Part shown: in pieces, positions 1 through 64,000 of the stretch
Numbering within the stretch: position 1 is the first letter of the stretch
Layout of the letters: the number at the start of each line of letters is the position of its first letter
Source: an uncultured Gemmatimonadota bacterium
GTDB taxonomy: Bacteria; JAAXHH01
Assembly (NCBI GenBank): GCA_951812955.1
Contig: OX638340.1
Location: forward strand, 2,720,001 to 2,784,000
Reading direction: 5' to 3'
Length of the DNA stretch: 64,000 nt
The notes under the pieces: generated by a model
Databases searched by the model: none
The model's input: the letters and a program-made list of their open reading frames with translations, nothing else
Told to the model about the DNA's origin: nothing
Program-made: the position numbers and the translations under genes

Positions 1-401
1 GGACGGCCGACCTGCACTCCTACATGGACCACCTGTACAAGTGGGACATGAACCTCGGCTTGATCGCTTTCGGCGCCGATTTCCTCGACCCGCGCAACAT
101 GCTGGACATGATATGGCACTCCCAGCCCCAGGGTCATGGGCGGCAGGACTGGCACAATCCCGGCTTCGACCGCCTTGTGGACTCGGCGGCCGCGGAACTG
201 AACCAGGAAACACGGTACAGCCTGTACCGGGAAGCCTCGGCCGTCATGGCGGCGGACTATCCCGCCGCCTTCCTCTATCACGGGATGGGCCTGCAGCTCC
301 GGAAACCCTGGCTTAAAGGCTATGCCGTAAACGAAGACGGCACCGTGGGTTCCTTCCGCTGGCACAAGCTGTACATCGCCGAGGTGGACGATGGGGAGTA
401 G
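1..401 (+). CDS. C-terminal fragment of an extracellular solute-binding protein (ABC transporter, family 5 peptide/nickel-type SBP). The 5' end is outside the window.
   Basis: The frame is open from the window edge and the ORF track begins at the first ATG (24). The C-terminal composition (WHSQPQG..., YLYHGMGLQLRKPWLKGY) is typical of family-5 SBP C-termini. Stop at 399-401. Confidence 0.45.
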   Translation, partial: TADLHSYMDHLYKWDMNLGLIAFGADFLDPRNMLDMIWHSQPQGHGRQDWHNPGFDRLVDSAAAELNQETRYSLYREASAVMAADYPAAFLYHGMGLQLRKPWLKGYAVNEDGTVGSFRWHKLYIAEVDDGE

Positions 402-1347
402 GGATATTCTTCGGGGTGAGTGGGGACTCCGGGGTGAACGGAGACTGTCCGCTCTCATTTTCCTTCTCACGCCGCTCCTCCTGGGCGCCTCGGCCCTGTT
501 CTGGATTCCCGGGGCGGCAGTGGCGCAGGAAAGTCCGGTCATCCTCGAAGCGATCAGCGTCCTCCCCGTGGAAGGTCCCGAATCCAACCAGCCATCGGGA
601 CTCTTCGTCCATCAAGACACCCTGTTTACCGTTTCCGACAAGCACGACGATACCATCTTCAGGATTGAACTTCGGGAGGATGCCGCGGTTTTCGTGCCAC
701 ACGTCCGTTTCGACCCACCCAGACCCTTCGGTGTGTTCAGGCTGGACCTGGAAGGCATCACCCGCGATGAGGACGGAAGTTTCTATCTCGTCAGCGAAGG
801 GGCCTTCGCCATTCTGAAGGTCGACGCGGACTCGAAAAAGGCATCCTGGGTCACCACGAACCTACGGGACGTGGGCGCTTCGGCGGGGCTCTTCCAGACC
901 CGCGGCGGTTATCTCGAGGGGATCACGCTGATGGCCAAAGACCGGTTTCTGGTCACCGCCGAACGGCAGCCCTGCGGCCTGATCGAAGTCGACATGGCCC
1001 CCGTGCAAAGGGTCGTGGAGATCGCTAATCATGGATCGACGAACAGTTACACGGGTCTGCACCGGGAGGTCGAAAACGTATACATTCTGCAGCGGAGCAC
1101 CGCGACCATCCGGAAGACCATCCGGTACCTGGACGTGGACAGTCCCTCGGCGATCTGGTCCTTCGCCCATATCGTCAACGACCCGGAATATCTCTATCAG
1201 CACGAACAATTCGGCGCGAAAACGGCAGAGGGACTCGCCATGGACCGCGACCGGGTCTACGTCATCCTCGATAACAACAATGACGCGCGCAGGATGTATC
1301 CCACCGATCACAGGCCCTTGCTCCTGATCATGAAGCGGCCCGACTGA
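391..1347 (+). CDS. Secreted hypothetical protein, possibly a beta-propeller of the SdiA-regulated/phytase-like type.
   Basis: 318-aa ORF with an N-terminal hydrophobic signal-like segment (LIFLLTPLLLGASALFWIPGAAVAQE). Protein-like composition. Family assignment is by resemblance only. Confidence 0.5.
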   Translation: MGSRDILRGEWGLRGERRLSALIFLLTPLLLGASALFWIPGAAVAQESPVILEAISVLPVEGPESNQPSGLFVHQDTLFTVSDKHDDTIFRIELREDAAVFVPHVRFDPPRPFGVFRLDLEGITRDEDGSFYLVSEGAFAILKVDADSKKASWVTTNLRDVGASAGLFQTRGGYLEGITLMAKDRFLVTAERQPCGLIEVDMAPVQRVVEIANHGSTNSYTGLHREVENVYILQRSTATIRKTIRYLDVDSPSAIWSFAHIVNDPEYLYQHEQFGAKTAEGLAMDRDRVYVILDNNNDARRMYPTDHRPLLLIMKRPD

Positions 1348-1357
1348 CGCGCTCCGC

Positions 1358-1425
1358 GGCATGAAACGGCCGGCCACCAGTGCCGCGTATTGAGAAGCGA
1401 CCCGGCTGAAACGGCCGGCCACCAG
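1358..1425. repeat. 25-bp near-perfect direct repeat (gaaacggccggccaccagYgccgcg) present twice, each copy embedded in a short hairpin (cgcggca ... tgccgcg).
   Basis: Read directly in the intergenic region between the 391..1347 ORF and the kinase gene. One mismatch between copies. Confidence 0.6.
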
Positions 1426-1491
1426 CGCCGCGGATCACGAAGCGGCCCCTTTGACGGAACGCCGGATCGTACCCGGCCGGGACAGGCGACC

Positions 1492-2970
1492 ATGATTCCA
1501 GATGCCCGGGACAGGCTGGCACGACTCTTCCGAAACACATTCGGCCATGCACCGGCGCACATCGCCACCCTGGGCGCGGACGGATCGATACGGCGGTACT
1601 TCCGGCTGCAGGGCGAAGATCAAACCGTCATCGGCGCAGCCAACAACGACCGGCGCGAGAACACCGCCTTCCTTTTCCTGTCCCGCCACTTCCGTCGCCA
1701 CGGACTGCCGGTACCCGAGATATACGCCCAGGATCTGGACCAGGGCGTCTACCTGCAGCAGGACCTGGGCGACGAGACGCTGTTCAGCCGGTTGGCCGCC
1801 GCCCGCGCGGAGGAGGGGACGTTTCCGGAACGGTTGGCCGCCGCCCGCGCGGAGGAGGGGACGTTTCCGGAACGGTTGGCGGCGATATACCGGCGGGTTC
1901 TCGACGACCTGCCCCGTTTCCAGGTCACCGCGGCGGAGAATCTGGACTTCTCGGTCTGCTACCCAAGGAGCCGTTTTGACGGGCAATCCATCCAGTGGGA
2001 CCTGAACTACTTCAAGTACCACTTCCTGAAGCTCGTGCCTGTCGACTTTGACGAGCAGGCCCTTGAAAACGATTTCGAACGATTCACGGCGTACCTCTTG
2101 GAAGCCGATACCCGATACTTCCTGTACCGGGATTTCCAGTCCCGGAATATCATGCTGCACGATGGCCGGCCGCATTACATAGACTACCAGGGCGGGCGGC
2201 AGGGCGCCCTTCAGTACGACATCGCGTCGCTCCTTCAGGACGGCAGGGCCGACATCCCGTGGGCAACGCGGGACGAACTCCTGGATTATTATGTCGAGAA
2301 AATCGGAGCGTACGCGGCTGTTTCAAGAGCATCGTTTCTGTCCCACTACTACGGCTACGCCCTGGTCCGTCTCATGCAGGCGCTGGGCGCCTACGGGTAC
2401 CGCGGGCTGTACGAAGGCAAGTCCCACTTCCTGACCAGTATCTCCCATGGCGTTCGTAACCTCGAGGGTCTGTTGGTGCGGGCCGCCCTGCCGGACGACC
2501 TGCCTGAACTGACCCGGGCCTGGTCGCGGATCGTCGACGATCCTGCGCTTCGGCGAATGGGAGCGGTTTCCGGAGAAGGGCTGACCGTCCACCTCTGGAG
2601 TTTTTCCTATCACCTCGGCCTGCCCCGGGACCCGAGCGGAAACGGCGGGGGTTTCATCTTCGACTGCCGGATCGTGAAGAACCCCGGGCGTATTCCCGAA
2701 TACGCGGCCCTGACGGGGAAGGACGCACCGGTGGCCGTATTCCTGGACAAAAATGAGGATGCGCGGACCTTCCTGGGGGATGCGAAGACCATGGTCGACC
2801 GGGCGGTAGAACACCACCTGCGGCGCGGGTTCACCGACCTGACCGTCGCCTTCGGTTGTACCGGCGGCCAGCACCGTTCGGTATACTTCGCAGAGCGCCT
2901 GGCGGCGCACCTGTCGGAGCGTCCGGGCCTGACGGTCCGGCTGAGGCACCGGGAGCAGGAGGATTCGTGA
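1492..2970 (+). CDS. Fusion protein: APH-fold (aminoglycoside phosphotransferase-like, AmgK-like anomeric sugar kinase) N-terminal domain fused to a RapZ/YhbJ C-terminal domain.
   Basis: N-terminal part has the Brenner-type catalytic motif YRDFQSRNIMLH...IDYQG of the APH/choline-kinase fold. The last ~150 aa align with the E. coli RapZ C-terminal domain (FIFDCRIVKNPGRIP...VAVFLDKNEDARTFL...LTVAFGCTGGQHRSVYFAERLAAHL versus FVFDVRFLPNPHWDP...VAAFLDRHTEVHNFI...[25 protein letters not shown]). ORF track begins at a TTG (1390); the likely ATG start is 1492, just before MIPDARDRL. Confidence 0.7.
   Translation: MIPDARDRLARLFRNTFGHAPAHIATLGADGSIRRYFRLQGEDQTVIGAANNDRRENTAFLFLSRHFRRHGLPVPEIYAQDLDQGVYLQQDLGDETLFSRLAAARAEEGTFPERLAAARAEEGTFPERLAAIYRRVLDDLPRFQVTAAENLDFSVCYPRSRFDGQSIQWDLNYFKYHFLKLVPVDFDEQALENDFERFTAYLLEADTRYFLYRDFQSRNIMLHDGRPHYIDYQGGRQGALQYDIASLLQDGRADIPWATRDELLDYYVEKIGAYAAVSRASFLSHYYGYALVRLMQALGAYGYRGLYEGKSHFLTSISHGVRNLEGLLVRAALPDDLPELTRAWSRIVDDPALRRMGAVSGEGLTVHLWSFSYHLGLPRDPSGNGGGFIFDCRIVKNPGRIPEYAALTGKDAPVAVFLDKNEDARTFLGDAKTMVDRAVEHHLRRGFTDLTVAFGCTGGQHRSVYFAERLAAHLSERPGLTVRLRHREQEDS
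1790..1873 (+). repeat. Perfect 42-bp tandem duplication inside the kinase gene, encoding RLAAARAEEGTFPE twice in frame.
   Basis: cggttggccgccgcccgcgcggaggaggggacgtttccggaa occurs at 1790-1831 and again at 1832-1873. Confidence 0.9.
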
Positions 2971-2975
2971 AGGCC

Positions 2976-3728
2976 ATGATCCTCGCCGCGGGACTGGGTA
3001 CCCGGTTGCGGCCCCTCACTGACACCCGGCCTAAAGCCCTCGTGCCGGTGGCCGGCAGACCCATGATTCACTGGGTGATCGCGCGACTCGCCAGTCACGG
3101 CTTCACGGACATCATCATCAATGCCCATCATTTCGCGGCGCAGATCGAGACCTTCGCGGCCGCGTACAAAGGTCCGGGCTCCCCACTGACTGTTTCCGTA
3201 GAGGAGGAGATCCTGGACACGGGCGGCGGGGTGCGGAAGGCCGCGTGGTTCTTCGACCGCGAGGAGCCGTTCCTGGTGCACAACGTGGACGTGCTGACCG
3301 ACCTGGATCTATCCGGCCTGATGAACGCTCACCTGGCTTCGGATGCCCATTCGGCCTATGGGGCCCTGGTCACCTTGGCCGTGAAGAGTAGAAAAAGTTC
3401 GCGTCACCTCCTGTTCGATGAGGCGGGACGGCTGGGCGGCTGGCGTTCGGACGTTACGGGAGAGACGCGCACGGTCCGGCCGATAGCGGGTCCCGTCACC
3501 CCCGTGCCCTTCATGGGCGTCTACGTCATGTCCCCTGCCGTGTTGAGAAAGATGGCCGATCCCGGTCCCTTTTCGATCATCGACTTCTTCCTGGACCAGG
3601 CAGGTGGCGGCGCGCCGATTCGGGCCTATCGGGCTGATGATGCCAGGTGGGCGGATCTCGGAAGCGAGGACCGCATCGCGGCGGCCGAGCGGCTCTTCGG
3701 TACGGACTGGTTCGCGGAGATCGGTTAA
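2976..3728 (+). CDS. murU: Sugar-phosphate nucleotidyltransferase, MurU-like (N-acetylmuramate 1-phosphate uridylyltransferase candidate).
   Basis: N-terminal MILAAGLGTRLRPLTDTRPKALVPVAGRPMIHW is the G-x-G-T-R-L nucleotidyltransferase signature. The ATG at 2976 follows the kinase stop (2968-2970) by 5 nt. Pairing with an APH-fold kinase matches the AmgK-MurU salvage arrangement. The symbol is by context and is tentative. Confidence 0.6.
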   Translation: MILAAGLGTRLRPLTDTRPKALVPVAGRPMIHWVIARLASHGFTDIIINAHHFAAQIETFAAAYKGPGSPLTVSVEEEILDTGGGVRKAAWFFDREEPFLVHNVDVLTDLDLSGLMNAHLASDAHSAYGALVTLAVKSRKSSRHLLFDEAGRLGGWRSDVTGETRTVRPIAGPVTPVPFMGVYVMSPAVLRKMADPGPFSIIDFFLDQAGGGAPIRAYRADDARWADLGSEDRIAAAERLFGTDWFAEIG

Positions 3729-4330
3729 TCCGTTCTCCAGACGAACACATACACGCAAAGGCCAGGCTTACCCGCCATCGGTCGAAATGACTTGAAGCGC
3801 AGCGCGCCAACGGTTATCTTGGTACCGTATCGATCTTCCTATAAACACGCCCTCACCCGAAGGAGGTTTGAATTGGCTGACGCATCGTCCTCCCGCGGCG
3901 CGAGGCAGTGTCTGCGTAGTCTGCTCTATCGCGGTTGTTGCCCCCGCCGAAGTTTTACTCCTACATAACCGGCGACAGCGGGCAAATACGCGGTGAAGAC
4001 GTTTCCTTCAGGATTCGCGCTCGTTGAGCGTCTCCGGTAATCCTCGCGGAACGGTTTCTCCTCCATTATGGCCCGGACGGTCATCTTGTTCGTACCGCCC
4101 GGGGCGATGGCAACTCGTGGATATACGGAATTCCCTGCCCGAAGCCAGGCGGGAATCCTGTCCTGTAGCAGCCTTTCTCCTGCCCCGCGCGGATCGTGCA
4201 TCTATTGATCCGAGCCACGACCCGTCGCTACACGATAGCGAGTCGAGCTGCGAGAAGCGTGCAGAGCGTGTTCAATTTTCAGTGCGCAGGATATCCGCGC
4301 CGGCTCTCCGAAATCAGTAAGGTAGGTACT

Positions 4331-5722
4331 ATGTCCGGCAGAATGAATGGAAGCCCCCCCAAATTCCAGATTTACGATCTCAGGAACTACAGAAAAATAC
4401 CCCAGATTGAGCATCTCCGGGACGAGCTGAAATTCGAAATGGAAGTCGTCGCGCAGGTTCTACCGTTCCGGACCAATTCCCACGTGGTGGAGAACCTGAT
4501 CCAATGGGAGAACATCCCCGACGACCCCATGTTCCAGCTCACTTTTCCGCAGCGGGAGATGCTGTCGCCGGACCACTTCGACGCGGTGGCTGCATTGGTG
4601 AAAAAGCAGGCGGGCAAAGCGGAAATGGCGCGCACGGTGAACCGGATCCGATGGGATCTGAATCCACAGCCCGCGGGCCAACTCGAGCACAATGTCCCCA
4701 GGGAGGACAACGAGAGACTGGATGGCATGCAGCACAAGTACCGGGAGACGGTACTGTTCTTTCCATCCCAGGGACAGACCTGCCACGCATACTGCACCTT
4801 CTGCTTCCGCTGGCCCCAGTTCGTGGGGATCGATGAGCTGAAGTTCGCCAGCCGCGAGGTCGAAAGTCTCATCAGATATCTTGAGGAAAATCCCCAGGTC
4901 ACCGACGTACTTTTCACGGGCGGCGATCCCATGGTCATGCGAGCAAAGAACCTTAGCGTGTATGTCGATGCGTTGCTGAAGGCGGACCTCCCCAATCTGC
5001 ACACGATCCGAATCGGGACGAAATCGCTGGCGTACTGGCCCTACAAGTACCTTACTGACCCGGACGCGGACGACGTGCTGGCGCTCTTCGAACGGGTAAT
5101 TCGCGCCGGTAAGCACCTGGCCATCATGGCCCATTGCAGCCATCCCGCCGAACTGCAACCCGACGCGGTGGCAAAAGCGGTCGGCCGGATCCGTGGTACG
5201 GGGGCAAGAGTTTACACGCAGTCTCCCATTCTGAGGCATATCAACGACGATCCGAACACCTGGGCCGCCATGTGGCGCAAGCAGGTGGACCTGGGGATGG
5301 TTCCCTATTACATGTTCGTGGTGCGAGACACCGGCGTGCAGCGCTTCTTCGCCGTGCCGCTGGTTCGCGCGTGGGAGATCTTCCAGAACGCCTATCAGCA
5401 GGTAAGTGGGATATGCCGGACCGTGCGCGGCCCCAGCATGTCGGCCCATCCCGGGAAGATCCATGTCCTGGGCGTCAGCGAGGTCCGCGGAGAGAAGATC
5501 ATCGCCCTGCAATTCCTGCAGGGACGCAATCCCGACTGGGTCCTGCGGCCGTTCTTCGCCCGGTACGACGAAAGAGCCATCTGGCTGGACGACCTCGAGC
5601 CGGCCTTTGGCGAGGAGTCGTTTTTCTTCGAAGAAGAGTTGGCGCAGTTGTGCGCTGAGGACCTGCCCTCCGGCCAGTGGGACGTGATGGAGTCCCTGGT
5701 GCTGGAAGGCGTGGAGTTTTAG
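4331..5722 (+). CDS. KamA-family radical SAM aminomutase (lysine 2,3-aminomutase-like).
   Basis: CHAYCTFCFRW is the CxxxCxxC radical SAM motif in the KamA-type context (GQTCHAYC...). TGGDPMVM matches the KamA family. The ATG at 4331 is preceded by aaggtagg. Upstream in-frame ORF sequence from 4196 looks non-coding. Confidence 0.75.
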   Translation: MSGRMNGSPPKFQIYDLRNYRKIPQIEHLRDELKFEMEVVAQVLPFRTNSHVVENLIQWENIPDDPMFQLTFPQREMLSPDHFDAVAALVKKQAGKAEMARTVNRIRWDLNPQPAGQLEHNVPREDNERLDGMQHKYRETVLFFPSQGQTCHAYCTFCFRWPQFVGIDELKFASREVESLIRYLEENPQVTDVLFTGGDPMVMRAKNLSVYVDALLKADLPNLHTIRIGTKSLAYWPYKYLTDPDADDVLALFERVIRAGKHLAIMAHCSHPAELQPDAVAKAVGRIRGTGARVYTQSPILRHINDDPNTWAAMWRKQVDLGMVPYYMFVVRDTGVQRFFAVPLVRAWEIFQNAYQQVSGICRTVRGPSMSAHPGKIHVLGVSEVRGEKIIALQFLQGRNPDWVLRPFFARYDERAIWLDDLEPAFGEESFFFEEELAQLCAEDLPSGQWDVMESLVLEGVEF

Positions 5723-5875
5723 TGAACGGGGCAGGGGTCAGGGTACGGTACTTGATGACCTCCCTGGGATCAGCGTTTTTCGGCCACAGCCTCAGCCAGC
5801 TGTTCTTTAGCCCACTGATTAACACTCACGCCGCCCACCTCGGCCGCCTCGGCTACCGCTGCGTGGGTTTCCGGA

Positions 5876-7402
5876 TCAATCCCCCAGCCCCGCATACCGG
5901 CAGACAATCTCCACGGCCTTGACCAGGGTCTTCGCGCCGAGTACGGCGTATTCCTCGATCAGGTTGCCTTCCTGGTCGAGCGTACCCAGGCCGGGACCGA
6001 GGAACATCTTCCCGCTGTAAATCGTGGCCGGTTCGACGCCCATGTGCTCCTGGGCGAGGACGATGGGATTGGTGTTGGCCCACAGGTCTTCCAGGTTGAA
6101 GATCGGGATGCCGAAGGCGCCGTCTTTCCACGTGCGTTCGTAGTTGAGCTCGGTGCCGCCGAGCTGGTAGGTTTTCGTGAAGATCAGGTCGTCGCGGAAT
6201 CGGGAGGGTTCCATCCGGGCGAATTCCTCTACGATGATTTCGTGGAACCGGTCCACGGGATCGGTGACCAGGCGGGGACGGTCGCGGAGGACCTTCAGGT
6301 AAGCGGTCAGACCGACCAGGGTGTCCCGGCCGGGATCACTGAAGGTATAGACCGCCTTGCCGTGGGAGGACAGCTCGCCGTACCGCTGGCCGCCCAGGCC
6401 CATGCCCTTGCGGATCGGGTTTATGACCTCTTCGCGGCCAATCAGCAACCCCGACGCAGGCGCACGGCCCGGCTTGTCCATGCTGTAGGTGATGATGTCG
6501 CAGCCGATGTCCCGGGGATCCATGCCGACGATGGGAATCGATCCTCCCGTGTCCACGATGTAGGGCACGTCGTAGTCCCGGGCCACGTCGGCGAGTTTCT
6601 TCAGGAGGATCGGCGCGCCGTTCTCGTCCTGTTCGCCGAGTCCGTAGCTGGGTGTGTCGTATCCCACCGTGGCGATGCCCGTGAGCAGGGAAGCGTTCCG
6701 TTCGGCGGCCTTCTTCACGTTTCCGATGGTGCCGTCCACGTCCACCCCGGTGAGCAACGAGGTGGGATTATACCGGATGCCGTGCGGATCGTATTTCGCG
6801 CCGGCCATGGGTACGTAGAGCGTCTCGAGGTTCGCCAGGCTCTTGTTCTCGATGCCCAGTTCGCCGCCGGCGATAGTCCGGTCCACGAGAAGGTTCTTGT
6901 ACCGCGGCGGGAAGGCCCGGCCGTAGCCGCCGATCCATTCGTAGTCCTCGCCGTAAGGCATGAGCAGGCGGCCGCGGTAGATGTCGCCGTGGCGCATGGA
7001 GGGCGGAGCGCAAAGCGTCTCCAGGGTCAGGCGCAGCAGCGATTCGCAGGTGTTGGCGGCCACCGCGTCGAACTCATCGCCGTAGACGTCCTTGACGACT
7101 TCCCGCAGTTCGTCTTCGACCACCCGCACCGGGTAGGTCTTGCCGCCCCGGTTGGCTTCCACAATCGCGTCGAGAACGTAATCGGGGAGGTTGCCTGGTC
7201 TCGCCGAACTGCCGGCGTACAGGCCGATGTCCTGCCGTAGCTTCAGCGTGCCGATCTCTTCGCCGTATATCCGGGCCTCTTCGGCGATTTTACCCAAATT
7301 GTCGTAGATTGACTGGTACCACTGGAACTTGTACATGGCTGTTCTTTCTCGGATCCGCACTGCGTTGGACGAGACGGGAAGATCGTCTACGGGCGGTTTC
7401 AC
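5876..7402 (-). CDS. PLP-dependent enzyme of the SelA-like fold-type I family; function unknown.
   Basis: Long ORF with protein-like composition. YSMDKPGRAPASGLLIG resembles the SelA family S-G-D-K PLP-lysine loop. An alternative ATG start lies at 7336 (MYKFQWY). The opposite-strand ORF 6044..7240 has antisense-type composition. Confidence 0.5.
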   Translation of the reverse strand: MKPPVDDLPVSSNAVRIRERTAMYKFQWYQSIYDNLGKIAEEARIYGEEIGTLKLRQDIGLYAGSSARPGNLPDYVLDAIVEANRGGKTYPVRVVEDELREVVKDVYGDEFDAVAANTCESLLRLTLETLCAPPSMRHGDIYRGRLLMPYGEDYEWIGGYGRAFPPRYKNLLVDRTIAGGELGIENKSLANLETLYVPMAGAKYDPHGIRYNPTSLLTGVDVDGTIGNVKKAAERNASLLTGIATVGYDTPSYGLGEQDENGAPILLKKLADVARDYDVPYIVDTGGSIPIVGMDPRDIGCDIITYSMDKPGRAPASGLLIGREEVINPIRKGMGLGGQRYGELSSHGKAVYTFSDPGRDTLVGLTAYLKVLRDRPRLVTDPVDRFHEIIVEEFARMEPSRFRDDLIFTKTYQLGGTELNYERTWKDGAFGIPIFNLEDLWANTNPIVLAQEHMGVEPATIYSGKMFLGPGLGTLDQEGNLIEEYAVLGAKTLVKAVEIVCRYAGLGD

Positions 7403-7420
7403 GCCGGACCGTCGTGGGGA

Positions 7421-8575
7421 TCAGGGTATGCTGGAAATCACTTCGAGGGCCCGTTCCACGTCGGACACCCGGTTGTACAAGTGGGGCGAGAATCGGATCA
7501 CGTCGCCGCGCAACGCGACCATGACGCCGGACTGCTTCAGATGCTTCGCCACGCTGGAGATGTCGTGGCCGGGAAAACGGGCGGTAACAATGGCCGAGCG
7601 TTCGGCGGCGTTCCGGGGGGAAGTGACCTCGGCGCCGATATCCGCCAGGCCGCTGATGAGGTGGTCGGCGAGGACCTGGTTATGGGCGAAGATCTCGTCG
7701 ATACCCGTGTCCACGAGGAATCCGATCGACTTCGCGAACCCGCCGGCCAACCCATAGGCCATGGTGCTGAACTCGAACCGGGACGCGTCCTCCGGGTAAT
7801 CCGGCGGATCGGTGCTGATGTCCCAGATGTCGACCTGGCTCCGAAAGCCCACCAGGCCGGGTTCGAGGCTCGTGGCGAGATGCGGAGCGAGGTACATGAC
7901 GGCGATACCGAAAGGACCGCACAGCCACTTGTATGCTCCGGCGGCAACGGCGTCGATGCCCATGCCGGGTGCGTCGATGGGGACGGCGCCCGCGGACTGC
8001 GTGGCGTCCACGACGAGCAGGGCTCCGTGCCGGTGCGCGATCTCGGCAAAAGCGGCGAGGTCCCAGCGCTGGCCGCTGCGGAATTCGACGTGGGACAGGG
8101 CCACTACGGCCGTGTTGTCGTCAATGAGGTCCCGGACGCGGCCGGGATCGACAGTACCTCCCCCCCGCGCGTGCGCCAGCCGGATCTCACAGCCCGTGTG
8201 GTTGGCGACCCGTCTCCAGGGGTAGACCGAAGCGGGGAAGGATACGTCCGTGCTGACGACGTTGGTTTCCGGTCCGGGCATGACCGCCCAGGCGAGGGAA
8301 CTCAGGAGCTCGGTGGTGCTGGACCCGGCGGCGATGTCGGTCGGCGACGCGTTGAAGAGCCGGGCGGCCTGCCGGTGCAACTCATCGAATACCGTGGCTT
8401 CGGCTTCTTCGTCGAAGTGGTTGCTGCCGTTCTCGGCGACGTCCCGGTACCATTCGGTGATCGCGGACGCGGCCGGACGGTACATGGGCGTTACGTTCGC
8501 CGCGTTGATGTAGGTGCAGGTCTGTGCTACGGGAAACTCATCGACCGGAACCAGCGGATCGAGGGACTGTGGCAT
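7421..8575 (-). CDS. Class V aminotransferase/desulfurase-family PLP enzyme.
   Basis: AGAYKWLCGPFGIAVMY places the PLP lysine in class-V context. Length is 384 aa. The large plus-strand ORF 7481..9835 has antisense composition. Confidence 0.75.
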   Translation of the reverse strand: MPQSLDPLVPVDEFPVAQTCTYINAANVTPMYRPAASAITEWYRDVAENGSNHFDEEAEATVFDELHRQAARLFNASPTDIAAGSSTTELLSSLAWAVMPGPETNVVSTDVSFPASVYPWRRVANHTGCEIRLAHARGGGTVDPGRVRDLIDDNTAVVALSHVEFRSGQRWDLAAFAEIAHRHGALLVVDATQSAGAVPIDAPGMGIDAVAAGAYKWLCGPFGIAVMYLAPHLATSLEPGLVGFRSQVDIWDISTDPPDYPEDASRFEFSTMAYGLAGGFAKSIGFLVDTGIDEIFAHNQVLADHLISGLADIGAEVTSPRNAAERSAIVTARFPGHDISSVAKHLKQSGVMVALRGDVIRFSPHLYNRVSDVERALEVISSIP

Positions 8576-8593
8576 GGTAAGGCCTCCCGGCGA

Positions 8594-9772
8594 TCAACCG
8601 GCGGCCGCGTCGCGCTCGTTCACTGTTCCCGCGTCCTCTTCCTCGGCGACCTGGCGGAGCAGGCTGGCAATCCGGCGCAGTCCCTCGTTCAGGTAGTCGG
8701 ACGGCAGGCCGTAGCTGATGCGGAGATGGTTAGGTATGCCGAAGTAGTCCCCTGGACCGATGAGCACCGACTTCTCCTGGATCAGTCGATTCGCCAGTGT
8801 CGCGGAATCGGCCTTCAGGTTGTACCGGACGAAGGAAACGGCCGTTGCCTGGGGCGGAACGAGACTCAGGATGTCCGAGTTGTCGCTGATCCAGCCGTGG
8901 TAGTTCTCCCATCCCCGCCGGATATAGCCCCGCGTCCTTTCGAAGATGGCCTGCCGCACGTCCGGGCGCAGCGCCAGCGGCGCGAGGAAATGGTTGGACA
9001 ACTTGGCGGTGCTCAAAGTCAGGTACTCGTGGCGCTTCCAAAGCTCCCTGAGCAGGTCTTCAGGACCCACGAGCCAGCCGATCCGCAGGCCGGGCATGCC
9101 GAAGGACTTGGACATGCTGCCCGCCGCGATGACCCGGTCGTACCGACCGTAGAAGGTGGGCGAAACCTCCTCCCGCTCCCGCTCGGACCCGGCGTAGATC
9201 TCGTCGGCGAGCAGGTAGGCGCCGCTGCGTTCGGCCGCGCGGACGACGGCGTCCATTTCGGATTCCGTCAGGATCTGCCCCGTCGGGTTGTTTGGGTTGC
9301 AGATGGAGATCAGTTTCGTTTCGTCAGATACGGCGGACTCCAGGCTGTCGGTATCGAGCGCCCATCCCCGGTCGGGATCGAGGGTGAACGTCCGGCGGAT
9401 GGCGCCCATGTTGTGCGCGAGCCCCCAACTCTGGAGGTAGCATGGCACCTGGACCGCCACCTCGCCCCCGCCTTCCAGCAGCGTCTGGAACGTGATGTAA
9501 TTGGCCTCGATGCATCCGATGGTCACCAGTACGTTATCGGCCGTGGCGCCGGGGTAGTACTGGGCAATGGCCTCCCGCAGTTCAGGCGAACCGTTGGCGT
9601 ATCCGTAGCCCAGTTCGGTATCCAGCATGCGGTCCAGGATATCGGGATCGTGGGCGATCAGTTCCCTGACCTTGACCGGGTGCGCGCCGCTCTCGGACAG
9701 GTTGTATTCCACGACCTGTTCCCAGTCCGACATGATGCGTTCCAGGTCAAAAGTCTGGAAGGTCGATGCCAT
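8594..9772 (-). CDS. Class I/II aminotransferase.
   Basis: SMSKSFGMPGLRIGW is the class-I aminotransferase PLP-lysine motif. ICNPNNPTG is the typical NPTG box. Confidence 0.8.
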   Translation of the reverse strand: MASTFQTFDLERIMSDWEQVVEYNLSESGAHPVKVRELIAHDPDILDRMLDTELGYGYANGSPELREAIAQYYPGATADNVLVTIGCIEANYITFQTLLEGGGEVAVQVPCYLQSWGLAHNMGAIRRTFTLDPDRGWALDTDSLESAVSDETKLISICNPNNPTGQILTESEMDAVVRAAERSGAYLLADEIYAGSEREREEVSPTFYGRYDRVIAAGSMSKSFGMPGLRIGWLVGPEDLLRELWKRHEYLTLSTAKLSNHFLAPLALRPDVRQAIFERTRGYIRRGWENYHGWISDNSDILSLVPPQATAVSFVRYNLKADSATLANRLIQEKSVLIGPGDYFGIPNHLRISYGLPSDYLNEGLRRIASLLRQVAEEEDAGTVNERDAAAG

Positions 9773-9927
9773 GTGCTTGCTCCTTGGTTTGATGGGCCGT
9801 CAGTGTTCGGTGCGCCGGCCATGTCGGCCTGCTAATCCGGTCAGCCTGGTCAGTGTGGCCGGCCAAGTCAGCCTGGCCGGCCGTGTCAGCCCGCCAGTCC
9901 GGCCGCTCGGTCATTCCGTCCGTCTGT

Positions 9928-10875
9928 CTACTTTACGGCGTGGTATACGGCCTTGGATATCTGGATATCCTGTACGGCGACGCCCGTCGAATCGGCGATC
10001 GTGATCTGGTCGTCGGAAGTGCGGCCGAGGGAAGGATTCTGAATCACGTTCCCGAGCTCGACCACCTTGTCCTCGGTTATGGCGCCCGCCATCATCGCCT
10101 GGGCGATCTCGCCCCGCAACCTGCACTGGGGGATGCTGTCCGCCACGACCACGTCGGCCTTTACGAGCACGCCTGGATCCAACTCGATCTTGTCCGGCGT
10201 ATCCGATCCCATGGCGGTGATGTGGGTCCCGGGCCGGACCTGCTCGGCGGTCAGCAGCGGCGACAGGGACGGGGTGGACATGATGATGAGATTGCTTGTC
10301 GCCGCCACCGCGCCGGCGTCATCCGTTGTCTCGACGGAGTATCCCTGGGCTTCCATGTCACGCATGTAGGACGCCTTGCTCTCGTCGGAACGTCCCCACG
10401 CGATCACGTCCGTGCAGTCGACGACACCCTTCAGGTACTCAACCTGCATGCGTGCCTGCAGGCCCGTACCGAAAACGCCGATGCGGCTGACGTTCTTCGG
10501 CGCGAGGACCTTGGCCACGACTGGCCCCATGGCGGCCGTACGTACGTTGGTGAGGTAGCCCTGGTCGAGCAGGAACGCCACCGGCTGGCCCGTTCTCTGA
10601 TTGAAGACCAGCATCATGCCCTGGACGCGGGGGAGGCCCACGTTCGGATTATCGCTGAAACCGGAGGCCAGCTTGATAACGTAATAGTCATCGTTGTTGA
10701 TCGCGCCGTACTTGATATGCACGTTCCCTGGAGGATCCTCGAAGTGCATCTCGCCGACGGGCGGCACCTGCACATTTCCCTGCGAATATGCGACGAAACC
10801 GTCCTCTATATCCTGAATGACGTCAATGCCCTCTACGGCTTCCTTGATTCGGTCCAGTTCGACGATGAGCGGCAT
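9928..10875 (-). CDS. Ornithine cyclodeaminase/mu-crystallin family NAD-dependent enzyme.
   Basis: 315 aa. The Rossmann segment IGVFGTGLQARMQVEYL and overall OCD-family layout are present. Co-directional with the upstream aminotransferases. Confidence 0.75.
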   Translation of the reverse strand: MPLIVELDRIKEAVEGIDVIQDIEDGFVAYSQGNVQVPPVGEMHFEDPPGNVHIKYGAINNDDYYVIKLASGFSDNPNVGLPRVQGMMLVFNQRTGQPVAFLLDQGYLTNVRTAAMGPVVAKVLAPKNVSRIGVFGTGLQARMQVEYLKGVVDCTDVIAWGRSDESKASYMRDMEAQGYSVETTDDAGAVAATSNLIIMSTPSLSPLLTAEQVRPGTHITAMGSDTPDKIELDPGVLVKADVVVADSIPQCRLRGEIAQAMMAGAITEDKVVELGNVIQNPSLGRTSDDQITIADSTGVAVQDIQISKAVYHAVK

Positions 10876-11084
10876 GGTTGAACTCCTCCTGGCAATCTGG
10901 TAAACCTGAGTATTTGCCCGGTGCGAAAGGCAATCCGGATTATTTATAAAAATGAGCAGACAAGTTAACGGATGCGCGGGCCGAAGTCAACCAAAACCGC
11001 GCGGATATCGCGCCCGGAACGACCTGCTCGGGCACGCCTGGACGCTCTCCGCAGTTCACCGGCAGGGCGGGGGATATTGTATTG

Positions 11085-11113
11085 ACAAAAACGGCTTCAT
11101 GTCTCACAATACG
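11085..11113 (+). promoter_or_regulatory. Sigma-70-like promoter (TTGACA - 17 nt - CACAAT) upstream of the ABC ATPase gene.
   Basis: ttgacaaaaacggcttcatgtctcacaat was read directly, about 45 nt upstream of the ATG at 11158, and follows an AT-rich stretch. Confidence 0.4.
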
Positions 11114-11157
11114 GGAGTCTTCCCTACATGCCGGCAGGTCCCAGGAGGAGTACTTAC

Positions 11158-12258
<1,101 letters not shown>

Positions 12259-12274
12259 CCGCGGGGCGCCGCCT

Positions 12275-12350
12275 GGTCCAGTTCACCCCGGGTCTCCCGT
12301 ATGATCATGCACCGGTCCAGTTCACCCCGGGCCTCCCGTTTTATCCCGCA
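12275..12350. repeat. Imperfect ~37-bp direct repeat x2 (ggtccagttcaccccgggYctcccgt...) followed by a hairpin (ccgcacc ... ggtgcgg) in a convergent intergenic region.
   Basis: Read directly between the ABC ATPase stop (12258) and the DUF58 gene end (12404). Confidence 0.5.
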
Positions 12351-12403
12351 CCGGACTTTCCCTTCCAACGGTGCGGCCCCCGTTACCGTATGAGAAGCCG
12401 GCG

Positions 12404-13348
12404 TCAGCCCAGGTGGGCGCGTTTGGCGAGGAAGGTCAACAGGGCCTGGTCGAAGGGCGTGCCCGTATCCAGGCTGAGATAGTCCGCCGCGTTTTCCCGA
12501 CAGACACGGGTATAAACTTCGTCCTGCTTCTCCAGGTCGCCCAGGTACGCTTCGCGGATCGCATGCGGGTGGGTATATACTTCTTCACCGGTTTCCATGT
12601 CGCGGAAGCGGGCGGGCTGCCGGAATGTAAAGTCCTTCTCGGCGGGATCAAGGAGGCGAAATACGATCACTTCATGCTTCCGATGGCGAAAATGCCGGAT
12701 GCTGTCGACGATGTCCCCGGGTTCGTCGAACAAATCGGAAATGACGATGATCAACCCGCGCCGCTTGATCCGTTCCGCCAGCGAGTGAAAGGTCGCCCGG
12801 CTTCGTGTTCCGGACCCGGGCACCGCGGCTTGCAGCCGCTGCAGAATGACGTGCAGATGATTGCGGACCGACCGCGGTGGCACGTATTGCCTTATCTGCT
12901 CGTCGTACAGCACCAGGCCCACCGAGTCCTGCTGGCTCAGCATGAGGTAGGTGAGGGCGGCCGCCAGGTACCTGCCGTACTCCAGTTTGCTTATACCCGC
13001 GGATCCGTATTCCATCGACGCGCTGACGTCCAGGAAGATATAGGATTTCAGATTGGTTTCTTCTTCATATTCCTTGATATAATACCTGTCGGATTTAGCG
13101 AAGACCTTCCAGTCGATATGCTTGATCGGATCGCCCGGCATGTACTGCCTGTGTTCCGCGTATTCGACGCTGAACCCATGGTAGGGGCTGCTGTGCAGTC
13201 CGGCGATGAACCCTTCCACGACCAGTCGCGCCTTAAGGTCCAACCGGGCGAGCCGGGACACGGTCATCGGATCGAGGTATTTGCGGTAATCGGGCGTATT
13301 CATGGTTATTGGCAGGCGTGAAGAGGGATCAGGAGCCTGTCGTTTCAT
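12404..13348 (-). CDS. DUF58 (VWA-like) protein, partner of the MoxR ATPase.
   Basis: HIDWKVFAKSDRYYIKEYEEETN and LIIVISDLFD are DUF58 hallmarks. The gene lies immediately downstream of a MoxR gene. An alternative ATG start is at 13303. Confidence 0.7.
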   Translation of the reverse strand: MKRQAPDPSSRLPITMNTPDYRKYLDPMTVSRLARLDLKARLVVEGFIAGLHSSPYHGFSVEYAEHRQYMPGDPIKHIDWKVFAKSDRYYIKEYEEETNLKSYIFLDVSASMEYGSAGISKLEYGRYLAAALTYLMLSQQDSVGLVLYDEQIRQYVPPRSVRNHLHVILQRLQAAVPGSGTRSRATFHSLAERIKRRGLIIVISDLFDEPGDIVDSIRHFRHRKHEVIVFRLLDPAEKDFTFRQPARFRDMETGEEVYTHPHAIREAYLGDLEKQDEVYTRVCRENAADYLSLDTGTPFDQALLTFLAKRAHLG

Positions 13349-14333
13349 CCATCAGTTGCGTGATGATGTCGTCGGCGGAGACTCCGTCCGCGTCGGCGTT
13401 GAAATTGGTCACGATGCGGTGCCTGAGCACGGGCAGCGCCAGGGCGCGCACGTCTTCCGGAGTGGGCGTATAGTTTCCCATGAGCACCGCCCGGGCCTTC
13501 GCGCCGAGGATCAGGTACTGGGAGGCCCGGGGTCCGGCGCCCCAGCTGACCCGTTCGCGGATGAAAGGTGGCGCGTCCGTCTCGTTCGGACGGGTCATGC
13601 GGGCCAGCGAAACGGCGTACTCGACGACGTGGTCCGCCACGGGCACTCTTCGGATCAGCTGTTGCAGTTTATTCACGTCGTCCCCCGTCAGGATATGTTC
13701 CGGCACGGCCTCCTGAACGCTCGTCGTACTCCGGGCGATTTCGATTTCTTCGGTGCGGGACGGATAATCCATGTAGATACTGAACATGAAACGGTCCAAT
13801 TGGGCCTCGGGCAGGGGATAGGTTCCTTCCTGCTCGATGGGGTTTTGGGTCGCCAGGACGAAAAACGGCTCGTCGAGCCGCATGGATTCCCCCGCGGCAG
13901 TCACTTCGTGTTCCTGCATCGCCTGCAATAGGGCCGCCTGCGTCTTGGGCGGCGTGCGGTTTACCTCGTCCGCCAGAATCACGTTCGCGAAAATCGGCCC
14001 GCGGATAAACTTGAACTCCCGGTGACCGGTCGACCGATCCTCTTCCAGGATTTCCGTTCCCGTGATGTCGGACGGCATCAGGTCCGGCGTGAACTGAATG
14101 CGGCTGAACTTGAGATCGAGCGTCCTGGAAAGCGTGTTGATCAGGAGCGTCTTGGCCAGTCCCGGAACGCCGATCAGCAGTGCGTGGCCGTTTGCCAGTA
14201 GGACGGTCAGGAGCTGCTGTACCACCTCCTGCTGACCGATGATGACCTTGGATATTTCAGCCCTTATGCGATCTCCCGCCTCCTGTAATTCCTCGACGAT
14301 TTCCAGATCGCCGTGCCGCTGTTCGTCTGCCAT
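13329..14333 (-). CDS. MoxR-family AAA+ ATPase.
   Basis: Walker A GVPGLAKT, ILADEVNRTPPKTQAALLQAMQE and FFVLATQNP are MoxR signatures. Confidence 0.85.
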   Translation of the reverse strand: MADEQRHGDLEIVEELQEAGDRIRAEISKVIIGQQEVVQQLLTVLLANGHALLIGVPGLAKTLLINTLSRTLDLKFSRIQFTPDLMPSDITGTEILEEDRSTGHREFKFIRGPIFANVILADEVNRTPPKTQAALLQAMQEHEVTAAGESMRLDEPFFVLATQNPIEQEGTYPLPEAQLDRFMFSIYMDYPSRTEEIEIARSTTSVQEAVPEHILTGDDVNKLQQLIRRVPVADHVVEYAVSLARMTRPNETDAPPFIRERVSWGAGPRASQYLILGAKARAVLMGNYTPTPEDVRALALPVLRHRIVTNFNADADGVSADDIITQLMDETTGS

Positions 14334-14564
14334 TTATGTTTCCTTGGTGGTTAGTCCCGCGCAACGCATGAGCGTTTGAGATGCTCCGGGTGCCGGTAGA
14401 CCGGACTGCCCCGATTCGACGCCCGTCAAGATACAGGGGGGTGAAGCCGCCAATCAAGTAGAATAGAAACCAGCCGCCCGGTCCCGGGATGCCCGCAGCG
14501 GGCACTTTCGACGGGGATTCCCGTACGGAACCCAAGTTCCTTCGGATCGGACGATTGCGGCCGG

Positions 14565-15656
14565 TCAATCTTCCCAGGCCGTCCGGGGACCGTCCACGTA
14601 ATCCAGGTACCGGTCCGCGACGGCCGCCTCGTGCGAATCGCCGGTGTGAATGACGACGCGCCATCGGAAGGTGGTTTCTGAATCCGCCGCGCAGTGGTGG
14701 TCGTCCCAGACCATCCAGCAATTCGCGGCGAACAGTCCATACCCTCTCACGTGCCAGGCTGTGGGGTACCGGAGGTTGTCCGAGTGGTCGAAGACGGCGA
14801 AGCCCGCGGTCTCGTCTCCCACCGGGCCGCAGTAGTCCATCCAGTGCGCCCGCCGGGACCAGCAACCGGTCTCGTCGTCCGCGCCGTAGACGTTGCGCAT
14901 CCGGCCGTCGCCCGAGGCGTTCATGGAGGGGTTGACGCGGATGCTCAGGAACCCGCCCTCTTTCGTGGAACCGATGGTGACGGGACCCCGATCGGCGAGG
15001 AGGGTGAAGAGGACGTCCAGTACCACGGCGTCGCGCCCGGTGTCGAAGAGGCGGTACCACCTGCGGTCGGACATCAGCGGCCGTTCTCCCTCGTACCAGG
15101 TGTTGCCCGTGGCGATGGTAAGCGACAGGGGGCCCTGATGGATCGACATTTCGTCCTGTACGGTCCGTCCGAACCCTGGCCGGTCGAACTCTCCCCAGCA
15201 ATCCACCCCGTTGATGGCGCCCTGCATCAGGGTGAGACCCCGCTGCCAGGGATGCTCCCCCTCGCTGTAAGCCGGCAGGGGTTCCCTCAGCATGTTGACG
15301 CCCCCCGGCGTAAGAATGGGATTGATGAAGGGCTTGGGATATCCGGCGCCGTGGTGAAAGGTCATGAACGGCGATTCGCCCAGAGACACTTCCACCCGGT
15401 CCTCACGGCAAACATGTTCAATGCCGCAGCGGGGCGCCGTGTTCTTGGCGGCTGCCGCGACCCAGGTTGAGACCTCGCCCACTTCCATCGATGGCAGGAT
15501 GGCGTGATATATGGCGGACAGGGGATCCCGTTCGGCGAAAAGGGTGGAACCGCCGCTTCCGGTAAGCCGAAGCACCGGCGCGTTACAACCATCGGGCGCC
15601 GGTATGGCAGCCAGTTGTTCTCTTCTGGATCGCGGCGAAGTCAGGGTCAGTTTCAT
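14565..15656 (-). CDS. Hypothetical protein, possibly of the PmoA-like/DUF6807 family.
   Basis: Protein-like composition. ORF track starts at 15752, but an ATG at 15656 (MKLTLTSPRS) is more plausible. Family is suggested only by resemblance (WHVRGYGLFAAN). Confidence 0.4.
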   Translation of the reverse strand: MKLTLTSPRSRREQLAAIPAPDGCNAPVLRLTGSGGSTLFAERDPLSAIYHAILPSMEVGEVSTWVAAAAKNTAPRCGIEHVCREDRVEVSLGESPFMTFHHGAGYPKPFINPILTPGGVNMLREPLPAYSEGEHPWQRGLTLMQGAINGVDCWGEFDRPGFGRTVQDEMSIHQGPLSLTIATGNTWYEGERPLMSDRRWYRLFDTGRDAVVLDVLFTLLADRGPVTIGSTKEGGFLSIRVNPSMNASGDGRMRNVYGADDETGCWSRRAHWMDYCGPVGDETAGFAVFDHSDNLRYPTAWHVRGYGLFAANCWMVWDDHHCAADSETTFRWRVVIHTGDSHEAAVADRYLDYVDGPRTAWED

Positions 15657-15812
15657 GAAACGTATCGCTCCCTTGTTTAAACGTGTCGTTTCCTTGTATG
15701 GTTTATCGTATTTGCCCGGTTCCGTGGCGCGGACACGTACTCGTAAAAACATCGCATTCCGGAAATCTGCACGGCCCGGCGTCCTGGCAGTAAGGGAAAA
15801 GCCCGGTATCCC

Positions 15813-17183
15813 TTACTTCAATGTGGCGATCATGCGCTCCCGTACCAGGGACCGTATCACGTCGTCGAAAGCGTCGAGGGTCAACGCGATGTCCTCGTCG
15901 GTATGGGCGGAGGAGGTGACGCCGCCCGTGTAGGAGACCAGGTCGATGCCTCGGGCGAGCAGCATCTTCTGGAAGGCGGCGACCACGGGAGCCGGGATCC
16001 CTTTAAGGACGTTCACGTCGCGGGTGACCAGCCGTTCCCGGCCAGAAGCGCCGCTTCCCGGGAAGGCCTCCAGGTAGACGTGGAAGATGGACACGTCCCC
16101 GTAAACGTAACCGGCGACGCCTTCCTCGCGGAGGATGTCGTCCATGCCCTGCCGGAGCCGTTCGGCCAGCCGGTTCGCCCGTTCGTGCGGCAGACCGGTG
16201 GCCACGCGTTTCAGGGTGGCGATGCCGGCGGCCGTGGATACCGGGTTGGCGTTGAAGGTTCCCAGGTGATGGACCCGTTCGTACCGGTCCCGGTGTGCGT
16301 CACCTGTGTAGTCGAACACTTCCATGATGTCGGCACGGCCGGCGACCACGCCGCCCGGCATGCCGCCGGCCACGATCTTGCCGTGAAAACTCATGTCCGG
16401 CGTGATCCCCGAGTATTCCTGGTAGCCTCCAGGCGCGTAACGGAACCCCGTAATGACCTCGTCGTAGATCAGGAGCACGCCGGCCGCACGGGTCAGATCG
16501 CGGAGTTTCTCATTGAACTCCACGGACAGGGGTCCGGTACCCCAGGAGGCACCTGACGGCTCCAGCATGACGGCGGCGATATCCCGGTCCTTCTCCAGTA
16601 CTTCGGCCACGCGGTCGAGTTCCGCCGGGATAACCTCGATCGTATCGAGCACGGCCGGAGGGATGCCCGCCGAGACTGGCTGGTCGAAGGGGATCATGGC
16701 CCCCTTGCCCACCCCGTCGTGCCATCCGCTGAAATGTCCCTCGAAGCGCAGCACCCTGGTCTTTCCTGTGTAGGCCCGGGCAACGCGGAGCGCGAGCATG
16801 CTTCCCTCGGACCCCGAGTTCACGAAACGCACGCGTTCGGCGCAGGGGACCAGCTTCCGGATCAGTTCGGCCCACTCCAGTTGCATCGGGTGGTCGTTCC
16901 CGAAATGAAAGCCGAGTTCGAGGGCGTCGCCCATGGCCCGGCACACATCCGGCGGAGCGTGACCCAGCAGCAGCGCGGCGTTCCCCATGCCGTAGTCGAT
17001 GTATTCACGGCCGTCCTCGTCCCACTTGCGTGAGCGTGCCGCATGGGACATGTACAATGGCAGGGGATGGCCTCTGCGCAGGTCGTGACCCACACCGCCG
17101 GCCAGCGATTCCATCGCACGCGAATACAGTTCCACGGACCGCGGCCGGGTCTTCCGAAGCGCTTCGATTTTTGCGTCACCCAT
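15813..17183 (-). CDS. Class III aminotransferase of the glutamate-1-semialdehyde 2,1-aminomutase family.
   Basis: GSEGSMLALRVARAYTG, YDEVITGFR and a PLP-lysine context (SFHGKIVAGG) are present. The track's start at 17189 is TTG. An in-frame ATG is at 17181-17183. Confidence 0.8.
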   Translation of the reverse strand: MGDAKIEALRKTRPRSVELYSRAMESLAGGVGHDLRRGHPLPLYMSHAARSRKWDEDGREYIDYGMGNAALLLGHAPPDVCRAMGDALELGFHFGNDHPMQLEWAELIRKLVPCAERVRFVNSGSEGSMLALRVARAYTGKTRVLRFEGHFSGWHDGVGKGAMIPFDQPVSAGIPPAVLDTIEVIPAELDRVAEVLEKDRDIAAVMLEPSGASWGTGPLSVEFNEKLRDLTRAAGVLLIYDEVITGFRYAPGGYQEYSGITPDMSFHGKIVAGGMPGGVVAGRADIMEVFDYTGDAHRDRYERVHHLGTFNANPVSTAAGIATLKRVATGLPHERANRLAERLRQGMDDILREEGVAGYVYGDVSIFHVYLEAFPGSGASGRERLVTRDVNVLKGIPAPVVAAFQKMLLARGIDLVSYTGGVTSSAHTDEDIALTLDAFDDVIRSLVRERMIATLK

Positions 17184-17268
17184 GTGCAATCCTCACTTGA
17201 GCCGTACGACCGTGATGAGGCCGGAACCGCTAATCGCTTCAACCACTTTGCCGGGTACGAGCGGACAA

Positions 17269-18708
17269 TCAGCGCAACCTTTCAATCAACGCCAGCGTGC
17301 GGTCGACGACCCGCCGCTCCGAATCCGGGTGGATGGCCGTGGGCATGCTGTAGGCCTGGAACAGCAGATCGGGTACGCCGTACCAGCGCTTGCGAATGTC
17401 CCAGCCGCCCGCTGGGAAATCCTCCGCCCTGGGTAGGTAACATACGCATCCGTTGGTGTAACCCAGCGCCAGGGTATGGAGGAAAGGCGAACCGGCCTTG
17501 ATGGCCAGGCCGGTTTCGAAAAAGGTCTCCGTGCTGTTCGCGGCCAGGACGATATCGTTGATTCGTATGGCCTGGACCACGACGTCGATCGAAGCGCCAC
17601 CGGCTTCGACGGCGGCGACGAGCCGGTCGCTCCAGTCCGCGAATCTGGTGGTCACGAGGAATTCCCATACTTCGCCTCCCCGGGAGGCGACCGTATCCCG
17701 GGCCTGGTGACATTCCGCCCTGATGGCCAGGGCATCGGAGTGCGGGGGCAGGTCGATGAACCCGAGCGAAAGGCTTTCGTCCGCGGCGGCCAGAACGGTG
17801 CATGTTGCGCCGGTGACCGGTTCCCAGGGCCAGACCGAAATGCGGGAAAGCGATCCCATGCGCCGGCGTTCCCCGCGCTTCCTGTGCGTGTGGATCGCCG
17901 CGGCGGTCTTGACGACTTCGGCCCCCAGCGTGGACCCGATACGGTCTTTTTCGTCCCTGCAGTCGGCCTCCATGATCAGGCCGCCCCGCGGCATGATGTT
18001 CCCGCCGCACCCCTGGAGAAAGAGCGAAAGCCCCCCGATCGCGTTTTCGACCAGGGTCCTCGCCGCGCCCGGGAAATCGGGCGAAGCCACCATGGACCGG
18101 GGTCCTATGGTCACCGGGTGGCATCCGTAGGAGAACACGGTGGCAATGGGACGGCCATCCAGATTGTCCACGCGCAGGACACCCACGTCCGGATCGGTCG
18201 AATGACCGGGTACTTCGCCGAGGAAAACCTCGCCGTCGGGATCGGTTTCTCGGCGGTATACCCCGATGCCGCATTCGCCCCGTCCCGCGCCGATGCGCGC
18301 AGGAACCTTTCGTTCGTCCGCTTCCCGCGCCGCCTCCTCGATCCAGCCGCACAGGTCATCCTGGTAACGGGCCTGCAGGGCGATCTGCTCGGGTTCATCG
18401 GGGAACCACTCCGGCATGGCGGGCGAACTGTGGGTGTGGTTCAGGTTGATCATGACGTGGGAGGAGGCGGTTCCCACCGCTTCGGCAACGCGTTCCCGCA
18501 GACCGTTCATCACGGGCAGGTCCATCCACCCGGTATCCGAGGCGACGATCACGACCTTCGCCTTTCCGTCCGAAAGGACCAGCGCCGTGGCCGACAGGTC
18601 GCTTTCGATCGCCTGGACGACCCCTTCCCTCGAACTGAAGCCGAAGGTCCGGATACCCCGTGGGGGATTGATCACGCGCCGGGCGGCGCCGGCGTAAAGG
18701 TCAGGCAT
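17269..18708 (-). CDS. Hydrolase resembling neutral/alkaline ceramidase family proteins.
   Basis: 479-aa ORF with protein-like composition. The N-terminal layout (AARRVINPP...VLSDGKAKVVIVASD) resembles ceramidase_alk N-termini. This is a resemblance-only call. Confidence 0.4.
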   Translation of the reverse strand: MPDLYAGAARRVINPPRGIRTFGFSSREGVVQAIESDLSATALVLSDGKAKVVIVASDTGWMDLPVMNGLRERVAEAVGTASSHVMINLNHTHSSPAMPEWFPDEPEQIALQARYQDDLCGWIEEAAREADERKVPARIGAGRGECGIGVYRRETDPDGEVFLGEVPGHSTDPDVGVLRVDNLDGRPIATVFSYGCHPVTIGPRSMVASPDFPGAARTLVENAIGGLSLFLQGCGGNIMPRGGLIMEADCRDEKDRIGSTLGAEVVKTAAAIHTHRKRGERRRMGSLSRISVWPWEPVTGATCTVLAAADESLSLGFIDLPPHSDALAIRAECHQARDTVASRGGEVWEFLVTTRFADWSDRLVAAVEAGGASIDVVVQAIRINDIVLAANSTETFFETGLAIKAGSPFLHTLALGYTNGCVCYLPRAEDFPAGGWDIRKRWYGVPDLLFQAYSMPTAIHPDSERRVVDRTLALIERLR

Positions 18709-18714
18709 GTCGCG

Positions 18715-19563
18715 TTATACCGGCACATGCGGTTGCATGAGGTCTTTCGTGAAGATGGTCTCGGTCAGGCAGTCGACCTGGTTGCAGTCGAACCACGTCA
18801 TGTACACGAATTCGATGGACAGGCAGCCGCCGTAGTCCAGCCGTTCGAGCCGCCGGGCAATGTCCACGAAATCGATGGTGTTCTCGTCGAGCCTGGACTG
18901 CAGTTTCCCGGGCCGCGCCGCACGGATGTGGAAATGGTCGGTATGGGCGAGGAGCGGGTGGATCCGTTCCTCGGGGATGTACTGCATGACGAAGTGCGAG
19001 TAATCCAGGGTGACCGTGGCCCGCGGCGCCCGCTCCAGCAGGGCCAGCGCCCGTTCCGGCGTGTCGACGACGGACTGTACGTGGGGTTCGAAGCGGACCG
19101 TGACTTCCCGTTCTCCCGCCAGTTCGGCCAATTCGTTCATGGCTTCCACGGCCGTATCGAGATTCTCCTCGAAGGAACGATCCGGGTGGTGCATGCCCGG
19201 ACTGATCGTGAATCCCGGGATGCCTACGGCCTCGCAGAAGCGGATGATCCCCTCGAATGATGTCCTGTTCAGCTTCCTCACCGCCGGGTCCGGGGCATTG
19301 AAGGACCGCTCGTCGAGAGATGCGCCGAACTGGGGAAAGTAATCGACGGCCTCCAGTTCGTATTTCGCCAGCAGGCGTTTGACCCGGTTCGCGTGACTCA
19401 GCGGGTCCGCACCCACTTCGTCCGGTTCCAGGCTGCATCGGCCCCGGTCGTGGAATCCGGCGATGTCCACCCCCTTGAAACCGATGGCCCGGGCCAGCGC
19501 GAACGTGCCTTCCAGGTCCAGGTATTCGAAGGAATGGTTGCTAAGCGTCAGCCGCATCGGCAA
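18715..19563 (-). CDS. Sugar phosphate isomerase/epimerase (xylose isomerase-like TIM barrel).
   Basis: 282 aa. Characteristic metal-site residues are spread over the barrel (E in FEPH, HxD, IEF). Confidence 0.7.
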   Translation of the reverse strand: MPMRLTLSNHSFEYLDLEGTFALARAIGFKGVDIAGFHDRGRCSLEPDEVGADPLSHANRVKRLLAKYELEAVDYFPQFGASLDERSFNAPDPAVRKLNRTSFEGIIRFCEAVGIPGFTISPGMHHPDRSFEENLDTAVEAMNELAELAGEREVTVRFEPHVQSVVDTPERALALLERAPRATVTLDYSHFVMQYIPEERIHPLLAHTDHFHIRAARPGKLQSRLDENTIDFVDIARRLERLDYGGCLSIEFVYMTWFDCNQVDCLTETIFTKDLMQPHVPV

Positions 19564-20404
19564 CTCCCAGCAGGTTGTTCCAGCATTTCCACCGTATCTG
19601 GCGTTCCTTGTAGTGATCGCTCTGCCCGACGCCGATCGGGTTGCCGAAAGACAGGACGTTCTTGGGGTCTTCCCGTTTCCCGCCCCAGGCGGTGGGTACG
19701 TTCATTACGTCGGGATCGTGGTTCCAGGTCGGCGCCTTGTTGTCCCGGACCCTTCTGAACAGGAACTTGATCATGTGGCGCTTGACCGGCGTGCGATTGG
19801 CCGCGGTGCCGTGCCAGAGGTCGTAGTGGGTCAGGGCAAAGGTCCCGGCCTTTAACACCATGGGCACCTGGCCGCGGATGTTGGTATAGGTGGCCATGCG
19901 GTCCGTCGGCGCGTTGCGGAACTGCGTGCCCGGGACGATGATGGTCGGACCCATCTCCGGTGTGATGTCGGTGGGGTAAAACAGCCCGAGCAGCCGGTCG
20001 ATACGCGTGTCCCGACTGTTGGTGCTGTCCTGGTGCCAGGACATGTGTCCGGTGTGCGGCTGCTTGCAATGCCAGTGCCGGTGTCCCATCACTTCGTAAT
20101 CCTCACCGAGCAGGCTGGCGAGCGCGCTTTTCACGGCGGGATGCTCGATCACCTGCCACAGGTCGGGGACGACTTCCGCGATGGCGTCGCCTGGATTGTA
20201 GTCCAGGCCGTCCAGCTGGCCGGCCATGCGCTCGTTGAGTCCCTCGGGAAGATCGAGTTCGAGCAGATGATAGCCGTTTACGATAAACTCGACCATCTCC
20301 AAATCGGTGAGCAGATGGGACATGTCTGTTCCATTTTCTCGCCGTTCCGCGTCGGCGGGCAGCGATTCCGCCCTCGACTCCGCTTGCAGTTGGTTCTTAT
20401 CCAT
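19541..20404 (-). CDS. PhyH-family Fe(II)/2-oxoglutarate dioxygenase.
   Basis: HWHCKQ...HQDS provides an HxD facial triad candidate, and the distal histidine is at HYDLWHGTAANRT. ATG at 20402-20404 (MDKNQ). Upstream in-frame sequence is low-complexity. Confidence 0.65.
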   Translation of the reverse strand: MDKNQLQAESRAESLPADAERRENGTDMSHLLTDLEMVEFIVNGYHLLELDLPEGLNERMAGQLDGLDYNPGDAIAEVVPDLWQVIEHPAVKSALASLLGEDYEVMGHRHWHCKQPHTGHMSWHQDSTNSRDTRIDRLLGLFYPTDITPEMGPTIIVPGTQFRNAPTDRMATYTNIRGQVPMVLKAGTFALTHYDLWHGTAANRTPVKRHMIKFLFRRVRDNKAPTWNHDPDVMNVPTAWGGKREDPKNVLSFGNPIGVGQSDHYKERQIRWKCWNNLLGVADAADA

Positions 20405-20696
20405 CCCGGACCTCCTCCAGTTTCTGCAAGATGAACTCGTATCCCACGACGTCCAGGTCCCTGTCGTCGATGGGCGCCTGTAGATGGGGAAACTGCACGA
20501 TCTGCCAGCCGTCGACGAGCGCGTCGTGCACGGTGTTGTAAGGCCAATCGGAGACATCCGCCGTGATTTCCGCCCTGTAGTCCCTGACCGGTTCTACAGG
20601 CGTATATCCCAGGATATCGGAGAAAACGCTGGGCGTCCGCGCATGCAGGTACAGCAGCCGCTGCCTGACGCCGGGATTTGAAGAGGAAGAAGACAT
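20397..20696 (-). CDS. Small hypothetical protein (~100 aa).
   Basis: ATG at 20694-20696 sits directly downstream of an AT-rich stretch and overlaps the dioxygenase start by 8 nt, suggesting a co-operonic arrangement. No recognisable motifs. Confidence 0.35.
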   Translation of the reverse strand: MSSSSSNPGVRQRLLYLHARTPSVFSDILGYTPVEPVRDYRAEITADVSDWPYNTVHDALVDGWQIVQFPHLQAPIDDRDLDVVGYEFILQKLEEVRDG

Positions 20697-21121
20697 ATCT
20701 ATGACGCGCTCTGCGCAAGACGTTTGGATCGCGTTACGTTCATATTGAAAAGAATAAGATAAGCGTCCGGGGTCTCCAGTCCAAGAGAATCGCATACGGG
20801 GATTAGACATCCAGCAAAGGAGTCAAGGCGCCACCCCGTTGGGGCCTGAAATTCACCTCAGAGGGAGACTACGATTGTTAATTGACAAACCGAATAATCC
20901 ATATTGGAATTAATCCATAAAATGATATATTTGGAAAATGAACCGAAGTCCGACATCATCCTGTCTTACGCTTGGAAAACAAAGCAATAACGGAATCCAT
21001 GTCACGCACCTTGATGGCGGATCTTCCACACCAGGTCCATGGCGTTCCGTTTCAGTCAAGACAGGGAAAGATGCTTTTATAGACAGGTACAGATGCTCTT
21101 TAACGAACTGAGGAGAGGCAA

Positions 21122-21844
21122 ATGGATGCACCGAGTGGAAGGCGCGAGACACGTTACGGGATACCAGAGGCTGATCAAGTGATATTCAATCGCCATTACA
21201 TTATTGGTTATTCCTACTATTTTCGCCAAGCCAAGTGGGCACTTGAAATTGTCGATCGTGATCATACCGGACTGGATCGGGCCGATAACTTCCGTCCCGA
21301 TTACCGCGTGCCGGAGATGTTTCGCGCAGACCTCGCAGATTACACGGGATCCGGTTATGATAGAGGGCATCTGGTGGCAAGCGCCAATCAAAGGGAAGTG
21401 GAATTGCAAAACAGCGAAACCTTCTTGCTTTCCAATATGTCTCCACAAGTTCCGCGTTTTAACCGCGGAGTGTGGAAGGAACTTGAAGGCGCGGTAAGAG
21501 CGTTGAATGAACAGGAAAAAATACTGGAGACCTACGTCATTTGCGGTCCTCTTTTTCACTTTGACAAGGCGACCGAATTGATCGGGGCCGAAGATGACAA
21601 CGGCGTCACGCTCCCCATTCCCCACGCATACTTCAAGTCCATCCTGACCGAAAACAACCGGGGAACGTTGGATTTCTGGTCTTTCATCCTGCCCAACGAA
21701 GATATTGATAGGCCGCTTAAATCATTTCTCGTTCCGACGAGAAAAATCGAACAATATGCGGGCATCTACATCTGGAACCGCCTGCAAGGCACGTCCATAG
21801 CACGAAAAAAGAGAGTACAGAAAAGACGTATGTGGAGATTCTAA
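21122..21844 (+). CDS. DNA/RNA non-specific endonuclease (NUC1/Serratia-nuclease family).
   Basis: DRGHLVASANQ is the catalytic DRGH motif and SNMSPQ is the N of the Mg-binding site. No signal peptide. The gene and its flanks are visibly lower in GC than the surroundings. Confidence 0.8.
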   Translation: MDAPSGRRETRYGIPEADQVIFNRHYIIGYSYYFRQAKWALEIVDRDHTGLDRADNFRPDYRVPEMFRADLADYTGSGYDRGHLVASANQREVELQNSETFLLSNMSPQVPRFNRGVWKELEGAVRALNEQEKILETYVICGPLFHFDKATELIGAEDDNGVTLPIPHAYFKSILTENNRGTLDFWSFILPNEDIDRPLKSFLVPTRKIEQYAGIYIWNRLQGTSIARKKRVQKRRMWRF

Positions 21845-21935
21845 GTCAGCATCGATGTTGAATCTTGCGAGGCTGTCTGTGCAATCTATTCATCGCTTAT
21901 TGCTTTTCGCCTCAAGCGATTCACCACACCCTCCG

Positions 21936-22670
21936 TCACCCTCCCCTACCAGGCGGCCAGGTAGCGAAGTACTCCGGCGCCCAGCGCCTGGCGAGGTGGA
22001 AATCGTGTCGATGACAGGCCGCCAGGGGCGGCGCCGTCTCCGCGTCGATCCAGGCCTCGGCGCCTGCGAGTCCGGGAAATTCCAGGATCCAGGCGAACTC
22101 GCCGTGGGTACCGGCGCCCATCATTTGGAAGACCTCGCCATGTAAGAGTCCGTGGTCCAGGCTTACTTTCCGCATTCGACGCCATCGCGCTTCGTCGTGC
22201 GCCCCGGGGTCATCAAGACCCGCGCCTCGATGACGTCCGTCGAAGGCCAGCAGGACGATCGAAGCAGGGTTGGCTGAAAGGGGCGGGATCGCCCTCGGAT
22301 CTGCGCCCGGGACCACGAGGGGCTCGGGCTTTCGAGGCATCCAGGCCAGGGCCTCCGGCCGCCAGCGGCGGGCAAGGGTATAGTCGTAGAAGCCGTAGCG
22401 TCCGTATGGGGGTTCCGTTTCGGCCGACATCCAGGCCTCGGCGCCGGCGAGGTCCGGGAATTCGATGGTCCAGAACCGCTCCCAGTTCCCTCGGGGTCCC
22501 AATAGCCGATAACCGTGGATTCCGATCAGGCCGTAGCGTTCGGAGACCGAAAGCATCAGGTCGACGTGCAGACGCTCGTAGTCGGTCCGCCGGGTCTCGT
22601 CGAGTTGATGCCATTCCGGCAGGCGACCACCGCGAAAGAGTATGAACACGCTATCGTCCCGTCCGGTCAT
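21936..22670 (-). CDS. Hypothetical protein built from two homologous ~100-aa halves.
   Basis: The two internal repeats align (...FPDLAGAEAWMSAETEPPYGRYGFYDYTLARRWRPEALAWMP versus ...FPGLAGAEAWIDAETAPPLAACHRHDFHLARRWAPEYFATWP). ATG at 22668-22670. Confidence 0.5.
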   Translation of the reverse strand: MTGRDDSVFILFRGGRLPEWHQLDETRRTDYERLHVDLMLSVSERYGLIGIHGYRLLGPRGNWERFWTIEFPDLAGAEAWMSAETEPPYGRYGFYDYTLARRWRPEALAWMPRKPEPLVVPGADPRAIPPLSANPASIVLLAFDGRHRGAGLDDPGAHDEARWRRMRKVSLDHGLLHGEVFQMMGAGTHGEFAWILEFPGLAGAEAWIDAETAPPLAACHRHDFHLARRWAPEYFATWPPGRGG

Positions 22671-22794
22671 GAAAGCCTTCCTCTCGATTTGGCTTAAGAA
22701 CGGCGACAGTCCGCGGTTATCCCTCGGACCGGTCGGTACGTCAATAGTAAAACACGCGGACCGTCCTTCCCGCATCCACTGGAACGATGTCCCG

Positions 22795-23868
22795 TCAGCC
22801 ACCCATATCGGAGAACGTCCCGGCCTCCGGCAGTCCCGCCACGGTGCAGTTCACGCCTGCGACACGATTCGCGAGACGGGTTGCCCGGGCGGGGTCCTTC
22901 GAAGCCAGGTACTCGGTTACGAAGCCGGCGGCAAAGGCGTCCCCGCAGCCGGTGGTGTCGACCACGTCACGGACCGGCTCCGAAGGGATGGCAAAGGCCT
23001 TCGATTCGCGGTCTTCCCGGTAAACCGTGACAGGACCGAGGGGCCCCCGGGTAATAACGCATACCGAGGGACCGAGAGAAATCACGGACCGTCCGAAGGC
23101 GATGAAATCATCGACCGATTCCAACGTGCCGCCTGGTCCGCCTGGTCCAGTCGCATCAAACCGTCCGCGCAGTCCCCCCGGTTCGCCCGCATCCAAGGAT
23201 CCGCCCGTTCCGCCCGTTCCGCCTGTTTCCCCCGGTTCGCCCGCATCCAGCGATCCGCCCGTTCCGCCTGGCGCCGCCGCTTCGTTACCTGTACCGGCCA
23301 GCAGACGAGCCTCCACTTCGTTCATCTGAACGACGTCGAACATCTCGATCCATCGCCGCCAGTCCGTGGGTGCCCGTCTTCGCCGGTAGCCCTCCGCGTC
23401 GATACCCAGACAGAGGTTGTGCACATCCAGGTAACGCAACCCGGAGGCGCTGCCCCGTATCGTCTCCATGGTCTTCAGGCTGATATCGTCGCCTACGATG
23501 AAATTCACCAGCAGGGCGTCGAGATCAAGGAAAGGTTCGATCTGTTCGAGGGGAATGGGTCCGACATGGTTGGTCAGCTGCTCGACTTTCTCCATATTTT
23601 CGTCGTAACGTATCCGGTTTCGGCTGGTACCCGATGGGGAAAGGGAGATTCCGCGGGTGCTCACGGCGGGACGTGGATCCAGGATGGCGCGCATGGCGCC
23701 GTAACGCTCCGCTCCGATCCGGCTGATGGGATACAGTTCGTCCCCTTCGCTCACGAGGTCTGCCATTACGGTGGTGTTGTACAATATGCCGCCGAGGTCT
23801 TGAATCTGACGGCCGCCGGACATGAAGATGGTGTCGTGGTTGATGAGGCCTATGATGCCAACGCGCAT
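22795..23868 (-). CDS. PfkB/ribokinase-family sugar kinase with an internal Gly/Thr-rich repeat insertion; possibly an HldA/HldE-domain-I-like heptose-7-phosphate kinase, given the adjacent heptosyltransferase.
   Basis: DTTGCGDAFAAGF is the PfkB signature near the C-terminus. The inserted segment is AAAPGGTGGSLDAGEPGETGGTGGTGGSLDAGEPGG. Confidence 0.75.
   Translation of the reverse strand: MRVGIIGLINHDTIFMSGGRQIQDLGGILYNTTVMADLVSEGDELYPISRIGAERYGAMRAILDPRPAVSTRGISLSPSGTSRNRIRYDENMEKVEQLTNHVGPIPLEQIEPFLDLDALLVNFIVGDDISLKTMETIRGSASGLRYLDVHNLCLGIDAEGYRRRRAPTDWRRWIEMFDVVQMNEVEARLLAGTGNEAAAPGGTGGSLDAGEPGETGGTGGTGGSLDAGEPGGLRGRFDATGPGGPGGTLESVDDFIAFGRSVISLGPSVCVITRGPLGPVTVYREDRESKAFAIPSEPVRDVVDTTGCGDAFAAGFVTEYLASKDPARATRLANRVAGVNCTVAGLPEAGTFSDMGG
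23150..23290. repeat. Imperfect tandem DNA repeat (~60-bp unit, ccggttcgcccgcatccaRSgatccgcccgttccgcc...) encoding the Gly-rich insert of the PfkB kinase.
   Basis: Read directly. Two near-identical units. Confidence 0.6.
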
Positions 23869-23880
23869 GTGTTTTCCGAA

Positions 23881-24918
23881 TCAGTCTGTGACAGGGGGTA
23901 CAGGTTTCCCGAGATAGACGGCCACGGCTTCGACCACCTGCTCCGCGGTGATGCCGCGCATGCAGTCGTGGGTCCCGATGGGACAGCGATTTCCGCCATG
24001 GGAACTGCACGGCCGGCAGTCCAGTGGCGTCTCGACGACCCGGTGCCCGTGTCCGTAAGGGACAAAGCCAAATGCGGGTACCGTCGGTCCGAAGACGGCT
24101 ACAACCGGCGTGTTCATGGCGGCGGCCACGTGGCCCATTCCGGTGTCGTTCGATACCACGGCGGAGCAACGGGCGGCGAGCGCTGCCGATTGCAGCAGGG
24201 TCAGCAGTCCGGCCGTATTTATCGGATCGACGCCGGACTCGGCGGCGATTTCGGCGCAAAGTGGCCGGTCCTCGGCACTGCCGAAGAGCACGGCACGGTA
24301 CCCGTATGTTTCGGCGAGACGGCGGATCAACTTCGCGAAACGGCCAGGCAGCCATTGCTTGGTCGCCCAGACCGATCCGGGACTCACCCCGCAAATATGT
24401 TCGGACGGTGCAATACCCGATTCCCGCATCAGCGAATCCACCCTTTCCCTGTCGTGGTCATCCGGGTAAAGGGCGGGGTGTATCCCGGCCGTATCCACCT
24501 CCCATGAAGCGAGAAGAGAGAGGTTACGCTCGACTTCGTGGACGGCCCGGTAGTGGACCCGGTCCGTAAGGAGCATCCTGCCCGCGCTCCGATCGAAACC
24601 CACCCGGACGGGTACGCCGGCCAGGTAAGCCAGCAGCGCGCTACGGAACGACCGGTGGGGGATCAACGCCGCGTCGAAGGAAGCGCCACGCAACCCGTGG
24701 GCAAGGCGAAGCAGTTCCAGGGGTCCTTTTTGCAGGCCTTTCTTGTCGTAAATGACGATGTCGTCGACGTGGGGATTGTTCCGAAGCAGATTCGCCGTTT
24801 CGGGCCGCACTACGGCTCCGACGCGGCCGGCGCCCAGCCGCGTCCTGGCCGCTTCGATCAAAGGGGTGGACAGCACGAGGTCGCCCACGAATGCGGTTTG
24901 TATGACGAGAATGCTCAA
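23881..24918 (-). CDS. Glycosyltransferase family 9 (ADP-heptose:LPS heptosyltransferase-like).
   Basis: Starts MSILVIQTAFVGDLVLSTPLIEA. A GT9 C-terminal nucleotide-binding region is present (NDTGMGHVAAAMNTPVVAVFG). Confidence 0.8.
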   Translation of the reverse strand: MSILVIQTAFVGDLVLSTPLIEAARTRLGAGRVGAVVRPETANLLRNNPHVDDIVIYDKKGLQKGPLELLRLAHGLRGASFDAALIPHRSFRSALLAYLAGVPVRVGFDRSAGRMLLTDRVHYRAVHEVERNLSLLASWEVDTAGIHPALYPDDHDRERVDSLMRESGIAPSEHICGVSPGSVWATKQWLPGRFAKLIRRLAETYGYRAVLFGSAEDRPLCAEIAAESGVDPINTAGLLTLLQSAALAARCSAVVSNDTGMGHVAAAMNTPVVAVFGPTVPAFGFVPYGHGHRVVETPLDCRPCSSHGGNRCPIGTHDCMRGITAEQVVEAVAVYLGKPVPPVTD

Positions 24919-24962
24919 CCCGTTGGGATCCCTGGTCGAAACGCGGACTCAAAGGCGCGCGA

Positions 24963-25628
24963 TTACTTCCTGAGCGAATTCAACAACGCCTGGAACTCGC
25001 CTTCCGCGCTCAGGACGGTCTTTTCCGGTCCGGTGAGTTTGAGGAATACGTTGCCTTCCGGCGCTTCGATGATGGCGCCGAGCATCTTGTAGCCCGGTTT
25101 TTTCGCGGTGCCGGACTGGAACATGGGGCCCATGGAGGCGAGGTACGTACCCGCCAGGGACACCGTGGTCACGGCCAGATCGTTTATGTTCGACTTCCGC
25201 TCGGCCGGTGAGGACGGTCCACCGGATTCCGTCTCGAACTGGTCCTTCCATCGCTGCAGGTTCAGGTCAACGCTGCCTCCCTGTCCCTGGCCGAAAAAGA
25301 ACACGGCGCATTCACCGGGTTCGTCGTCCCCTTGGGCCATCGGAATCAGATAGGTCGCCACGCGCATCATTCGGGGAGGTTGCGGTTCCCATCGCGAGGG
25401 CACGGTCCAGGCGACGCCCGCGGCTTCGCCCGACGTCGTATTCTCCTGGGCATTCATCGTCGCGGGGACGTCCGCTCTCTCAGCGACGGCGGGAATCGTA
25501 GCCGGTGGTGGGGGATCGGCCGGCGGTTGCTGCGACCGCGGATCGGATTGTTCTCCACCGTTTCCGCAGGCCGTTGAGATTCCGAACAGCATAACGGCGG
25601 TAATAGCAACGAGGGGATGGCGTGGCAT
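24963..25628 (-). CDS. Hypothetical lipoprotein.
   Basis: ATG at 25626-25628 gives MPRHPLVAITAVMLFGISTAC (lipobox ISTAC), followed by a Pro-rich linker. Confidence 0.5.
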   Translation of the reverse strand: MPRHPLVAITAVMLFGISTACGNGGEQSDPRSQQPPADPPPPATIPAVAERADVPATMNAQENTTSGEAAGVAWTVPSRWEPQPPRMMRVATYLIPMAQGDDEPGECAVFFFGQGQGGSVDLNLQRWKDQFETESGGPSSPAERKSNINDLAVTTVSLAGTYLASMGPMFQSGTAKKPGYKMLGAIIEAPEGNVFLKLTGPEKTVLSAEGEFQALLNSLRK

Positions 25629-25642
25629 GTAACAGGTCTCCT

Positions 25643-26548
25643 TTACTGTACGTGATTTGAATCCGCGGGCGCCGGGGTCTTCCACCGCCGGTGTACCCAG
25701 AACCAGTGATCGGGATAATCCAGGATGTACCGGGCCAGCACGTCCGTGTACGCCTGTGTAATCCGTACGATATCGGCCGGTTCATCACCGGTCGAAATCG
25801 CTTCGATCGGGGTTTCGAAGCAGACCCGGTGGCGTTCCGGGCCGGATCGAATGATGAAACAGGGCACGATGGGCGCGCCCGTGCGCAGCGCGAAGAGTGC
25901 CGGTCCCTGGTAGGTGGACGCCCCTGATCCCAGAAACTCGACGAACACGCCGCTGGCGCCCGCGTCCTGGTCCGCAAGCAGCCCGACACATTCGTTTCGC
26001 CGCAGTGCCCTGAAGATCGCAGGCGGCGCGGAATCCATCGGGGTCACCGCCATGCCCAGTCGCTCGCGCCCCTCGTGCACCAGGCGGTCGACGGCGGGAT
26101 TGTGCAGCTTCTTCGCGACGACGGTAATGGGATAGCCGAGAAAGGCGACCGTCGCGCCAAGTAACTCCCAGTAACCGAAATGGCCGGTGACCAGGATGAC
26201 CCCGCGCCCCCCCTGGCGGGCACGTGCGACGTGTTCTTCTCCCGAGATCGCAAGCTGGTCCCGCAGGTCCGGCGTCCTCCCCGCGAGCAAGCGGGCGTGT
26301 TCCACGGCCGTCCGGCCCAATTGACGGTATACAGACCGGGCCGTGGCCTGGCGCCTGTCGCCATCCCCGGTTTCGCCGTAGATTCGGACCAGGTGCTCCA
26401 TGACCATCTTCTTCCGTATGCCGGTCACGTGAAAGACCAGGTCTCCCAGGATATCACCCACCCGCGTCGCCCGGACAGGAGACAACCGCCTTGTCAGCGA
26501 CATCAACAGCCGGAGTCCCGCGTATTCGGCCAGGTGCGAGAGTCTCAT
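25643..26548 (-). CDS. Lipid A biosynthesis acyltransferase (LpxL/HtrB lysophospholipid acyltransferase family).
   Basis: VTGHFGYWE is the HX4D/E acyltransferase motif of the LpxL family. Length and hydrophobic N-terminus fit. Confidence 0.7.
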   Translation of the reverse strand: MRLSHLAEYAGLRLLMSLTRRLSPVRATRVGDILGDLVFHVTGIRKKMVMEHLVRIYGETGDGDRRQATARSVYRQLGRTAVEHARLLAGRTPDLRDQLAISGEEHVARARQGGRGVILVTGHFGYWELLGATVAFLGYPITVVAKKLHNPAVDRLVHEGRERLGMAVTPMDSAPPAIFRALRRNECVGLLADQDAGASGVFVEFLGSGASTYQGPALFALRTGAPIVPCFIIRSGPERHRVCFETPIEAISTGDEPADIVRITQAYTDVLARYILDYPDHWFWVHRRWKTPAPADSNHVQ

Positions 26549-26636
26549 TCGAAAGGGACTCTCAATTGCGCACGATCACTCCGTTCGATATCACCGTCCT
26601 GTTCGGTGCCTGCAAGGTTCCGACGGTGGGTAGCGA

Positions 26637-27650
26637 TCATTCATCCCGCTCCCTGGACATGATCCACTCTTCATTCTTCCTTCGCCAGTCGTCTTCGTCC
26701 GTGCGCCAGTCGTTCACCTCTTCGCGCGCCCAGCGGCGCAGCGTTGCCTTCCTCCGTCTTCGGATCTGAATGAACGCGAGAAGACAAAGGACGCCGAACA
26801 GAGGTGCGACGACAAGGGTCAGGCTTTCACCGAGCAACATGCGCCAGCCGTAATTGCGTTCCATAAACGCCAGCCAGTCTCGCTCGAAACCCACGATACT
26901 CATTCCGAAGGCGTCGAAACAGGCCTGGTCGATGGAGCCGGTCCGCCTCAGGCTGTCGAACAGGGTGTGCAGTCCCGCTTCACCGTATCGCCGGAGTATG
27001 TACTGCACGGCGAGCGCGCTTTCCTGGTAGGCCAGTTGAGCCCGGTGTTCGGGGAACTTGTTCACGCCCTGGATCGCGCCCAGAGAGACCAGGTTCCCGG
27101 ATACGACGGCGACGACCAGGGACGCCCGGTCCCAGAATCCCCAGTCCCGCGCCATGTGCATCGCGAATCCCTCGTCCAGCCAGCGGGGAATGTCCGCGCC
27201 GCGAAGCGCGCTGTGCAACATCACGTGGGCCAGCTCGTGCACTACCAGTTCTTCGGAACCGTCATACGTACCGGTAATCCGGGGAGACTTGAGTACCATG
27301 AGCCTTCGGTGCGGAACGGCATAACCCGCGCCCCAATCAGGTATGGCGCCGGGTGTGTAGGTCAGGAAGGCTTCCTGCGTGGGGGCGATATGGACGTGAA
27401 TGGTATCGGCAGCGGGCAGGCCCAGCGTGGCGCGCAGATGAGGCGACGCCTCGCGCACGACGCCCAGCACGTGTTCCACGAAGGAGGAGTCGGCGGACTC
27501 GAAAGTAACACGAACGCCCATGTCGTTTCTCACGGACTGTTCAGCGCCGGCTCCGAGGCCCGGCAGCGACAAAAGCACTACGCAGGCCAATCCAAGGCAC
27601 CAGGATCGAAGACGGCCGGAATCGCGATGTGGCGCCTTGTCGACGGGCAT
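26637..27650 (-). CDS. Zinc metalloprotease (HExxH, MA-clan-like) with an N-terminal signal and a C-terminal TM anchor.
   Basis: VVHELAHVMLH motif and a C-terminal hydrophobic stretch (LTLVVAPLFGVLCLLAFI). The ATG at 27648-27650 gives MPVDKAPHRDSGRLRSWCLGLACVVLL. The ORF track's upstream extension overlaps mnmA in another frame and looks non-coding. Confidence 0.55.
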   Translation of the reverse strand: MPVDKAPHRDSGRLRSWCLGLACVVLLSLPGLGAGAEQSVRNDMGVRVTFESADSSFVEHVLGVVREASPHLRATLGLPAADTIHVHIAPTQEAFLTYTPGAIPDWGAGYAVPHRRLMVLKSPRITGTYDGSEELVVHELAHVMLHSALRGADIPRWLDEGFAMHMARDWGFWDRASLVVAVVSGNLVSLGAIQGVNKFPEHRAQLAYQESALAVQYILRRYGEAGLHTLFDSLRRTGSIDQACFDAFGMSIVGFERDWLAFMERNYGWRMLLGESLTLVVAPLFGVLCLLAFIQIRRRRKATLRRWAREEVNDWRTDEDDWRRKNEEWIMSRERDE

Positions 27651-27657
27651 AACAACC

Positions 27658-28869
27658 TCATTCGCGTATGATACCGCCTCCCAGGACCGTCTCGCCGTCG
27701 TAGAACACGACGGACTGTCCCGGTGTAACCGCCCGCTGAGGATATTCGAAAGCGACCTGCGCGACACCGGGCTCACAGGCCGTGATGACCGCGGGCGTTG
27801 CTTCCTGACGGTACCTGATCTTGGCCTGGCCGCGTACCTCGCCCACCGGGGTAACGGTGGACTGCCAGTTGACCCCGTCCGCGATGAGCCGGTCGCTGCG
27901 GAGATCCTCGTCCTCGCCCACCACGATCGTATTCGTATCGGGCTGGATGTCGACCACGTACACCGGATGTCCCGCGGCCAGGCCAAGTCCCTTCCGCTGT
28001 CCGATCGTGTAGAGCGGATGTCCCCGGTGTTCACCCAGGAAGCGGCCGTTCGTGTCCACGATCGGTCCCGGCCGTATGGGATCTTCAATGTCCAGCAGCC
28101 CTTCGTCCATTGTCACGGGGTGTTTCGCAGTCCACTCTTTGAGAAACCTCTCATGGCCCCTGTCCTGGATGAAGCAGATCTCGTAACTGTCCTTCTTGCC
28201 GGCCACCCGCGGTGCGAGACTTTCGGCGATATTCCGCGTCTGCGCCTTCGTGAGCATGCCGACGGGAAAGACGCTGCGCGCGAGCTCGTCCTGGGTCATC
28301 TCCCACAGGGCGTAGGATTGATCCTTATTTCCGTCCAGGCCCTGCTTCAGTACGTATCGGCCCGTGATTTCATCGATCGCCACCCGGGCATAGTGTCCGG
28401 TCGCCACGTAATCGGCGCCGAGCTCCGCGGCCCGGTCGAGCAGAACGCCGAACTTGACCTTGCTGTTGCAGGCCACGCAGGGATTGGGCGTGCGCCCCTG
28501 CATGTACTCGGACACGAAATTGGATATGACGCCCCGTTCGAACTCCTCGCGGAAATCCACCACGTAGTACGGGATATCGAGCCGGCCGGCCACAACCCGC
28601 GCGTCGTTCCGGTCCTCGACCGTGCAGCAGCCGTGCTCGAACCGCGCATTGCCGCCCACGCTGTCGTAGTCCCACAGGTGCATCGTGACGCCGATGACCT
28701 CGCAGCCGGCTTCCTTGAGCATCGCGGCCGCCACGGAGCTGTCCACGCCGCCGCTCATGGCCACCACGACCGTCGACCCTTTCGGCGGCAGCCGATTGAT
28801 GGACGGGTCGAAGGTTGATGCGGTGTCGAGTCCGCCGGGATCAGTAGGATTGGCGTTTGCCGGCTTCAT
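27658..28869 (-). CDS. mnmA: tRNA-specific 2-thiouridylase MnmA.
   Basis: PP-loop VVVAMSGGVDSSVAA, catalytic cysteines (NPCVACN..., CF) and full-length MnmA layout are present. ATG at 28867-28869 (MKPANAN). Confidence 0.9.
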   Translation of the reverse strand: MKPANANPTDPGGLDTASTFDPSINRLPPKGSTVVVAMSGGVDSSVAAAMLKEAGCEVIGVTMHLWDYDSVGGNARFEHGCCTVEDRNDARVVAGRLDIPYYVVDFREEFERGVISNFVSEYMQGRTPNPCVACNSKVKFGVLLDRAAELGADYVATGHYARVAIDEITGRYVLKQGLDGNKDQSYALWEMTQDELARSVFPVGMLTKAQTRNIAESLAPRVAGKKDSYEICFIQDRGHERFLKEWTAKHPVTMDEGLLDIEDPIRPGPIVDTNGRFLGEHRGHPLYTIGQRKGLGLAAGHPVYVVDIQPDTNTIVVGEDEDLRSDRLIADGVNWQSTVTPVGEVRGQAKIRYRQEATPAVITACEPGVAQVAFEYPQRAVTPGQSVVFYDGETVLGGGIIRE

Positions 28870-29254
28870 ATTCGTCTTTCGGGTTCGCGTCCTGACGGTT
28901 CCGGTAATCTTCGATTGCCGTCCGCACGCCGTCCGCGGCCATGGCGGAACAATGCATCTTGGTCGGCGGAAGTCCGCCCAGGGCATCTGCGATCGTTTTG
29001 TTTTCGATAGCTGCGGCCTGTTCGGTCGTCCTGCCGATCAACCATTCGGTGACCATGCTGCTTGCCGCAATAGAAGCGGCGCAGCCGAAGGTCCTGAACT
29101 TTGCGTCCGTGACGGTCCCGTCCGCGATCCGCAGATACAACGCAATGGTATTCCCGCTGATGGGGTTGCCCGCGTTGCCCACCCCGTCCGCGTCCGGCAG
29201 GTCTCCCACGTTGCGGGGAGAGCGAAAGTGATCCATCACGGTGGATGAGTACAT
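28841..29254 (-). CDS. iscU: IscU/NifU-like Fe-S scaffold homolog carrying a non-canonical first motif.
   Basis: Has the NifU_N layout with RNVG, GCAASIAASS and HCSAMAAD motifs. The canonical PACGD is replaced by PISGN (Cys to Ser, Asp to Asn), confirmed on the DNA (cccatcagcgggaat). Confidence 0.7.
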   Translation of the reverse strand: MYSSTVMDHFRSPRNVGDLPDADGVGNAGNPISGNTIALYLRIADGTVTDAKFRTFGCAASIAASSMVTEWLIGRTTEQAAAIENKTIADALGGLPPTKMHCSAMAADGVRTAIEDYRNRQDANPKDEYEAGKRQSY

Positions 29255-29264
29255 GAGACACGCC

Positions 29265-30437
29265 TTAACCGGGTACCTGCGCTGCGGAAACTTCTCGAAG
29301 GCGGGATACGATGCCGGGCAACCTGCTCATGACGTAGTCCACGTCCTCCATGGTATTGTCGTGCCCGAAGCTGAACCGGACCGAACCGAGTGCGGTGCGT
29401 GGGTCTCGGCCCAGCGCCAGCAACACGTGGGAAGGTTCGATGGCTCCCGATGTGCAGGCCGATCCGGTGGATACGGCAATTCCCGCGAGATCCAGGCTCA
29501 TGATCAGCGAATCGCCTTCCGCGCCGGAGAAGGAAACGTTCAACGTACCGGGCAGGCGCCGTTCCGGATGCCCGTTAATCCGCACGCCGTCGATCTCGAA
29601 CCGGATGCGCGCTTCCAGGGCGTCGCGCATCTCGGACAGATTCCGGAATTCGCGTTCCCGTTCTTCGGCGGCCAGTTCGGCGGCCTTGCCCAGCCCCACA
29701 ATGCCCACGGTGTTCTCCGTGCCTGATCGCACGTCGTTTTCGTGATGGCCGCCGTGGGCCGTGGGTTCGATCTCGACCCCATTGCGGATGTAGATGGCCC
29801 CCACGCCCTTGGGACCGTAGATCTTGTGGCCTGAAAGCGAAAGGAGGTCCGCATGCATCGCCTCCACGTCGACAGGCAGCTTGCCGGCGGACTGTACCGC
29901 GTCGGTGTGGAAGCACACGCCATTGTCCCGGGCGATCCTTCCGATTTCACCCACGGGCTGGACCGTGCCGATCTCATTGTTCGCGTGCATGATGCTGATG
30001 AGTATCGTATGGTCGGTCAGGGCGTCCGCCACCTGGCCGGGATCGATCCGGCCGTATTCGTCCACGGGAAGATAGGTCACTTCGAAGCCTTCCCGTTCGA
30101 GAAACCCGCAACTGTTCAGCACGGCCGAATGCTCTATATTCGTCGTGATAATGTGCCTGCCGAACGCCCTGCGGGTGTAGGCGATGCCCTTGAGCGCCAG
30201 GTTGTCGGACTCGGTGCCGCCGCTGGTGAAATAGATCTCACTGGGTCTTGCATTCACCAGGCCGGCTACCCGGGACCGCGCCTCTTCCACGGCAGAACGC
30301 GCCTCCTGTCCGTACCGGTGTATACTCGATGCATTGCCGAACCGGACTCTGAAGAACGGTTCCATCGCATCGTACACTTCGGGTCTGACCGGCGTGGTCG
30401 CGTTATGATCCAGATAGATGCTCGCCATGCAGATCAT
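29265..30437 (-). CDS. iscS: Cysteine desulfurase (NifS/IscS family).
   Basis: SLSGHKIYGPKGVGAIY is the PLP-lysine motif and SGSACTS the active-site cysteine loop. ATG at 30435-30437. Confidence 0.9.
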   Translation of the reverse strand: MICMASIYLDHNATTPVRPEVYDAMEPFFRVRFGNASSIHRYGQEARSAVEEARSRVAGLVNARPSEIYFTSGGTESDNLALKGIAYTRRAFGRHIITTNIEHSAVLNSCGFLEREGFEVTYLPVDEYGRIDPGQVADALTDHTILISIMHANNEIGTVQPVGEIGRIARDNGVCFHTDAVQSAGKLPVDVEAMHADLLSLSGHKIYGPKGVGAIYIRNGVEIEPTAHGGHHENDVRSGTENTVGIVGLGKAAELAAEEREREFRNLSEMRDALEARIRFEIDGVRINGHPERRLPGTLNVSFSGAEGDSLIMSLDLAGIAVSTGSACTSGAIEPSHVLLALGRDPRTALGSVRFSFGHDNTMEDVDYVMSRLPGIVSRLREVSAAQVPG

Positions 30438-30548
30438 GATCTCCGGGAAAGGGTGGAATCCAGCCCGATCATCAAGCGTGCCAAACGCCCCCTGAAACCG
30501 TTGCCACCTTAGCGCCCAACGGTCTTTGAAATTAGAGATAATCCATTG

Positions 30549-30621
30549 AAATGTCAAGCGTTATCGGGGTTTCACGGCATTCGCGCATTCGGGGAATGCT
30601 TACCGTCATCGCTTGACATTT
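30549..30621. promoter_or_regulatory. 12-bp perfect inverted repeat (aaatgtcaagcg ... cgcttgacattt) forming a pair of divergent TTGACA-N17-TAnTTT promoter-like elements between iscS(-) and the lipoprotein gene(+).
   Basis: Read directly. Each arm carries TTGACA followed 17 nt later by TAGTTT (plus strand) or TAATTT (minus strand). Confidence 0.35.
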
Positions 30622-30678
30622 CGGTCGAAAATCAGTAGTTTTCGTGTAACGATTATCCAGACCGGACAGGAGTAGCGC

Positions 30679-31308
30679 ATGCGTGAATTGACGTATTCAG
30701 CGGGACTGCTGGCGGCCATCCTACTGACGGGATGTACCCACAGCGTTAAATTGAACCCCCAGATCGGTCCCACGGCGAGTATTGCCAAGCCGGTTGAACT
30801 GAGGGTCGGTCTCTATATCCCGGAAGATGTCAGGGGGTACGTGATTACGGACAGGCCGGACCTCGAAAAGTTCGTGTTCGAAGTCGGCGAGTCCCTCGAA
30901 TCGATCGTTACCAGGTCGGCCGAACGTGTCTTCTCTCACGTTTCGATCATGGATGCGCAGCCGACGAGCGAAGTGATCGAGGAAAGAAGTCTTGACCTGG
31001 TCGCGATCCCGAAGGTCACGTCGGCCATGATGACGCTGAATCAGGAAGAAGGTCCGTTTCAAAACGACGCCCGGGGAAGTACGCTGCTCTCGTTGGAGTT
31101 GACGTTCTACGACGCGGAGATGATCCTGTACGCCACCGTAGGGGCGTCAGGCATGGGGATCGCATCGGAACGCATGGGCTTTTTCAGCAGGGGGCAGCGG
31201 GAATACGCCGTGTCCGTCGAAAACGCTCTGACAAACCTCAGCAACGACCTGGTGCGTCAGATGTACGGCAATTACGACATCCGCAAGAAGGGCGAGGGGC
31301 CGGAATAG
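30679..31308 (+). CDS. Hypothetical lipoprotein.
   Basis: MRELTYSAGLLAAILLTGC carries lipobox LTGC. RBS ggag precedes the start. Confidence 0.55.
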   Translation: MRELTYSAGLLAAILLTGCTHSVKLNPQIGPTASIAKPVELRVGLYIPEDVRGYVITDRPDLEKFVFEVGESLESIVTRSAERVFSHVSIMDAQPTSEVIEERSLDLVAIPKVTSAMMTLNQEEGPFQNDARGSTLLSLELTFYDAEMILYATVGASGMGIASERMGFFSRGQREYAVSVENALTNLSNDLVRQMYGNYDIRKKGEGPE

Positions 31309-31376
31309 CGCCGGAACCAGGCCGCGATGGACAGAATTTCGCCAGACTGACTTTCGTCAAACCCGGGTAACCTGAT

Positions 31377-32090
31377 ATGGCAGGATTCTCCCGCCGAGAC
31401 CGTTGGATTTACAGTCTCTATGCCAGGTGGTGCCGATACCGCACCGCGCCGTTCAGCCTGTCCGAAATCCGCAATCGGCCGGTCCGGCTGCTTGTTTGCC
31501 TCCCGTCGAATCCCGAAGAAGCCCGTAAAGCGGTCGAAATCATCCCGGATCTGATTGCGTGTCTGGAGGCGGAGTCCGTTTCCGTGGTCGGCGAACCCGG
31601 GTCCGTTGCATATTGCGACCTGACGGATGAACGCATCAGCGTGGCACCATTGGACCGCGGCGCCCGATGGTGGTTCGGCCTGCCGTCCTCGGGGTTAGTG
31701 GACCGGTTGTCGGAAGAGGGGTTCAACCTGGCCGTCGATCTCAATCCTTGCGCTGAACTGCTTCCCGCGGTCCTGTGCCTGAGAACCGGCGCGCCGATAC
31801 GTCTGTGCCTGGACGATCCGCAACGCAGGTGCGTATTCAACGTGCAGGTCCTGCTCGCGGGAAAACATGACGGGGGCGGTAAGGACGCTGATCCGAGCGA
31901 GGCCGGTAAGGACGCCGATCCGCTGATCACGCCGGATCCTGCCCGGTCCGAAACACCCCTGGCCGGAATCGGCCCCTCTTCCGGGGACACGCCCTATGCT
32001 AGCCTGTTGCGGGTCGTACAGGCCGCCGTCCGTCCCGTGTCTCGTCCCGTATTTCAACTTGACAGTACGCCCCGAAGCCGGGATATTTAA
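31377..32090 (+). CDS. Hypothetical protein.
   Basis: 237-aa ORF co-directional with the downstream TPR genes. Contains a short imperfect tandem repeat (GGKDADPSEAGKDADP). Confidence 0.4.
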   Translation: MAGFSRRDRWIYSLYARWCRYRTAPFSLSEIRNRPVRLLVCLPSNPEEARKAVEIIPDLIACLEAESVSVVGEPGSVAYCDLTDERISVAPLDRGARWWFGLPSSGLVDRLSEEGFNLAVDLNPCAELLPAVLCLRTGAPIRLCLDDPQRRCVFNVQVLLAGKHDGGGKDADPSEAGKDADPLITPDPARSETPLAGIGPSSGDTPYASLLRVVQAAVRPVSRPVFQLDSTPRSRDI

Positions 32091-32172
32091 CGTAGTAAAT
32101 GGACAGGCCTTCCGTTTCCCATTCAACCAGGAATGGCTTGTCAACCAACCAAACCGATCCCGCCCTGGTCTT

Positions 32173-34686
32173 ATGTCCGCCCAGTCTTCGCGACCGCACC
32201 GGTGTCGTACCATCCTCGCCGGAATACTCCTGTCCTGCTGCCTGCTGAGTTCCACGGCAGTCACGATGACGTCTGACGCGCAGCCGGAATCCAGGCCTGT
32301 CGACACCCTGGATGCACTGCTCGCGGAAGGCATATCCCTCTACGATCAGCAGAAATTCGAGGAAGCGAAAGGGGTCTTCCAGGAAGCGGTGCGCCTGAAG
32401 AGCAGGTCAGGGGAAGCCCGCTACTGGCTGGGTGTCGCCCATTATGAACTGGGCGACGACAGGGAAGCGGCGAAACAACTGCGAATCGCCGTTCGGCACG
32501 AGCGGAAGAACCCGGATGTGCACTTTGCGCTGGGCCGGACGTATATGCGCATGAAGAACCGCATGGTCGACGCGCGCAAAAGCTTTAAGCAGGCCCTCCG
32601 GTACGATCCGGCACACTCTGAGGTGCACTACTTTCTCGGGATCGCGTACCTGACGCAGAGCAAGCGGGATCCCGCGGCTCCGCTTTACGTCCTGCAGGCC
32701 CGGAGATCATTCAGCCAGGCGGCTGCGGCGAATCCGCTGCACCCGGACGCCTACTACCGGTTGGGACTGTCCTACGAAAACCCTTCACGGGATTACAAGA
32801 AGGCGCTGGCCTTGTTCTACCGGCAGCTCATGGTAAAGCCCGATCACCGGGATGCGCTTTATCACCTGGAGAGATGCAGCTACCTGCTCAAGCAGTATCA
32901 GCAAGGCATCGATCTGCTGATGCAGGTGGTCGAAATCCACGGCGGCGACGTGCCGGACTACGTTCACACGTTGATCAACAAACTCAAGGCCACGATGCTG
33001 CAGTCCCAGAACCGGTTTGCCGAAGCGGATCAGGCCTACGAGGAATTCCTGGCGAAGGCAGAGCCGGAGGTACGCGTACACTACATGGACCTGGCCTACG
33101 TGGCGTCGGAGGAGGAATACCGGCAATACCGGGCTTTGGAAACGCAGGAAGACAAAGCGGAATTCAGACGCAGGTTCTGGGCGGCCCGCGATCCGAAGCC
33201 GGCCACCGCCGTGAACGAACGGCTGGTCGAACACTACCGGCGGGTCATGCATGCGCGTGAGCATTTCTCGGCGGGGCAGCAGCCATGGGATCGCCGCGGC
33301 GGAATCTACATTCGTTACGGGGAACCCGACGATCAGCAGCATTTCATCATGCAGACCGGCGAGAATGCCCTGAAGAACTACCAGCCGACCGGAGACGCCC
33401 GTATCGATGCGATCCGGGAGCGCAACTTCATGTGGAGATACCGTCTGAAGGTCGACAACGCCGGTTCGGAGTGGAGTGATCCGGCATTGCGCAGCACCCG
33501 CGATCCCGAAGCGGGAAATTACCTGCCCGAACTGGAGGAACAGCGCGTTTCAAGCTTCAACTACTTTCCGCCCAAGTCCGCGAAAACGCAGGCCCTTGGC
33601 TTCCTTGCCGAAAGCTGGGTATACCTCGAGCACGATCTCGAGTTGTTTTTCGTCGACCAGGTAGGGGTAGGCAAGTATGACTACCCGCTGCAGGTGCACG
33701 AGACGAACATCGCCGAAGCCGTCGTCCAGGACAATTATCACCCCAGGCGCCTCGCGGCCGCACTGATCAAGAAGACGCCGGAATCTTACGCCTTCGACTA
33801 CGGCGGCGTTCCGCTGCGGTTAATGTATGACATCGTGTCCTACAAGGGGAGCGGCGACCTGGCCGAAGTGGAAATCGCCTACATGGTTCCTGCCGAACAA
33901 CTGGAAACGGTGAATGACGGGCGGGGAATGCGCACCTGGTTCGACGGACACGTGGTGTTTCAGGATGACGAGTACAACCGCGTAGCCCAGACCTCCAGGC
34001 GTATCGGACCCATTGATCGGCCGCTTGTATCGGAGTCCGGAAGGGACGCGGGAATCGAACTGCACATGGGCATGATGGAGATGGAAGCGCCGCCCGGCAG
34101 CTACCGCGCCGCCATAGAGGTGCAGGACGAGGCCACCCGGCGTATCGGTATATTCGAACAGGCGTACGCCGTTCCGGAATATGACGGCGAAGCGCTGATG
34201 ATGAGCGATATCAAGCTGGCGGTGTCCATCGCGCCGGTCGACTCGATCCACGGCCCCTTCATACGCAACGGGCTTGAAATCGTACCGAATCCGGCGCGCA
34301 TGTACCAGCGCAGCGATCCCGTTCACTTCTACTACGAGATATACAATCTTACCCAGGCGGAATCCGGGCGAACGGCTTACCGGGTGGAGCTGGAAGTCAA
34401 GAACAAGGACCGGCCGCAGAACGTCTTCTGGCGTTTTCTGAAGGGTATAGACCGGCTGGTGCGGCGTTCGGACAACGAACAGTCCGTGCTCATGGTATTC
34501 GAAAACGAAGGAGACCGTCCGGACGAGTACAGTTACACCTCCATAGATACGGGCGCGACACCCACCGGCGCCTACGAAATGACGGTTCGTGTTCGGGACC
34601 TGCATTCCGGACAAACCGCCACACGGACGAAAGTCTTCGTCGTGACCAATGACCGGGTTTCGAAATCCGAGGCGCGCTCGGAATAA
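32173..34686 (+). CDS. Secreted TPR-repeat protein with a large C-terminal domain of unknown function (paralog A); possibly related to the GWxTD-domain family.
   Basis: The ATG at 32173 gives a signal-like N-terminus (ILAGILLSCCLLSSTAVT) and TPR repeats (YWLGVAHYELGD...). A conserved block RFWAARDPKPATAVNERLVEHYRR...PWDRRGGIYIRYGEPDD is shared with the next gene. Confidence 0.65.
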   Translation: MSAQSSRPHRCRTILAGILLSCCLLSSTAVTMTSDAQPESRPVDTLDALLAEGISLYDQQKFEEAKGVFQEAVRLKSRSGEARYWLGVAHYELGDDREAAKQLRIAVRHERKNPDVHFALGRTYMRMKNRMVDARKSFKQALRYDPAHSEVHYFLGIAYLTQSKRDPAAPLYVLQARRSFSQAAAANPLHPDAYYRLGLSYENPSRDYKKALALFYRQLMVKPDHRDALYHLERCSYLLKQYQQGIDLLMQVVEIHGGDVPDYVHTLINKLKATMLQSQNRFAEADQAYEEFLAKAEPEVRVHYMDLAYVASEEEYRQYRALETQEDKAEFRRRFWAARDPKPATAVNERLVEHYRRVMHAREHFSAGQQPWDRRGGIYIRYGEPDDQQHFIMQTGENALKNYQPTGDARIDAIRERNFMWRYRLKVDNAGSEWSDPALRSTRDPEAGNYLPELEEQRVSSFNYFPPKSAKTQALGFLAESWVYLEHDLELFFVDQVGVGKYDYPLQVHETNIAEAVVQDNYHPRRLAAALIKKTPESYAFDYGGVPLRLMYDIVSYKGSGDLAEVEIAYMVPAEQLETVNDGRGMRTWFDGHVVFQDDEYNRVAQTSRRIGPIDRPLVSESGRDAGIELHMGMMEMEAPPGSYRAAIEVQDEATRRIGIFEQAYAVPEYDGEALMMSDIKLAVSIAPVDSIHGPFIRNGLEIVPNPARMYQRSDPVHFYYEIYNLTQAESGRTAYRVELEVKNKDRPQNVFWRFLKGIDRLVRRSDNEQSVLMVFENEGDRPDEYSYTSIDTGATPTGAYEMTVRVRDLHSGQTATRTKVFVVTNDRVSKSEARSE

Positions 34687-34724
34687 TACTCGTCTTCATC
34701 CGCGCGCTTCAAGGACGGCGCAAC

Positions 34725-37097
34725 ATGTCCAGCTTGAGCATACTACCCCCCCTGCTTGTCCTGCTACTGCACGTAACGTGGTTGCCGCCCGTCGCCGCCC
34801 AGGAAGCGGAATCCCTCCTGGATCGGGCAAGGACACTGTATGGCGAAGGCGAATACCGGCGGGCGGAGTCCACACTGAGAGGCCTGCTCGAACGGCAACC
34901 CGGATCGCCGCAGGCCTTGCTGTGGCTGAGTCGCACGCTCGACCGGCTGGAACGGTATGACGAGGCCGAGCACGCCGTCAAGGAAGCGCTGAGGGCCGAC
35001 AGCGCTTCCCCGGAACCCCTCATACAACTTGCACGGGTCTACATGCTCAAAGACAAGAATAAAGAAGCGCGGAAGGTCCTGGACGAGGCCGAGAAGCTGG
35101 CGCCTGACAACGCGGACGTATTCTACTATCGCGGGCGCACCTATGGAAAGGTCAGGCTCTCGTTTTTCCGGCCCGGGACGGCCGAGCGGGAATCCCGGAT
35201 CCGGGACGCGTCCTTTCGGCGCGCCATCGAGTTGAACCCGATGCATCCCGATGCTTTATTTCAATTGGGATACGACATCGAAGAGAACAGAAACGATCCG
35301 GCAACCGCGATTGACTGGTATTTAAAGCAGGCGTCCGTAAATCCAGGACATGACGAAGCGGTCAAACGCCTGGCCATCTGTGCCATAAAGGCGAAGGACT
35401 ACCTGCAGGGATACCTGCTGCTGCAGCAGGTCGCCACGGCACAGGGTTCGGCCGTCAACCCCCTGATCGAAGGACTTGCGGGACAGCTCGAAGCCTACCA
35501 CTACCATACCCTCGACCAGCACGAACGAGCTTTCGTGGCCATGCGGCGATACGTCGCGGTCCTGTCGGAAGCCTATCCCGAAGAAGCGGCCGAGTTCAAG
35601 GATCTCTCTCTGGTGGCATCCTCGAAGGAAGCCGAAGCCTTTCGCGAAGCGTCGGAACAGGAAAGGACAGCGTTGTGGCGGACTTACTGGGCAGCCCGCG
35701 ATCCTGATCCGACCACGCGCATCAACGAACGGCTGGTGGAACACTACCGGCGGATGATCTATTCCAGGCTGCAGTTTTCAGGGGGCAAGGATCCCTGGGA
35801 CCGCCGAGGCGAGATCTATGTCCGGTTCGGTCATCCGGACGACCGTCAACAGTTCATCCTGAAATCCGGGGAGGACGTGATCCAGGCGATTTTCCCGACG
35901 GGGATCCGGGACGTGGACATGATCCGCGAACTCAGTCGGCAGCGACTCAATATGCAAGTCAGCACCGGGGCTCCGATCCAGGATTTCGGCGAATTCAGCG
36001 CGCGGGCCGGACGCGAGACCAAATCGGTCGCTTTCCCGACGGAAAGCTGGGTTTACGTCCCCTTCGGCCTGGAGATATTCTTCACCGACCAGCGTAATTC
36101 ACAGGTCTTCGACTACCCGCTCCAGGTGATTGACCTGCCTGACCTGGCGGGTAATTTCGGCACGACGGACCGACTGGCGTACAACTTCCTGAATACGCCG
36201 CGAAAACAGGCGGAGGAATTGGTCAGAAAGGTGTCCGAATACCATCGCCACGACTACGGCGGAGATCCACTCAACTTCGTATACTACCTCGCGTCATTCA
36301 AGGGCACCGATGGCGGGGTGGAGGTGGAAGTGGCCTACAGCGTTCCCTCGGTCCAGCTTGGCAACGTAGAAGATGGTCTCGGAGAACGGACCTGGCTGTC
36401 CGGGCGCCTCGCTCTCCAGGACATGGACTTCAACTTCGTTCAGGGGTTGCCTTTCAAGATGGGACCGCTTCGCCGCCCCGTGTCTGAGCAGGAAAATCTG
36501 CAACTCAGTACAGGAGCGTTCCGGTTCAGCGCGCGGCCCGGGGAGTACCGGTCCGCGGTTTCTCTGCGGGATTCGATTTCGCAGAAGTACGGCATCTTCA
36601 CGTCGCCGCTTCAAATTTCGGATTACAGCGCCAATCAGATGCTGCTGAGCGACATAAAGCTCGCCGCATCCATCGTTCCCACAGATGGAACGGGACTGCT
36701 CGTTCGCAACGGCCTTTCCATTACCCCTCACCCGGCACGCATCTATTCCCACGCGACGCCGGTGTACTTCTACTACGAGATCTACAATCTGGAACGGAAT
36801 GCCGACGGCCGGACAAGATTTCGTACGGAGCTGGAGATTGCCGCCAGGGAACCCAGACGGAACCTCGTATTCAGGCTCTTGACCAACCTGGGCCGGCTGG
36901 TCGGCCAGAGTTCCGATGACCAAACGACCTACACGACCTTCGAAGACGAGGGCACGTGGGTAGACGACTTCAAATACACGTCGATCGAAACGGAGGAACT
37001 GGATCCGGGAACCTACACCCTTACGCTGACCGTCACGGATCTCCATACCGGAGAGAAGGACATGAAGATGGTTGAATTCATAGTGGTCCGGGGATGA
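34725..37097 (+). CDS. Secreted TPR-repeat protein with a large C-terminal domain of unknown function (paralog B).
   Basis: Signal peptide (LLVLLLHVTWLPPVAAQEA) and TPRs. Shares with paralog A the blocks WRTYWAARDPDPTTRINERLVEHYRR...PWDRRGEIYVRFGHPDD and YFYYEIYNL. Confidence 0.65.
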   Translation: MSSLSILPPLLVLLLHVTWLPPVAAQEAESLLDRARTLYGEGEYRRAESTLRGLLERQPGSPQALLWLSRTLDRLERYDEAEHAVKEALRADSASPEPLIQLARVYMLKDKNKEARKVLDEAEKLAPDNADVFYYRGRTYGKVRLSFFRPGTAERESRIRDASFRRAIELNPMHPDALFQLGYDIEENRNDPATAIDWYLKQASVNPGHDEAVKRLAICAIKAKDYLQGYLLLQQVATAQGSAVNPLIEGLAGQLEAYHYHTLDQHERAFVAMRRYVAVLSEAYPEEAAEFKDLSLVASSKEAEAFREASEQERTALWRTYWAARDPDPTTRINERLVEHYRRMIYSRLQFSGGKDPWDRRGEIYVRFGHPDDRQQFILKSGEDVIQAIFPTGIRDVDMIRELSRQRLNMQVSTGAPIQDFGEFSARAGRETKSVAFPTESWVYVPFGLEIFFTDQRNSQVFDYPLQVIDLPDLAGNFGTTDRLAYNFLNTPRKQAEELVRKVSEYHRHDYGGDPLNFVYYLASFKGTDGGVEVEVAYSVPSVQLGNVEDGLGERTWLSGRLALQDMDFNFVQGLPFKMGPLRRPVSEQENLQLSTGAFRFSARPGEYRSAVSLRDSISQKYGIFTSPLQISDYSANQMLLSDIKLAASIVPTDGTGLLVRNGLSITPHPARIYSHATPVYFYYEIYNLERNADGRTRFRTELEIAAREPRRNLVFRLLTNLGRLVGQSSDDQTTYTTFEDEGTWVDDFKYTSIETEELDPGTYTLTLTVTDLHTGEKDMKMVEFIVVRG

Positions 37098-37211
37098 GGG
37101 GTTCGAGGTGGCCGATCACGTTCGCGGGATCATTACGTTTGGTTTTCTGATGCGCAGGACGGCCGGCAATCAGCCGGTACGCTTGGCTGATGTTACAAGC
37201 GGGTCGCGGCA

Positions 37212-40200
37212 TCAGGCTCGCTTCTGGCGAACTCCAGGTGCGATCAGGCGGTAGAGCGCGGGGGTTACGAACAGGACGAGAACCGTGGATATTGCAAGGC
37301 CGCTGAGGCCGGTGTAGGACAGGCTGGTCCAGAGATCCCGCGTGGAGGGATGTCCGGTGATGAGCAGCGGTGTGAGCCCCACGAGCGTCGTCAGGGACGT
37401 GATCAGGATGGGACGCAGGCGCTGTCCGGCCGCGGTTATGATCGCCTCATCGAGGAGCATGCCGCTTCGCTGAAGGCGGGCCATGCAGTCCACGAGCAGG
37501 ATCGCGTTGTTGACCACGATGCCGATCATGAAGACGGTGCCGAGATAGGCGCCGCGGTCGAAACTCAGATCGAAATACCAGAAAACAAGGAAAATGCCGG
37601 TCAGCCCCATGGGAACCGTCATCAGAACGACCAGGGCTCGACGGAACGATTCGAACAGGGCCGAGGTAATCAGTAAAACAAGCGCGACGGCCAAGCCTAG
37701 GGCGAAGTTCATTTCACCTCGGTCAGCCTGATCGAAATCCGACCAGTTTGGCACGTCGATGCGGTAGCCCGGCGGTAGATCGACCGACGCGAGAAATGAT
37801 CGGCGGTAGCGGTCGGCCAGGCGGATAGTTCCGACGAACTCATAAGATATCCATCGCTCGTACTGTTGCTCGCTGCGCAGAATGTCCGTCGAAACGCGCT
37901 TGAATGCCAGTACGCCGGCGTCCCCGGCGTTAATTCGGCGATCCGCGCCGCCTAGCGGGATGCGTTCGAAGCCGGTGGTTTGCTCCTTGCGGGCGACAAG
38001 CATTCGATAGGGCACGCGACGACCCTCGATCAGGAGTTCGCCGTCCGGCTGGTGTCGGTCGGTGTACGGGAACAACGCCGTGCTCAAGTCGTTCAGTCTC
38101 ATGCCGGCCCGCGCCAAGACCCGTTGCGACGGTTTCAACTGTAGCTCGTAGTATGGACCGCCGCTCCCGAACCCCCCACGGGGCGAATGGGTGATTTCGA
38201 CGTTACGCACGCGGCGGTGTCTGCCCAGTTTCAAGGCGAGGCGCTCGGCGTGATTCCGCAGGTCGTCGAAATTGTACCCCCGAAGCCGGTAGTTGATAGA
38301 AACGGCCCTTTCGCCACCCGTTGAAAACCCCTGGCCGTAACCGTAAACGCCGATATCCAACCCTCCGAACCGGGTGGCCATGTTCTCCATCTCCGCTTCC
38401 ATGGCGTAGGGCAATGGCGACCGGGCGGTCCTGTCGATGAAGAGGGTGTGCACTCTGGCCCGCGTTTCCTGTACCGTTGCGGTCACCTGGACGCCTTTGC
38501 CCCCCACCGCCAGTGCATATCGTTCGAAAGCTACCGCCACCGAATCCACGGTGGCGGTTTCCATCCCCGGGGGGCCATATATGACGACATCGATATAGGT
38601 GTAGGCGCCGCCCCAGGAGAACGACGGTCCTTTCCACACGTCTGTAATGAAGAGATACACGCTGAGACCGAAGCCGGTCACGATAGCGACCGCGATCGGC
38701 CATCGCCACCGGATCATTCGAGCGACGACGCCTTTGTACCACCGGCCGATGCGCGTTGATTTCCGCGATCCGGCCTGCAAAGTGGCACCTCGGTCCAGGA
38801 GGCGCCCGATCACGGGCACCCAGATGCCGGCGACTGCCACGGAAGCCAGGAGCGTCAGTCCGAGACCGAGCGCGAAGGGACCGATGTGTTGCTTCAACTC
38901 GTTTGAGAGATAGATGATGGGGACGAGGGCGACGACGGTCGTCAGCGTCGTCGCTGCGACGGGTATCAACATTTCCGTCGTGCCCTGCACCGTCGCACTG
39001 TCTCGATCCTCGCCTTCCTCGCGTCGACGTCGGATGTTCTCATACACGACCACCGCGTTGTCCACGAGTATACCGAAAGCCAGGGCGAGACCCGATATGG
39101 TCAACAGATCGAGACCCAATCCGAGTGCCTTGAAGCAGATCATCGCGCCAAGCGCGGAGAGGGCAATGGTGGAGAGGAGTATGACAACCGTCCGCAACTG
39201 ACGCAAAAACAGCAGCAGTAACAGGACGATAGCGATCAGGGCGACGGACACGCGCAGGGCGATGTCCCGCAATGCCAGGCGCACGTCGTCGCTGCGGTCG
39301 ACGATCAACGACAGGACGACGCCCGAAGGCAATAGATCGCCCAGGGTCTCCATTTGATTTTTTACGCGGTCGGCCACGTTGAGCATGTTGGTACCGGGTT
39401 GCCTGGCGATCTCTACGGTGATCGCCGGCAGCCCGTTCACCCGGGACACGCCCTGGGGAGTCGAGAGGGTCCACCGCGTCTCGGCTAGATCGCCAAGACG
39501 CAGGACGCGATCGCCGTCCGAGGTAACGGGCAGTCGGGCCAGGTCGTGTATCCCGACCGCCAAGGGCGCCGTCCACAAAGGGACCGACGCGCCACGTCGA
39601 CGGAGGGTGCCGGCGGCGTGGGATTCGACGCCCAGGCGCAGGGCCCTGTGGAAATCCGCAGGAGACAAGCCGGTATTTTCCATGCGGCTCGCGTCGAGCA
39701 GCAAGTGCAGTTCCTCTTCTCTGCCTCCGATGACCTCGACGTCCGAAACGCCATCGACGGCCAGCAGCGCAGGGCGGATATCCTCCAGCGCCAGTCGACG
39801 TAGCGCATGATCGGTCACAGGACCGGACAAACGATAGCTCATGAAACCATCCAGATCTCGGAAAATCTCGGGCGGTGCCTCGGATACGCGCGGCCGAACG
39901 TGGGGTGGCAGGTCTGGACGCAGGACGGCAAGCCGGTCCACGACGAGGGCGCGCGTGACGGCGACAGGAGCAGCCGGGTCGCAGCCCGCCTGAACGCGCG
40001 CGTTTCCTTCCCTGGAAACAGAGCGGACTTCGACGATGCCGGGAACGGAGGCCAACTCCGCTTCAATAGGCGCCGTCACGTGCTTGACGACGGCTTCGGA
40101 AGAAGCGCCGGGCCAGTCCGCCGAGATGACGAGGGTTGGGTAGTCTATGTCGGGCTGCAACGACAGGGGCAGTTGCGCTAAGGAAGCGACGCCCAGCGCC

Positions 40201-40268
40201 AGGACGACGAGGCCCGCCGCGCCGACGGCGATGGGACGATGAATTGCAGAGGAGAGAAATCTATCCAT
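37212..40268 (-). CDS. RND efflux transporter permease (AcrB/CzcA/HAE family), second of a tandem pair.
   Basis: 1018 aa with a 12-TM RND layout and two large periplasmic loops. ATG is 6 nt after the stop of the upstream RND gene. Confidence 0.9.
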   Translation of the reverse strand: MDRFLSSAIHRPIAVGAAGLVVLALGVASLAQLPLSLQPDIDYPTLVISADWPGASSEAVVKHVTAPIEAELASVPGIVEVRSVSREGNARVQAGCDPAAPVAVTRALVVDRLAVLRPDLPPHVRPRVSEAPPEIFRDLDGFMSYRLSGPVTDHALRRLALEDIRPALLAVDGVSDVEVIGGREEELHLLLDASRMENTGLSPADFHRALRLGVESHAAGTLRRRGASVPLWTAPLAVGIHDLARLPVTSDGDRVLRLGDLAETRWTLSTPQGVSRVNGLPAITVEIARQPGTNMLNVADRVKNQMETLGDLLPSGVVLSLIVDRSDDVRLALRDIALRVSVALIAIVLLLLLFLRQLRTVVILLSTIALSALGAMICFKALGLGLDLLTISGLALAFGILVDNAVVVYENIRRRREEGEDRDSATVQGTTEMLIPVAATTLTTVVALVPIIYLSNELKQHIGPFALGLGLTLLASVAVAGIWVPVIGRLLDRGATLQAGSRKSTRIGRWYKGVVARMIRWRWPIAVAIVTGFGLSVYLFITDVWKGPSFSWGGAYTYIDVVIYGPPGMETATVDSVAVAFERYALAVGGKGVQVTATVQETRARVHTLFIDRTARSPLPYAMEAEMENMATRFGGLDIGVYGYGQGFSTGGERAVSINYRLRGYNFDDLRNHAERLALKLGRHRRVRNVEITHSPRGGFGSGGPYYELQLKPSQRVLARAGMRLNDLSTALFPYTDRHQPDGELLIEGRRVPYRMLVARKEQTTGFERIPLGGADRRINAGDAGVLAFKRVSTDILRSEQQYERWISYEFVGTIRLADRYRRSFLASVDLPPGYRIDVPNWSDFDQADRGEMNFALGLAVALVLLITSALFESFRRALVVLMTVPMGLTGIFLVFWYFDLSFDRGAYLGTVFMIGIVVNNAILLVDCMARLQRSGMLLDEAIITAAGQRLRPILITSLTTLVGLTPLLITGHPSTRDLWTSLSYTGLSGLAISTVLVLFVTPALYRLIAPGVRQKRA

Positions 40269-40274
40269 GGACGG

Positions 40275-43200
40275 TCAGTTCTCATTGGCGGCGCGGACCG
40301 GTCCGGCCAGCAGTCGGTAAGCGAGGGGTACTACGAACAGGGTCAGCGCGGAACCTATGATCAATCCGCCGATGAGTGTACGCGCCAGTGGCGCGCCCAG
40401 TTCACCGCCCGCGCCGAACCCTGCGGCCAGCGGCGCGACACCGCAGACCGTGGTCACGGTCGTCATTAGAATCGGACGCAATCGGCGCCGGCCTGCCTCG
40501 TGAATGGCCTCCCTGCGGGAAAGTCCTTCTCTTTCGGCACGCACGATGAAATCGACTTTCAGGATCGCATCGTTCACGACGATACCGACAAGGACGATAG
40601 CGCCGATCCAGGTGATGACGTTGACGCTCGCCCCCCACAGGCTAAGGACGACGACAGCGCCCGCCAGCGCCAGGGGAACGACGGCGATGATGATCCACGG
40701 AAGGCGTAGCGATTCGAACTGGGCCGCCAGGATCAGGAGTACGATCAGAATCGAGAACGCCAGCGAGATCAGCATGGACCGATAGGCTGTTCGCAACGTC
40801 GACTGGGCGCCGCCGATATCGACTTCCAGACCGTCCGCCCGGTTGCTCGTCCATCCCGCGTCCGCCAGCAGGCCCCGTATGCGATCGGATACACCGATCA
40901 GGTCGTCACTGTCGATATCCGCGTTTACGATCGCTACGGGCGTCTGGTCGACGCGATACAGTTCGCCTGCGACTTCGACTGGTTCGACCGTTGCCAACGT
41001 GCGTATGGGAACCCGGCCCACGGCCGTATCGATGGGTTCGTCCAGAATGGCCTGCAACCCGGGCTGTTCCTCCTGGCTTCCCCGCACCACGATGGGTATG
41101 CGTTCATCGGTTCGGTTGAACATGGTCGCCGTCCGTCCATCCATGTAGGTACGCAACGCGTCGGCGATCTTCGCGGGCTCCACGCCGAGTTGCGCGGCGC
41201 GGCGTTCATCCACCACGACGCGATAGCCCGGTCGTCCTTCGACCCCCTGAAGGACGACATCAGCCAGCGGCAACCCGGACGCACTCAACAACGACCGCAG
41301 GACTTCCGCAACGTTTCCGGACGTGTTTTGATCGTCGCGTCCGTCGCTTCTGCGCGTGAGCACCTTGATGGATACGTCGGGTTGGTTTCCGATCAGCGCT
41401 GTCGACATGGCGGTGACCGGCGGTTTCATTTCGACCGCGGTTCCCAGGTGAACCGGAATCTGCCTCCTCAAGGTCGCCATGGCCGTTTGGACGTCGGTCG
41501 CGGTTTCATCGAGATAAACCTGTATCTGCGCCTGTTCAAGTCTCATGGCCCCCGGCGCCGACCCCGGCACGAAGGAAGACACGGCTGCGCCCGCCGTGGT
41601 CAGCGTGCCGCGCACCCCCGGGAGGGAGCGAGCGATGTCGGACAGTTCGCGTGCGGATTCCAGGGTGGCTTCCAACGAAGAACCCTGCGACAGCGAAAGT
41701 TCCATCCAGAACGCACCTTCATCGACTTTCGGAAAGAATGCCCGGGGAAGGGACCGACCCAGGTGCGCAGCGGCTGCCAAGAAAACCAGCAACAGGACCG
41801 AAGTCCGTATCGGATGATCGATGATTGCGTCCACGGCGCGGCGATACATATCATGGAACCTGGAGGACCGCGACGATACGCGGGTGGCGTCGCGCCGCGT
41901 CCATCGGGCCACGAGGGTAGGGAGCAGGGTCAGCGCCACGACCCACGCGAGCAGGAGCGTCACGGTGACGGCCAGCGCCTGATCCCGGAATAACTGTCCC
42001 GCGACGCCCGGCGTCAAGGCCATCGGCAGGAATACCGAGACGGTGGTGAGCGTAGATGCGGCCATGGGCAGTGCCACCTCCGTGGCGCCGCGTCCCGCAG
42101 CCGAATTCGCGTCGAGGCCGGTCTCCCGGTGCCGCGCGATGTTCTCGACGGAGATGATGGCGTTGTCCACCAGCATGCCGACGCCGAGTGCCAGGCCACC
42201 AATGGACATGACGTTCAATCCCACGTCTAGCGTGTCGAAAACGAAGAAGGAAGCGATAACGGCCACCGGCATGGCGATTGCTACGGGGATAGCGTAACGG
42301 ACGTTCCGGAACCAGAGAAGCAGGGCTAGGAACGCCAGCACGCCGCCGCCGGCCAGTGCCGTCAGCGCACCCCGGATGGACCGCCGGACGAAGTCGGCCT
42401 GATCGAATGCCGAGGTCAGCGCGATATCCGGATATTCGGCGTAGAATCCCACTATCACCCGATTAACATCGTCGCTGGTCGTCAGCAGATTTGCGTCCGC
42501 GGTCTTCTGGATCAGGACACCGACGGCGGGCATCCCGTCGAACAGTACGGCCCCCAGCCGCTCGCGTTCGCCCATCTCCACCTCCGCCACGTCGCGTAAA
42601 CGTATCGGTGCGGCCCCGGGTTCGCGGATCAGCACGGCTTCGCGCATATCCTCCAGGGACCGGAATGCGCCGTCAATCCTCAGGGCGTAGCGGTAGTTTC
42701 CGCGACGAAGGAGACCGGCGGGCTTGTCCTGATTATATGCCGCCAGCATTGCGTGTACGGCGTCCAGGGTCAGATCGTACGCGGAGAGACGGGTGGGGTC
42801 TATCGTGATCCGTACCTCCGGCCCGGCGCCGCCGATCACCCTGGCGCGGGCGACGCCCGGCGTCTGTTCCAGCCGGGGTCGCAGTATACGCTCTCCCATC
42901 TGTTGCAACGTAGCCAGGGAAGGTCCATCCTCCCCTGATCCGGATCTGAGCGCCAGGCCCATCATGGGCGCGTTGTCGGGATCAGTATCCAGAACCACGG
43001 GACGGTCGCTGTCCTCGGGCAGGTTAAACCGTTGCGCGTCCAGCCTTTCGCGCACGATCTGGACCGTGTTTCGAAGATCGGAGCTCCAGGCCAGTTCGAC
43101 GGTCACGAGGGATTCGCCCTCCCTGGAGATGGACCGCACCCGTTGTGCGCCGGGCAGGTTCCGCAGGGTTGATTCTATGGGTTCGGTGATCTCCCGGACG

Positions 43201-43376
43201 ACCAGACCCGGCGGGGCGTTGGCCCAGGTCGTCCACACGGTGACGGCGGGGATCTCAAGGGGCGGAAGCAGATTGACGGGAAGACGGGTCAGGGCGATGA
43301 GTCCTACGAGTACGGCGGCGCCCATAAGGCAACAAGTGGCGACAGGCCGTTGAACGGCAAGGCGGGAGAGATTCAT
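40275..43376 (-). CDS. RND efflux transporter permease (AcrB/CzcA/HAE family), first of a tandem pair.
   Basis: 1033 aa with RND-typical TM blocks (e.g. LALGVGMLVDNAIISVENI). Confidence 0.9.
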   Translation of the reverse strand: MNLSRLAVQRPVATCCLMGAAVLVGLIALTRLPVNLLPPLEIPAVTVWTTWANAPPGLVVREITEPIESTLRNLPGAQRVRSISREGESLVTVELAWSSDLRNTVQIVRERLDAQRFNLPEDSDRPVVLDTDPDNAPMMGLALRSGSGEDGPSLATLQQMGERILRPRLEQTPGVARARVIGGAGPEVRITIDPTRLSAYDLTLDAVHAMLAAYNQDKPAGLLRRGNYRYALRIDGAFRSLEDMREAVLIREPGAAPIRLRDVAEVEMGERERLGAVLFDGMPAVGVLIQKTADANLLTTSDDVNRVIVGFYAEYPDIALTSAFDQADFVRRSIRGALTALAGGGVLAFLALLLWFRNVRYAIPVAIAMPVAVIASFFVFDTLDVGLNVMSIGGLALGVGMLVDNAIISVENIARHRETGLDANSAAGRGATEVALPMAASTLTTVSVFLPMALTPGVAGQLFRDQALAVTVTLLLAWVVALTLLPTLVARWTRRDATRVSSRSSRFHDMYRRAVDAIIDHPIRTSVLLLVFLAAAAHLGRSLPRAFFPKVDEGAFWMELSLSQGSSLEATLESARELSDIARSLPGVRGTLTTAGAAVSSFVPGSAPGAMRLEQAQIQVYLDETATDVQTAMATLRRQIPVHLGTAVEMKPPVTAMSTALIGNQPDVSIKVLTRRSDGRDDQNTSGNVAEVLRSLLSASGLPLADVVLQGVEGRPGYRVVVDERRAAQLGVEPAKIADALRTYMDGRTATMFNRTDERIPIVVRGSQEEQPGLQAILDEPIDTAVGRVPIRTLATVEPVEVAGELYRVDQTPVAIVNADIDSDDLIGVSDRIRGLLADAGWTSNRADGLEVDIGGAQSTLRTAYRSMLISLAFSILIVLLILAAQFESLRLPWIIIAVVPLALAGAVVVLSLWGASVNVITWIGAIVLVGIVVNDAILKVDFIVRAEREGLSRREAIHEAGRRRLRPILMTTVTTVCGVAPLAAGFGAGGELGAPLARTLIGGLIIGSALTLFVVPLAYRLLAGPVRAANEN

Positions 43377-43612
43377 GATCGCTCAGGTATAGTGGCCGTC
43401 CGCGATACGATAGACCGCGATTCGGGGGTTGGGCTCGCCGTCCTCAACGGGCGCCATATCGACCCGTACATTTCGTCGTCGAGATCAGGCGGCGTGTCGC
43501 GTACCCACTCCAGGTTGGAATCCCGCGCGGTGGCGGGGTCGGAAGATACAACCAGAAGGGCGAAGATCATCACGGGGATAACGAGTTTCAACACGTTGTC
43601 TCCTCTCGTCAC
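43373..43612 (-). CDS. Possible small (79 aa) secreted/membrane protein between the MFP and RND genes.
   Basis: A GTG start overlaps the MFP stop (GTGA), and its stop overlaps the RND start (ATGA). N-terminal hydrophobic stretch VLKLVIPVMIFALLVV. It could equally be a chance ORF in high-GC DNA. Confidence 0.25.
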   Translation of the reverse strand: MTRGDNVLKLVIPVMIFALLVVSSDPATARDSNLEWVRDTPPDLDDEMYGSIWRPLRTASPTPESRSIVSRTATIPERS

Positions 43613-44820
43613 TCCATCATGCTCACGCTCACCGGGACGTCATGGGCCAGCGTGACGTTTCCGGTAACGGCCACTGTATCGCCTTCGGCGAGTCCGGAGG
43701 TGATTTCTCGCCAGTCGTCTGCCTCCCGGCCCAAGGCGACGTAGGTCCACTGGGCCCGTCCATCCCGTATTCGAAAGACCAGGGGGCGCTCGTCGCGGAC
43801 GACGATGGCGCCGGCGGGCACGGCCAACCGGTTCTCGTAGAGCGTACCCTCGATTCGGATCTCGGCGTACATGCCCGGTTTCAGCCGGCCGTCGGCGTTG
43901 GGCAGGTCGGCCTCAACGTAGCCCGTGCCCCTTTCCTCGTCCACAGCGGGGTAGATACGGGCGATGCGGCCTTCGAAGGATTCTTCCGGCCAGGCGACAA
44001 CCCGAATCCGTATGCCGCGGCCGATGTCGACTGCGCCTAAGTCGCTTTCCAACACGGCGGCCTTGACGCGGATACGGGACACATCCATGATCGTGAGGCA
44101 GGTTTCCCCGGCGGCGACCTGTTGACCTTCTTCGACGAGTCGTTCTGCGATGATGCCGGAATAGGGGGCGTTGATGGCGGTTTGTTCCAGGTCCAACACG
44201 GCGCGAGCATGAGCGATCTCCGCTCCGGTAAGGCCGGTATTCTGCGCGATGAGATCATACCTGTGATCCCCGGAGAGTAACTGCACGGCTTCGTAGTCTC
44301 TGCGGGCGGTCTGAAGCGCCGCCTGATCGATTTCCTCCCGCTCGATGGCAGCTTGCGCCTTGCGCCAGGCGTTTCTCTTGGTGTGTGTCCAGGTCGTATC
44401 GGGCGCCGTGACTTCGGTAGTGTCGGTGATGAATAGCGCGTACCTGTACCGGGCGTCCATGAGCGCCGAACGGGCTTCGTCCACCTGGATGCGGAACCGT
44501 TCTTCTTCCAGTCGTGCCAGGAGTTGGCCCTCATTGACAGTTTCGCCCTCGCGTACCAGGACGCTTTGGATTCTGCCGCCTACCCCCGCGCTCAGATCGG
44601 TCCGTCGTCCGGCCAGGAGACGACCGGAGGCCACGATCGTCCTCGTCAGCGTCCTTTGGGTTGCTACCGCGGCTTCCACGGGGAAGGGCTGCGGCTCGGT
44701 TTCCACCGGGACGGCACCCATAGGCTCGTTCGAAGTACCGGTCGGTTCGGGTCGCAGGAATATGACCGCCGCGACAATGGCGAGGATGACGATAATGAGG
44801 ATGGGAATGATCGTTTTCAT
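43609..44820 (-). CDS. RND efflux periplasmic adaptor (membrane fusion protein, HlyD family).
   Basis: Signal anchor (MKTIIPILIIVILAIVAAVIFL), a coiled-coil hairpin region and a C-terminal beta-barrel domain. Lies upstream of the two RND permeases. Confidence 0.85.
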   Translation of the reverse strand: MKTIIPILIIVILAIVAAVIFLRPEPTGTSNEPMGAVPVETEPQPFPVEAAVATQRTLTRTIVASGRLLAGRRTDLSAGVGGRIQSVLVREGETVNEGQLLARLEEERFRIQVDEARSALMDARYRYALFITDTTEVTAPDTTWTHTKRNAWRKAQAAIEREEIDQAALQTARRDYEAVQLLSGDHRYDLIAQNTGLTGAEIAHARAVLDLEQTAINAPYSGIIAERLVEEGQQVAAGETCLTIMDVSRIRVKAAVLESDLGAVDIGRGIRIRVVAWPEESFEGRIARIYPAVDEERGTGYVEADLPNADGRLKPGMYAEIRIEGTLYENRLAVPAGAIVVRDERPLVFRIRDGRAQWTYVALGREADDWREITSGLAEGDTVAVTGNVTLAHDVPVSVSMME

Positions 44821-44823
44821 GGA

Positions 44824-45273
44824 TTATCCTGAATGATTGGCATTCCCCATGAATATCATACGATGCTCGAGAATCAACTTCCGACGTATGGGTTTGCCGG
44901 GTGAATAGCTCAGATACCCCCCGAAGCCTCTTTCTCTTGCGTACACGTGCGCGACGGGTTGGAATTGTGCTCGATACACACTGTAATAGAACACCATTTG
45001 AATGGGACGGATCAGTCTGACCAACAAACTGGCCTTGATTGTGCGTCGAGGGAAATGTACGTCGCCGTCGTCATTGGTTGTCCTATCCTGGCTGCTATAG
45101 GTTTTTTCAAGGGCGAAGTGCCGCCAATACTGGTGTACGTCAACACCTTTCAGCGGGTAACCGTCCCTGTCGAACACAGTAACGCTCCAGGCAGGTACTA
45201 CGGTGGACTCTACAGGATAGCCTATTACAACTGCTGTGACAAGAATGATCACTGTCACAAAGTATTTGCGCAT
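44824..45273 (-). CDS. Hypothetical membrane-anchored/secreted protein.
   Basis: MRKYFVTVIILVTAVVIGYP signal anchor. Overlaps the upstream MauE-like gene by 19 nt. First gene of a lower-GC segment. Confidence 0.4.
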   Translation of the reverse strand: MRKYFVTVIILVTAVVIGYPVESTVVPAWSVTVFDRDGYPLKGVDVHQYWRHFALEKTYSSQDRTTNDDGDVHFPRRTIKASLLVRLIRPIQMVFYYSVYRAQFQPVAHVYARERGFGGYLSYSPGKPIRRKLILEHRMIFMGNANHSG

Positions 45274-45731
45274 TTAAACGCCTCCCTTATTGAAAATGGA
45301 ACGTGACGCGCGTAGACAAGACTTGAAGCGGCCGCCAATATGAACGTATTCCGAACCAGCACTTCGGCAATGGAGACGTTTCTTAAGTCATCGCCTAATC
45401 CGAAACAACCGCACGGCAGGTCTGCCCCGTAATACAGCCCCCAGGCCAGCGCGCCCATAAAGGACAACATCAGCAGCACAACGATCATCGCGCTATATCG
45501 GATCCATACCCCAATCACGAGACATAAACCGGTTGAGATTTCGATCCAGGGCAACGCAAGGGCGAAAGGGACTGCCAGCGGCTCGGGTACAATGTCATAC
45601 GACCGCACGATCTGCGCGAAGAGTTCGAGCTCCGGCATCTTGGCCAACCCTGCCCAGATAAAGATACCCCCTACCACTAAACGCAGCGCCAGGAGACCGA
45701 AGGGAACTATACGATCGTGTCCGCTTGCCAT
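45255..45731 (-). CDS. MauE/DoxX-like polytopic membrane protein with a CGCFG motif.
   Basis: Four hydrophobic helices. LPCGCFGLGD resembles the conserved Cys pair of the MauE (methylamine utilisation)/DoxX-like families. Confidence 0.5.
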   Translation of the reverse strand: MASGHDRIVPFGLLALRLVVGGIFIWAGLAKMPELELFAQIVRSYDIVPEPLAVPFALALPWIEISTGLCLVIGVWIRYSAMIVVLLMLSFMGALAWGLYYGADLPCGCFGLGDDLRNVSIAEVLVRNTFILAAASSLVYARHVPFSIREAFKCANTL

Positions 45732-45755
45732 GATTCATTTACCCCCGATGCATTT

Positions 45756-46844
45756 CTACAATGTGTCGAGAGGTTGCCTGAGCGTGTATGTCACTACGGC
45801 GGGATTGGATGACTCGTCGGCGGGTTCCACCAACATGTACAGACGATCTTCCCGTGTGAAGAGCGCGTCCGGACCTCCCATGAAATCCGGCATCTGGAGA
45901 CTGCTCGCGATCTGGTTCAGATCGGCATCGTACAGATCCATGAAGACGCGGGACCCTTGCGGGTCGGCGAATACTGCGCCCAGCCACCGATCGCCGATTC
46001 TAAGGAGTTGATAGAACTGGCTCCATGAACGCATATACTCCTGCCGTTTCCGCATGTCGTCCAGGACCATCGCGTCGGGCGGGTCCCGCGGAGGCACGTA
46101 GAAGGGCGATCGACCCTGCGCGGTTTTCACGAGTTCGCCATCGGGCGTGTATTTCCTCACGGTATATTCGTACGGGGTCGCGACGTAGAGAAACCGCCCG
46201 ACCGATACAATCCCTCCACCCCGTGAAGCCGCGGCGACATTGTAGTTCTCGGACTGAGGGGCGAATTCATTGAGCGTATCGCCCTGATCGTTCAATTCGT
46301 GCACCACGTGAATTGCGCCGCTGGTATTCACGTATCCGAAAACCCGACCCTCGGCAGTTACGTGTATATCTTCCAATCGCGGCGAAGGCGAGAAGCTGTT
46401 CCTGAAAACATAGTCGTTCCCGTAGATTGAAATGCGTGACAGCGTCATGTCGTAAAGTAAAAAAACTCCATCTCGCGTAGCCGCCAATGCAAGGGGATAG
46501 CGATACTCGCCGGGACCATCGCCCGGAGCGCCGAGGTGTTTTTTGCCTCGTCCCTTCCCATCGAATACGTCGACGCGAGTGGTAACGAAGTCCAGCACGA
46601 TGCAATCACCGTTGGACGCCACGGCGCCGATCTTGGGCAAAGGACCGAGCAGGAACTCATCGCTCGAATCGAGATTGATCCTCGATTCCACCCGGTAGAC
46701 ATCGTCGAATGTCAACGGTCGCTCCTGGCTCGCGCATGCCAACGGTCCGCACAGTCCGCATAGTATGAACAGCGCAATGGCAGAACGCGAAGCGGGACAC
46801 CATCTTGTAACGGGTGTAAAGGAACTGAGGTTTTTCGTGCTCAC
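45756..46844 (-). CDS. Beta-propeller (NHL/6-bladed-type) lipoprotein, paralog 1.
   Basis: Signal plus lipobox (LCGLCGPLACAS). Repeating beta-strand blocks. 35-40 percent identical by eye to 47566..48717 (e.g. GGGIVSVGRFLYVATPYEYTVRKYTPDGELVKT versus GGGILLLGSHLYVITPYEYELRKYDLGGKLIRT). Confidence 0.6.
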   Translation of the reverse strand: MSTKNLSSFTPVTRWCPASRSAIALFILCGLCGPLACASQERPLTFDDVYRVESRINLDSSDEFLLGPLPKIGAVASNGDCIVLDFVTTRVDVFDGKGRGKKHLGAPGDGPGEYRYPLALAATRDGVFLLYDMTLSRISIYGNDYVFRNSFSPSPRLEDIHVTAEGRVFGYVNTSGAIHVVHELNDQGDTLNEFAPQSENYNVAAASRGGGIVSVGRFLYVATPYEYTVRKYTPDGELVKTAQGRSPFYVPPRDPPDAMVLDDMRKRQEYMRSWSQFYQLLRIGDRWLGAVFADPQGSRVFMDLYDADLNQIASSLQMPDFMGGPDALFTREDRLYMLVEPADESSNPAVVTYTLRQPLDTL

Positions 46845-46889
46845 GGTGCGTATCCTTTCTATGTCGCGTTGTGCTTCGCCGTCGTGGAA

Positions 46890-47531
46890 TCAACCTTGTG
46901 CCGCGATGGTATTGATGTAGACGCCAAGCTTCTCATAGAAAGTGACGGTTCCCTGTTCGTCCTGATAATCCGAGTAATTCGCCAGTAGAACTCGATTGTC
47001 ACGTCCCAGAAACACGATCAAGGGGTATCTGTTGTAATCGAACCTCTTTAACAGATGTGATTCGGCGTCCATTACGGCAACGTCTTGAATCCGGTATTGT
47101 TTCAGATGAGAGAGAAAATGGGTCTCTTGAAAATCGGAAAAAACCATAATGGCGTCTATGTTTCTTTCCCTCAAGCGACTACGATACTCGTTGAACAACC
47201 GAAGCTCCATGTCCAGACAGCGGTTGCAGTTCGTTCCCGCAAAATGGTAGATCAGCTTATAACCGCCCGTATCCGAAAACAGGTCTCTGAACCTGGTGTT
47301 GGCGCGCTGCAATCGAGCTAGATCCGGTCCCAGACCAGCGCCTTCAAGCGCATGTTCATGGATGGTCAATTGTTCGCCTATGCTCATGGTCACCTTGTTC
47401 TTCCACGTGCCGTTTTCGGCGGTTAACTCCGATACTCTTTGGAACAGCACGATATTCAATGTGAGCAAGGAAACAATTCCGGCTAAAAGCCATTTTCGAG
47501 GTATGTCGAGACTAACCGCATTCGATGACAT
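46890..47531 (-). CDS. Membrane-anchored thioredoxin-fold protein with a CNRC (CxxC) motif (TlpA/MauD-like).
   Basis: N-terminal TM (LLAGIVSLLTLNIVLF) followed by a thioredoxin-like beta-alpha-beta core around HFAGTNCNRC. Confidence 0.5.
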   Translation of the reverse strand: MSSNAVSLDIPRKWLLAGIVSLLTLNIVLFQRVSELTAENGTWKNKVTMSIGEQLTIHEHALEGAGLGPDLARLQRANTRFRDLFSDTGGYKLIYHFAGTNCNRCLDMELRLFNEYRSRLRERNIDAIMVFSDFQETHFLSHLKQYRIQDVAVMDAESHLLKRFDYNRYPLIVFLGRDNRVLLANYSDYQDEQGTVTFYEKLGVYINTIAAQG

Positions 47532-47565
47532 GCGGACACCTCCTACGGGCTTTACTGTAATACGC

Positions 47566-48717
47566 TTAACCCGATGATTTGAGTTCGTAGACGACTACAG
47601 TTGGATTGGGCAGATTCTTAACGTCCTGCGACAACACGACGGGTGCTTCTGAACGCAGCAGATAGAGTCGGTCACCCCTGGAGACGATCCCCTGCGAACC
47701 ACCGCCAATGTGCTCGGGCAATTGCAGGTCGCCGGTAACGTAATTGAGATCTGTGTCGTAGAGATCCAAAAACACGCGACGCTCATTTGGTTCGGCCAGG
47801 ACCACTCCTATCATCTCGTCTCCTATCTTCAACAGTTGTCTTATGTGGCTCCACGTGGCGTGGTACGCTTGTCGTTTGCGGAGATCGCTCGAAATTTCGT
47901 GCTCATCAAAGTCTGTCGAAGGCGGCACATAGTGCGACGATCTGCCCCGTACCGTTCGAATCAGTTTTCCACCAAGATCGTACTTCCGAAGTTCGTACTC
48001 ATAGGGGGTGATTACATAAAGGTGTGAACCAAGCAGCAAGATACCTCCCCCTCTGGATTCTCCCACGGTACTGAACTCCTCGTATTGATCGGCGAAACTG
48101 TTCTTGATCTCTCCTGACCTAGTGCACTCGTAGACTACCCTATCGGCCCCCTTCCTGCTAGCGACACCACTCGTATAGCAAAAGAAGCGATCGTCGGCTG
48201 TCACGATAATCTGACCCAGGAAAAGAGGAAGATCGACACTGCTGTTGAACGTAAAATCTTCGCTGTACTCCTGGATTCGCAGAAGATCTCCATCGTATAC
48301 GTAGTACCTGTGTGTTTGATCGCTATAGTAAAGGTTATCGGGGTAGAGGTATTGGTCCGCATTCGTCCCAAGACTTCCAATCTTCGCCTTGCTTCCGCCC
48401 TTGGAGTCGAATACAAGTATCTGTCGAACCCCGAAGTTATCCAACACAATGAAATCGCCCTGTTCGTTTATCGCGCTGAACCAGGGCAAAGCGCTCAGCG
48501 TGAAGCCCGAATCATTGGCAAGCGGGATCTGACGTATTTCTGTATACACTTCCAAGAAAGACTGTTTATCTCCATAGGAATCGGCGAGATGAGCAATGGA
48601 TGTATTGCGGGCTTCTTCCATCGAACCATGAGTACTCTGACACGCCATTGCTCCCATGAAAAACACCATTAGCGAAAAGGACAGCAACCGTAGCGTTTCA
48701 TTCGTTCGCTCTGACAT
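47566..48717 (-). CDS. Beta-propeller (NHL/6-bladed-type) lipoprotein, paralog 2.
   Basis: RBS aggaggg before the ATG. Signal plus lipobox (FFMGAMACQS). Paralogous to 45756..46844. Confidence 0.6.
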   Translation of the reverse strand: MSERTNETLRLLSFSLMVFFMGAMACQSTHGSMEEARNTSIAHLADSYGDKQSFLEVYTEIRQIPLANDSGFTLSALPWFSAINEQGDFIVLDNFGVRQILVFDSKGGSKAKIGSLGTNADQYLYPDNLYYSDQTHRYYVYDGDLLRIQEYSEDFTFNSSVDLPLFLGQIIVTADDRFFCYTSGVASRKGADRVVYECTRSGEIKNSFADQYEEFSTVGESRGGGILLLGSHLYVITPYEYELRKYDLGGKLIRTVRGRSSHYVPPSTDFDEHEISSDLRKRQAYHATWSHIRQLLKIGDEMIGVVLAEPNERRVFLDLYDTDLNYVTGDLQLPEHIGGGSQGIVSRGDRLYLLRSEAPVVLSQDVKNLPNPTVVVYELKSSG

Positions 48718-49170
48718 GGTTGGATTCCCTCCTCATTAGCTTGCCTTTAACAGTACAACCGGAAAGTGCTCGCTTCTTAAGTTGACGCTTATCGTGAATC
48801 GAACCACCACAATCCTATCGGTCAGGCTTGACTACGCTCAAGGCCAGGTATGAGCGCTAAATGGAGAACAATGATGAGATGTCGAGGGCTGGCAGTGGTA
48901 CACGTTATTTGCTACATGTACCCAATTGTATACTTGATTGGCTCCTGCCGGCTCCGTGGACAACGCCAGCATGCTCATTGCGCCGGCCATCGTCAATGCA
49001 CCGACGAACATTACACGAGTGAAGATGCTTCTGATTGAAGTTTTGATGACCGTGCTCCTTTCATTGTGCCTTTCCGGTTGTACTGTGCAATGAATAAAAT
49101 GACACCTGACCGATAGTCATCAACAGATACATATTGGAAGTGGAAACGGCTGGATATTTAGGGTAAAACC

Positions 49171-49692
49171 CTACACCTCCATAATCTCCACCAGTTCGTC
49201 TTCAGGATACGGGAAATGCCCCTGGGTACCCCGGTTGACCCGGGCCATGCGCTCCCCGAACACCATGTCTTCTCTGATCAATTCCGAAGTCCTGTGAATG
49301 CACTCCAACGTTGGGATTCCTCCTGTCGCGATCGCTGCTTCGGCTTCCTCCAGAAGAGCCGTCATGTCGTAAAACATCTTGATATTCGGCGACAGCATCT
49401 TGCGAGCCTGTTCCGGCAGTGAGGCGCGTAACTCCAGACAGAGATCGAGGGCTTTCAGAAGATGTTCCCTCGCGATTCGAAAGCACTTCCGTGCTTTACT
49501 CAGTGAAGCGCGATACGGCAGGATATTTCCCGCCAGGCAGGCGCCCAGATCTTCTATTTCCTCCAGGGCGCCAAGTCCCATGAAATAGTGGCCCCATCCC
49601 GTAAGTGTGAGCGGATAGATCCGGTGTTCGAAGGCTTCTTTGAGCTCCACATTGTCTGGCATCGGCGGAAGTGGGCAGGTCCAATCAGACAT
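49171..49692 (-). CDS. Hypothetical cytoplasmic protein (173 aa).
   Basis: Protein-like composition. Co-directional with the regulator genes. No recognisable motif. Confidence 0.4.
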   Translation of the reverse strand: MSDWTCPLPPMPDNVELKEAFEHRIYPLTLTGWGHYFMGLGALEEIEDLGACLAGNILPYRASLSKARKCFRIAREHLLKALDLCLELRASLPEQARKMLSPNIKMFYDMTALLEEAEAAIATGGIPTLECIHRTSELIREDMVFGERMARVNRGTQGHFPYPEDELVEIMEV

Positions 49693-49790
49693 TGTAGGCC
49701 TCCTTCAGTACATCAATTGGTGAAGAGACTCGCGGAGATGGAACACTGGAACGATCTACCCATTAAAGAAAGGAAAGCCGGACCGGTTAT

Positions 49791-49809
49791 CTATAGGGTG
49801 TATCCCTAT
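49791..49809. promoter_or_regulatory. Palindromic box ATAGGGTGTATCCCTAT (candidate LuxR/NarL-family operator), copy 1.
   Basis: Inverted-repeat arms ATAGGG/CCCTAT, about 100 bp upstream of the 49692 start codon. Confidence 0.35.
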
Positions 49810-49890
49810 TTGCTCGTTTTTTTTCACCGGAATCGAAAAAACCTGATTCCGGTCTTGAAGGAGTAGAGCGTCTCCTTTAAACGAACGTGT

Positions 49891-50526
49891 TCATTCTTCC
49901 ATTTTGATCAGACCAAGTTTGATCGCCGCTCGGATCAGATCGGGAAGGCTGTGCGTGTCTAGTTTCGCCATCAGATTTATGCGATGATTCTGCACGGTTT
50001 TTATACTGATTCGCATGGTTTCGGCTATCTGGCGATTGGATCGCCCCGATACGATCAGTCGAAGGATTTCGCGCTCACGGGGAGTAAGCCGGGGCGGTGT
50101 GCCATGGGGGTACTCCTCATACAGGTAATCGGCATGATCCATGGCCCGGGATTGGTACGTAACGCCCCTGCAAACGGTGCGTATCGCTTTGACCAACTCT
50201 TCGCCCGCTGATTTCTTGAGCACGTAGCCCCTGGCGCCGTTGTCCAGCGCTTTCCGGATCAGTGCGGGATCGGAATGCATCGACAGCATGACCACCCGGA
50301 CCTCGGAAAACGACGCGCGAATCCGCCTCGTCGCTTCGATACCGTTGATACCGGGCATCTCGACGTCCATCACTATGACGTCCGTTCGGACTCGATGCAC
50401 GGCATCGATCGCCTCCCGGCCATCCACGGCCTCGGCGACTATTCGAATATCGGACTCTTTTTCGAGCAGGTCCCGCAGCCCCTGCCGAATCAGATGATGA
50501 TCGTCTGCAATCACTACGCGTATCAT
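49891..50526 (-). CDS. LuxR/NarL-family response regulator (REC + HTH).
   Basis: Starts MIRVVIADDH. Phospho-acceptor context VIVMDVEMPG. The C-terminal HTH LTPREREILRLIVSGRSNRQIAETMRISIKTVQNHR is present. Confidence 0.85.
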   Translation of the reverse strand: MIRVVIADDHHLIRQGLRDLLEKESDIRIVAEAVDGREAIDAVHRVRTDVIVMDVEMPGINGIEATRRIRASFSEVRVVMLSMHSDPALIRKALDNGARGYVLKKSAGEELVKAIRTVCRGVTYQSRAMDHADYLYEEYPHGTPPRLTPREREILRLIVSGRSNRQIAETMRISIKTVQNHRINLMAKLDTHSLPDLIRAAIKLGLIKMEE

Positions 50527-50610
50527 ATGATGTTCGCGATCTCCTCTTCTGGTCGTTACATGACGAAATCCGTCGTTTGCTCAATACTAACAACAAAAAG
50601 GGGGACTATC

Positions 50611-50630
50611 CATAGGGTGTTTCCCTATGT
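50611..50630. promoter_or_regulatory. Palindromic box CATAGGGTGTTTCCCTATG (candidate LuxR/NarL-family operator), copy 2.
   Basis: Same ATAGGG-N5-CCCTAT architecture as copy 1, about 90 bp upstream of the response-regulator start at 50526. Confidence 0.35.
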
Positions 50631-50722
50631 TCCGCTTTTTCTTACGGTATTGGGGGGCTGAAGTGGCGAGAGAGATAGACTGCGGCCAACCGGATTGCTA
50701 CCAAGCGGGGAAAGACGACGGT

Positions 50723-51376
50723 TCATTCATCCAGGAAAGCGAGACGGTGCTTGAGGGCCAGGAGTATGAGATCCGGCAGATTGTGGACTTTCAACTTCTT
50801 CATCAGGATCGCGCGGTGTTTTTCCACGGTCTTGTCGCTGATGTTCAGGACCTCCGCCGCGGCCTGATTGGTATGTCCCTCGACGATGAGCTGAAGTATC
50901 TCCCGTTCGCGGGATGAAAGCTGCTCCAGAACGGCCTTTGACTCATTCGCCGATTCCGTCTGCAGGAATCCCGATAGCACGGTTTGAGCAATCGAAGGTG
51001 AAAGATAGATTTCGCCCTTGTTGGCGGACCGGATGGCGATCAGGAGTTCCTCCACGACGGATCTCTTGAGGAGATACCCGCTGGCCCCGCATCTGAGCGC
51101 CTGGCGCACCACGTCCTCATCCGAATGCATGGATAGTATGACGACGCGGGTATCGACGGACAGCGTCTGAATCCGCCGCGTGGTCTCGATACCGTTCAGC
51201 AAAGGCATGGCGATATCCAACATGGCGACGTCCGGTCTCTTCCGTTGTACCAGGTTCAGGGTCTCGTGACCATCGGCCGCTTCGCCGACAACTTCCATAT
51301 CCTCGGCCTTTTCGATTAGAGACACGATGCTTTGACGGACCAGTTGGTGATCGTCGGCAATAACGATCCTGATCAT
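50723..51376 (-). CDS. LuxR/NarL-family response regulator (REC + HTH), second copy.
   Basis: Starts MIRIVIADDH. Contains VAMLDIAMPL and the HTH SSREREILQLIVEGHTNQAAAEVLNISDKTVEKHR. Its start overlaps the kinase stop (ATGA). Confidence 0.85.
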   Translation of the reverse strand: MIRIVIADDHQLVRQSIVSLIEKAEDMEVVGEAADGHETLNLVQRKRPDVAMLDIAMPLLNGIETTRRIQTLSVDTRVVILSMHSDEDVVRQALRCGASGYLLKRSVVEELLIAIRSANKGEIYLSPSIAQTVLSGFLQTESANESKAVLEQLSSREREILQLIVEGHTNQAAAEVLNISDKTVEKHRAILMKKLKVHNLPDLILLALKHRLAFLDE

Positions 51377-54087
51377 TTCTCCTCCAAAGGAATTGTAGCG
51401 ACCAGACGGGCTCCCGCGCCTGGTTTCGAGTAAACATTCATGCGGCCATTCAGCGATTCAAGGCGTTCCTGCATATCTATCAAACCGATTCCTGTTTCAT
51501 TCTGATCCGAAAGTGTATCTGCAAGATCAAAACCCTGGCCGTTATCCTGTATCGATAGTTGTACGACTTCGCCATTGCGTTTCAAGCTAACTTCCACATG
51601 AGAGGCTTGTCCGTGTTTGACGCAGTTCGTCAGCCCTTCCTGCAGTATACGATACAGGCAGATATCGATTGGATTGGAGATTTCCGTAGTATCCATGCCA
51701 ACGTATGAGACCGGCATTTGAGTTCGTTGTGTTAAACTCTTGCATAGTCCTTCCAATGCTGTATTCAGCCCGACTGTATCCAGTGTCGGGGGACGGAGAT
51801 TATGGGAGATCGCACGTAGTTTCTCCAGCGTCTCGTCGGTTAGCGCCACGGCGTCGCTCAGCCGTTCTGCCGTATGATCGGAGACCCCGGACAACTCGTT
51901 CCGGGTTATTTCAAGGCTCATCTTCAGCGCCGTGAGCGCTTGTCCCGTATCGTCATGGAGATCCCGCGCCAGCCGGCTTCTTTCCGATTCCTGAATGTCG
52001 ATGAGTCGTCTGGAGAGTCTCTTCAATCCCAGGGCCTGATGCCGTAGCGATGTTGCCATATCGAGGTTCTTCAACGCCAATTCCAATTCGGCCGACAGGA
52101 CCAGCAACTGTTCTTTTTCATCGCTGTTGAACGGTTCTTCGCTGAGTTTTGCACCCAGTGCAATACATCCTTGACGGTCAGATCCTTGTCCGAGTACGAC
52201 CATGAGTTCGCACCCGGTGTCTCTCATACTTTCATTTGCGTACAGTTCGCGATACTCGACCAACGATTGCTCGGGGGGTATCGATCGCAGAAGGCCTTCG
52301 ACCTTGCCGGCTGCTTCAGTGAAGAACGTTTCATTTCTCTTGAGATCCTGCTCCGGCTTCTCACGCACTGCGTACCATCGGACCGAAAGCGATTCCTGAG
52401 GACTTTCTGCAAGGTATATCGCCAGATAGCAAACGTCCAATCCCTCCAGCAACTCTTGCCCGGTGGCGCTCAAAAGCGCATTACGATCCTGGTATTGCGT
52501 TAAGGATTGCTCGAGTCTGAAAAGGCGTTGTCGGTTTTCATATTCATCACGCAAAAGATATTGATTCAGTAAGCGGATGACGGGCGTCTTCACCCAGGTC
52601 CACCCTCCGACGAGTATCAAGGTGAATCCAGCGGCAGCGCTGGCGATCAGAAGATCGGAGGTTTCCATACCGGTCGGCCACACGGATATCAGTTCAAATA
52701 GTGCGATTAACGTCCAGAAGCTGAATATGAGATATATGCTCTTGGCATTGGCCAGGTAACGCAGACCACTTCCGAAGACGAACTTCAGGCCGAACACTCG
52801 GTGTGCCAGAATGGTATAGACAAAGGCGAGCGGCAGTCCACACTGCAGTACTACGTGGATGATCCGATCGAAGAGCCAGACTAATACCGGCAGGGCGGCC
52901 CCCCTTATTGGAATCAGGTCCCAACTGGCCAGAAGTGTACCAGGTTGCGTAATAGTCCACACGGGAGCCAAAATGAGGGCCGAGATGAATCCTGCCTTGA
53001 TGATATGCAGTCGCGTGCGTTGCTGATGCCGCGCGACGGAACGTTGGGCTATCATAAGACATCCCGCGGCGATGACAACGAGGGTGGGCAGCGCGGGAAC
53101 GGGCACTGGTTCAACGATTTCCGTGATGATACCAACTCCTGCGTGGTCCCACCCATAGGTCAGACTCAGCAAATAGATCAGACGGCACGATAGCCAGACA
53201 ATCAGGGGCGTCAGGATGAACCACCGGTTTTTGAGCAGCCATGATCCGAAAGCCGTCGCACTGGGGAAGACGGCAAGAATCCGAAACATGAGAACGATTT
53301 CCAGTAAGGATGCCGCGACGATGGCGAATATGCTGAGGAACAGTACCCAGTCCGGCCATCCGGCTATCATGGGATGGAAAGCGGGCGAGGAGGAAAGCGC
53401 CATAGCGAGGAAGAGCAACGCGCATCGAAAGGCAAGGGGACTGTGCGGACTCCTGAACCCCATCCAGGTTCCGAAGACCAGCAGGACCATCGGTAAAATC
53501 AGATACGGCCCCCGTTGGAACCACGTCATCGCGCCTACGCCCAGTACGAGTTCCTCCTGATTGACCTCGACTGCGTATCGTACCTGTTCCGTGGCCTCAA
53601 GCGTGAGTATACCAGCGTGCATGCTGCCGTCGCGAAGCCAGGCAAGATTGAAACGTTCACCGGGCTTGCTCCGCAAACGCGCCTGGAAATAGGCTTCGGG
53701 ACGTGTCCCGAGATCCGTGCCATCAATAGAGATCACCAGGTCACCCGGTCGCAATCCGGCTTTGTCCGCAGGGCTGTCCGCGTCTACTTGCGTGACGGTA
53801 ATACCGCCGTCCTCGCGTATGCGAACGAGGTGGAACCACGTGCCCTCCTGCAGATTGCTCACCGCACTTTTCGTGAGTCCCTTCGTCTGTATCATTTCAT
53901 TTCCGAAGAACTGGATACCCGGTGACCAGTGCTCGATTTGCGTGAACCGTACCAGCGTCCACGTGACCAGTCCTAAATGCATACACGTGAACATGACCAG
54001 TGCGCTGAGTGCGACGTATCGGCGGATGAGTGTCTTCAACCGAGAGCTACTCAATTGCGAGGGAATTGTATTTGAAGAGTCATTCAT
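51373..54087 (-). CDS. Sensor histidine kinase: N-terminal PDZ domain, multi-TM region, HisKA_3 (NarX-type) dimerisation domain and HATPase_c.
   Basis: PDZ segment VTQVDADSPADKAGLRPGDLVISIDG. About 8 hydrophobic helices. H-box ERSRLARDLHDDTGQAL. N/G boxes (LQEGLTNCVKH, DNGQGF...GIGLIDMQER). ORF track starts at a TTG (54159); the ATG is at 54085-54087. Confidence 0.8.
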   Translation of the reverse strand: MNDSSNTIPSQLSSSRLKTLIRRYVALSALVMFTCMHLGLVTWTLVRFTQIEHWSPGIQFFGNEMIQTKGLTKSAVSNLQEGTWFHLVRIREDGGITVTQVDADSPADKAGLRPGDLVISIDGTDLGTRPEAYFQARLRSKPGERFNLAWLRDGSMHAGILTLEATEQVRYAVEVNQEELVLGVGAMTWFQRGPYLILPMVLLVFGTWMGFRSPHSPLAFRCALLFLAMALSSSPAFHPMIAGWPDWVLFLSIFAIVAASLLEIVLMFRILAVFPSATAFGSWLLKNRWFILTPLIVWLSCRLIYLLSLTYGWDHAGVGIITEIVEPVPVPALPTLVVIAAGCLMIAQRSVARHQQRTRLHIIKAGFISALILAPVWTITQPGTLLASWDLIPIRGAALPVLVWLFDRIIHVVLQCGLPLAFVYTILAHRVFGLKFVFGSGLRYLANAKSIYLIFSFWTLIALFELISVWPTGMETSDLLIASAAAGFTLILVGGWTWVKTPVIRLLNQYLLRDEYENRQRLFRLEQSLTQYQDRNALLSATGQELLEGLDVCYLAIYLAESPQESLSVRWYAVREKPEQDLKRNETFFTEAAGKVEGLLRSIPPEQSLVEYRELYANESMRDTGCELMVVLGQGSDRQGCIALGAKLSEEPFNSDEKEQLLVLSAELELALKNLDMATSLRHQALGLKRLSRRLIDIQESERSRLARDLHDDTGQALTALKMSLEITRNELSGVSDHTAERLSDAVALTDETLEKLRAISHNLRPPTLDTVGLNTALEGLCKSLTQRTQMPVSYVGMDTTEISNPIDICLYRILQEGLTNCVKHGQASHVEVSLKRNGEVVQLSIQDNGQGFDLADTLSDQNETGIGLIDMQERLESLNGRMNVYSKPGAGARLVATIPLEEK

Positions 54088-54307
54088 GTCAACATACAGA
54101 TTGCTTTTCGAGAAGCATCCTGAAGCAATTTCGGAAAACAGGTGGACTTGACTCAACAAGCAAGTTTACTCGATCCAGGCCCGATACACCACCGGCGGTT
54201 TTCCCCGATCTCTGTACGACGACATGACCGCTTACATACAGCGGCCGGAACAGTGGCGTCACGTTCATGGGGTCGGTACGAGGTCGGGGCATGTCAGGGA
54301 AGGGATA

Positions 54308-54703
54308 TTAGCCGTCCGGTTCGGCGACATAGGTGTAGAGGATCGTTCCATCCCGGTCAAGCTGGAAGACCTCGTACCGCTTGGAGGGCGAGTATAGAAT
54401 ACGGCCATCAGGTGTTTGCGACAGATGGTTAAAGTTGGTTCGCACAGGTATGGTTGGTTTGCCGCCTATCACGAACTTACCGATTCCGTAACGAAGATTA
54501 CCGCCCATTTCGTAAACGGCGAAAATCGGTTCGTCCCATACGGAATTCACGGCGATCTCTCCGTCGTTCCCGGCCAGGATTCCGCTGGGAGGCAACAGAT
54601 TCTCGATGCGAAAATCCGAGAGGTGCGCGCCGTTCATCGTAAAGACCGTAATACGATTGTTTCCCGAGTCAAGAACAATGACTTTCTCATTGGATATGGC
54701 CAC
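54308..54703 (-). pseudogene. Truncated NHL-type beta-propeller gene fragment (decayed paralog).
   Basis: The 131-aa ORF has NHL-like blocks (VIVLDSGNNRITVF). Its upstream continuation (DADGRFFLADDRHHTIWVVESSG) is in a different frame at 54760-54840, so it is frameshifted. Confidence 0.5.
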
Positions 54704-54889
54704 ACCTAGAGGTCGATTCAGCTCTCCGGGACCAGACCTCCCATACTATTCCGATGAGAAACCGCCCCTGATGATTCGACCACCCAGATCGTGTGATGCC
54801 GGTCGTCAGCCAGAAAGAAACGGCCATCCGCGTCCATGTTTTCATGATGTCTGTGACCGATAGTATCTGGGCATTGGGCGGATAGTTAA

Positions 54890-55566
54890 GCTTGCCGTAA
54901 CCTGGGGCAATCGGCCTCGTAAGTCGCGATGACGGTACCGTCCCACTTCATTCTGAATACGGGGTATTCCTTGACCGCAGAATATAGAATATGACCCTCA
55001 GGCGTCTGGTTGAAATGCTGATCGCCCTGGTCCTATCCAACAGTCTGGTCTGGCACTCTTTCACCTCGGCTTCCTACAACGCTACCACACAAATCGTAGA
55101 CCGTAAAAAGTGTTTGCCCCCAGAGAGAATTGACCGCGATCTGGCCGTTCTTGCTCGCCAGTATTCCGGATGTCATTTGAAATTCCAACCGGAAGTCGTC
55201 TAAATACATACCATCCATCTTGAATATCATTACCCGGCTATTGCCGGAATCGTTCACGATGACTTTGTTTTCAAATACAGCTGCTCCTCCTGGACGCAGC
55301 AGTTCACCGGGGCCGGCCCCGTCCCGGCCAATGCGGCTGATCAGTTTGCCCTCTGAGTCACAAATCCAGACTGTATTCTGCTGCCCGTCCGTCAGGTAAA
55401 ACCGGCCGTCGTTGTCCCGTATCAGGTCTCCGATTTTTCCAGCAATCTCATCTTCAAGATCCAGCGGAATTGCACTGACTTTCTCGACTGCGAATGGCTG
55501 GGCATTTGCGGAACCCAAAAGTAACCACCATGATACAGGTTGATACAACCATGATAAGAACGGCAA
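54890..55566 (-). pseudogene. Second decayed NHL-type beta-propeller gene (frameshifted near 55033).
   Basis: The 177-aa ORF 55033..55566 (signal-like N-terminus, VIVNDSGNSRVMIF) stops where its paralog continues. The matching C-terminal peptide (TPEGHILYSAVKEYPVFRMKWDGTVIATY) is encoded in another frame at 54900-55030. Confidence 0.5.
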
Positions 55567-55592
55567 AGTCGTTTACGCCTTTCTTCAAGAAT

Positions 55593-55796
55593 TCACGTGT
55601 AAGGCGCCTCATTCCCACAACCGTACCCGGACCGGCACGTGTGGGCCAGTGTAGTGTTGCCGGTGTCGGCCACCGTGTCGCCCTCGCTGATCCCTGAGGT
55701 CACTTCCCGCCAATTGTCGCCTTCCTTACCCAGGTTGACGTACGTCCACTGGGCCCTTCCACTACGAATTGAAGTAAGAATACCCGGGAATCCCAC
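55593..55796 (-). pseudogene. Remnant of the 3' end of a second RND membrane-fusion-protein gene.
   Basis: The 67-aa ORF IRSGRAQWTYVNLGKEGDNWREVTSGISEGDTVADTGNTTLAH aligns with the C-terminus of the MFP at 43609..44820 (IRDGRAQWTYVALGREADDWREITSGLAEGDTVAVTGNVTLAH). DNA is about 80 percent identical over the aligned part. No upstream MFP body. Confidence 0.55.
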
Positions 55797-57289
55797 TACA
55801 ACCCCGGCCGCTCCACGTCCTCAGCCGCCGGTCCCTGCAGGTTGACGTTGTCCGTGGTGGGCCAGCGCACGGTATACTGTGCGGAGCGGTCCCGCTTGTA
55901 TCCGGCGTGCCAGTAGTTGCTGGCGGCCAGCCACTCCAGCAGGTCTTCCTTCATCTTCGTCTTGATCCCCGCATACGCATCGTCGTCCCACCGGTTCCAC
56001 AGCTCCCCGGGATCGCCTTCCAGGTCGTATAGCTCGCCCTCCTCCTGGCCGATGTAGTAGACCATCTTGTGGGTCGGGCCGCGCATCATGATCTGGTAGT
56101 TGTCCTCGCAGAAGACATAATCCCGCGGAACGACCGCTCCATCCGGGTCGGCGTAGGGCATGAGGGAACGCCCTTCCAGGTAAGTGGGGACCGGAACGCC
56201 CGCCGCTTCGAGGATGGTGGGGCCCAGATCCATGAGGGAAACCAGGTCGCTTACGTGGTCGCCCCGGCGCCGGCGGTCCGGGTAGCGGATGATGAGCGGA
56301 ATGTGGGTGATGGTGTCGTACATGAGCCACTTGTAGGCCATGGCGTGGTCGCCTAGATTCTCGCCGTGGTCCGAACAAAAGACGACCAGCGTGTTGTCCA
56401 GGTAGCCTCTTGCCTCCAGGGCGTCCATGATTTCGCCCATCTTCTCGTCCACCGTGGTGACTTTCGCGTAATAGTGGCGGCGCATGCTATCGATGCGGTC
56501 GTCGTTCGCCAGGTACATGTTGATGCCGGATTCGTGGCCGGCCGTGGAGAACATCTTCTTCAGCGCTTCATGCTGTCGCGGTTTCTCCGCCAGTTCGTTC
56601 TCCCGGGTTACCGGCCGGGGTATCTCCACTCCGTCGTACTGGCTCAGATGGCGGGGCAGCGGGTCCCAGGGTTCGTGGGGACCCGTAAAGCCGATTTCGA
56701 GGAAGAAGGGTTTGTCGCCGCGGTGGTTGCGGATCCAGTTGAGCGCCGAATTGCCGATGAAGACGTCGCTGTGGAACCGCTCTTCCTCGTGCCACGGCAC
56801 GCCCTGCAGTTTCGTCCACCAGTCCGGGTCGGTCTTGTGCCGGTCGTTGGGCCGTTCCACCCCGTGGAAGGTCATGTACCGGCCCCAGTCGTCGTCCGCG
56901 CCGCCGCCGGCCAGGTTCATGTTGGTCGGATTCTCGACGACGACCCGTTCGTGGAACCCGCCGGGCATGTCCCGAGGCATGAAATGCATCTTGCCGATGC
57001 TGGCGCACCAGTAGCCGTTATCCGCGAGGTCCTGCACCCAGTTGCGGTGGAGTCCCCAGGGCTGGAAACTGTAGACGCCCGTGTTATGGGGGTACATGCC
57101 GGTGAAGATGGCGGCCCGCGAGGCAACGCAGGTGGCGCCAGGACAGTAGGCCTGCCGGAAGGAAACCCCTTCCCGGACGAGCCTGTCGTGGGCCGGGGTG
57201 GTCATGTGGGGATTGTCCCAGCCGCGGATCGTATCGACGCGCTGCTGGTCGGTCATGATGAGGATGATATTCGGGCGATCCGAGGGCAT
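55796..57289 (-). CDS. Sulfatase-family (alkaline-phosphatase superfamily) protein with a variant C-x-A-x-R motif and no signal peptide.
   Basis: N-terminal IILIMTDQQRVD metal-binding block. CVASRAAIFTGMYP stands in place of the canonical CxPxRxxxxTG. The C-terminal sulfatase core is present (HGENLGDH). Confidence 0.8.
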   Translation of the reverse strand: MPSDRPNIILIMTDQQRVDTIRGWDNPHMTTPAHDRLVREGVSFRQAYCPGATCVASRAAIFTGMYPHNTGVYSFQPWGLHRNWVQDLADNGYWCASIGKMHFMPRDMPGGFHERVVVENPTNMNLAGGGADDDWGRYMTFHGVERPNDRHKTDPDWWTKLQGVPWHEEERFHSDVFIGNSALNWIRNHRGDKPFFLEIGFTGPHEPWDPLPRHLSQYDGVEIPRPVTRENELAEKPRQHEALKKMFSTAGHESGINMYLANDDRIDSMRRHYYAKVTTVDEKMGEIMDALEARGYLDNTLVVFCSDHGENLGDHAMAYKWLMYDTITHIPLIIRYPDRRRRGDHVSDLVSLMDLGPTILEAAGVPVPTYLEGRSLMPYADPDGAVVPRDYVFCEDNYQIMMRGPTHKMVYYIGQEEGELYDLEGDPGELWNRWDDDAYAGIKTKMKEDLLEWLAASNYWHAGYKRDRSAQYTVRWPTTDNVNLQGPAAEDVERPGL

Positions 57290-57386
57290 CCGCGGGCTCC
57301 ATGGTGAAAATGATCAGGGAAGAAGCGCGATTTACGAAGGACGGGCCCCGGTGTGGTCGGCCCGACCCGAACGTCGACAGACCGGG

Positions 57387-58757
57387 CTATGCCACTCGGT
57401 CCTCCATCGCGCCGTTTTCGCCCGCTTCTGACCGGGGATGCAGCCTGTTCACCTCGGCCTTGATGATACGTTGCCCTTCGACTTCGCGTACCACGATTCT
57501 GGCATTTCTGAATGGCACTTCCTCACCGGATTCGGGCACCCGGCCGAGTTCATTGAAAATCAGGCCGCCTACGGTTTCGAACCCGTCCGGCGTGATATCG
57601 AGATCCAGGATGTCGTTCAGCGTATCGATATTGAGCCGGGCATGCACGATGTACGAGCCGTCGGGCATCGCCTCATACATGGGGTCCTCGTCGTCGTATT
57701 CGTCCTGTATCTCGCCGACGATCTCCTCGAGCAGGTCCTCCAGGGTCACCAGCCCCGCGGTGGTCCCGTGTTCGTCGACGACGATGGCCAGATGGATCTT
57801 GTCCTGCTGGAACTCCTTCAACAACTCGGCGGCTTTCTTGGTCTCCGGCACGACATAGGGCGGACGGAGCAACGCATCCAGATCCTTCTCTCCTTCCGGA
57901 TCTTCGCTGAGTTGAAGCAGATCCTTGGCGTAGACGACCCCCACTATATCATCGACGGAATCGCCGTAGATTGGAATCCGCGAGTGTCCCATCTCACGGA
58001 TGAGTTCCAGCAGTTCCGGTACGGGCCTGGACCTTTCGGCGCATACCATATCCACTCTCGGGACCATCACCTCGCGCACGCTGGTGTCGTGCAATTCGAT
58101 GATGCTGCTGATCATCTCCTTGTCGTCGGGTTTCAGCTCGCGGGTTTCTTCCAGCTCGAGTACCCGGTGCAGTTCGTCGTCTAACCAGTAAGGATTGCGT
58201 CCGCTGCTGAAAAGCCCCGCGCGTGCCATGCGCCGGTTGAGTAACAGCAGCGGCGTAATCAGTGGCCAGAACAGCCAGTAGCTGATGAGTACGAGTACGG
58301 CCGAGACGCGAACGGTCGGCTCGGAGTAGCGCGACACGATCAATCTCGGCAGCCATTCGATGAGCACCAGCAGCAGCCCGATGGCGAACAGTCCCGAGAA
58401 GGTCAATGTGAGTGCCGATCCGATTGATTCGGTGAGCGGCGGGGTCAGGAAAAGGGCTACCACGGAGATCACGACACCGGCCGTGGTAATGATTTTCCCG
58501 ATCAGCAAGGTAGTGAAAAGGCGTTCCTGATTGTCCAGCCACCGGGTAACGCGGTTGGACTGTCCACCCTCGTGGGCGGCCTTAAGTTCCTGGAGCGTAT
58601 TTTTGGGCAGGCTGGAAAACGCGGATTCCGCTCCGGTCAGGAGCATGGCGTAGATGGTGCACCCTGTGAGGACAAGCCATTCGACCAATAGGGGAATGTC
58701 GTCATCCACAACATTTTTCTCCCATGTGACCTTCCGGAATCCCGCTGGCGGCCGCAT
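57387..58757 (-). CDS. corC: CNNM/CorC-family transporter (DUF21 TM domain + CBS pair + CorC_HlyC).
   Basis: N-terminal 4-TM DUF21, a CBS pair (VREVMVPRVDMV...) and a C-terminal CorC/HlyC transporter-associated domain. A possible alternative GTG start at 58709 would reduce the overlap with ybeY. Confidence 0.8.
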   Translation of the reverse strand: MRPPAGFRKVTWEKNVVDDDIPLLVEWLVLTGCTIYAMLLTGAESAFSSLPKNTLQELKAAHEGGQSNRVTRWLDNQERLFTTLLIGKIITTAGVVISVVALFLTPPLTESIGSALTLTFSGLFAIGLLLVLIEWLPRLIVSRYSEPTVRVSAVLVLISYWLFWPLITPLLLLNRRMARAGLFSSGRNPYWLDDELHRVLELEETRELKPDDKEMISSIIELHDTSVREVMVPRVDMVCAERSRPVPELLELIREMGHSRIPIYGDSVDDIVGVVYAKDLLQLSEDPEGEKDLDALLRPPYVVPETKKAAELLKEFQQDKIHLAIVVDEHGTTAGLVTLEDLLEEIVGEIQDEYDDEDPMYEAMPDGSYIVHARLNIDTLNDILDLDITPDGFETVGGLIFNELGRVPESGEEVPFRNARIVVREVEGQRIIKAEVNRLHPRSEAGENGAMEDRVA

Positions 58758-59172
58758 CCGCCGAATAGACCCGTTCCTTCTCCCGCATCACTTTGCGCTG
58801 TGACGCGTTGTGGTGGTCATATCCGAGCAGATGCAGGCACCCATGGACCACGAGCCGATGCAACTCGTCGTCCAGGGACACATGATAACGGTCGGCCTGG
58901 TCCCGGGCCCGGTCGACGGAGATGTACACGTCGCCCAGGGTTTCCTCTTCCGACCCGGGTTCGTCGTCCATTTTGAACGACAGCACGTCCGTTGCGCGAT
59001 CCAGATGGCGGTACCTGTGATTCAACTGCCGGATATAAGGGTCATCGACCAGTACAACGGTCACGGCCGCATGGTCTCGGCCCTCGCCCCGAAGTACCCG
59101 GCAAGCTGCACTCCAAAGCGCCTCGCGCCGAACGTCCGGCGCGGGCAGCACGGTCTCGATATCGATATTCAA
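58702..59172 (-). CDS. ybeY: rRNA maturation endoribonuclease YbeY.
   Basis: HGCLHLLGYDH is the zinc-binding H3xH5xH motif. ~150 aa. TTG start as given by the ORF track. Confidence 0.85.
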   Translation of the reverse strand: MNIDIETVLPAPDVRREALWSAACRVLRGEGRDHAAVTVVLVDDPYIRQLNHRYRHLDRATDVLSFKMDDEPGSEEETLGDVYISVDRARDQADRYHVSLDDELHRLVVHGCLHLLGYDHHNASQRKVMREKERVYSADAAASGIPEGHMGEKCCG

Positions 59173-59190
59173 GCGTCGTCGCGGGTGGAA

Positions 59191-60156
59191 TTACAGATTT
59201 TCACAGCGTTCGTAGGCCTTGATGATGTCCTGCACGAGCCGATGCCTGACCACGTCCGTTTCCGTCAGATAGACGAAGGAGATACCCCGTATGTCCGCGA
59301 GCACATCCTGCACGTGTACCAGTCCGGAAACTTTGTCCTTGGGCAAATCGATCTGGGTTATATCGCCCGTGATGATCGCCTTTGAGTTCGCTCCCAGACG
59401 GGTCAGGAACATTTTCATCTGCGCCGTCGTCGTGTTCTGGGCTTCGTCGAGTATGACGAAGGCGCTGTTCAGCGTACGGCCGCGCATATACGCCATGGCG
59501 ATGATTTCAATGGTCCCGTCTTCGATGAGGCGCCCGGCCTTGTGGTTCGGGATCATGTCGTGCAGCGCGTCATAGAGCGGCTTCAGGTACGGGTCCACTT
59601 TTTCCCGTGGATCGCCGGGAAGAAACCCGAGACTCTCTCCCGCTTCCACGGCCGGCCGCGCCAGCACGATCCGGTCGACTTCTCCCCTGCGGAGGGCCGA
59701 GATGGCCATCGCGACGGCCAGGTAGGTCTTCCCCGTGCCCGCGGGTCCTATGGAGAATACGATATCACATTTCCGAACCTGGTCCACGTACTGCTGCTGA
59801 TTGGGACTCCGCGCGTGGATCCGTTCCTTCCGGGAAAGCACTTCGATGCCATCTCCGGCAGGCGGACCCTGATCTCCTCCGTTTTTCTTTCCCAATCGCG
59901 TTGCCCGGATAATGTCGTCCACTTCCTGTGTCCTGCCCTGCTGGACGGACTTGATCATTTCGCGCAGCACGCTGGTGATCTGCCTTACCTCTTCCGCTCT
60001 GCCCGTGATCACGACTTCTTCGCCCCGGGCCGTGATTTTCGCGTCGAATTCGCTTTCGATGGCACGCAGCCTGGAATCGTACTGGCCGTAGAGCGCGAGG
60101 GGATCGATACCCTTGGCCGATAATCGATGCGTAACCGTGTTTTTCAATGATGGCAT
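59191..60156 (-). CDS. phoH: PhoH-like ATPase (YbeZ).
   Basis: Walker A GPAGTGKTYLAV, Walker B FVILDEAQN and the PhoH C-terminal block are present. ATG at 60154-60156 (MPSLKN). Confidence 0.85.
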   Translation of the reverse strand: MPSLKNTVTHRLSAKGIDPLALYGQYDSRLRAIESEFDAKITARGEEVVITGRAEEVRQITSVLREMIKSVQQGRTQEVDDIIRATRLGKKNGGDQGPPAGDGIEVLSRKERIHARSPNQQQYVDQVRKCDIVFSIGPAGTGKTYLAVAMAISALRRGEVDRIVLARPAVEAGESLGFLPGDPREKVDPYLKPLYDALHDMIPNHKAGRLIEDGTIEIIAMAYMRGRTLNSAFVILDEAQNTTTAQMKMFLTRLGANSKAIITGDITQIDLPKDKVSGLVHVQDVLADIRGISFVYLTETDVVRHRLVQDIIKAYERCENL

Positions 60157-60347
60157 AGATTGGCAGGTCAATACATGTACGGTGCGACTCGCCTGCCTGT
60201 TCCCATTAGCCCTGAACAGGCAACGCCTTTCGCCTCGTTTCTGTAACTGAAATCTACGGGAAAAGCCGGCCGGTGTCAAGCGGATTCCGCCTGCCTTGCC
60301 GGCGATGGACCACCACCTGTCGGCGGGACCGGCGTGATGCACCGGGG

Positions 60348-60878
60348 TCAGCCGGAATGCGTCCCGATCCCAAGGCTGGCGAGCAACCCGTCGAAATTCG
60401 TCACGATCCCGTGTATTTCGCCCATGACCTCCGCGGCGGATGTCCGTACGCGATCCGCCGTCCGCCGGTCGATCAGTCCCTTGTCGCAGGCCTGGCGCAG
60501 TTCATCTTCGTCCAGTATCCGGCTGTCGCCGTCCGGGAAGAACCACAGGTCCAGCAACTGGTCGTCGTATTCCACGCGGTCAGGTCCGATTCTGACCCGG
60601 TCGCAGAGGTGGACGTAGTGCCCCGCGAGGTTCCCGTCCGGCCCGATCATCTTCCAGAGTACGTAGGGAAGCCCTTCCTCGTAGTAGGCCAGGGTCAGCG
60701 TGCCGGAAGGTATCCGGATGTCCCTGTGGCGGTACGCCCGGTCGGAACGGTAGGAAATGACCATGCGGTTGCCGCCGTGGTGGAGCAGGTCGCACGGGAA
60801 GGACTGGTCGGGCTTGCCGAGGTTGTGCTTGATCTCCGTAACGGTGGCGGTCATGGAGGGATTACGCGATCCGTTCAA
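60348..60878 (-). CDS. Hypothetical protein (176 aa).
   Basis: Protein-like composition. No recognisable motif. Confidence 0.45.
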   Translation of the reverse strand: MNGSRNPSMTATVTEIKHNLGKPDQSFPCDLLHHGGNRMVISYRSDRAYRHRDIRIPSGTLTLAYYEEGLPYVLWKMIGPDGNLAGHYVHLCDRVRIGPDRVEYDDQLLDLWFFPDGDSRILDEDELRQACDKGLIDRRTADRVRTSAAEVMGEIHGIVTNFDGLLASLGIGTHSG

Positions 60879-61389
60879 GGACTTCCCGCATTTCCTTCAC
60901 GAGGGGGCCGTTTCCGTTCTGCCTGTACCAGGTGCGGATGCGGGGGTAGATTTCTTCCATGGGGATCTTGCCCTTGTTGTCCCGCATGATCGCCTGGCAC
61001 TCCTCCGGCCGCGGTCCCCAGCGGGCCAGTTCGTTCAGGCCGTCGTCCATGAAGATGAGATAGGGAATGGCCCGCGAACCGTCGGTGAGGTACCTGTCCA
61101 TGATATCGAGGTTCTCGTCCCTGCGGAAGATCCTGTACGCGATGGAGGGACTGCGCTCCAGCAAGCGGATGATGGGCGGGAGGCTCTGTACCACGTCGCC
61201 GCACCAGTCCTCCCCGAGGATGAGCACCTTCAGGGGCGTGGCAAAGCCGGCAAAGAAACCCGCATCCTCCGGATCCAGCGACATCTCCCGGTAATTCTCG
61301 TTGAATCTCTCGAGATTCTTCTCGCTGTTCCGCATGTAGTCTTCCCAGCTGAATCCCGCGGCGAATCGATCGTCGGAAACTACGGACAT
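60862..61389 (-). CDS. Thioredoxin-like family protein (single-Cys WCGD motif).
   Basis: ILGEDWCGDVVQSLPP sits in a thioredoxin-fold context. 175 aa. Confidence 0.45.
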   Translation of the reverse strand: MSVVSDDRFAAGFSWEDYMRNSEKNLERFNENYREMSLDPEDAGFFAGFATPLKVLILGEDWCGDVVQSLPPIIRLLERSPSIAYRIFRRDENLDIMDRYLTDGSRAIPYLIFMDDGLNELARWGPRPEECQAIMRDNKGKIPMEEIYPRIRTWYRQNGNGPLVKEMREVLERIA

Positions 61390-61438
61390 GGCAACTCCAG
61401 GCTGTTTACAGGTTGAAATGAAGCGGGGTGCATATACA

Positions 61439-62005
61439 TCAAATGAACCACTCGGTGCGTTCCGAGGCGGGTACTCTTTTCTGCGCGGGGACCTGCGAAG
61501 GATAGCCGGTGTAGAGGAAACCGATGATTTCTTCCACCTGGGGATCGATATTCAGTAGCCTCAGTGTATCGGGATCCCGTATCAGCCCTCCCGTGCTCCA
61601 CTGCATGCCGATGCCTTCCTCCCAGGCGGCCAGCGAGATGTTATGGATCGCGCAGCAGGTGGCGGCGTAATCCTCCCGCGCCCGGAAGTCGTCCTCGTCC
61701 TTCTTGCAGACCACGCCGATGACGACAGGCTTGGACATGATCTTGGCATACCCCTTCTCGGTGGCCTTACGCAGTATGCCGGTATCGTCCGACTTGGTTT
61801 TCTTCCGCTGGATCTTGCAGTAAATTTCTGCCAGGTACTCCTTGGTTTTCCCCGTGACGACCAGGAAGCGCCAGGGTTCCGTCAACTTGTGGTTCGGCGC
61901 CCACACGGCCGTTTCAAGTACCCGGGCGATCGCCTCGCGGGGGACCGGTTCGGACTTGAACTCGTATATAGACCTTCTGTTGCGGATTGTGTCGAATACG
62001 GTCAT
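61439..62005 (-). CDS. Nitroreductase-family flavoprotein.
   Basis: N-terminal RRSIYEFKSEPVP...APNHKLTEPWRFLVV is the nitroreductase FMN-binding signature. Confidence 0.8.
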   Translation of the reverse strand: MTVFDTIRNRRSIYEFKSEPVPREAIARVLETAVWAPNHKLTEPWRFLVVTGKTKEYLAEIYCKIQRKKTKSDDTGILRKATEKGYAKIMSKPVVIGVVCKKDEDDFRAREDYAATCCAIHNISLAAWEEGIGMQWSTGGLIRDPDTLRLLNIDPQVEEIIGFLYTGYPSQVPAQKRVPASERTEWFI

Positions 62006-62026
62006 TTGGTTCCCGGTCCATTGAAG

Positions 62027-62224
62027 CTACTTCGGGACCGAATCCTCCACCTGGATCGACTCCACCTGGATCAGATCGCCTTCTTGCTGCGCGCCGGAGC
62101 CGCCGTGGGCGCAACTCGAGCATCCTTTCCTGCCCCGGGACGTGAACTGCCGCGTGAAGGTGCGGACGACAAAGGCAGCCGCGAGTCCAACGGTTATGGC
62201 GACGATCAGGGTTTGAAGATCCAT
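62027..62224 (-). CDS. FeoB-associated Cys-rich small membrane protein.
   Basis: 65 aa: one N-terminal TM helix (LIVAITVGLAAAFVV) then GCSSCAHGG. Lies immediately downstream of feoB. Confidence 0.55.
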   Translation of the reverse strand: MDLQTLIVAITVGLAAAFVVRTFTRQFTSRGRKGCSSCAHGGSGAQQEGDLIQVESIQVEDSVPK

Positions 62225-62303
62225 GATTATAAGATAACGGGGAAATGGTTATATGCCAAATGGTCCAGGGGCGGGTTACCCGTGCCCAATGGTCCAAGGT
62301 GGG

Positions 62304-64000
62304 TTACCCGTACCCCAGGAGACGTCCCCCCTGGTAGACAATAAAGGACCCCACATAGGCCAGGGCCGTCATGTACAGGACCATGACGATGGGCCATTTC
62401 CAGCCTTTGGTCTCTCGCTTCACGATGGCGACCGTGGCCATGCACTGGCAGGCCAGGGCGAAGAAGACCATGAGGGCGACCGCGACCAGCGGCGTGTAAA
62501 CCCGTTCGCCCGTTTCCGGGTCCACCTCGTTCTGCAGGGCCGACCTGAGATCGACCGAAGTCTCGTCGGCCTCCTCCACGTTGTAGATCGTGGCCATGGT
62601 GCTGACCAGCACTTCCCGGGCCACGAAGGAAGTGATCAGCCCGATGCCCACCTTCCAGTCGAACCCCAGGGGTTCGATGGCCGGTTCGATGAGTTGACCG
62701 AGCTGGCCGGCGTAACTCTGTTGTATGCGCGACCTGGACGACATGGAGTCGAAGTCGTCGGGTTGTGGGTAGGAGGCGAGGAACCAGAGGACGACCGATA
62801 TGGCGAGTATGATCTGGCCTGCTTCCGTCACGAAGACCTTCGCCCGTTCGAACATCTGCAGCAGAACCCACTTGAGAGAGGGACGCCGGTAGGGCGGCAG
62901 TTCCATGACGAAACTGGTGGAAACGGCATCCTTCATAAAAAACCGCTTGAACACCAGCGCGGCGCCGATGGCGACGACGATCCCGAATATATACATGGCG
63001 AACAGCATGAGCCCCTGGAGCGTAAACACGCCTAAGATCGTCATGGATGGGAAGAACGCGCCGATCAGCAGGATATACACGGGCAGGCGGGCGCTGCAGC
63101 TCATCAGCGGCGCGATCATGATCGTGATGAGGCGGTCCTTCCAGTTCGAGATCGTCCGGGTCGCCATGATGCCCGGTATCGCGCAGGCGAAGGACGAAAG
63201 CAGCGGCATGACCGAATGGCCGGACAGTCCCATGCTCTTCATGAAACGGTCCATGAGAAATGCGACACGGGCCATGTAGCCCGTGTCTTCGAGCAGGGCC
63301 AGGAAGAAGAATAGAAAGAGAATCTGGGGAAGAAAGACCAGCACGGCGCCGACACCCGCTATGACGCCGTCCACGAGCAGGTTACGCAGCAGGCCTTCAG
63401 GCAGGAATTGGTAGACAAAGGCGCCCAGGGCGCCGATCCCGTCCTCGATCAACGCCATGGGCGCTTCGGCCCAGGAAAAAACAGACTGGAAGACCAGCGC
63501 GAACACCATCAGCACGATGGCGGGGCCGGCGGCACGGTGGGTGAACACCCGGTCCAGCCGGACGCTCAGGCTGGCCTGGGCGTTTCGTTCTTCCCGAACG
63601 ACCTTCGAATACAGTTCGTCGATCTGGTCATACCGGAGTATGGTCTCCAGCATCCGCCAGGGCACCTGCATCTCGTCCAGCCTGCCCCGCGTCTGCTCCA
63701 CGATGCGTTTCAGGTCTTCCTTGCAGGAGGGATCCTGGCGGCCTTCCATCCACGTCTGAAGCGCCTGGTCGCTTGAAGTCACGCGCAGCGCTTCCGAAGT
63801 CTGCGCCACTTCGTTCAGGTTCGTATGTTCTGCAAACCAGGCCGCCGCCGGGGAGAGCGCTTCGTCGAGCAGGCCGCCCAGCAGGCGCCGCCTCGGAAAC
63901 CGTTCGGCGAAGGAGACGTTGGCCCTGCCTGATTCCGAACCGGTTGGCGCCGGTCCGGCATCCATCGGTGATCCGGGCGTGGTTTCTTCCGGCGATCCGG
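62304..64000 (-). CDS. feoB: Ferrous iron transporter FeoB (membrane domain and linker); the 5' part lies beyond the window end.
   Basis: FeoB C-terminal permease blocks (GVGAVLVFLPQILFLFFFLALLEDTGYMARVAFLMDRFMKSMGLSGHSV). The frame stays open past 63965 to the window edge. Confidence 0.85.
   Translation of the reverse strand, partial: GSPEETTPGSPMDAGPAPTGSESGRANVSFAERFPRRRLLGGLLDEALSPAAAWFAEHTNLNEVAQTSEALRVTSSDQALQTWMEGRQDPSCKEDLKRIVEQTRGRLDEMQVPWRMLETILRYDQIDELYSKVVREERNAQASLSVRLDRVFTHRAAGPAIVLMVFALVFQSVFSWAEAPMALIEDGIGALGAFVYQFLPEGLLRNLLVDGVIAGVGAVLVFLPQILFLFFFLALLEDTGYMARVAFLMDRFMKSMGLSGHSVMPLLSSFACAIPGIMATRTISNWKDRLITIMIAPLMSCSARLPVYILLIGAFFPSMTILGVFTLQGLMLFAMYIFGIVVAIGAALVFKRFFMKDAVSTSFVMELPPYRRPSLKWVLLQMFERAKVFVTEAGQIILAISVVLWFLASYPQPDDFDSMSSRSRIQQSYAGQLGQLIEPAIEPLGFDWKVGIGLITSFVAREVLVSTMATIYNVEEADETSVDLRSALQNEVDPETGERVYTPLVAVALMVFFALACQCMATVAIVKRETKGWKWPIVMVLYMTALAYVGSFIVYQGGRLLGYG

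Follow-up and report, generated by a model that had tools for sequence, protein, structure and literature searches.

Positions 1492-3728 of the window (that is, of the whole 64-kb stretch of DNA analysed here) would represent a translationally coupled two-gene unit that activates an amino sugar (MurNAc and/or GlcNAc being the likeliest) at its anomeric position, and in which the C-terminal domain of the kinase binds a metabolite instead of serving as an RNA adaptor; we estimate the probability of this reading at roughly 55%. Matches in Pfam, NCBIfam, and PDB agree on the architecture that the original prediction had proposed, i.e., an AmgK-like APH kinase carrying a RapZ C-terminal domain, followed by a MurU-like gene. 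The fusion is a real and widespread variant of the known AmgK/MurU system, and the window kinase is a typical member of the fused family, not a one-off. The features of the region are the following:

1492..2970, + strand: coding sequence of the AmgK-like APH-fold kinase with a RapZ-type C-terminal domain, 492 aa (continuous ORF; Pfam APH and PapZ_C; same Met in homologues)
1492..2526, + strand: APH-fold kinase domain, residues 1-345 (Pfam APH; NCBIfam AmgK models; 3csv)
1789..1880, + strand: perfect, in-frame tandem duplication inside the kinase domain, 42-bp unit, 2.2 copies (TRF, 100% matches)
2125..2148, + strand: kinase catalytic loop YRDFQSRN, residues 212-219, with catalytic Asp214 and Asn219 (invariant in 52 aligned family members; matches HRDFHAQN of 3csv)
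2179..2196, + strand: metal-binding motif IDYQGG, residues 230-235, with Asp231 (invariant; matches IDFQDA of 3csv)
2527..2577, + strand: poorly conserved interdomain linker, residues 346-362 (mean pairwise identity 23%)
2578..2961, + strand: RapZ-type C-terminal domain, residues 363-490 (Pfam PapZ_C/RapZ C-terminal domain)
2854..2883, + strand: pocket loop GCTGGQHRSV, residues 455-464, strand-loop-helix with a C-x5-R-S pattern (invariant in 235/235 family members)
2967..3728, + strand: coding sequence of the MurU-like minimal sugar-1-phosphate nucleotidyltransferase (Pfam NTP_transferase, 9.1e-21; NCBIfam MurU models; PDB 4y7t)

The kinase gene lies in one unbroken ORF (1390..2970, + strand); its translation start is the ATG at 1492, shared with the homologues, and its stop is the TGA at 2968-2970. 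Full-length homologues have the same Met start and a length of 474-480 aa; the window protein counts 492 residues rather than the usual 478 because the 42-bp duplication adds 14 residues (RLAAARAEEGTFPE twice). The duplication is present in L001/P0001, occurs as a diverged copy in P0002, and is missing from L002 and the remaining relatives. It coincides with the sole low-confidence segment (residues 110-121) of the AF2 model, which is a confident two-domain model (pLDDT 90.1, pTM 0.81). No sigma-70-like site was found upstream of the kinase gene, and the 148-nt leader folded no better than its shuffles (z -0.98).

A frameshift, a sequencing error, or a chimeric assembly might in principle have joined two separate genes, as the original prediction itself had acknowledged. 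We regard this as having a negligible probability and rejected it, because the two domains share a single frame at all the 80 independent genome loci fetched and, with few exceptions, in the 240 proteins among the matches listed, which came from five data sources; the 50%-identity representatives have the same architecture, and the two-domain AF2 model also argues against an artefact.

Both protein searches gave at least 8000 candidates each, and in nearly all the matches listed the two domains occur together; matches with E <= 1e-30 fall into about 800 clusters at 50% identity. The carriers include Gemmatimonadota, Latescibacterota, Bacteroidales, Saprospiraceae, Calditrichota, Ignavibacteriales, and Zixibacteria. 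The fused form is the standard one for this kinase across the FCB (Fibrobacterota-Chlorobiota-Bacteroidota) lineage and in some other phyla, and the earlier description of the fusion as unusual, if taken to mean rare, is not supported. No description of an AmgK-like kinase/RapZ_C fusion was found in the literature; the fused proteins bear the generic database name "phosphotransferase", and a protein search from a Bacteroidaceae member retrieved only unnamed or generically named proteins among the matches listed.

The C-terminal domain has the RapZ-CTD fold and was recognised as RapZ-type by both HMM and structure searches: Pfam PF22740 (PapZ_C) covers residues 365-489 with an E-value of 6.5e-33 (113.9 bits vs. 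a cut-off of 27). The near-identical RapZ motifs on which the assignment had originally been based are indeed present, since GCTGGQHRSV matches E. coli RapZ and the "FLD" stretch reads VAVFLD here vs. VAAFLD in E. coli RapZ. The match to NF003828 spans only profile positions 157-277 of 278 (100.8 bits vs. a cut-off of 244); the RapZ N-terminal Walker-A (P-loop, adenylate-kinase-like) domain is absent from the protein, residues 1-345 of which have the APH fold. An HMM search of the six-frame translation revealed no second RapZ_C, stand-alone rapZ, or close APH copy within the 64-kb window.

The pocket loop, placed in the AF2 model between a strand (449-456) and a helix (462-475), is the counterpart of the E. 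coli RapZ sulphate/malonate (proposed GlcN6P) pocket C247-T248-G249-H252-R253, and its C-T-G-G-x-H-R-S pattern is 100% invariant among the 235 family members. Five of the six RapZ pocket residues are kept (C456, T457, G458, H461, and R462, all 100% invariant); the sixth, H190, is Gly399 in every family member, with Arg400 adjacent. Because of this replacement and of the additional invariant Arg and Cys residues of the fused family (R400, R445, and C392), the ligand may differ from GlcN6P. The dimer-interface Asp (D391) is kept without exception. Mean pairwise identity in the family is 61% for the C-terminal domain, 58% for the kinase, and 23% for the linker, and positions conserved at 98% or more number 34 out of 128 in the C-terminal domain vs. 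68 out of 326 in the kinase; the constraint on the C-terminal domain is at least equal to that on the kinase domain. In RapZ, the pocket residues and C247 are essential (PMC9841335), and the C-terminal domain alone binds GlcN6P, its pocket being conserved across bacteria (PMC7073468; PMC9841335). The view of the added domain as a sugar-phosphate-binding module tied to amino-sugar/cell-wall metabolism is supported, as predicted binding.

The suggestion that the domain also binds RNA of the GlmZ type did not hold up. The basic tail of E. coli RapZ (K270/K281/R282/K283) is not conserved in the fused family, and in the window protein the four positions correspond to Gly or Leu (two alignments differ), Asp, Ser, and nothing, respectively; not conserved either is the groove loop H190/K194/R196, with H190 replaced by Gly, K194 by Glu, and R196 variable. 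The family median pI of the C-terminal domain is 7.2 vs. 9.5 in E. coli, and neither the RNA-binding region nor GlmY/GlmZ is found outside Enterobacteriaceae (PMC7073468). That the domain acts like E. coli RapZ, binding a small RNA and/or recruiting RNase E for a post-transcriptional control of salvage, might be argued from its homology to the RapZ C-terminal domain, from the contacts that the E. coli pocket residues make with the RNA backbone (PMC9841335), and from one NCBI record that labels a family member "RNase adapter RapZ"; the loss of the basic residues, the pI, the taxonomic restriction, and the lack of the RapZ N-terminal domain and tetramer scaffold make this very improbable.

An alternative role for the RapZ-type domain is that of an enzyme, a Cys-dependent phosphatase/phosphotransferase acting on an amino-sugar phosphate, e.g., a MurNAc-6-P phosphatase taking the place of MupP, a HAD enzyme. 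Consecutive steps, from MurNAc-6-P to MurNAc to MurNAc-1-P (and to UDP-MurNAc), would in that case be carried by the fused protein, as by the triple fusions described below. We consider this reading unlikely. A broader version of it, somewhat less probable still, sees the domain as an enzymatic module of ancient origin that works on amino-sugar phosphates, has a Cys-x5-Arg phosphate loop, and in these bacteria supplies an internal phosphatase or phosphotransfer step for MurNAc-6-P or GlcNAc-6-P. If so, the kinase and its triple fusions with MurU would be a compact assembly line from a recycled sugar phosphate to UDP-MurNAc, the essential Cys247 and the "chemically transformed" ligand of E. coli RapZ would be traces of an original enzymatic activity, and enterobacterial RapZ would have gained its RNA binding later. 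Regulatory, catalytic, and purely structural roles of the domain may all fit the data alike.

The transferase gene starts either at the GTG at 2967 (MKAMILAAG..., 253 aa) or at the ATG at 2976 (250 aa); the former gives a 4-nt GTGA overlap with the kinase stop, and the same overlap is called in L082 and L086. A MurU-like gene lies directly 3' of the kinase at about 32 of the 80 loci fetched, belonging to Gemmatimonadota, Latescibacterota, Calditrichota, Ignavibacteriales, Planctomycetota, Akkermansiaceae, and some Bacteroidota, and it was not found within 6 kb in most Bacteroidales and Saprospiraceae loci. Besides the transferase, no neighbour conserved across phyla was found. Moreover, eight independent 50%-identity clusters contain a single APH-RapZ_C-NTP_transferase polypeptide; for one of them, inspection of the contig confirmed that a single ORF encodes all three domains. 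The kinase and the transferase are therefore genetically linked, through the 4-nt overlap, the recurrent adjacency, and the triple fusions.

In 30 further ORFs of the window, Pfam recognised aminotransferases, an ornithine cyclodeaminase, MoxR/DUF58 proteins, LPS-core proteins, RND pumps, a histidine kinase, and a sulfatase; the LPS-core cluster lies 19 kb from the kinase/transferase pair. The Pfam scans, which included these ORFs, revealed none of the peptidoglycan-recycling genes anmK, nagZ, ampG, murQ, and mupP in the 64-kb window.

Concerning the kinase, Pfam APH (PF01636) matches residues 29-268 (E 3e-8), and the NCBIfam AmgK models match with E-values of 3.3e-17 and 3.2e-15, no other NCBIfam kinase model being matched. 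Probing the PDB with the family profile retrieved 3csv as the only APH-fold match (1.6e-25), and 3csv is also the best Foldseek match. This structure, which we take to represent the alphaproteobacterial AmgK type, itself scores 171.6 bits to NF045698 over 169 aa. The window kinase is hence nearer to the AmgK type than to other kinases of the APH fold. As for the transferase, Pfam PF00483 (NTP_transferase) matches with 9.1e-21, the N-terminal motif is MILAAGLGTRLRPLT, and the top two NCBIfam models are MurU models (2.6e-32 and 1.5e-29). Among solved structures, its top match is 4y7t (6.9e-24), the P. putida MurU (MurNAc-alpha-1-phosphate uridylyltransferase, PP_0406), followed by the MurNAc-1-P uridylyltransferase 8hhd/9smv (2.2e-20).

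MurNAc and GlcNAc are putative substrates only, because both proteins score far below the NCBIfam equivalog cut-offs: 62.6 bits vs. 550 and 56.2 bits vs. 500 for AmgK (NF045759 and NF045698, respectively), and 112.5 bits vs. 250 (NF045761) and 103.1 bits vs. 370 (NF045697) for MurU. The pair might instead activate a different sugar, destined for some other glycan of the envelope (LPS, capsule, or protein glycosylation), the likeness to AmgK and MurU being homology at the subfamily level only. The low scores speak for this, together with the matches of the transferase to the models of mannose-1-P guanylyltransferase (80 bits), AglF, HddC, and archaeal GlmU, the lack of peptidoglycan-recycling genes nearby, and the position of the LPS-core cluster. 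However, the AmgK and MurU models independently rank first for the two proteins, the only APH-fold structure reached by the family profile is of the AmgK type, the top two PDB matches of the transferase are MurU structures, and the RapZ-type domain points toward amino-sugar phosphates (PMC7073468). Furthermore, the literature describes AmgK/MurU orthologues, which may or may not share the fused architecture, in Bacteroides and has shown them to function in Tannerella (PMC8054146; PMC10941766). On balance, we consider activation of a different sugar rather improbable.

If MurNAc and/or GlcNAc is the substrate, the APH-fold domain would act like AmgK and phosphorylate C1 of the sugar with ATP, and the MurU-like enzyme would convert the sugar-1-phosphate with UTP into a UDP-sugar feeding peptidoglycan synthesis. 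The RapZ-type domain would bind a phosphorylated amino sugar or a related metabolite (GlcN6P-like, MurNAc-P, or a UDP-sugar); such binding might tune or assist the salvage kinase and so tie the flux through salvage to the condition of the amino-sugar pool. The domain probably dimerises the enzyme too, and it would be neither an RNase-adaptor nor an RNA-binding module.

The AmgK/MurU salvage route bypasses MurA/MurB, is the basis of intrinsic fosfomycin resistance and MurNAc auxotrophy, and is the workhorse of metabolic peptidoglycan labelling; in E. coli, GlcN6P is sensed by RapZ. The fused family, which is very large, spans several phyla, and includes abundant gut and rumen Bacteroidales, combines an AmgK-like kinase with the RapZ pocket, free of RNA-binding features. 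It provides independent evolutionary evidence for the RapZ C-terminal domain as a small-molecule module of amino-sugar metabolism, and a simple RNA-free system for finding the ligand or the activity of this domain.

Among the known systems, Bacteroides Fkp (fucokinase/GDP-fucose pyrophosphorylase) and HldE are bifunctional salvage kinase/nucleotidyltransferase proteins. The triple fusions of the relatives resemble them in joining an anomeric kinase and a pyrophosphorylase in one polypeptide; unlike them, they have a different kinase fold, and in the window the transferase has a gene of its own, which overlaps that of the kinase. A RapZ-type domain between the two catalytic domains is not known from any of these bifunctional proteins. 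The fructose-6-phosphate-binding subdomain of phosphofructokinase shares 12% identity with the C-terminal domain, and its sugar pocket does not correspond to the conserved RapZ pocket.

Compared with RapZ (YhbJ), the E. coli RNase adaptor and GlcN6P sensor, and with its homologue YvcJ, the N-terminal Walker-A kinase-like domain is replaced by the unrelated APH-fold kinase, and the basic RNA-binding tail is missing. Four replacements are invariant in the fused family (H190 to Gly, W191 to Arg, N236 to Arg, and V183 to Cys), which also has an additional Gly-rich insertion (S/G-N/H-G-G-G) preceding the FDCR strand.

The transferase resembles MurU as a minimal sugar-1-P nucleotidyltransferase of about 250 aa, with the N-terminal LAAGxGxRxRPLT motif and without a C-terminal beta-helix domain, in its best NCBIfam and PDB matches, and in the gene order, kinase then transferase; it differs in its sub-cut-off score and in a C-terminal half of weak similarity (second stretch, i-Evalue 0.27). 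AmgK is reportedly the anomeric MurNAc/GlcNAc kinase PP_0405 that Gisin et al. described in P. putida in 2013. The window kinase shares with it the APH fold, the RDF-x-x-x-N catalytic loop, the ID-x-Q metal motif, and the location directly 5' of a MurU-like gene, AmgK being its closest family in NCBIfam, PDB sequence, and fold searches. Unlike AmgK, it scores only 56-63 bits against equivalog cut-offs of 500-550, is only 22% identical to 3csv when the structures are aligned, has about 130 additional residues owing to the RapZ-type C-terminal domain, and belongs to a separate clade of FCB-lineage bacteria.

The original prediction had read an AmgK-like kinase joined to a RapZ C-terminal domain, carrying the GCTGG-x-HRSV and FLD motifs of RapZ and followed by a MurU-like nucleotidyltransferase. 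The pair comprises the following features (window positions):

1390-2970, + strand: fused kinase, a single uninterrupted frame
Residues 29-268 of the fused kinase: APH phosphotransferase domain (PF01636, Pfam E 3e-8)
Residues 365-489 of the fused kinase: RapZ C-terminal domain (PF22740 "PapZ_C", Pfam E 6.5e-33, 113.9 bits against a cut-off of 27)
GTG 2967 or ATG 2976 to 3728, + strand: MurU-like transferase; the kinase stop TGA (2968-2970) overlaps the GTG

From the Met codon at 1492, common to the homologues, the fused kinase has 492 aa; its GCTGGQHRSV and VAVFLD align with the RapZ counterparts (VAAFLD for the latter). The transferase, which from GTG 2967 begins MKAMILAAGLGTRLRPLT..., is an NTP_transferase (Pfam 9.1e-21) whose two best NCBIfam models (2.6e-32 and 1.5e-29) and two best solved relatives (4y7t, 6.9e-24; 8hhd/9smv, 2.2e-20) are all MurU. 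According to the Pfam domains, the motif alignment and these matches, the predicted arrangement was correct in every particular.

AlphaFold2 gave a confident model of the whole fused kinase (pLDDT 90.1, pTM 0.81), with residues 110-121 as the sole poor segment. A perfect, in-frame tandem duplication falls in this low-confidence loop:

1789-1880: 42-bp unit in 2.2 copies within the kinase gene, duplicating RLAAARAEEGTFPE

It explains why the protein has 492 aa rather than 478. Close relatives differ in this duplication, which is present in the closest one (locus L001, protein P0001), diverged in the homologue P0002, and absent from locus L002 (93% identical) and from all the 478-aa homologues.

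The only NCBIfam kinase families matching the fused kinase were two AmgK equivalog models (3.3e-17 and 3.2e-15), with scores of 62.6 and 56.2 bits, far under the equivalog cut-offs of 550 and 500. Among solved structures, the N-terminal part matched the APH-fold protein 3csv (3e-20), which was also the only APH-fold chain retrieved from the PDB at E <= 1e-3 by a profile of 52 family members (1.6e-25) and the first-ranked Foldseek hit of the AlphaFold model. The 3csv protein is itself of the AmgK type, as a 169-residue stretch of it reaches 171.6 bits with the NF045698 model of AmgK. Furthermore, neither the catalytic loop Y-R-D-F-Q-S-R-N nor the metal motif I-D-Y-Q-G-G varies in the family alignment. 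Judged from these matches, the low scores and the motifs, the domain is an intact kinase and a distant member of the AmgK branch, whose substrate we infer; that this should be a sugar other than MurNAc or GlcNAc appears quite unlikely.

The phylogenetic spread of the fusion was then considered. Two protein searches, seeded with the window protein and with a Bacteroidaceae homologue, yielded at least 8000 candidates each; among the matches listed, nearly all were of 470-480 aa and harbored both PF01636 and PF22740, with identities of 50-95% and 61-87%, respectively. HMMER, run exhaustively over 1.84 billion representatives clustered at 50% identity, retrieved 806 proteins with E <= 1e-30, and of these the best 150 were almost all full-length and two-domain. 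With each GTDB species represented by one genome, a scan returned 326 loci; the best 80 include Gemmatimonadota, Latescibacterota, Bacteroidales, Saprospiraceae, Calditrichota, Ignavibacteriales, "Ca. Carthagonibacter", and single Planctomycetota and Akkermansiaceae MAGs, and named proteins among the matches listed also come from Zixibacteria, Caldithrix, and Terriglobia. The nearest relatives (80-95% identity, Gemmatimonadota/Latescibacterota group) are MAGs, and their isolate names suggest sponge hosts. In all of these best 80 loci, the two parts are contiguous and in the same frame. The fusion is thus ancient and widespread, and an artefactual joining of two genes, which would be next to impossible to reconcile with this contiguity, is ruled out. 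The original prediction had called the fusion unusual; it is so only in that we found no published study of it.

Database names of the family are "phosphotransferase" or "aminoglycoside/choline kinase family phosphotransferase"; a single full-length APH + RapZ_C protein, P0062 (NCBI MFN8006446.1, Terriglobia MAG), is named "RNase adapter RapZ", probably carried over from the C-terminal domain alone.

As regards the transferase, a MurU-like gene lies directly 3' of the fused kinase in about 32 of the best 80 loci, in Gemmatimonadota, Latescibacterota, Calditrichota, Ignavibacteriales, Planctomycetota, Akkermansiaceae, and some Bacteroidota, and the 4-nt overlap recurs in two other loci with independent gene calls; most Bacteroidales and Saprospiraceae loci among the 80 have no MurU-like gene within 6 kb. 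Moreover, eight of the best 150 representatives (P0287, P0328, P0342, P0350, P0362, P0385, P0264, and P0363, in eight separate 50%-identity clusters) are triple fusions, APH -> RapZ_C -> NTP_transferase, of 714-816 aa; the one checked, at L087 4001-6145, is a single ORF on its contig. Of the evidence gathered here, these Rosetta-stone proteins speak most strongly for kinase, RapZ-type domain and transferase acting as one unit.

No neighbor other than the transferase is common across phyla in the loci compared. The surroundings in the window are:

391-1347: gene immediately 5' of the kinase, for a beta-propeller-type protein (phytase-like / SdiA-regulated) whose N-terminus has a hydrophobic segment
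1357-1448: two copies of a 45-bp unit (85% match), core GAAACGGCCGGCCACCAG[C/T]GCCGCG
4196-10875: gene block conserved with the nearest relatives
22795-26548: LPS-core-type genes (PfkB-family sugar kinase, GT9 heptosyltransferase, lipid A acyltransferase)
37212-44820: two AcrB-type RND transporter genes in tandem (1018 and 1033 aa), adjoined by a HlyD-type membrane-fusion protein gene

The phytase-like gene shares 82-95% identity in the 17 closest loci having it and was not found beyond that clade. The 45-bp repeats sit in the 144-nt gap between this gene and the kinase start; L002 holds one copy in the same place, no further copy occurs elsewhere in the window, and the repeat leader has no promoter-like site or unusual RNA fold. 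The conserved block encodes two aminotransferases (one of class V, one of class I/II), an ornithine cyclodeaminase/mu-crystallin homologue and two products of 508 aa, one with a weak radical-SAM match below threshold, the other (5876-7402, minus strand) without any Pfam match; it resembles an as yet uncharacterised cluster for amino-acid conversion. The LPS-core-type genes, unlinked to the pair, indicate a Gram-negative-type envelope. Neither a second RapZ_C or close APH copy nor recognisable peptidoglycan-recycling genes were found in the 64-kb window. Elsewhere, 4 nt separate the end of a bactofilin gene from the fused kinase that follows it (L085 7652-7996, a Bacteroidales contig), and in a Caldithrix and one other contig (L084 9613-9999, L086 7603-8004) a small ORF of 128-133 aa without Pfam hits adjoins or overlaps the start of the kinase; such neighbors may link the fused kinase to the cell-shape machinery.

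The functionally tested residues of RapZ (PMC9841335, PMC7073468) were mapped onto an alignment of 235 family members. The pocket residues C247, T248, G249, H252, and R253 (C456, T457, G458, H461, and R462 in the fused kinase) and the dimer-interface D182 (D391) are 100% invariant. At H190, every member has Gly, followed by an almost invariant Arg400; N236 is replaced by an invariant Arg445 and V183 by an invariant second Cys, Cys392. K270, K281, R282, and K283, whose mutation abolishes RNA binding (PMC9841335; PMC7073468), correspond in the fused kinase to Gly or Leu (alignment-dependent), Asp, Ser, and no residue; at K194 the family has mostly Glu, R196 is variable, and the median pI of the domain is 7.2 versus 9.5 in E. 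coli. Mean pairwise identity is 61% for this domain, 58% for the kinase domain and 23% for the linker, with 34/128 and 68/326 positions at least 98% conserved in the two domains; the C-terminal domain is therefore conserved at least as strongly as the kinase domain, and the linker is free to vary. These data argue that selection has acted on the metabolite/anion pocket and not on RNA binding, so that of the module originally proposed the RNA-binding side was not kept; an RNA adaptor function, highly improbable with these features lost, is effectively excluded. This agrees with the literature, according to which RapZ-CTD by itself binds GlcN6P and the pocket is kept in distant homologues, the RNA-binding region being confined to Enterobacteriaceae (PMC7073468).

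From AmgK/MurU homology and the Pseudomonas pathway, the kinase would form an amino-sugar-1-phosphate from MurNAc and/or GlcNAc, and the transferase would convert it to a UDP-sugar for peptidoglycan synthesis. RapZ biology suggests that the C-terminal domain may bind a phosphorylated amino sugar or related metabolite, modulate or assist the kinase, and probably dimerise it. Domain composition, intact catalytic motifs, invariant pocket, lost RNA-binding features and genetic coupling are directly supported; the composite reading, amino-sugar activation with a metabolite-binding domain, has by analogy a probability of roughly 55%. The main alternative, on the whole unlikely, is that the RapZ-type domain is itself catalytic, for instance as an in-built 6-phosphatase: the invariant loop fits C-x5-R-S in a strand-loop-helix arrangement in the model, C247S inactivates E. 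coli RapZ, and a "chemically transformed" GlcN6P product is reported in the RapZ pocket by a study that raises a catalytic role for the thiol (PMC9841335). In Pseudomonas, moreover, the MurNAc-6-P phosphatase MupP is required immediately before the AmgK step; with an in-built 6-phosphatase, triple fusions would be three-step assembly lines.

The architecture can be seen in domain databases and is very frequent in nature; literature searches found no paper describing the fusion and no functional study of its additional domain. For Bacteroides, AmgK/MurU "orthologues" are reported, and those from Tannerella forsythia have been put to use (PMC8054146, PMC10941766); should these AmgKs be of the fused form, kinase activity would already have been demonstrated for the family, leaving only the additional domain to be explained. 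The fusion is of moderate but real interest because it bears on the primordial function of RapZ/YvcJ. Compared with known systems, the unit would work like AmgK-MurU. Under the NCBI equivalog cut-offs, neither protein belongs to AmgK or MurU. At its C-terminus the fused kinase has a genuine RapZ_C domain; it is not a RapZ, since both the N-terminal Walker-A domain and the tail that binds RNA are missing.

Follow-up and report, generated by a model that had tools for sequence, protein, structure and literature searches.

A conserved four-gene amino-acid operon centred on an uncharacterised PLP enzyme family, and a neighbouring KamA-like aminomutase gene, in an uncultured Gemmatimonadota bacterium

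The window analysed here is a stretch of 64,000 nucleotides from an uncultured Gemmatimonadota bacterium. On its plus strand, a gene for a KamA-family radical SAM enzyme converges on a minus-strand run of four genes that encode a SelA-like PLP protein (PLP508), a class V and a class I aminotransferase-fold enzyme, and an OCD-family enzyme; an ABC ATPase gene follows (Table 1). All of the open reading frames listed in an earlier note on this DNA are present at the positions it gave, and the family labels it attached to these proteins are broadly right. The reading that we rather favour is of two independent units, namely the four-gene operon (A) and the KamA-like gene with its leader (B).

Table 1. 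Features of the locus, in window positions
Feature	Position	Strand	Remarks
KamA leader	3729..4330	+	602 bp; includes candidate promoter
Candidate promoter	TTGAAG 3792-3797, 17 nt, TATCTT 3815-3820	+	within KamA leader
Small ORF	3873..3968	+	31 codons, TTG start; AAGGAGG at 3860-3866
KamA-family PLP/radical-SAM 2,3-aminomutase, uncharacterised clade	4331..5722	+	463 aa; accessory, outside the neighbouring operon
Truncated hicB antitoxin remnant	5770..5880	-	C-terminal ~37 codons; between KamA and operon
Operon (A): OCD, class I, class V, PLP508	10875 to 5876	-	
PLP508, fold-type-I PLP enzyme	5876..7336	-	486 aa; ORF extends to 7402; module anchor
Class V PLP enzyme, kynureninase-like C-terminal domain	7421..8575	-	Aminotran_5 162 bits; KYNU_C 34 bits
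Class I aminotransferase-fold enzyme, PRK07324 group	8594..9772	-	Aminotran_1_2 160 bits
OCD/mu-crystallin-family NAD(P) enzyme, PRK06823 group	9928..10875	-	PF02423 209 bits
UgpC/MalK-type ABC ATPase	11128..12258	+	PRK11650 487 bits, above 432 cutoff; divergent from operon

PLP508 is a member of an orphan fold-type-I PLP family that has neither a Pfam model nor a characterised member. A search of Pfam returned no hit, and the sole family-model match, to a DgaE/SelA-related model around the PLP lysine, reaches 24 bits where the cutoff is 385; weak sequence matches around the same lysine are to a DgaE-family ammonia-lyase, SufS and SelA. The predicted structure is confidently of fold type I, with an Asp...Lys PLP signature. 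PLP508 has its fold in common with SelA/DgaE/SufS-like enzymes, as well as the cofactor site Asp...Ser-x-x-Lys, but it carries about 160 extra residues, and structural identity is 9-16% (TM about 0.5), with no subfamily standing out. The start at 7336, which gives a protein of the same length as the homologues, is probably the true one.

The three other operon products fall into known families. The class V enzyme was found with PLP508 in 10 diverse loci; its assignment as a cysteine desulfurase was rejected (SufS 121 bits, cutoff 475), and its only cysteines are at positions 20, 129 and 219, none of them in the C-terminal catalytic-loop region. The nearest named relatives of the class I enzyme are GntC (254 bits, cutoff 415) and VioD (223, cutoff 391), its score for PRK07324 is 274 (cutoff 476), and its PDB matches are 3op7 and 8fft; an orthologue adjoins PLP508 in 12 diverse loci, Asgard archaea among these. 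For the OCD-family enzyme the scores are 406 bits for PRK06823 (cutoff 438), 252 for EutC (472), 213 for the archaeal alanine dehydrogenase (AlaDH), 157 for BhcD (500), 149 for the Pyr2C/Pip2C reductase model, 126 for true OCD (350), 97 for SbnB (327) and 69 for CmnK. Its best solved relative is the A. fulgidus alanine dehydrogenase 1OMO, followed by the iminosuccinate reductase 6RQA, and within the module it is likely to serve as imine reductase or dehydrogenase. The ABC ATPase gene is conserved beside the OCD gene only in the close clade and in L072, no permease or binding-protein gene adjoins it among the ORFs of the window, and this solitary ATPase is probably unrelated to the operon.

The four minus-strand genes, and only these, behave as a conserved module, one that probably converts amino acids. 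Whole or in part, it occurs in sponge-associated Gemmatimonadota-like MAGs, Chloroflexota, Aminicenantes, Alphaproteobacteria and Asgard/Bathyarchaeia archaea. The order OCD-class I-class V-PLP508 is seen in L029, L030 and L072, and four Asgard loci have PLP508-OCD-x-class I, with 407 bits to PRK06823 for the OCD protein and 314 bits to PRK07324 for the class I enzyme. The OCD gene lies immediately beside PLP508 in the Asgard loci and in L157-L159; when sampling was done from the OCD side, PLP508 was immediately downstream in three of four contexts, two of which (L158/L159) are near-identical. An Ldh_2-family enzyme substitutes for OCD in L007 and L049, and in many Aminicenantes loci PLP508 occurs without OCD or aminotransferase. 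In about 18 loci, an adjacent gene encodes an amino-acid permease or an ABC transporter. RidA adjoins in L054 and L059 and is nearby in L158, an adjacency limited to few loci.

The KamA-like gene is preceded by a leader that is real and conserved and that moves together with the gene. Its nucleotide identity is 77-81% in other KamA-carrying relatives and 97% in the near-identical L010, and it did not turn up in loci without KamA. The earlier note had described an untranslated leader of 600 bp; the length holds (the gap is 602 bp), but "untranslated" is unsupported; the leader contains a conserved ORF of 30 or 31 codons behind the strong ribosome-binding site AAGGAGG. The peptide in the window is M-ADASSSRGARQCLRSLLYRGCCPRRSFTPT. 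The ORF, with a Shine-Dalgarno sequence and a GTG or TTG start, is present in 9 of 10 relatives, among which a 3-nt indel preserves the frame; in L025 the Shine-Dalgarno sequence and the start are deleted. The hexamers of the candidate promoter are invariant or nearly so in the leader alignment of relatives, and a promoter scan of the leader called neither (8/12 matches). Nothing in Rfam matches the leader even at E<=1, and it folds with an unremarkable energy (z = -0.34).

The KamA-like protein itself scores 118 bits against TIGR00238, below the cutoff of 199, and its sole sequence match in the PDB is lysine 2,3-aminomutase (LAM, 2A5H). The residues CxxxCxxC (C151, C155, C158), R160 and K376 are invariant, by which the radical-SAM cluster, the carboxylate-binding arginine and the PLP-binding lysine of KamA/AblA and Eam are kept. 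Unlike those enzymes, the protein falls far below all equivalog cutoffs, with 97 bits for EpmB (369), 96 for AblA (525), 84 for the arginine enzyme (600) and 71 for the glutamate enzyme (650), and its clade (~450 aa, 60-75% conserved across phyla) has a different C-terminal region. The substrate-specificity pair differs as well: R332 replaces LAM D293 and S369 replaces LAM D330. At these positions LAM uses its two aspartates to bind lysine, and the pair in glutamate 2,3-aminomutase is Lys/Asn (PMC3965090).

Synteny separates KamA from the operon. No KamA homologue lies within 10 kb in any of about 45 diverse PLP508 loci, neither PLP508 nor a window-type OCD gene adjoins the KamA homologue in any of 76 loci, and KamA was never found near PLP508 outside the clade of the window; KamA homologues of 65-73% identity lie in unrelated genomic contexts. 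Within the clade, KamA is missing from 6-7 of 21 loci (about a third), the PLP508-to-KamA distance otherwise runs from 52 to 5754 bp, and in L018 and L020 an NTP-transferase gene abuts PLP508 or lies within 193 bp of it. KamA and PLP508 are separated in a 92%-identical relative by hicB, a 282-aa gene and a PIN gene, all of which are sited between them in L003/L004. What remains in the window is a stub of hicB: the translation of 5770-5880 is IDPETHAAVAEAAEVGGVSVNQWAKEQLAEAVAEKR (then a stop), and the full 112-aa HicB at L003:11440-11778 ends in IDPEIHAAVAEAAEVHGVSINQWAKEKLSEAAGERH (then a stop). The two units adjoin in the window because of a deletion, of which this remnant is the scar, and the deletion is recent. 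Loss of a toxin-antitoxin islet would have brought KamA into contact with the operon, and KamA, together with the 600-bp leader, would be a separate accessory gene within a variable islet.

The earlier note had proposed all five enzymes as a candidate pathway; on that reading the aminomutase would supply a beta-amino acid for the three PLP enzymes and the OCD-family enzyme to tailor or cyclise. All five are amino-acid enzymes, and in the window only 153 bp lie between the convergent genes, with a similar closeness in L010, L019 and L023; but co-occurrence of the five across loci breaks down at KamA, each unit occurs without the other in every diverse locus, KamA is missing or displaced in same-clade loci, the hicB scar lies between, transcription is convergent, and KamA has a leader of its own that travels with it. 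The single pathway is thus close to refuted and very improbable, while a loose functional link within the clade, three genomes of which match the closeness seen in the window, is conceivable. That the KamA-like protein is EpmB, the LAM of lysine fermentation or AblA is scarcely credible. Sources label its homologues "lysine 2,3-aminomutase" and LAM is its only solved relative, but EpmB, which the earlier note had itself raised as an objection, is excluded by score, as the other named models are far from reached; both lysine-binding aspartates are replaced (PMC3965090); members of the window's clade can do without the gene; and the neighbours called or scanned yielded no kamDE, kdd, kce, kal, ablB, epmA or efp. 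The mismatch with canonical lysine-fermentation, ectoine and N-epsilon-acetyl-beta-lysine gene sets that the earlier note had pointed out is borne out. On the best reading, the enzyme is not EpmB and would act on a substrate other than lysine.

Contexts elsewhere suggest what the product of the enzyme may be. MscS channels adjoin the KamA homologue in 35 of the 76 loci, although the 29 MscS-c1 loci have one common gene order and therefore amount to few independent observations; the adjacent gene encodes glutamine synthetase in 8 loci, and in 7 it encodes a class I aminotransferase. A c-di-AMP riboswitch (70-93 bits) lies directly upstream of the homologue in L085, L094, L105 and L132, that is, in only 4 of 43 scanned KamA loci and not in the window, and in L094 a c-di-AMP receptor gene is found two genes downstream. 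Some members of this KamA clade are in this respect like ablA and eam, osmoprotectant genes under Na+ or c-di-AMP riboswitch control (PMC9337991). The KamA-like gene probably encodes an osmolyte beta-amino-acid synthase, its product most likely being a beta-amino-acid compatible solute, with beta-glutamate as the best guess. Glutamine synthetase turns beta-glutamate into beta-glutamine, and evidence against a glutamate aminomutase route in methanogens came from early NMR studies (PMC1224877).

For the operon, the core of the module would be PLP508 and the PRK06823-type NAD(P)H enzyme. PLP508 may carry out an elimination, or a related C-alpha chemistry, on an amino acid taken up from outside and release a 2-imino or enamine acid; reduction of the imine to an amino acid by the OCD-family enzyme would keep the nitrogen and provide an electron sink, and the two aminotransferase-fold enzymes would move amino groups into or out of the route. 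BhcA-D of the beta-hydroxyaspartate cycle are an aspartate:glyoxylate aminotransferase, an aldolase, a PLP dehydratase and an iminosuccinate reductase. In EutB/EutC of ectoine/hydroxyectoine utilisation, SbnA/SbnB and ALD1/SARD4, as in the module, a PLP enzyme has a partner from the OCD/mu-crystallin family. EutC is the third-best NCBIfam match of the window OCD, which nevertheless stays under the EutC and SbnB cutoffs, and the partner PLP enzymes of those systems belong to folds or families other than that of PLP508. Like BhcA-D, the module has in one operon an OCD-family NAD(P)H enzyme along with several PLP enzymes, one of them a class V aminotransferase-fold protein; unlike them it scores low (BhcA 38 bits against 650, BhcD as above), has no BhcC-type aldolase, usually neighbours amino-acid transporters, and has as its candidate dehydratase the fold-type-I PLP508 in place of the fold-type-II BhcB. 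The proposed logic would be that of BhcB/BhcD, a PLP step that yields a 2-imino acid for reduction by an OCD-family enzyme (PMC8166194).

Other chemistries must be weighed against this imine-reduction proposal. By analogy with ALD1/SARD4 of plants or with the breakdown of D-lysine in Pseudomonas, an aminotransferase might strip the alpha-amino group from ornithine or lysine, the 2-oxo acid cyclise to delta-1-pyrroline- or piperideine-2-carboxylate, and the OCD-family enzyme reduce the cyclic imine to proline or pipecolate, with PLP508 as an accessory racemase or second transaminase. The operon has two aminotransferase-fold genes, the OCD protein matches the Pyr2C/Pip2C reductase model, Pyr2C reductases are documented among OCD homologues (PMC4141209, PMC3958920), and the Ldh_2 enzymes that replace OCD in L007 and L049 belong to the other known Pyr2C/Pip2C reductase family and have a carbamate kinase and an OTCase fragment alongside. 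This is unlikely, if a serious contender: the core of PLP508 and OCD often occurs without either aminotransferase, AlaDH, EutC and BhcD outscore the Pyr2C/Pip2C reductase and LhpI models, and RidA neighbours suggest acyclic enamines or imines. A scheme of the SbnA/SbnB (CmnB/CmnK) type, in which the PLP enzyme would join an activated hydroxy-amino acid to an amine donor and the OCD-like dehydrogenase cleave the adduct oxidatively to a diamino acid, has the same enzyme pairing and a detectable relative in CmnK. In addition, the orthologous OCD in L156 has a threonine-synthase-like fold-type-II PLP enzyme beside it instead of PLP508, and that operon includes an APH-type kinase; APH-like kinases also occur near the Asgard loci. 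The low SbnB and CmnK scores, a PLP508 fold (type I) unlike that of SbnA and the catabolic-looking neighbours (transporter, peptidase, RidA) nonetheless make it distinctly improbable.

An uncharacterised PLP enzyme family thus stands at the centre of a conserved amino-acid operon, and the locus may well encode an undescribed amino-acid route.

The G+C content of the region is about 62%, and the genes tabulated here were established from the ORF listing together with profile searches. Both bear out the gene-by-gene observation of the earlier note, including the 602-bp gap that separates the KamA-like gene from the nucleotidyltransferase gene before it. On the minus strand an ornithine cyclodeaminase (OCD)/mu-crystallin enzyme, a class I enzyme (ATI), a class V enzyme (ATV) and PLP508, a PLP protein that anchors the operon, lie side by side. 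At one flank lies a putative MurNAc recycling pair: a gene with an unusual fusion of an APH-type (AmgK-like) kinase and a RapZ C-terminal domain (PF22740), and after it one for a MurU-like nucleotidyltransferase. At the other, Bat-like genes adjoin the ABC ATPase across the whole clade to which the window belongs.

Features of the window and of the leader in relatives, with supporting matches
Feature	Position	Strand	Evidence or remark
Phytase-like protein	391-1347	+	profile search
AmgK-like kinase fused to RapZ C-terminal domain	1390-2970	+	profile searches
MurU-like nucleotidyltransferase	2856-3728	+	profile searches
Leader of the KamA-like gene	3729-4330		single-copy in window
Candidate promoter in leader	3792-3820		TTGAAG-17-TATCTT, below promoter-scan threshold
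Small ORF in leader	3873-3968	+	30/31 codons, Cys/Arg-rich
KamA-family radical SAM protein, 463 aa	4331-5722	+	TIGR00238 118 bits, under curated cutoff of 199
hicB remnant	5770-5880	-	last ~37 codons of a relative's hicB
PLP508, 486 aa	5876-7336 (ORF to 7402)	-	no Pfam match; DgaE/SelA-related model 24 bits
Class V PLP enzyme (ATV)	7421-8575	-	Aminotran_5 162 bits
Class I aminotransferase-fold enzyme (ATI)	8594-9772	-	top PRK07324, next GntC and VioD; all below cutoff
OCD/mu-crystallin enzyme	9928-10875	-	PRK06823 406 bits, cutoff 438
Solitary UgpC/MalK-type ABC ATPase	11128-12258	+	PRK11650 487 bits, cutoff 432
DUF58/VWA gene and MoxR-type AAA ATPase (Bat-like operon)	12404-14333	-	
Tandem repeat in leader of relatives	L003:9265-10010, L011, L014, L016, L023		columns ~540-680 of leader alignment A3

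The proposal in the earlier note that these four genes and the KamA-like gene form a single amino acid pathway was not confirmed by comparison with other genomes. A PLP508 profile scan of one genome per species yielded 67 loci, every one in a metagenome-assembled genome (MAG), and in tblastn of the window proteins against this set, every locus beyond the window's own clade lacked a KamA homologue at up to 10 kb from PLP508. From the other direction, a KamA-profile scan of metagenomes gave 80 loci, and neither PLP508 nor a window-type OCD stands beside the KamA homologue in any of the 76 where that gene was called. Homologues from Sulfuricella (65% identity) and a Gemmatimonadota MAG (73%) also lie in unrelated gene contexts. 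Within the window clade, defined by PLP508 identity of at least 90% and comprising 21 loci of sponge- and coral-associated "Gemmatimonadetes/Latescibacterota" MAGs, the OCD-ATI-ATV-PLP508 block is always intact. KamA is present in 14 of these loci, two of the copies seemingly frameshifted, and its distance to PLP508 ranges from 52 to 5754 bp. In two long-read MAGs (L014:11969-13338 and L026:11542-12920) the homologue appears split into two overlapping tblastn segments, a sign of either pseudogenes or frameshifts introduced in assembly. At two loci (L018 and L020) a nucleotidyltransferase gene abuts PLP508 or sits within 193 bp of it, and gene gain and loss are concentrated in the interval from the MurU-like gene to PLP508.

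The history of the junction itself is preserved in close relatives, among them a 92%-identical one, where a full hicB antitoxin gene, a gene for a 282-aa protein and a PIN toxin gene separate KamA from PLP508. The window retains the 3' end of that hicB, a remnant whose end coincides exactly with the stop codon of PLP508; the 153-bp convergent junction is therefore the scar of a deletion of about 2 kb. An intrinsic terminator was looked for between the two convergent genes, and none was found. It was this short junction that gave five genes the look of one cluster. On the evidence of synteny, the KamA-like gene stands outside the adjoining operon, and the lesson for genome mining is that a deletion scar may produce a convincing yet spurious gene cluster.

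The KamA-like protein represents a divergent clade of the KamA family (TIGR00238). In 24 sequences alignable to lysine 2,3-aminomutase (LAM; 2A5H), the three radical-SAM cysteines of the CxxxCxxC motif (C151, C155 and C158), the carboxylate-binding arginine (R160, LAM R134) and the PLP-binding lysine (K376, LAM K337) are invariant. The clade differs from LAM at the two lysine-binding aspartates, where D293 and D330 are replaced by R332 and S369, both also invariant; the equivalences of K337 and D330 come from an ungapped extension of the alignment, with the same spacing from a conserved glycine. These aspartates bind the epsilon-ammonium of lysine in LAM, and their counterparts in glutamate 2,3-aminomutase are Lys and Asn (PMC3965090); the same SFLD paper records unannotated clusters in the KamA subgroup.

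Equivalog models for AblA, EpmB, arginine aminomutase and glutamate aminomutase score only 71-97 bits against cutoffs of 369-650. Lysine 2,3-aminomutase (AblA/KamA, TIGR03820) falls short at 96 bits versus 525, with R332/S369 in place of both aspartates. The enzyme is not EpmB either: that model scores 97 bits versus 369, and neither epmA nor efp was identified among called or scanned neighbours in the window or its relatives. The earlier note's view that this is not a lysine-fermentation or N-epsilon-acetyl-beta-lysine gene set is upheld, as kamDE, kdd, kce, kal and ablB are absent from the Pfam domains of scanned KamA neighbours in the window and relatives. Glutamate 2,3-aminomutase (TIGR04368) scores 71 bits versus 650, and the residue pair is Arg/Ser, not Lys/Asn; since Arg resembles Lys as a cationic first residue, it is possible that the enzyme works like glutamate 2,3-aminomutase. 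The clade is very large, exceeding 8000 clusters, with 60-75% identity across phyla, and source annotations usually call its members "lysine 2,3-aminomutase", evidently a routine misnomer for proteins that lack the lysine-binding residues.

Genomic context gives some idea of what the clade may do. MscS mechanosensitive channels are neighbours in 35 of the 76 metagenome loci; 29 of these share a single recurrent gene order, the other six show at least three different arrangements, and Sulfuricella adds one more. Glutamine synthetase is a neighbour in 8/76 loci and a class I aminotransferase of about 437 residues in 7/76. In an Rfam search of 43 of these loci, four (L085, L094, L105 and L132) had a c-di-AMP riboswitch (70-93 bits) immediately upstream of the KamA-like gene; one of them (L094:296-3517) runs from the riboswitch through the KamA-like gene and a BrkB-like membrane protein gene to a gene for a c-di-AMP receptor (PF06153, DarA-type). 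Both L085 and L094 carry a second, divergent c-di-AMP riboswitch, which in the former (L085:604-1005) lies upstream of a divergent class III aminotransferase gene. Within the KamA family, ablA and eam are known to serve in osmoprotection and are controlled by Na+ or c-di-AMP riboswitches (PMC9337991); glutamine synthetase of a halophilic methanogen amidates beta-glutamate to beta-glutamine (PMC1224877); and MscS channels serve as release valves for compatible solutes (PMC5924519). From the substituted residues, this context and the literature on ablA and eam, we infer that the KamA-like protein is an osmolyte beta-amino-acid synthase whose substrate would be other than lysine and possibly acidic. 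Literature searches found no characterization of this clade or of the PLP508 family. The clade is large, mis-annotated and tied to osmotic-stress regulation, and a widespread pathway for beta-amino-acid osmolytes is predicted from its links to MscS, glutamine synthetase and c-di-AMP.

The leader of the KamA-like gene is shared with other KamA-bearing relatives at 77-81% identity (the near-identical L010 reaches 97%), and it is missing from every locus that lacks KamA. Its candidate promoter is invariant among relatives, and its small ORF, conserved behind a strong AAGGAGG Shine-Dalgarno site, has a core invariant at the nucleotide level, so that coding and RNA-level constraint look alike here. 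A tandem repeat of about 20 nt (TATGGGTCCGA.GCCGCC-like), variable in copy number, occupies the leader of several relatives; the window has none. A structured riboswitch is not supported: Rfam 15 covariance models gave no match across 3700-4400, either at the gathering threshold or with the limit relaxed to E<=1, folding was no better than for shuffled sequence (z = -0.34), and RNAalifold on 10 relatives showed almost no covariation in sequences too close to judge. Neither leader nor small ORF was found outside the close clade among the compared loci, more distant KamA-homologue loci included. The simplest reading is a regulatory 5' region.

The four-gene operon, judged by its recurrence, is a real and widely conserved module. 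It recurs beside PLP508, whole or in part, outside the window clade. The order OCD-ATI-ATV-PLP508 recurs at three comparison loci (L029, L030 and L072) with 63-88% identity. Asgard archaea (L055, L057, L058 and L060) have PLP508-OCD-x-ATI, and Aminicenantes (L070) PLP508-permease-OCD-ATI. ATV and an amino-acid ABC transporter sit beside PLP508 in Chloroflexota (L035 and L075) and on an unassigned metagenome contig (L006). Other loci show PLP508-permease-Ldh_2-ATV-ATV (L007 and L049) or ATI-PLP508 (L032, L061 and L062). The archaeal OCD and class I enzymes belong to the same subgroups as those of the window, given their matches to PRK06823 (407 bits) and PRK07324 (314 bits). Approached from the OCD side, three of the four contexts sampled, two of them (L158/L159) near-identical, have PLP508 as the next gene downstream. 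The fourth (L156:7001-14954) has an OCD orthologue (60% identity) with a threonine-synthase-like fold-type-II PLP enzyme in the place of PLP508, which may be a non-orthologous displacement; an amino-acid ABC transporter, a class I aminotransferase and an APH-type kinase complete that operon. Further recurrent neighbours of PLP508 are amino-acid transporters, RidA enamine/imine deaminase and peptidases, and some operons add a PhyH dioxygenase and a DRL/SAF oxidoreductase. In L029 and L030 (e.g., L030:4492-12817) the PhyH-family gene is upstream of OCD, and a DRL/SAF-domain NAD oxidoreductase, present in L072 as well, follows downstream of PLP508. A PhyH gene near L003, a relative of the window, is unrelated to that of L029/L030.

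PLP508 has neither a Pfam model nor a name, and no cultured host occurs among the 67 species-level genomes. None of its 597 close homologues is named, and when 1.84 billion representatives were searched exhaustively with a profile, only 198 relatives and no bridge to a named family came up. Distant members have at best marginal Aminotran_5 or SelA matches around the cofactor lysine (SelA Pfam at 17 bits in one), and membership of the SelA/DgaE family was rejected at 24 bits versus 385, over 65 residues only. An earlier AF2 model from 13 sequences was unusable (pLDDT 55.6); with a more diverse alignment that included distant representatives, the AlphaFold model reached pLDDT 90.5. The modelled fold, the pyridine-nitrogen aspartate (D262) and the Schiff-base lysine of a Ser-x-x-Lys motif (K288), both conserved in the family, place PLP508 by prediction in the fold-type-I PLP superfamily. 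An apparent 805-residue fusion at L064 is an ORF-calling artefact. The protein is highly conserved, with 54-60% identity between Gemmatimonadota-like bacteria and Asgard archaea. In both Bacteria and Archaea this orphan PLP family is coupled to a single OCD subgroup.

What the partners might contribute can be narrowed from their subfamilies. The window OCD is a full-length PF02423 match (209 bits versus 24, residues 10-314). It is not a true ornithine cyclodeaminase (PRK07589, 126 bits versus 350), SbnB (97 versus 327), BhcD (157 versus 500) or EutC (252 versus 472); EutC is the nearest named profile, behind two groups without function, and PRK06823, the closest of all, has none assigned. The class V enzyme is not a SufS: SufS/IscS scores 121 bits versus 475, no cysteine follows residue 219, the PDB alignment to SufS stops at residue 351, and a kynureninase-like C-terminal domain accompanies a desulfurase catalytic-loop region devoid of cysteine.

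In the scheme favoured here, PLP-dependent elimination by PLP508 would yield a 2-imino acid, which the NAD(P)H-dependent OCD-family enzyme would then reduce. It is favoured by the RidA neighbours, the weak similarity to DgaE-type ammonia-lyases, the catabolic neighbourhood and the closest relatives of the OCD, of which the nearest solved are Archaeoglobus alanine dehydrogenase and iminosuccinate reductase. Both of these reduce acyclic 2-imino acids. EutB/EutC, SbnA/SbnB and ALD1/SARD4 pair a PLP enzyme with an OCD-family enzyme. BhcB/BhcD is likewise an established pairing of this kind (PMC8166194). The main rival would have a diamino acid transaminated to a cyclic ketimine and then reduced, and for it speak the Ldh_2-family enzyme that substitutes for OCD and nearby carbamate kinase and OTCase genes (PMC4141209, PMC3958920). 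The class I enzyme scores 254 bits against GntC (cutoff 415) and 223 against VioD (391), both cyclising PLP enzymes; a candidate partner hydroxylase, the PhyH dioxygenase, lies inside the L029 and L030 operons and is absent from the window.

Elimination followed by reduction can be extended to a fuller proposal, offered tentatively and with some doubt: PLP508 and the PRK06823-type OCD might form an undescribed two-enzyme route, PLP-dependent elimination or rearrangement and then NAD(P)H-dependent imine reduction, serving as a nitrogen-conserving electron sink of uncultured peptide and amino-acid fermenters and common, probably via horizontal transfer, to sponge symbionts, Chloroflexota, Aminicenantes and Asgard/Bathyarchaeia archaea. 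The tight coupling of PLP508 to one OCD subgroup provides a concrete, testable enzyme pair for an unassigned step of amino-acid metabolism in uncultured lineages, and if the proposal is true, PLP508 would be a new reaction-specific family of PLP enzymes.

What the first reader, a model, noticed from the sequence alone, without database searches (positions are those of the whole stretch)
28841..29254. IscU-like scaffold lacking the first conserved cluster-ligand cysteine (PACGD to PISGN)
In an otherwise canonical iscS-iscU-mnmA operon, the IscU homolog has Ser in place of the first conserved Cys and Asn in place of the adjacent Asp. It keeps the second Cys and the His-Cys pair. In canonical IscU the two lost residues both contribute to the assembly site. 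This variant may bind clusters differently, or it may be a sulfur-relay partner dedicated to MnmA-mediated tRNA thiolation rather than a general Fe-S scaffold.
Basis: partly seen in the sequence, partly recalled or inferred. Interest (0 to 1): 0.5.

Follow-up and report, generated by a model that had tools for sequence, protein, structure and literature searches.

The report
IscU-like protein missing two cluster ligands
A small protein that normally serves as the workbench for building iron-sulfur clusters has lost two of its metal-holding residues in a whole lineage of uncultured bacteria, always sits between a sulfur-mobilising enzyme and a tRNA-thiolating enzyme, and has probably been repurposed for sulfur delivery, though no experiment has tested this.

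Summary
ORF 28841-29254 (-) is a 137-aa NifU_N/IscU-fold protein with GNPISGN in place of GNPxCGD (E. coli Cys37->Ser, Asp39->Asn). It keeps Cys63, His105 and Cys106.

It is not a sequencing error or a decaying gene:
- 41 of the 120 best homologue clusters and 26 species-level genomes carry the same Ser/Asn + Asn signature. The genomes are MAGs labelled Gemmatimonadota, Latescibacterota or Zixibacteria.
- Median dN/dS is 0.11.
- About ten further clade-specific substitutions accompany the two changes.

In all 26 genomes the gene lies between a NifS-type cysteine desulfurase and a 'C-type' (CC-CxxC-C) MnmA. That MnmA type needed a [4Fe-4S] cluster in the one enzyme tested.

The nearest canonical (Cys/Asp) relative sits in the same syntenic locus, so the ligands were lost in place in an existing nifS-nifU-mnmA operon.

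The two lost residues are half of the Fe/Zn entry site of ISCU. The persulfide-receptor cysteine is kept.

Best reading (about 0.45): a scaffold turned into a sulfur-relay partner for s2U34 synthesis, in parallel to SufU. The main rival is an altered scaffold or cluster donor.

I could not check whether the same genome has SUF. I found no description in the literature. It is a new variant of a known kind.

The parts
29265..30428 (-). nifS/misS: class I cysteine desulfurase. The conserved start MASIYLDH gives 387 aa. The open frame runs on to a TTG at 30557.
   Evidence: TIGR03402 NifS 534 bits (cut-off 530.75); IscS models are below their cut-offs. Pfam Aminotran_5. The catalytic SACTSG loop is present. 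The homologue in L062 is also 387 aa.
28841..29254 (-). Variant IscU/MisU-like gene (137 aa), 10 nt after the nifS stop codon.
   Evidence: Pfam NifU_N 142 bits. Best NCBIfam model is TIGR03419 at 164 bits, below the 187.9 cut-off. AF2 model pLDDT 91.5 with an IscU fold, TM 0.82-0.88 to 7C8M and 4EB5.
29150..29158 (-). Codons Ser33-Gly34-Asn35 (AGC GGG AAT), replacing the Cys-Gly-Asp of canonical IscU (Ec Cys37, Asp39).
   Evidence: Read directly from the sequence. The same AGY/AAY + AAY codons occur in 26 other genomes. Alignment columns.
29081..29083 (-). Retained Cys58 (Ec Cys63).
   Evidence: Invariant in 42 of 42 variant sequences.
28949..28954 (-). Retained His101-Cys102 (Ec His105-Cys106). 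Cys106 corresponds to the persulfide-receptor cysteine of ISCU.
   Evidence: Codons CAT TGT read. His is kept in 42 of 42 and Cys in 41 of 42 variant sequences. The receptor role is taken from PMC8924461.
27658..28872 (-). mnmA: tRNA 2-thiouridine(34) synthase, C-type (HGCCT, PNPCVACN, EICF). The likely start overlaps the 3' end of the variant gene by 32 nt.
   Evidence: NF001138 424 bits (cut-off 284). The CC-CxxC-C motif is present in all 27 variant loci. Motif definition from PMC7025502. N-terminal region.

Best explanation
The gene is the in-place descendant of a MisU/NifU-type Fe-S scaffold. It has lost the canonical assembly site and now works only inside the NifS-MnmA pathway that makes 2-thiouridine at tRNA position 34.

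Proposed steps:
1. NifS makes a persulfide from cysteine (inferred from family membership).
2. The variant still docks on NifS through the unchanged IscU surface (Tyr3, His10, Pro14-Gly18, Lys103 in E. coli numbering). It takes the sulfur on Cys102 (Ec Cys106), helped by Cys58 and His101, in a pocket that is now polar rather than metal-binding (Ser/Asn33, Asn35, new Ser61 and Thr98). This step is inferred.
3. The sulfur passes to the C-type MnmA, probably to the free iron site of its [4Fe-4S] cluster, and from there to adenylated U34. This is inferred from the Thermus enzyme.

General Fe-S cluster supply would then come from another system, most likely SUF. I did not verify that.

This would parallel the conversion of SufU from scaffold to sulfurtransferase, but by loss of ligands rather than by tight zinc binding.
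For: - Conservation. The signature occurs in 41 of the 120 best homologue clusters and in 26 species genomes, with no intermediates. Median dN/dS is 0.11.
- Site residues. Cys63, His105 and Cys106 are kept in 42/42, 42/42 and 41/42 variant sequences. No new conserved cysteine appears.
- Rest of the protein. Every other residue that is invariant in canonical relatives is kept (Thr60 in 36 of 42), including the N-terminal Tyr3 and the PRNVG stretch. The fold is predicted intact.
- Gene context. All 26 variant loci are nifS-variant-mnmA, and every MnmA has CC-CxxC-C.
- Orthology. The closest canonical proteins are P0048 and P0098. P0098 lies in a locus syntenic with the window and with variant locus L062: nifS-nifU-mnmA-Peptidase_MA_2-LpxL-...-heptosyltransferase. 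The change therefore occurred in an existing mnmA-linked operon.
- What was lost. In ISCU the Fe(II)/Zn(II) site is Cys35, Asp37, Cys61 and His103, and Cys104 is the unbound persulfide receptor (PMC8924461). The variant has lost two of the four metal ligands and kept the receptor.
- Pocket remodelling. Position 37 tolerates Ser or Asn, which are poor metal ligands. Other clade-specific changes lie next to the remaining site residues: G64A, A66S, T69A, V102T.
- Precedents. SufU, an IscU relative, is a dedicated sulfurtransferase, and B. subtilis YrvO-MnmA is a dedicated desulfurase-MnmA pair (PMC13066941). About 60 clusters of NifU_N domains that also lack the first Cys are fused to ThiF/MoeB-type sulfur-carrier-activating enzymes.
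Against: - No experiment exists for this protein.
- Keeping both cysteines and the histidine is more than a simple persulfide carrier needs. It would equally fit a three-ligand metal or cluster site completed by the NifS cysteine or by a second subunit.
- In mammalian ISCU, efficient persulfide transfer to Cys104 depends on metal in the very site that is damaged here (PMC8924461).
- Thermus MnmA accepted sulfur directly from IscS or SufS in vitro, so a relay is not strictly needed (PMC7025502).
- I could not show that these genomes have SUF or any other scaffold. None is in the 64-kb window.
- Monophyly of the clade is recovered in 147 of 200 bootstraps with the two diagnostic columns masked, but only 39 of 200 when all signature columns are masked.
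Confidence: 0.45

Rival explanations
1. It is still an Fe-S scaffold or cluster donor, with altered ligation. A cluster would be held by Cys58, His101 and Cys102 plus the NifS active-site cysteine or a second subunit. It would be used to build or repair the [4Fe-4S] cluster of the neighbouring C-type MnmA, or even to serve the whole cell.
For: - Cys63, His105 and Cys106 are all conserved, more than one acceptor cysteine would require.
- The partner MnmA has the cluster-binding CC-CxxC-C motif in 27 of 27 loci, and that MnmA type needs a [4Fe-4S] cluster (PMC7025502).
- From my memory of the paper on the closest solved structure (4EB5, A. fulgidus IscS-IscU; matched), the desulfurase cysteine serves there as a cluster ligand. 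I did not check this here.
- The review notes that B. subtilis NifS presumably assembles the NadA cluster in situ.
- No second Fe-S system could be shown.
Against: - Two of the four ligands of the Fe(II) entry site used for de novo assembly are gone.
- The replacement at position 37 alternates between Ser and Asn, which argues against a ligand role.
- No compensating cysteine appears in the variant or, consistently, in NifS. The extra NifS Cys at trimmed position 172 is in only 21 of 26.
- From memory (not checked here), substitutions of Cys37 or Asp39 abolish IscU function in Azotobacter.
Confidence: 0.3
2. It is a non-catalytic adaptor or regulator. It keeps the IscU surface that binds and modulates NifS, and may bridge NifS to MnmA, but carries neither sulfur nor metal.
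For: - The NifS-binding surface residues are invariant.
- The gene is translationally coupled to mnmA: a 32-nt overlap in the window and tight spacing in other loci.
- NifS of the clade carries its own fixed substitutions near the active-site loop. In E. coli IscS numbering these are H350L and L333I, present in 26 of 26 variant loci.
Against: A pure adaptor would not need Cys58, His101 and Cys102, which are kept in 41-42 of 42 sequences under strong purifying selection.
Confidence: 0.1
3. It is an artefact or a decaying gene: a sequencing or assembly error at the codon, or a scaffold gene under relaxed selection.
For: None beyond the unusual residues themselves. One homologue cluster (P0028) also lacks the last cysteine.
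Against: - The same codons occur in 26 independent assemblies, including closed 3.7-4.0 Mb chromosomes.
- Median dN/dS is 0.11.
- 37 columns are invariant across sequences down to 55% identity.
- The predicted fold is intact.
Confidence: 0.02

Closest known systems
MisU / 'clostridial-type' NifU (NCBIfam TIGR03419), the one-domain U-type scaffold of the minimal MIS system (MisS-MisU)
   Same: Best-scoring family. 50-60% identity to canonical members. Same length and predicted fold. Same pairing with a NifS/MisS desulfurase. Orthologous locus shared with a canonical member.
   Different: Lacks Cys37 and Asp39. Carries about ten further fixed substitutions. Scores 148-170 bits against a cut-off of 187.9, whereas a typical canonical member scores 212. 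Always followed by mnmA.
SufU (zinc-dependent sulfurtransferase of the SUF system)
   Same: An IscU-fold protein derived from a scaffold that now only relays persulfide sulfur from its desulfurase (PMC13066941). This is what I propose the variant works like.
   Different: SufU keeps all three cysteines and the aspartate as zinc ligands, and uses the first cysteine (Cys41), the one missing here, as sulfur acceptor. It pairs with SufS, not NifS. The variant scores 66.8 against a SufU cut-off of 92.5, and only over residues 1-86.
IscU of the ISC system (E. coli IscU, human ISCU)
   Same: Fold; second and third cysteines; His105; LPPxK motif; N-terminal desulfurase-binding residues.
   Different: Below the TIGR01999 cut-off (129 vs 192). 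No hscBA, fdx or iscR next to it. Two of the four Fe/Zn-site ligands are absent.
YrvO-MnmA of Bacillus subtilis and IscS-TusA-TusBCD-TusE-MnmA of E. coli (sulfur supply to MnmA)
   Same: A dedicated desulfurase encoded next to mnmA (YrvO). Small carrier proteins between desulfurase and MnmA (Tus).
   Different: Neither pathway uses an IscU-fold protein. Both serve D-type MnmA, whereas the MnmA here is C-type.

Membership tests
Pfam NifU_N (PF01592) domain | Profile score above the gathering cut-off over the full domain | tested here: met
   142.4 bits against a cut-off of 22, residues 1-122.
U-type Fe-S scaffold (IscU/MisU/NifU N-domain) | Three conserved cluster-ligand cysteines (Ec Cys37, Cys63, Cys106) | tested here: not met
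   Cys37 is Ser here, and Ser or Asn across the clade. Cys63 and Cys106 are present.
U-type Fe-S scaffold (IscU/MisU/NifU N-domain) | Conserved Asp39, a ligand of the Fe/Zn entry site that modulates cluster lability | tested here: not met
   Asn in 42 of 42 variant sequences, Asp in 80 of 80 canonical ones. Role taken from PMC8924461.
U-type Fe-S scaffold (IscU/MisU/NifU N-domain) | IscU fold and a His105-Cys106 pair at the start of the C-terminal helix | tested here: met
   pLDDT 91.5. TM 0.82-0.88 and rmsd 1.7-1.8 A to 7C8M/7CNV. KMHCS motif present.
U-type Fe-S scaffold (IscU/MisU/NifU N-domain) | Assembles and transfers Fe-S clusters | not testable with these tools
   Needs anaerobic reconstitution and spectroscopy.
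NCBIfam TIGR03419 (NifU_clost equivalog) | Score at or above the curated cut-off of 187.9 | tested here: not met
   Window protein 164.4. Other variants 148-170. Canonical sisters 177-181. A typical canonical member 212.
NCBIfam TIGR01999 (IscU) / ISC system | Score at or above 192.4, and an isc context (iscR, hscBA, fdx) | tested here: not met
   129.3 bits. The neighbours are nifS, mnmA, a Peptidase_MA_2 protein and an unannotated divergent gene.
SufU (TIGR01994) | Score at or above 92.5; zinc site of three Cys plus Asp; SufS partner | tested here: not met
   66.8 bits over residues 1-86 only. The first Cys and the Asp are absent. The partner is NifS-type. No sufB, sufC or sufD in the window.
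MIS (minimal Isc-like system: MisS + MisU only) | A class I NifS-like desulfurase adjacent to a one-domain U-type protein, with no chaperones or carriers | tested here: met
   NifS TIGR03402 at 534 bits, above the 530.75 cut-off. Gene order nifS-U. System definition.
C-type (Fe-S-dependent) MnmA | CC-CxxC-C cysteine motifs in an MnmA equivalog | tested here: met
   NF001138 at 424 bits (cut-off 284). HGCCT, PNPCVACN and EICF are present in all 27 variant loci. Motif definition from PMC7025502. Cluster binding itself was not tested.

The most novel reading that the evidence does not exclude
This clade is a second, independent conversion of a U-type Fe-S scaffold into a persulfide carrier. It came about by deleting the metal site instead of locking it with zinc as in SufU. 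Together with the NifU_N-ThiF fusions, which also lack the first cysteine, it points to an unrecognised class of 'IscU-fold sulfur carriers'. These would dock on class I desulfurases and feed thiolation enzymes, here a [4Fe-4S] MnmA.
Probability: 0.35. Interest if true: 0.7.

Novelty: new variant of a known kind. Interest (0 to 1): 0.55.

Why it matters
Annotation pipelines name these proteins 'iron-sulfur cluster assembly scaffold protein'. A genome survey would therefore count them as a working MIS/ISC machinery. If they are sulfur-relay partners of MnmA, such counts are wrong for this lineage.

The case would also show, caught next to a canonical orthologue in the same locus, how a scaffold becomes a sulfurtransferase. 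That is the step proposed for the origin of SufU.

It also gives a natural double mutant (Cys37Ser/Asn, Asp39Asn). With it one could ask two things: whether IscU can accept a persulfide on Cys106 without the metal site, and how C-type Fe-S-dependent MnmA enzymes get their sulfur, which the Thermus study left open.

Tried and rejected
- Second Fe-S system. tblastn of E. coli SufA/B/C/D/S/E and of the window's own IscU, NifS and MnmA against the 64-kb window found no sufB or sufD and no second NifU_N. It found only an unrelated class-V aminotransferase (7421-8575) and a MalK-type ABC ATPase. The genome-wide check was not possible.
- Literature. Five searches found nothing on an IscU or MisU lacking the first cysteine. 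One of them was wasted on prefix matches to 'miss' and 'misuse'.
- Structure. The AF2 model confirms the fold, but its coordinates are not exposed. I could not measure whether the clade-specific substitutions cluster around the site.
- Phylogeny. The first attempt timed out. A numpy neighbour-joining run gave moderate support only.
- Regulation. The promoter and terminator scan of 26.4-31.0 kb was no better than shuffled sequence. Rfam and tRNA scans of the window were empty.
- Exact look-up of the window protein found no record.
- Rejected: sequencing error, pseudogene, SufU membership, canonical ISC membership.

Full report
**What is in the sequence**

The ORF at 28841..29254 on the minus strand (ATG start, 137 aa) is a full-length NifU_N domain (Pfam 142 bits, residues 1-122).
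- Its loop reads G-N-P-I-S-G-N where relatives read G-N-P-x-C-G-D.
- The codons are AGC (29156-29158) and AAT (29150-29152).
- Against E. coli IscU these are Cys37->Ser and Asp39->Asn.
- Cys63, His105 and Cys106 are present as Cys58, His101 and Cys102.

Ten nucleotides upstream ends a NifS-type cysteine desulfurase. It scores 534 bits on TIGR03402, just above the cut-off, and the IscS models fail. Downstream is mnmA (NF001138, 424 bits), and its likely start overlaps the 3' end of the variant gene by 32 nt.

**Error or decay is excluded**

- Among the 120 best homologue clusters, 41 carry Ser or Asn at the first position together with Asn at the second. The other 79 carry Cys and Asp. There are no intermediates.
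- A scan of one genome per species found 26 genomes with the variant. Several are closed chromosomes of 3.7-4.0 Mb.
- Their codons are AGY or AAY at the first position and AAY at the second. This fits single-step changes TGY->AGY->AAY and GAY->AAY.
- Pairwise dN/dS over 124 ungapped codons has median 0.11 and maximum 0.28 (285 pairs).
- 37 columns are invariant across variant sequences down to 55% identity.
- An AlphaFold2 model built on the clade alignment has mean pLDDT 91.5. It superposes on solved IscU structures with TM 0.82-0.88.

**The change is a package**

Besides the two ligand positions, about ten positions are fixed differently in the clade. In E. coli numbering they are N13S, V32A, I45L, G64A, A66S, T69A, V102T, L109M, A113G and L114V.
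- Several lie beside the remaining site residues: G-C-A-A-S-I-A-A instead of G-C-G-A-A-I-A-T, and LPPTK instead of LPPVK.
- Every other residue that is invariant in canonical relatives is kept (Thr60 in 36 of 42). This includes Tyr3, His10 and the PRNVG stretch. From general knowledge of the IscS-IscU complex, these form the desulfurase-binding face.
- No new conserved cysteine appears.
- The partner NifS also has clade-fixed substitutions near its catalytic loop. In E. coli IscS numbering these are H350L (26 of 26; canonical partners have His in 28 of 32 and Gln in the sister) and L333I (26 of 26 against 0 of 32).
- Because the clade probably has one origin, these count as one evolutionary event, not 26.

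**Context and origin**

- All 26 variant loci have the order nifS-variant-mnmA. Among the 33 canonical loci examined, only L030, L054 and L060 have mnmA downstream.
- Every variant-linked MnmA has the CC-CxxC-C pattern (HGCCT, PNPCV[A/S]CN, E[I/V]CF). That pattern defines C-type MnmA. The Thermus member needs an oxygen-labile [4Fe-4S] cluster (PMC7025502).
- A neighbour-joining tree with the two diagnostic columns masked recovers the variants as one group in 147 of 200 bootstraps. With all signature columns masked it recovers them in only 39 of 200, so resolution is limited.
- The nearest canonical proteins are P0048 and P0098.
- P0098, from a Latescibacteria MAG, lies in a locus with the order nifS-nifU(Cys/Asp)-mnmA-Peptidase_MA_2-lipid A acyltransferase-x-heptosyltransferase. 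The window has the same order, and so does the distant Asn/Asn variant P0039.
- The ligands were therefore lost in place, in an orthologous gene of an operon already linked to mnmA.
- Submitters label the genomes Gemmatimonadota, Latescibacterota or Zixibacteria. Different labels are attached to proteins 85-94% identical, so the phylum names are unreliable.

**What the lost and kept residues mean**

In mammalian ISCU the Fe(II)/Zn(II) site used to start assembly is formed by Cys35, Asp37, Cys61 and His103. Cys104 stays unbound and receives the persulfide (PMC8924461).
- The variant has lost the first two and kept the other three.
- The first position alternates between Ser and Asn, neither a usual ligand for iron or zinc. 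The pocket has also gained Ser and Thr.
- I read this as loss of the canonical assembly site, with the desulfurase-docking face and the sulfur-accepting cysteine retained.

The IscU fold has a precedent for such a conversion. SufU is now regarded as a dedicated sulfurtransferase that probably descends from a MisU-like scaffold (PMC13066941).

A side result points the same way. A profile search of 1.8 billion representatives found NifU_N domains with Asp in place of the first Cys and no His105. They are fused to ThiF/MoeB-type adenylyltransferases in Acetobacterium, Alkalicella and other Bacillota. In A. wieringae the gene sits among Cys/Met-metabolism PLP enzymes. This is suggestive only.

**Most likely mechanism, and how sure**

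I put about 0.45 on a dedicated sulfur relay: NifS persulfide -> Cys102 of the variant -> C-type MnmA -> s2U34. General Fe-S supply would come from another system.
- The gene order, the conservation and the residue pattern are shown.
- Every chemical step is inferred.

The main rival (about 0.3) is an altered scaffold or cluster donor.
- Conserving both cysteines and the histidine is more than a carrier needs.
- MnmA needs a cluster.
- From my memory of the A. fulgidus IscS-IscU structure (4EB5), not checked here, the desulfurase cysteine can act as a fourth ligand.
- I could not show a second Fe-S system.

Points that weaken the relay idea:
- Persulfide transfer to ISCU depends on metal in the site that is damaged here.
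- Thermus MnmA takes sulfur directly from desulfurases in vitro.

A pure adaptor role (about 0.1) does not explain the conserved Cys/His/Cys. An artefact is excluded.

**Comparison with known families**

The protein belongs to the NifU_N superfamily and is closest to the MisU / clostridial-type NifU group.
- It fails that family's curated cut-off: 164 against 187.9. A typical member scores 212, the canonical sisters 177-181, and other variants 148-170.
- It fails two defining ligand features.
- It is not SufU (66.8 against 92.5, partial match, wrong residues, wrong partner).
- It is not ISC-type IscU (129 against 192.4, no isc context).
- I therefore file it as a new variant of a known kind: it may work like SufU without being a member.

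Five literature searches found no description of it. The library is limited to open-access papers.

**Limits**

The key check for SUF elsewhere in the genome could not be run. The literature states that most bacteria have one system, usually SUF (PMC11559095). That is only a prior.

Noticed in passing
Proteins P0196, P0220, P0277, P0281, P0222, P0292, P0335 (loci L064, L065); not in the window: About 60 homologue clusters in Acetobacterium, Alkalicella, Tissierellales and other Bacillota fuse an N-terminal NifU_N domain to a C-terminal ThiF/MoeB-type adenylyltransferase. The NifU_N domain has the motif GNPxDGD: the first Cys is replaced by Asp, His105 by Leu/Thr/Ser/Asp, and Cys63 and Cys106 are kept. 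In A. wieringae the gene lies among Cys/Met PLP enzymes, a PALP enzyme and homoserine O-acyltransferase. This may be an IscU-fold persulfide-carrier module taking the place of a rhodanese domain.
   Followed up: partly
Proteins P0140 (472 aa) and P0141 (482 aa); not in the window: These proteins contain three tandem NifU_N domains. Cys37 is Arg and Asp39 is Gly (motif G-x-A-S-R-G-G), while Cys63, His105 and Cys106 are mostly kept. They were the top hits to the variant-clade profile.
   Followed up: no
window 29265-30428 (-), NifS residues Leu347 and Ile330 counted from MASIYLD: The partner desulfurase carries clade-fixed substitutions next to its active-site loop. In E. coli IscS numbering these are His350->Leu (26/26; canonical partners mostly His, sister lineage Gln) and Leu333->Ile (26/26 vs 0/32). 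I do not know of a role for these positions.
   Followed up: partly
window 28770-28872 (-), N-terminus of MnmA; also L001-L029, L060: MnmA of this lineage has a 15-40 residue N-terminal extension before the PP-loop. It ends in a conserved D-P-x-x-N-R-L-P-P-x-G segment, which is also present in the canonical sister. In the window it overlaps the 3' end of the variant gene by 32 nt.
   Followed up: partly
Protein P0028 (cluster of 33 member sequences): One variant cluster reads M-H-G-S instead of M-H-C-S, so it also lacks the Cys106 equivalent. It comes from a 1.5-kb contig. It could be an error or a further degenerate copy.
   Followed up: no
window 44824-55566: This stretch has lower third-position GC (0.54-0.66 against 0.72-0.86 elsewhere). 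It encodes three DUF5128/NHL six-bladed beta-propeller paralogues, a MauE/DoxX membrane protein, a PDZ-containing histidine kinase (928 aa) and a LuxR-type response regulator. It may have been acquired horizontally.
   Followed up: partly
window 7421-10875 (-): A second class-V aminotransferase (with a kynureninase-like C-terminus) lies next to a class I/II aminotransferase and an ornithine cyclodeaminase/mu-crystallin gene. It is not in an Fe-S context and is only 25% identical to the window's NifS.
   Followed up: partly
Loci L001-L023, L055 (record titles): Genomes whose variant proteins are 85-94% identical are labelled Gemmatimonadetes by some submitters and Candidatus Latescibacterota by others, and one cluster member is labelled Zixibacteria. 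The phylum assignment of this largely sponge- and marine-derived lineage is inconsistent in public records.
   Followed up: no
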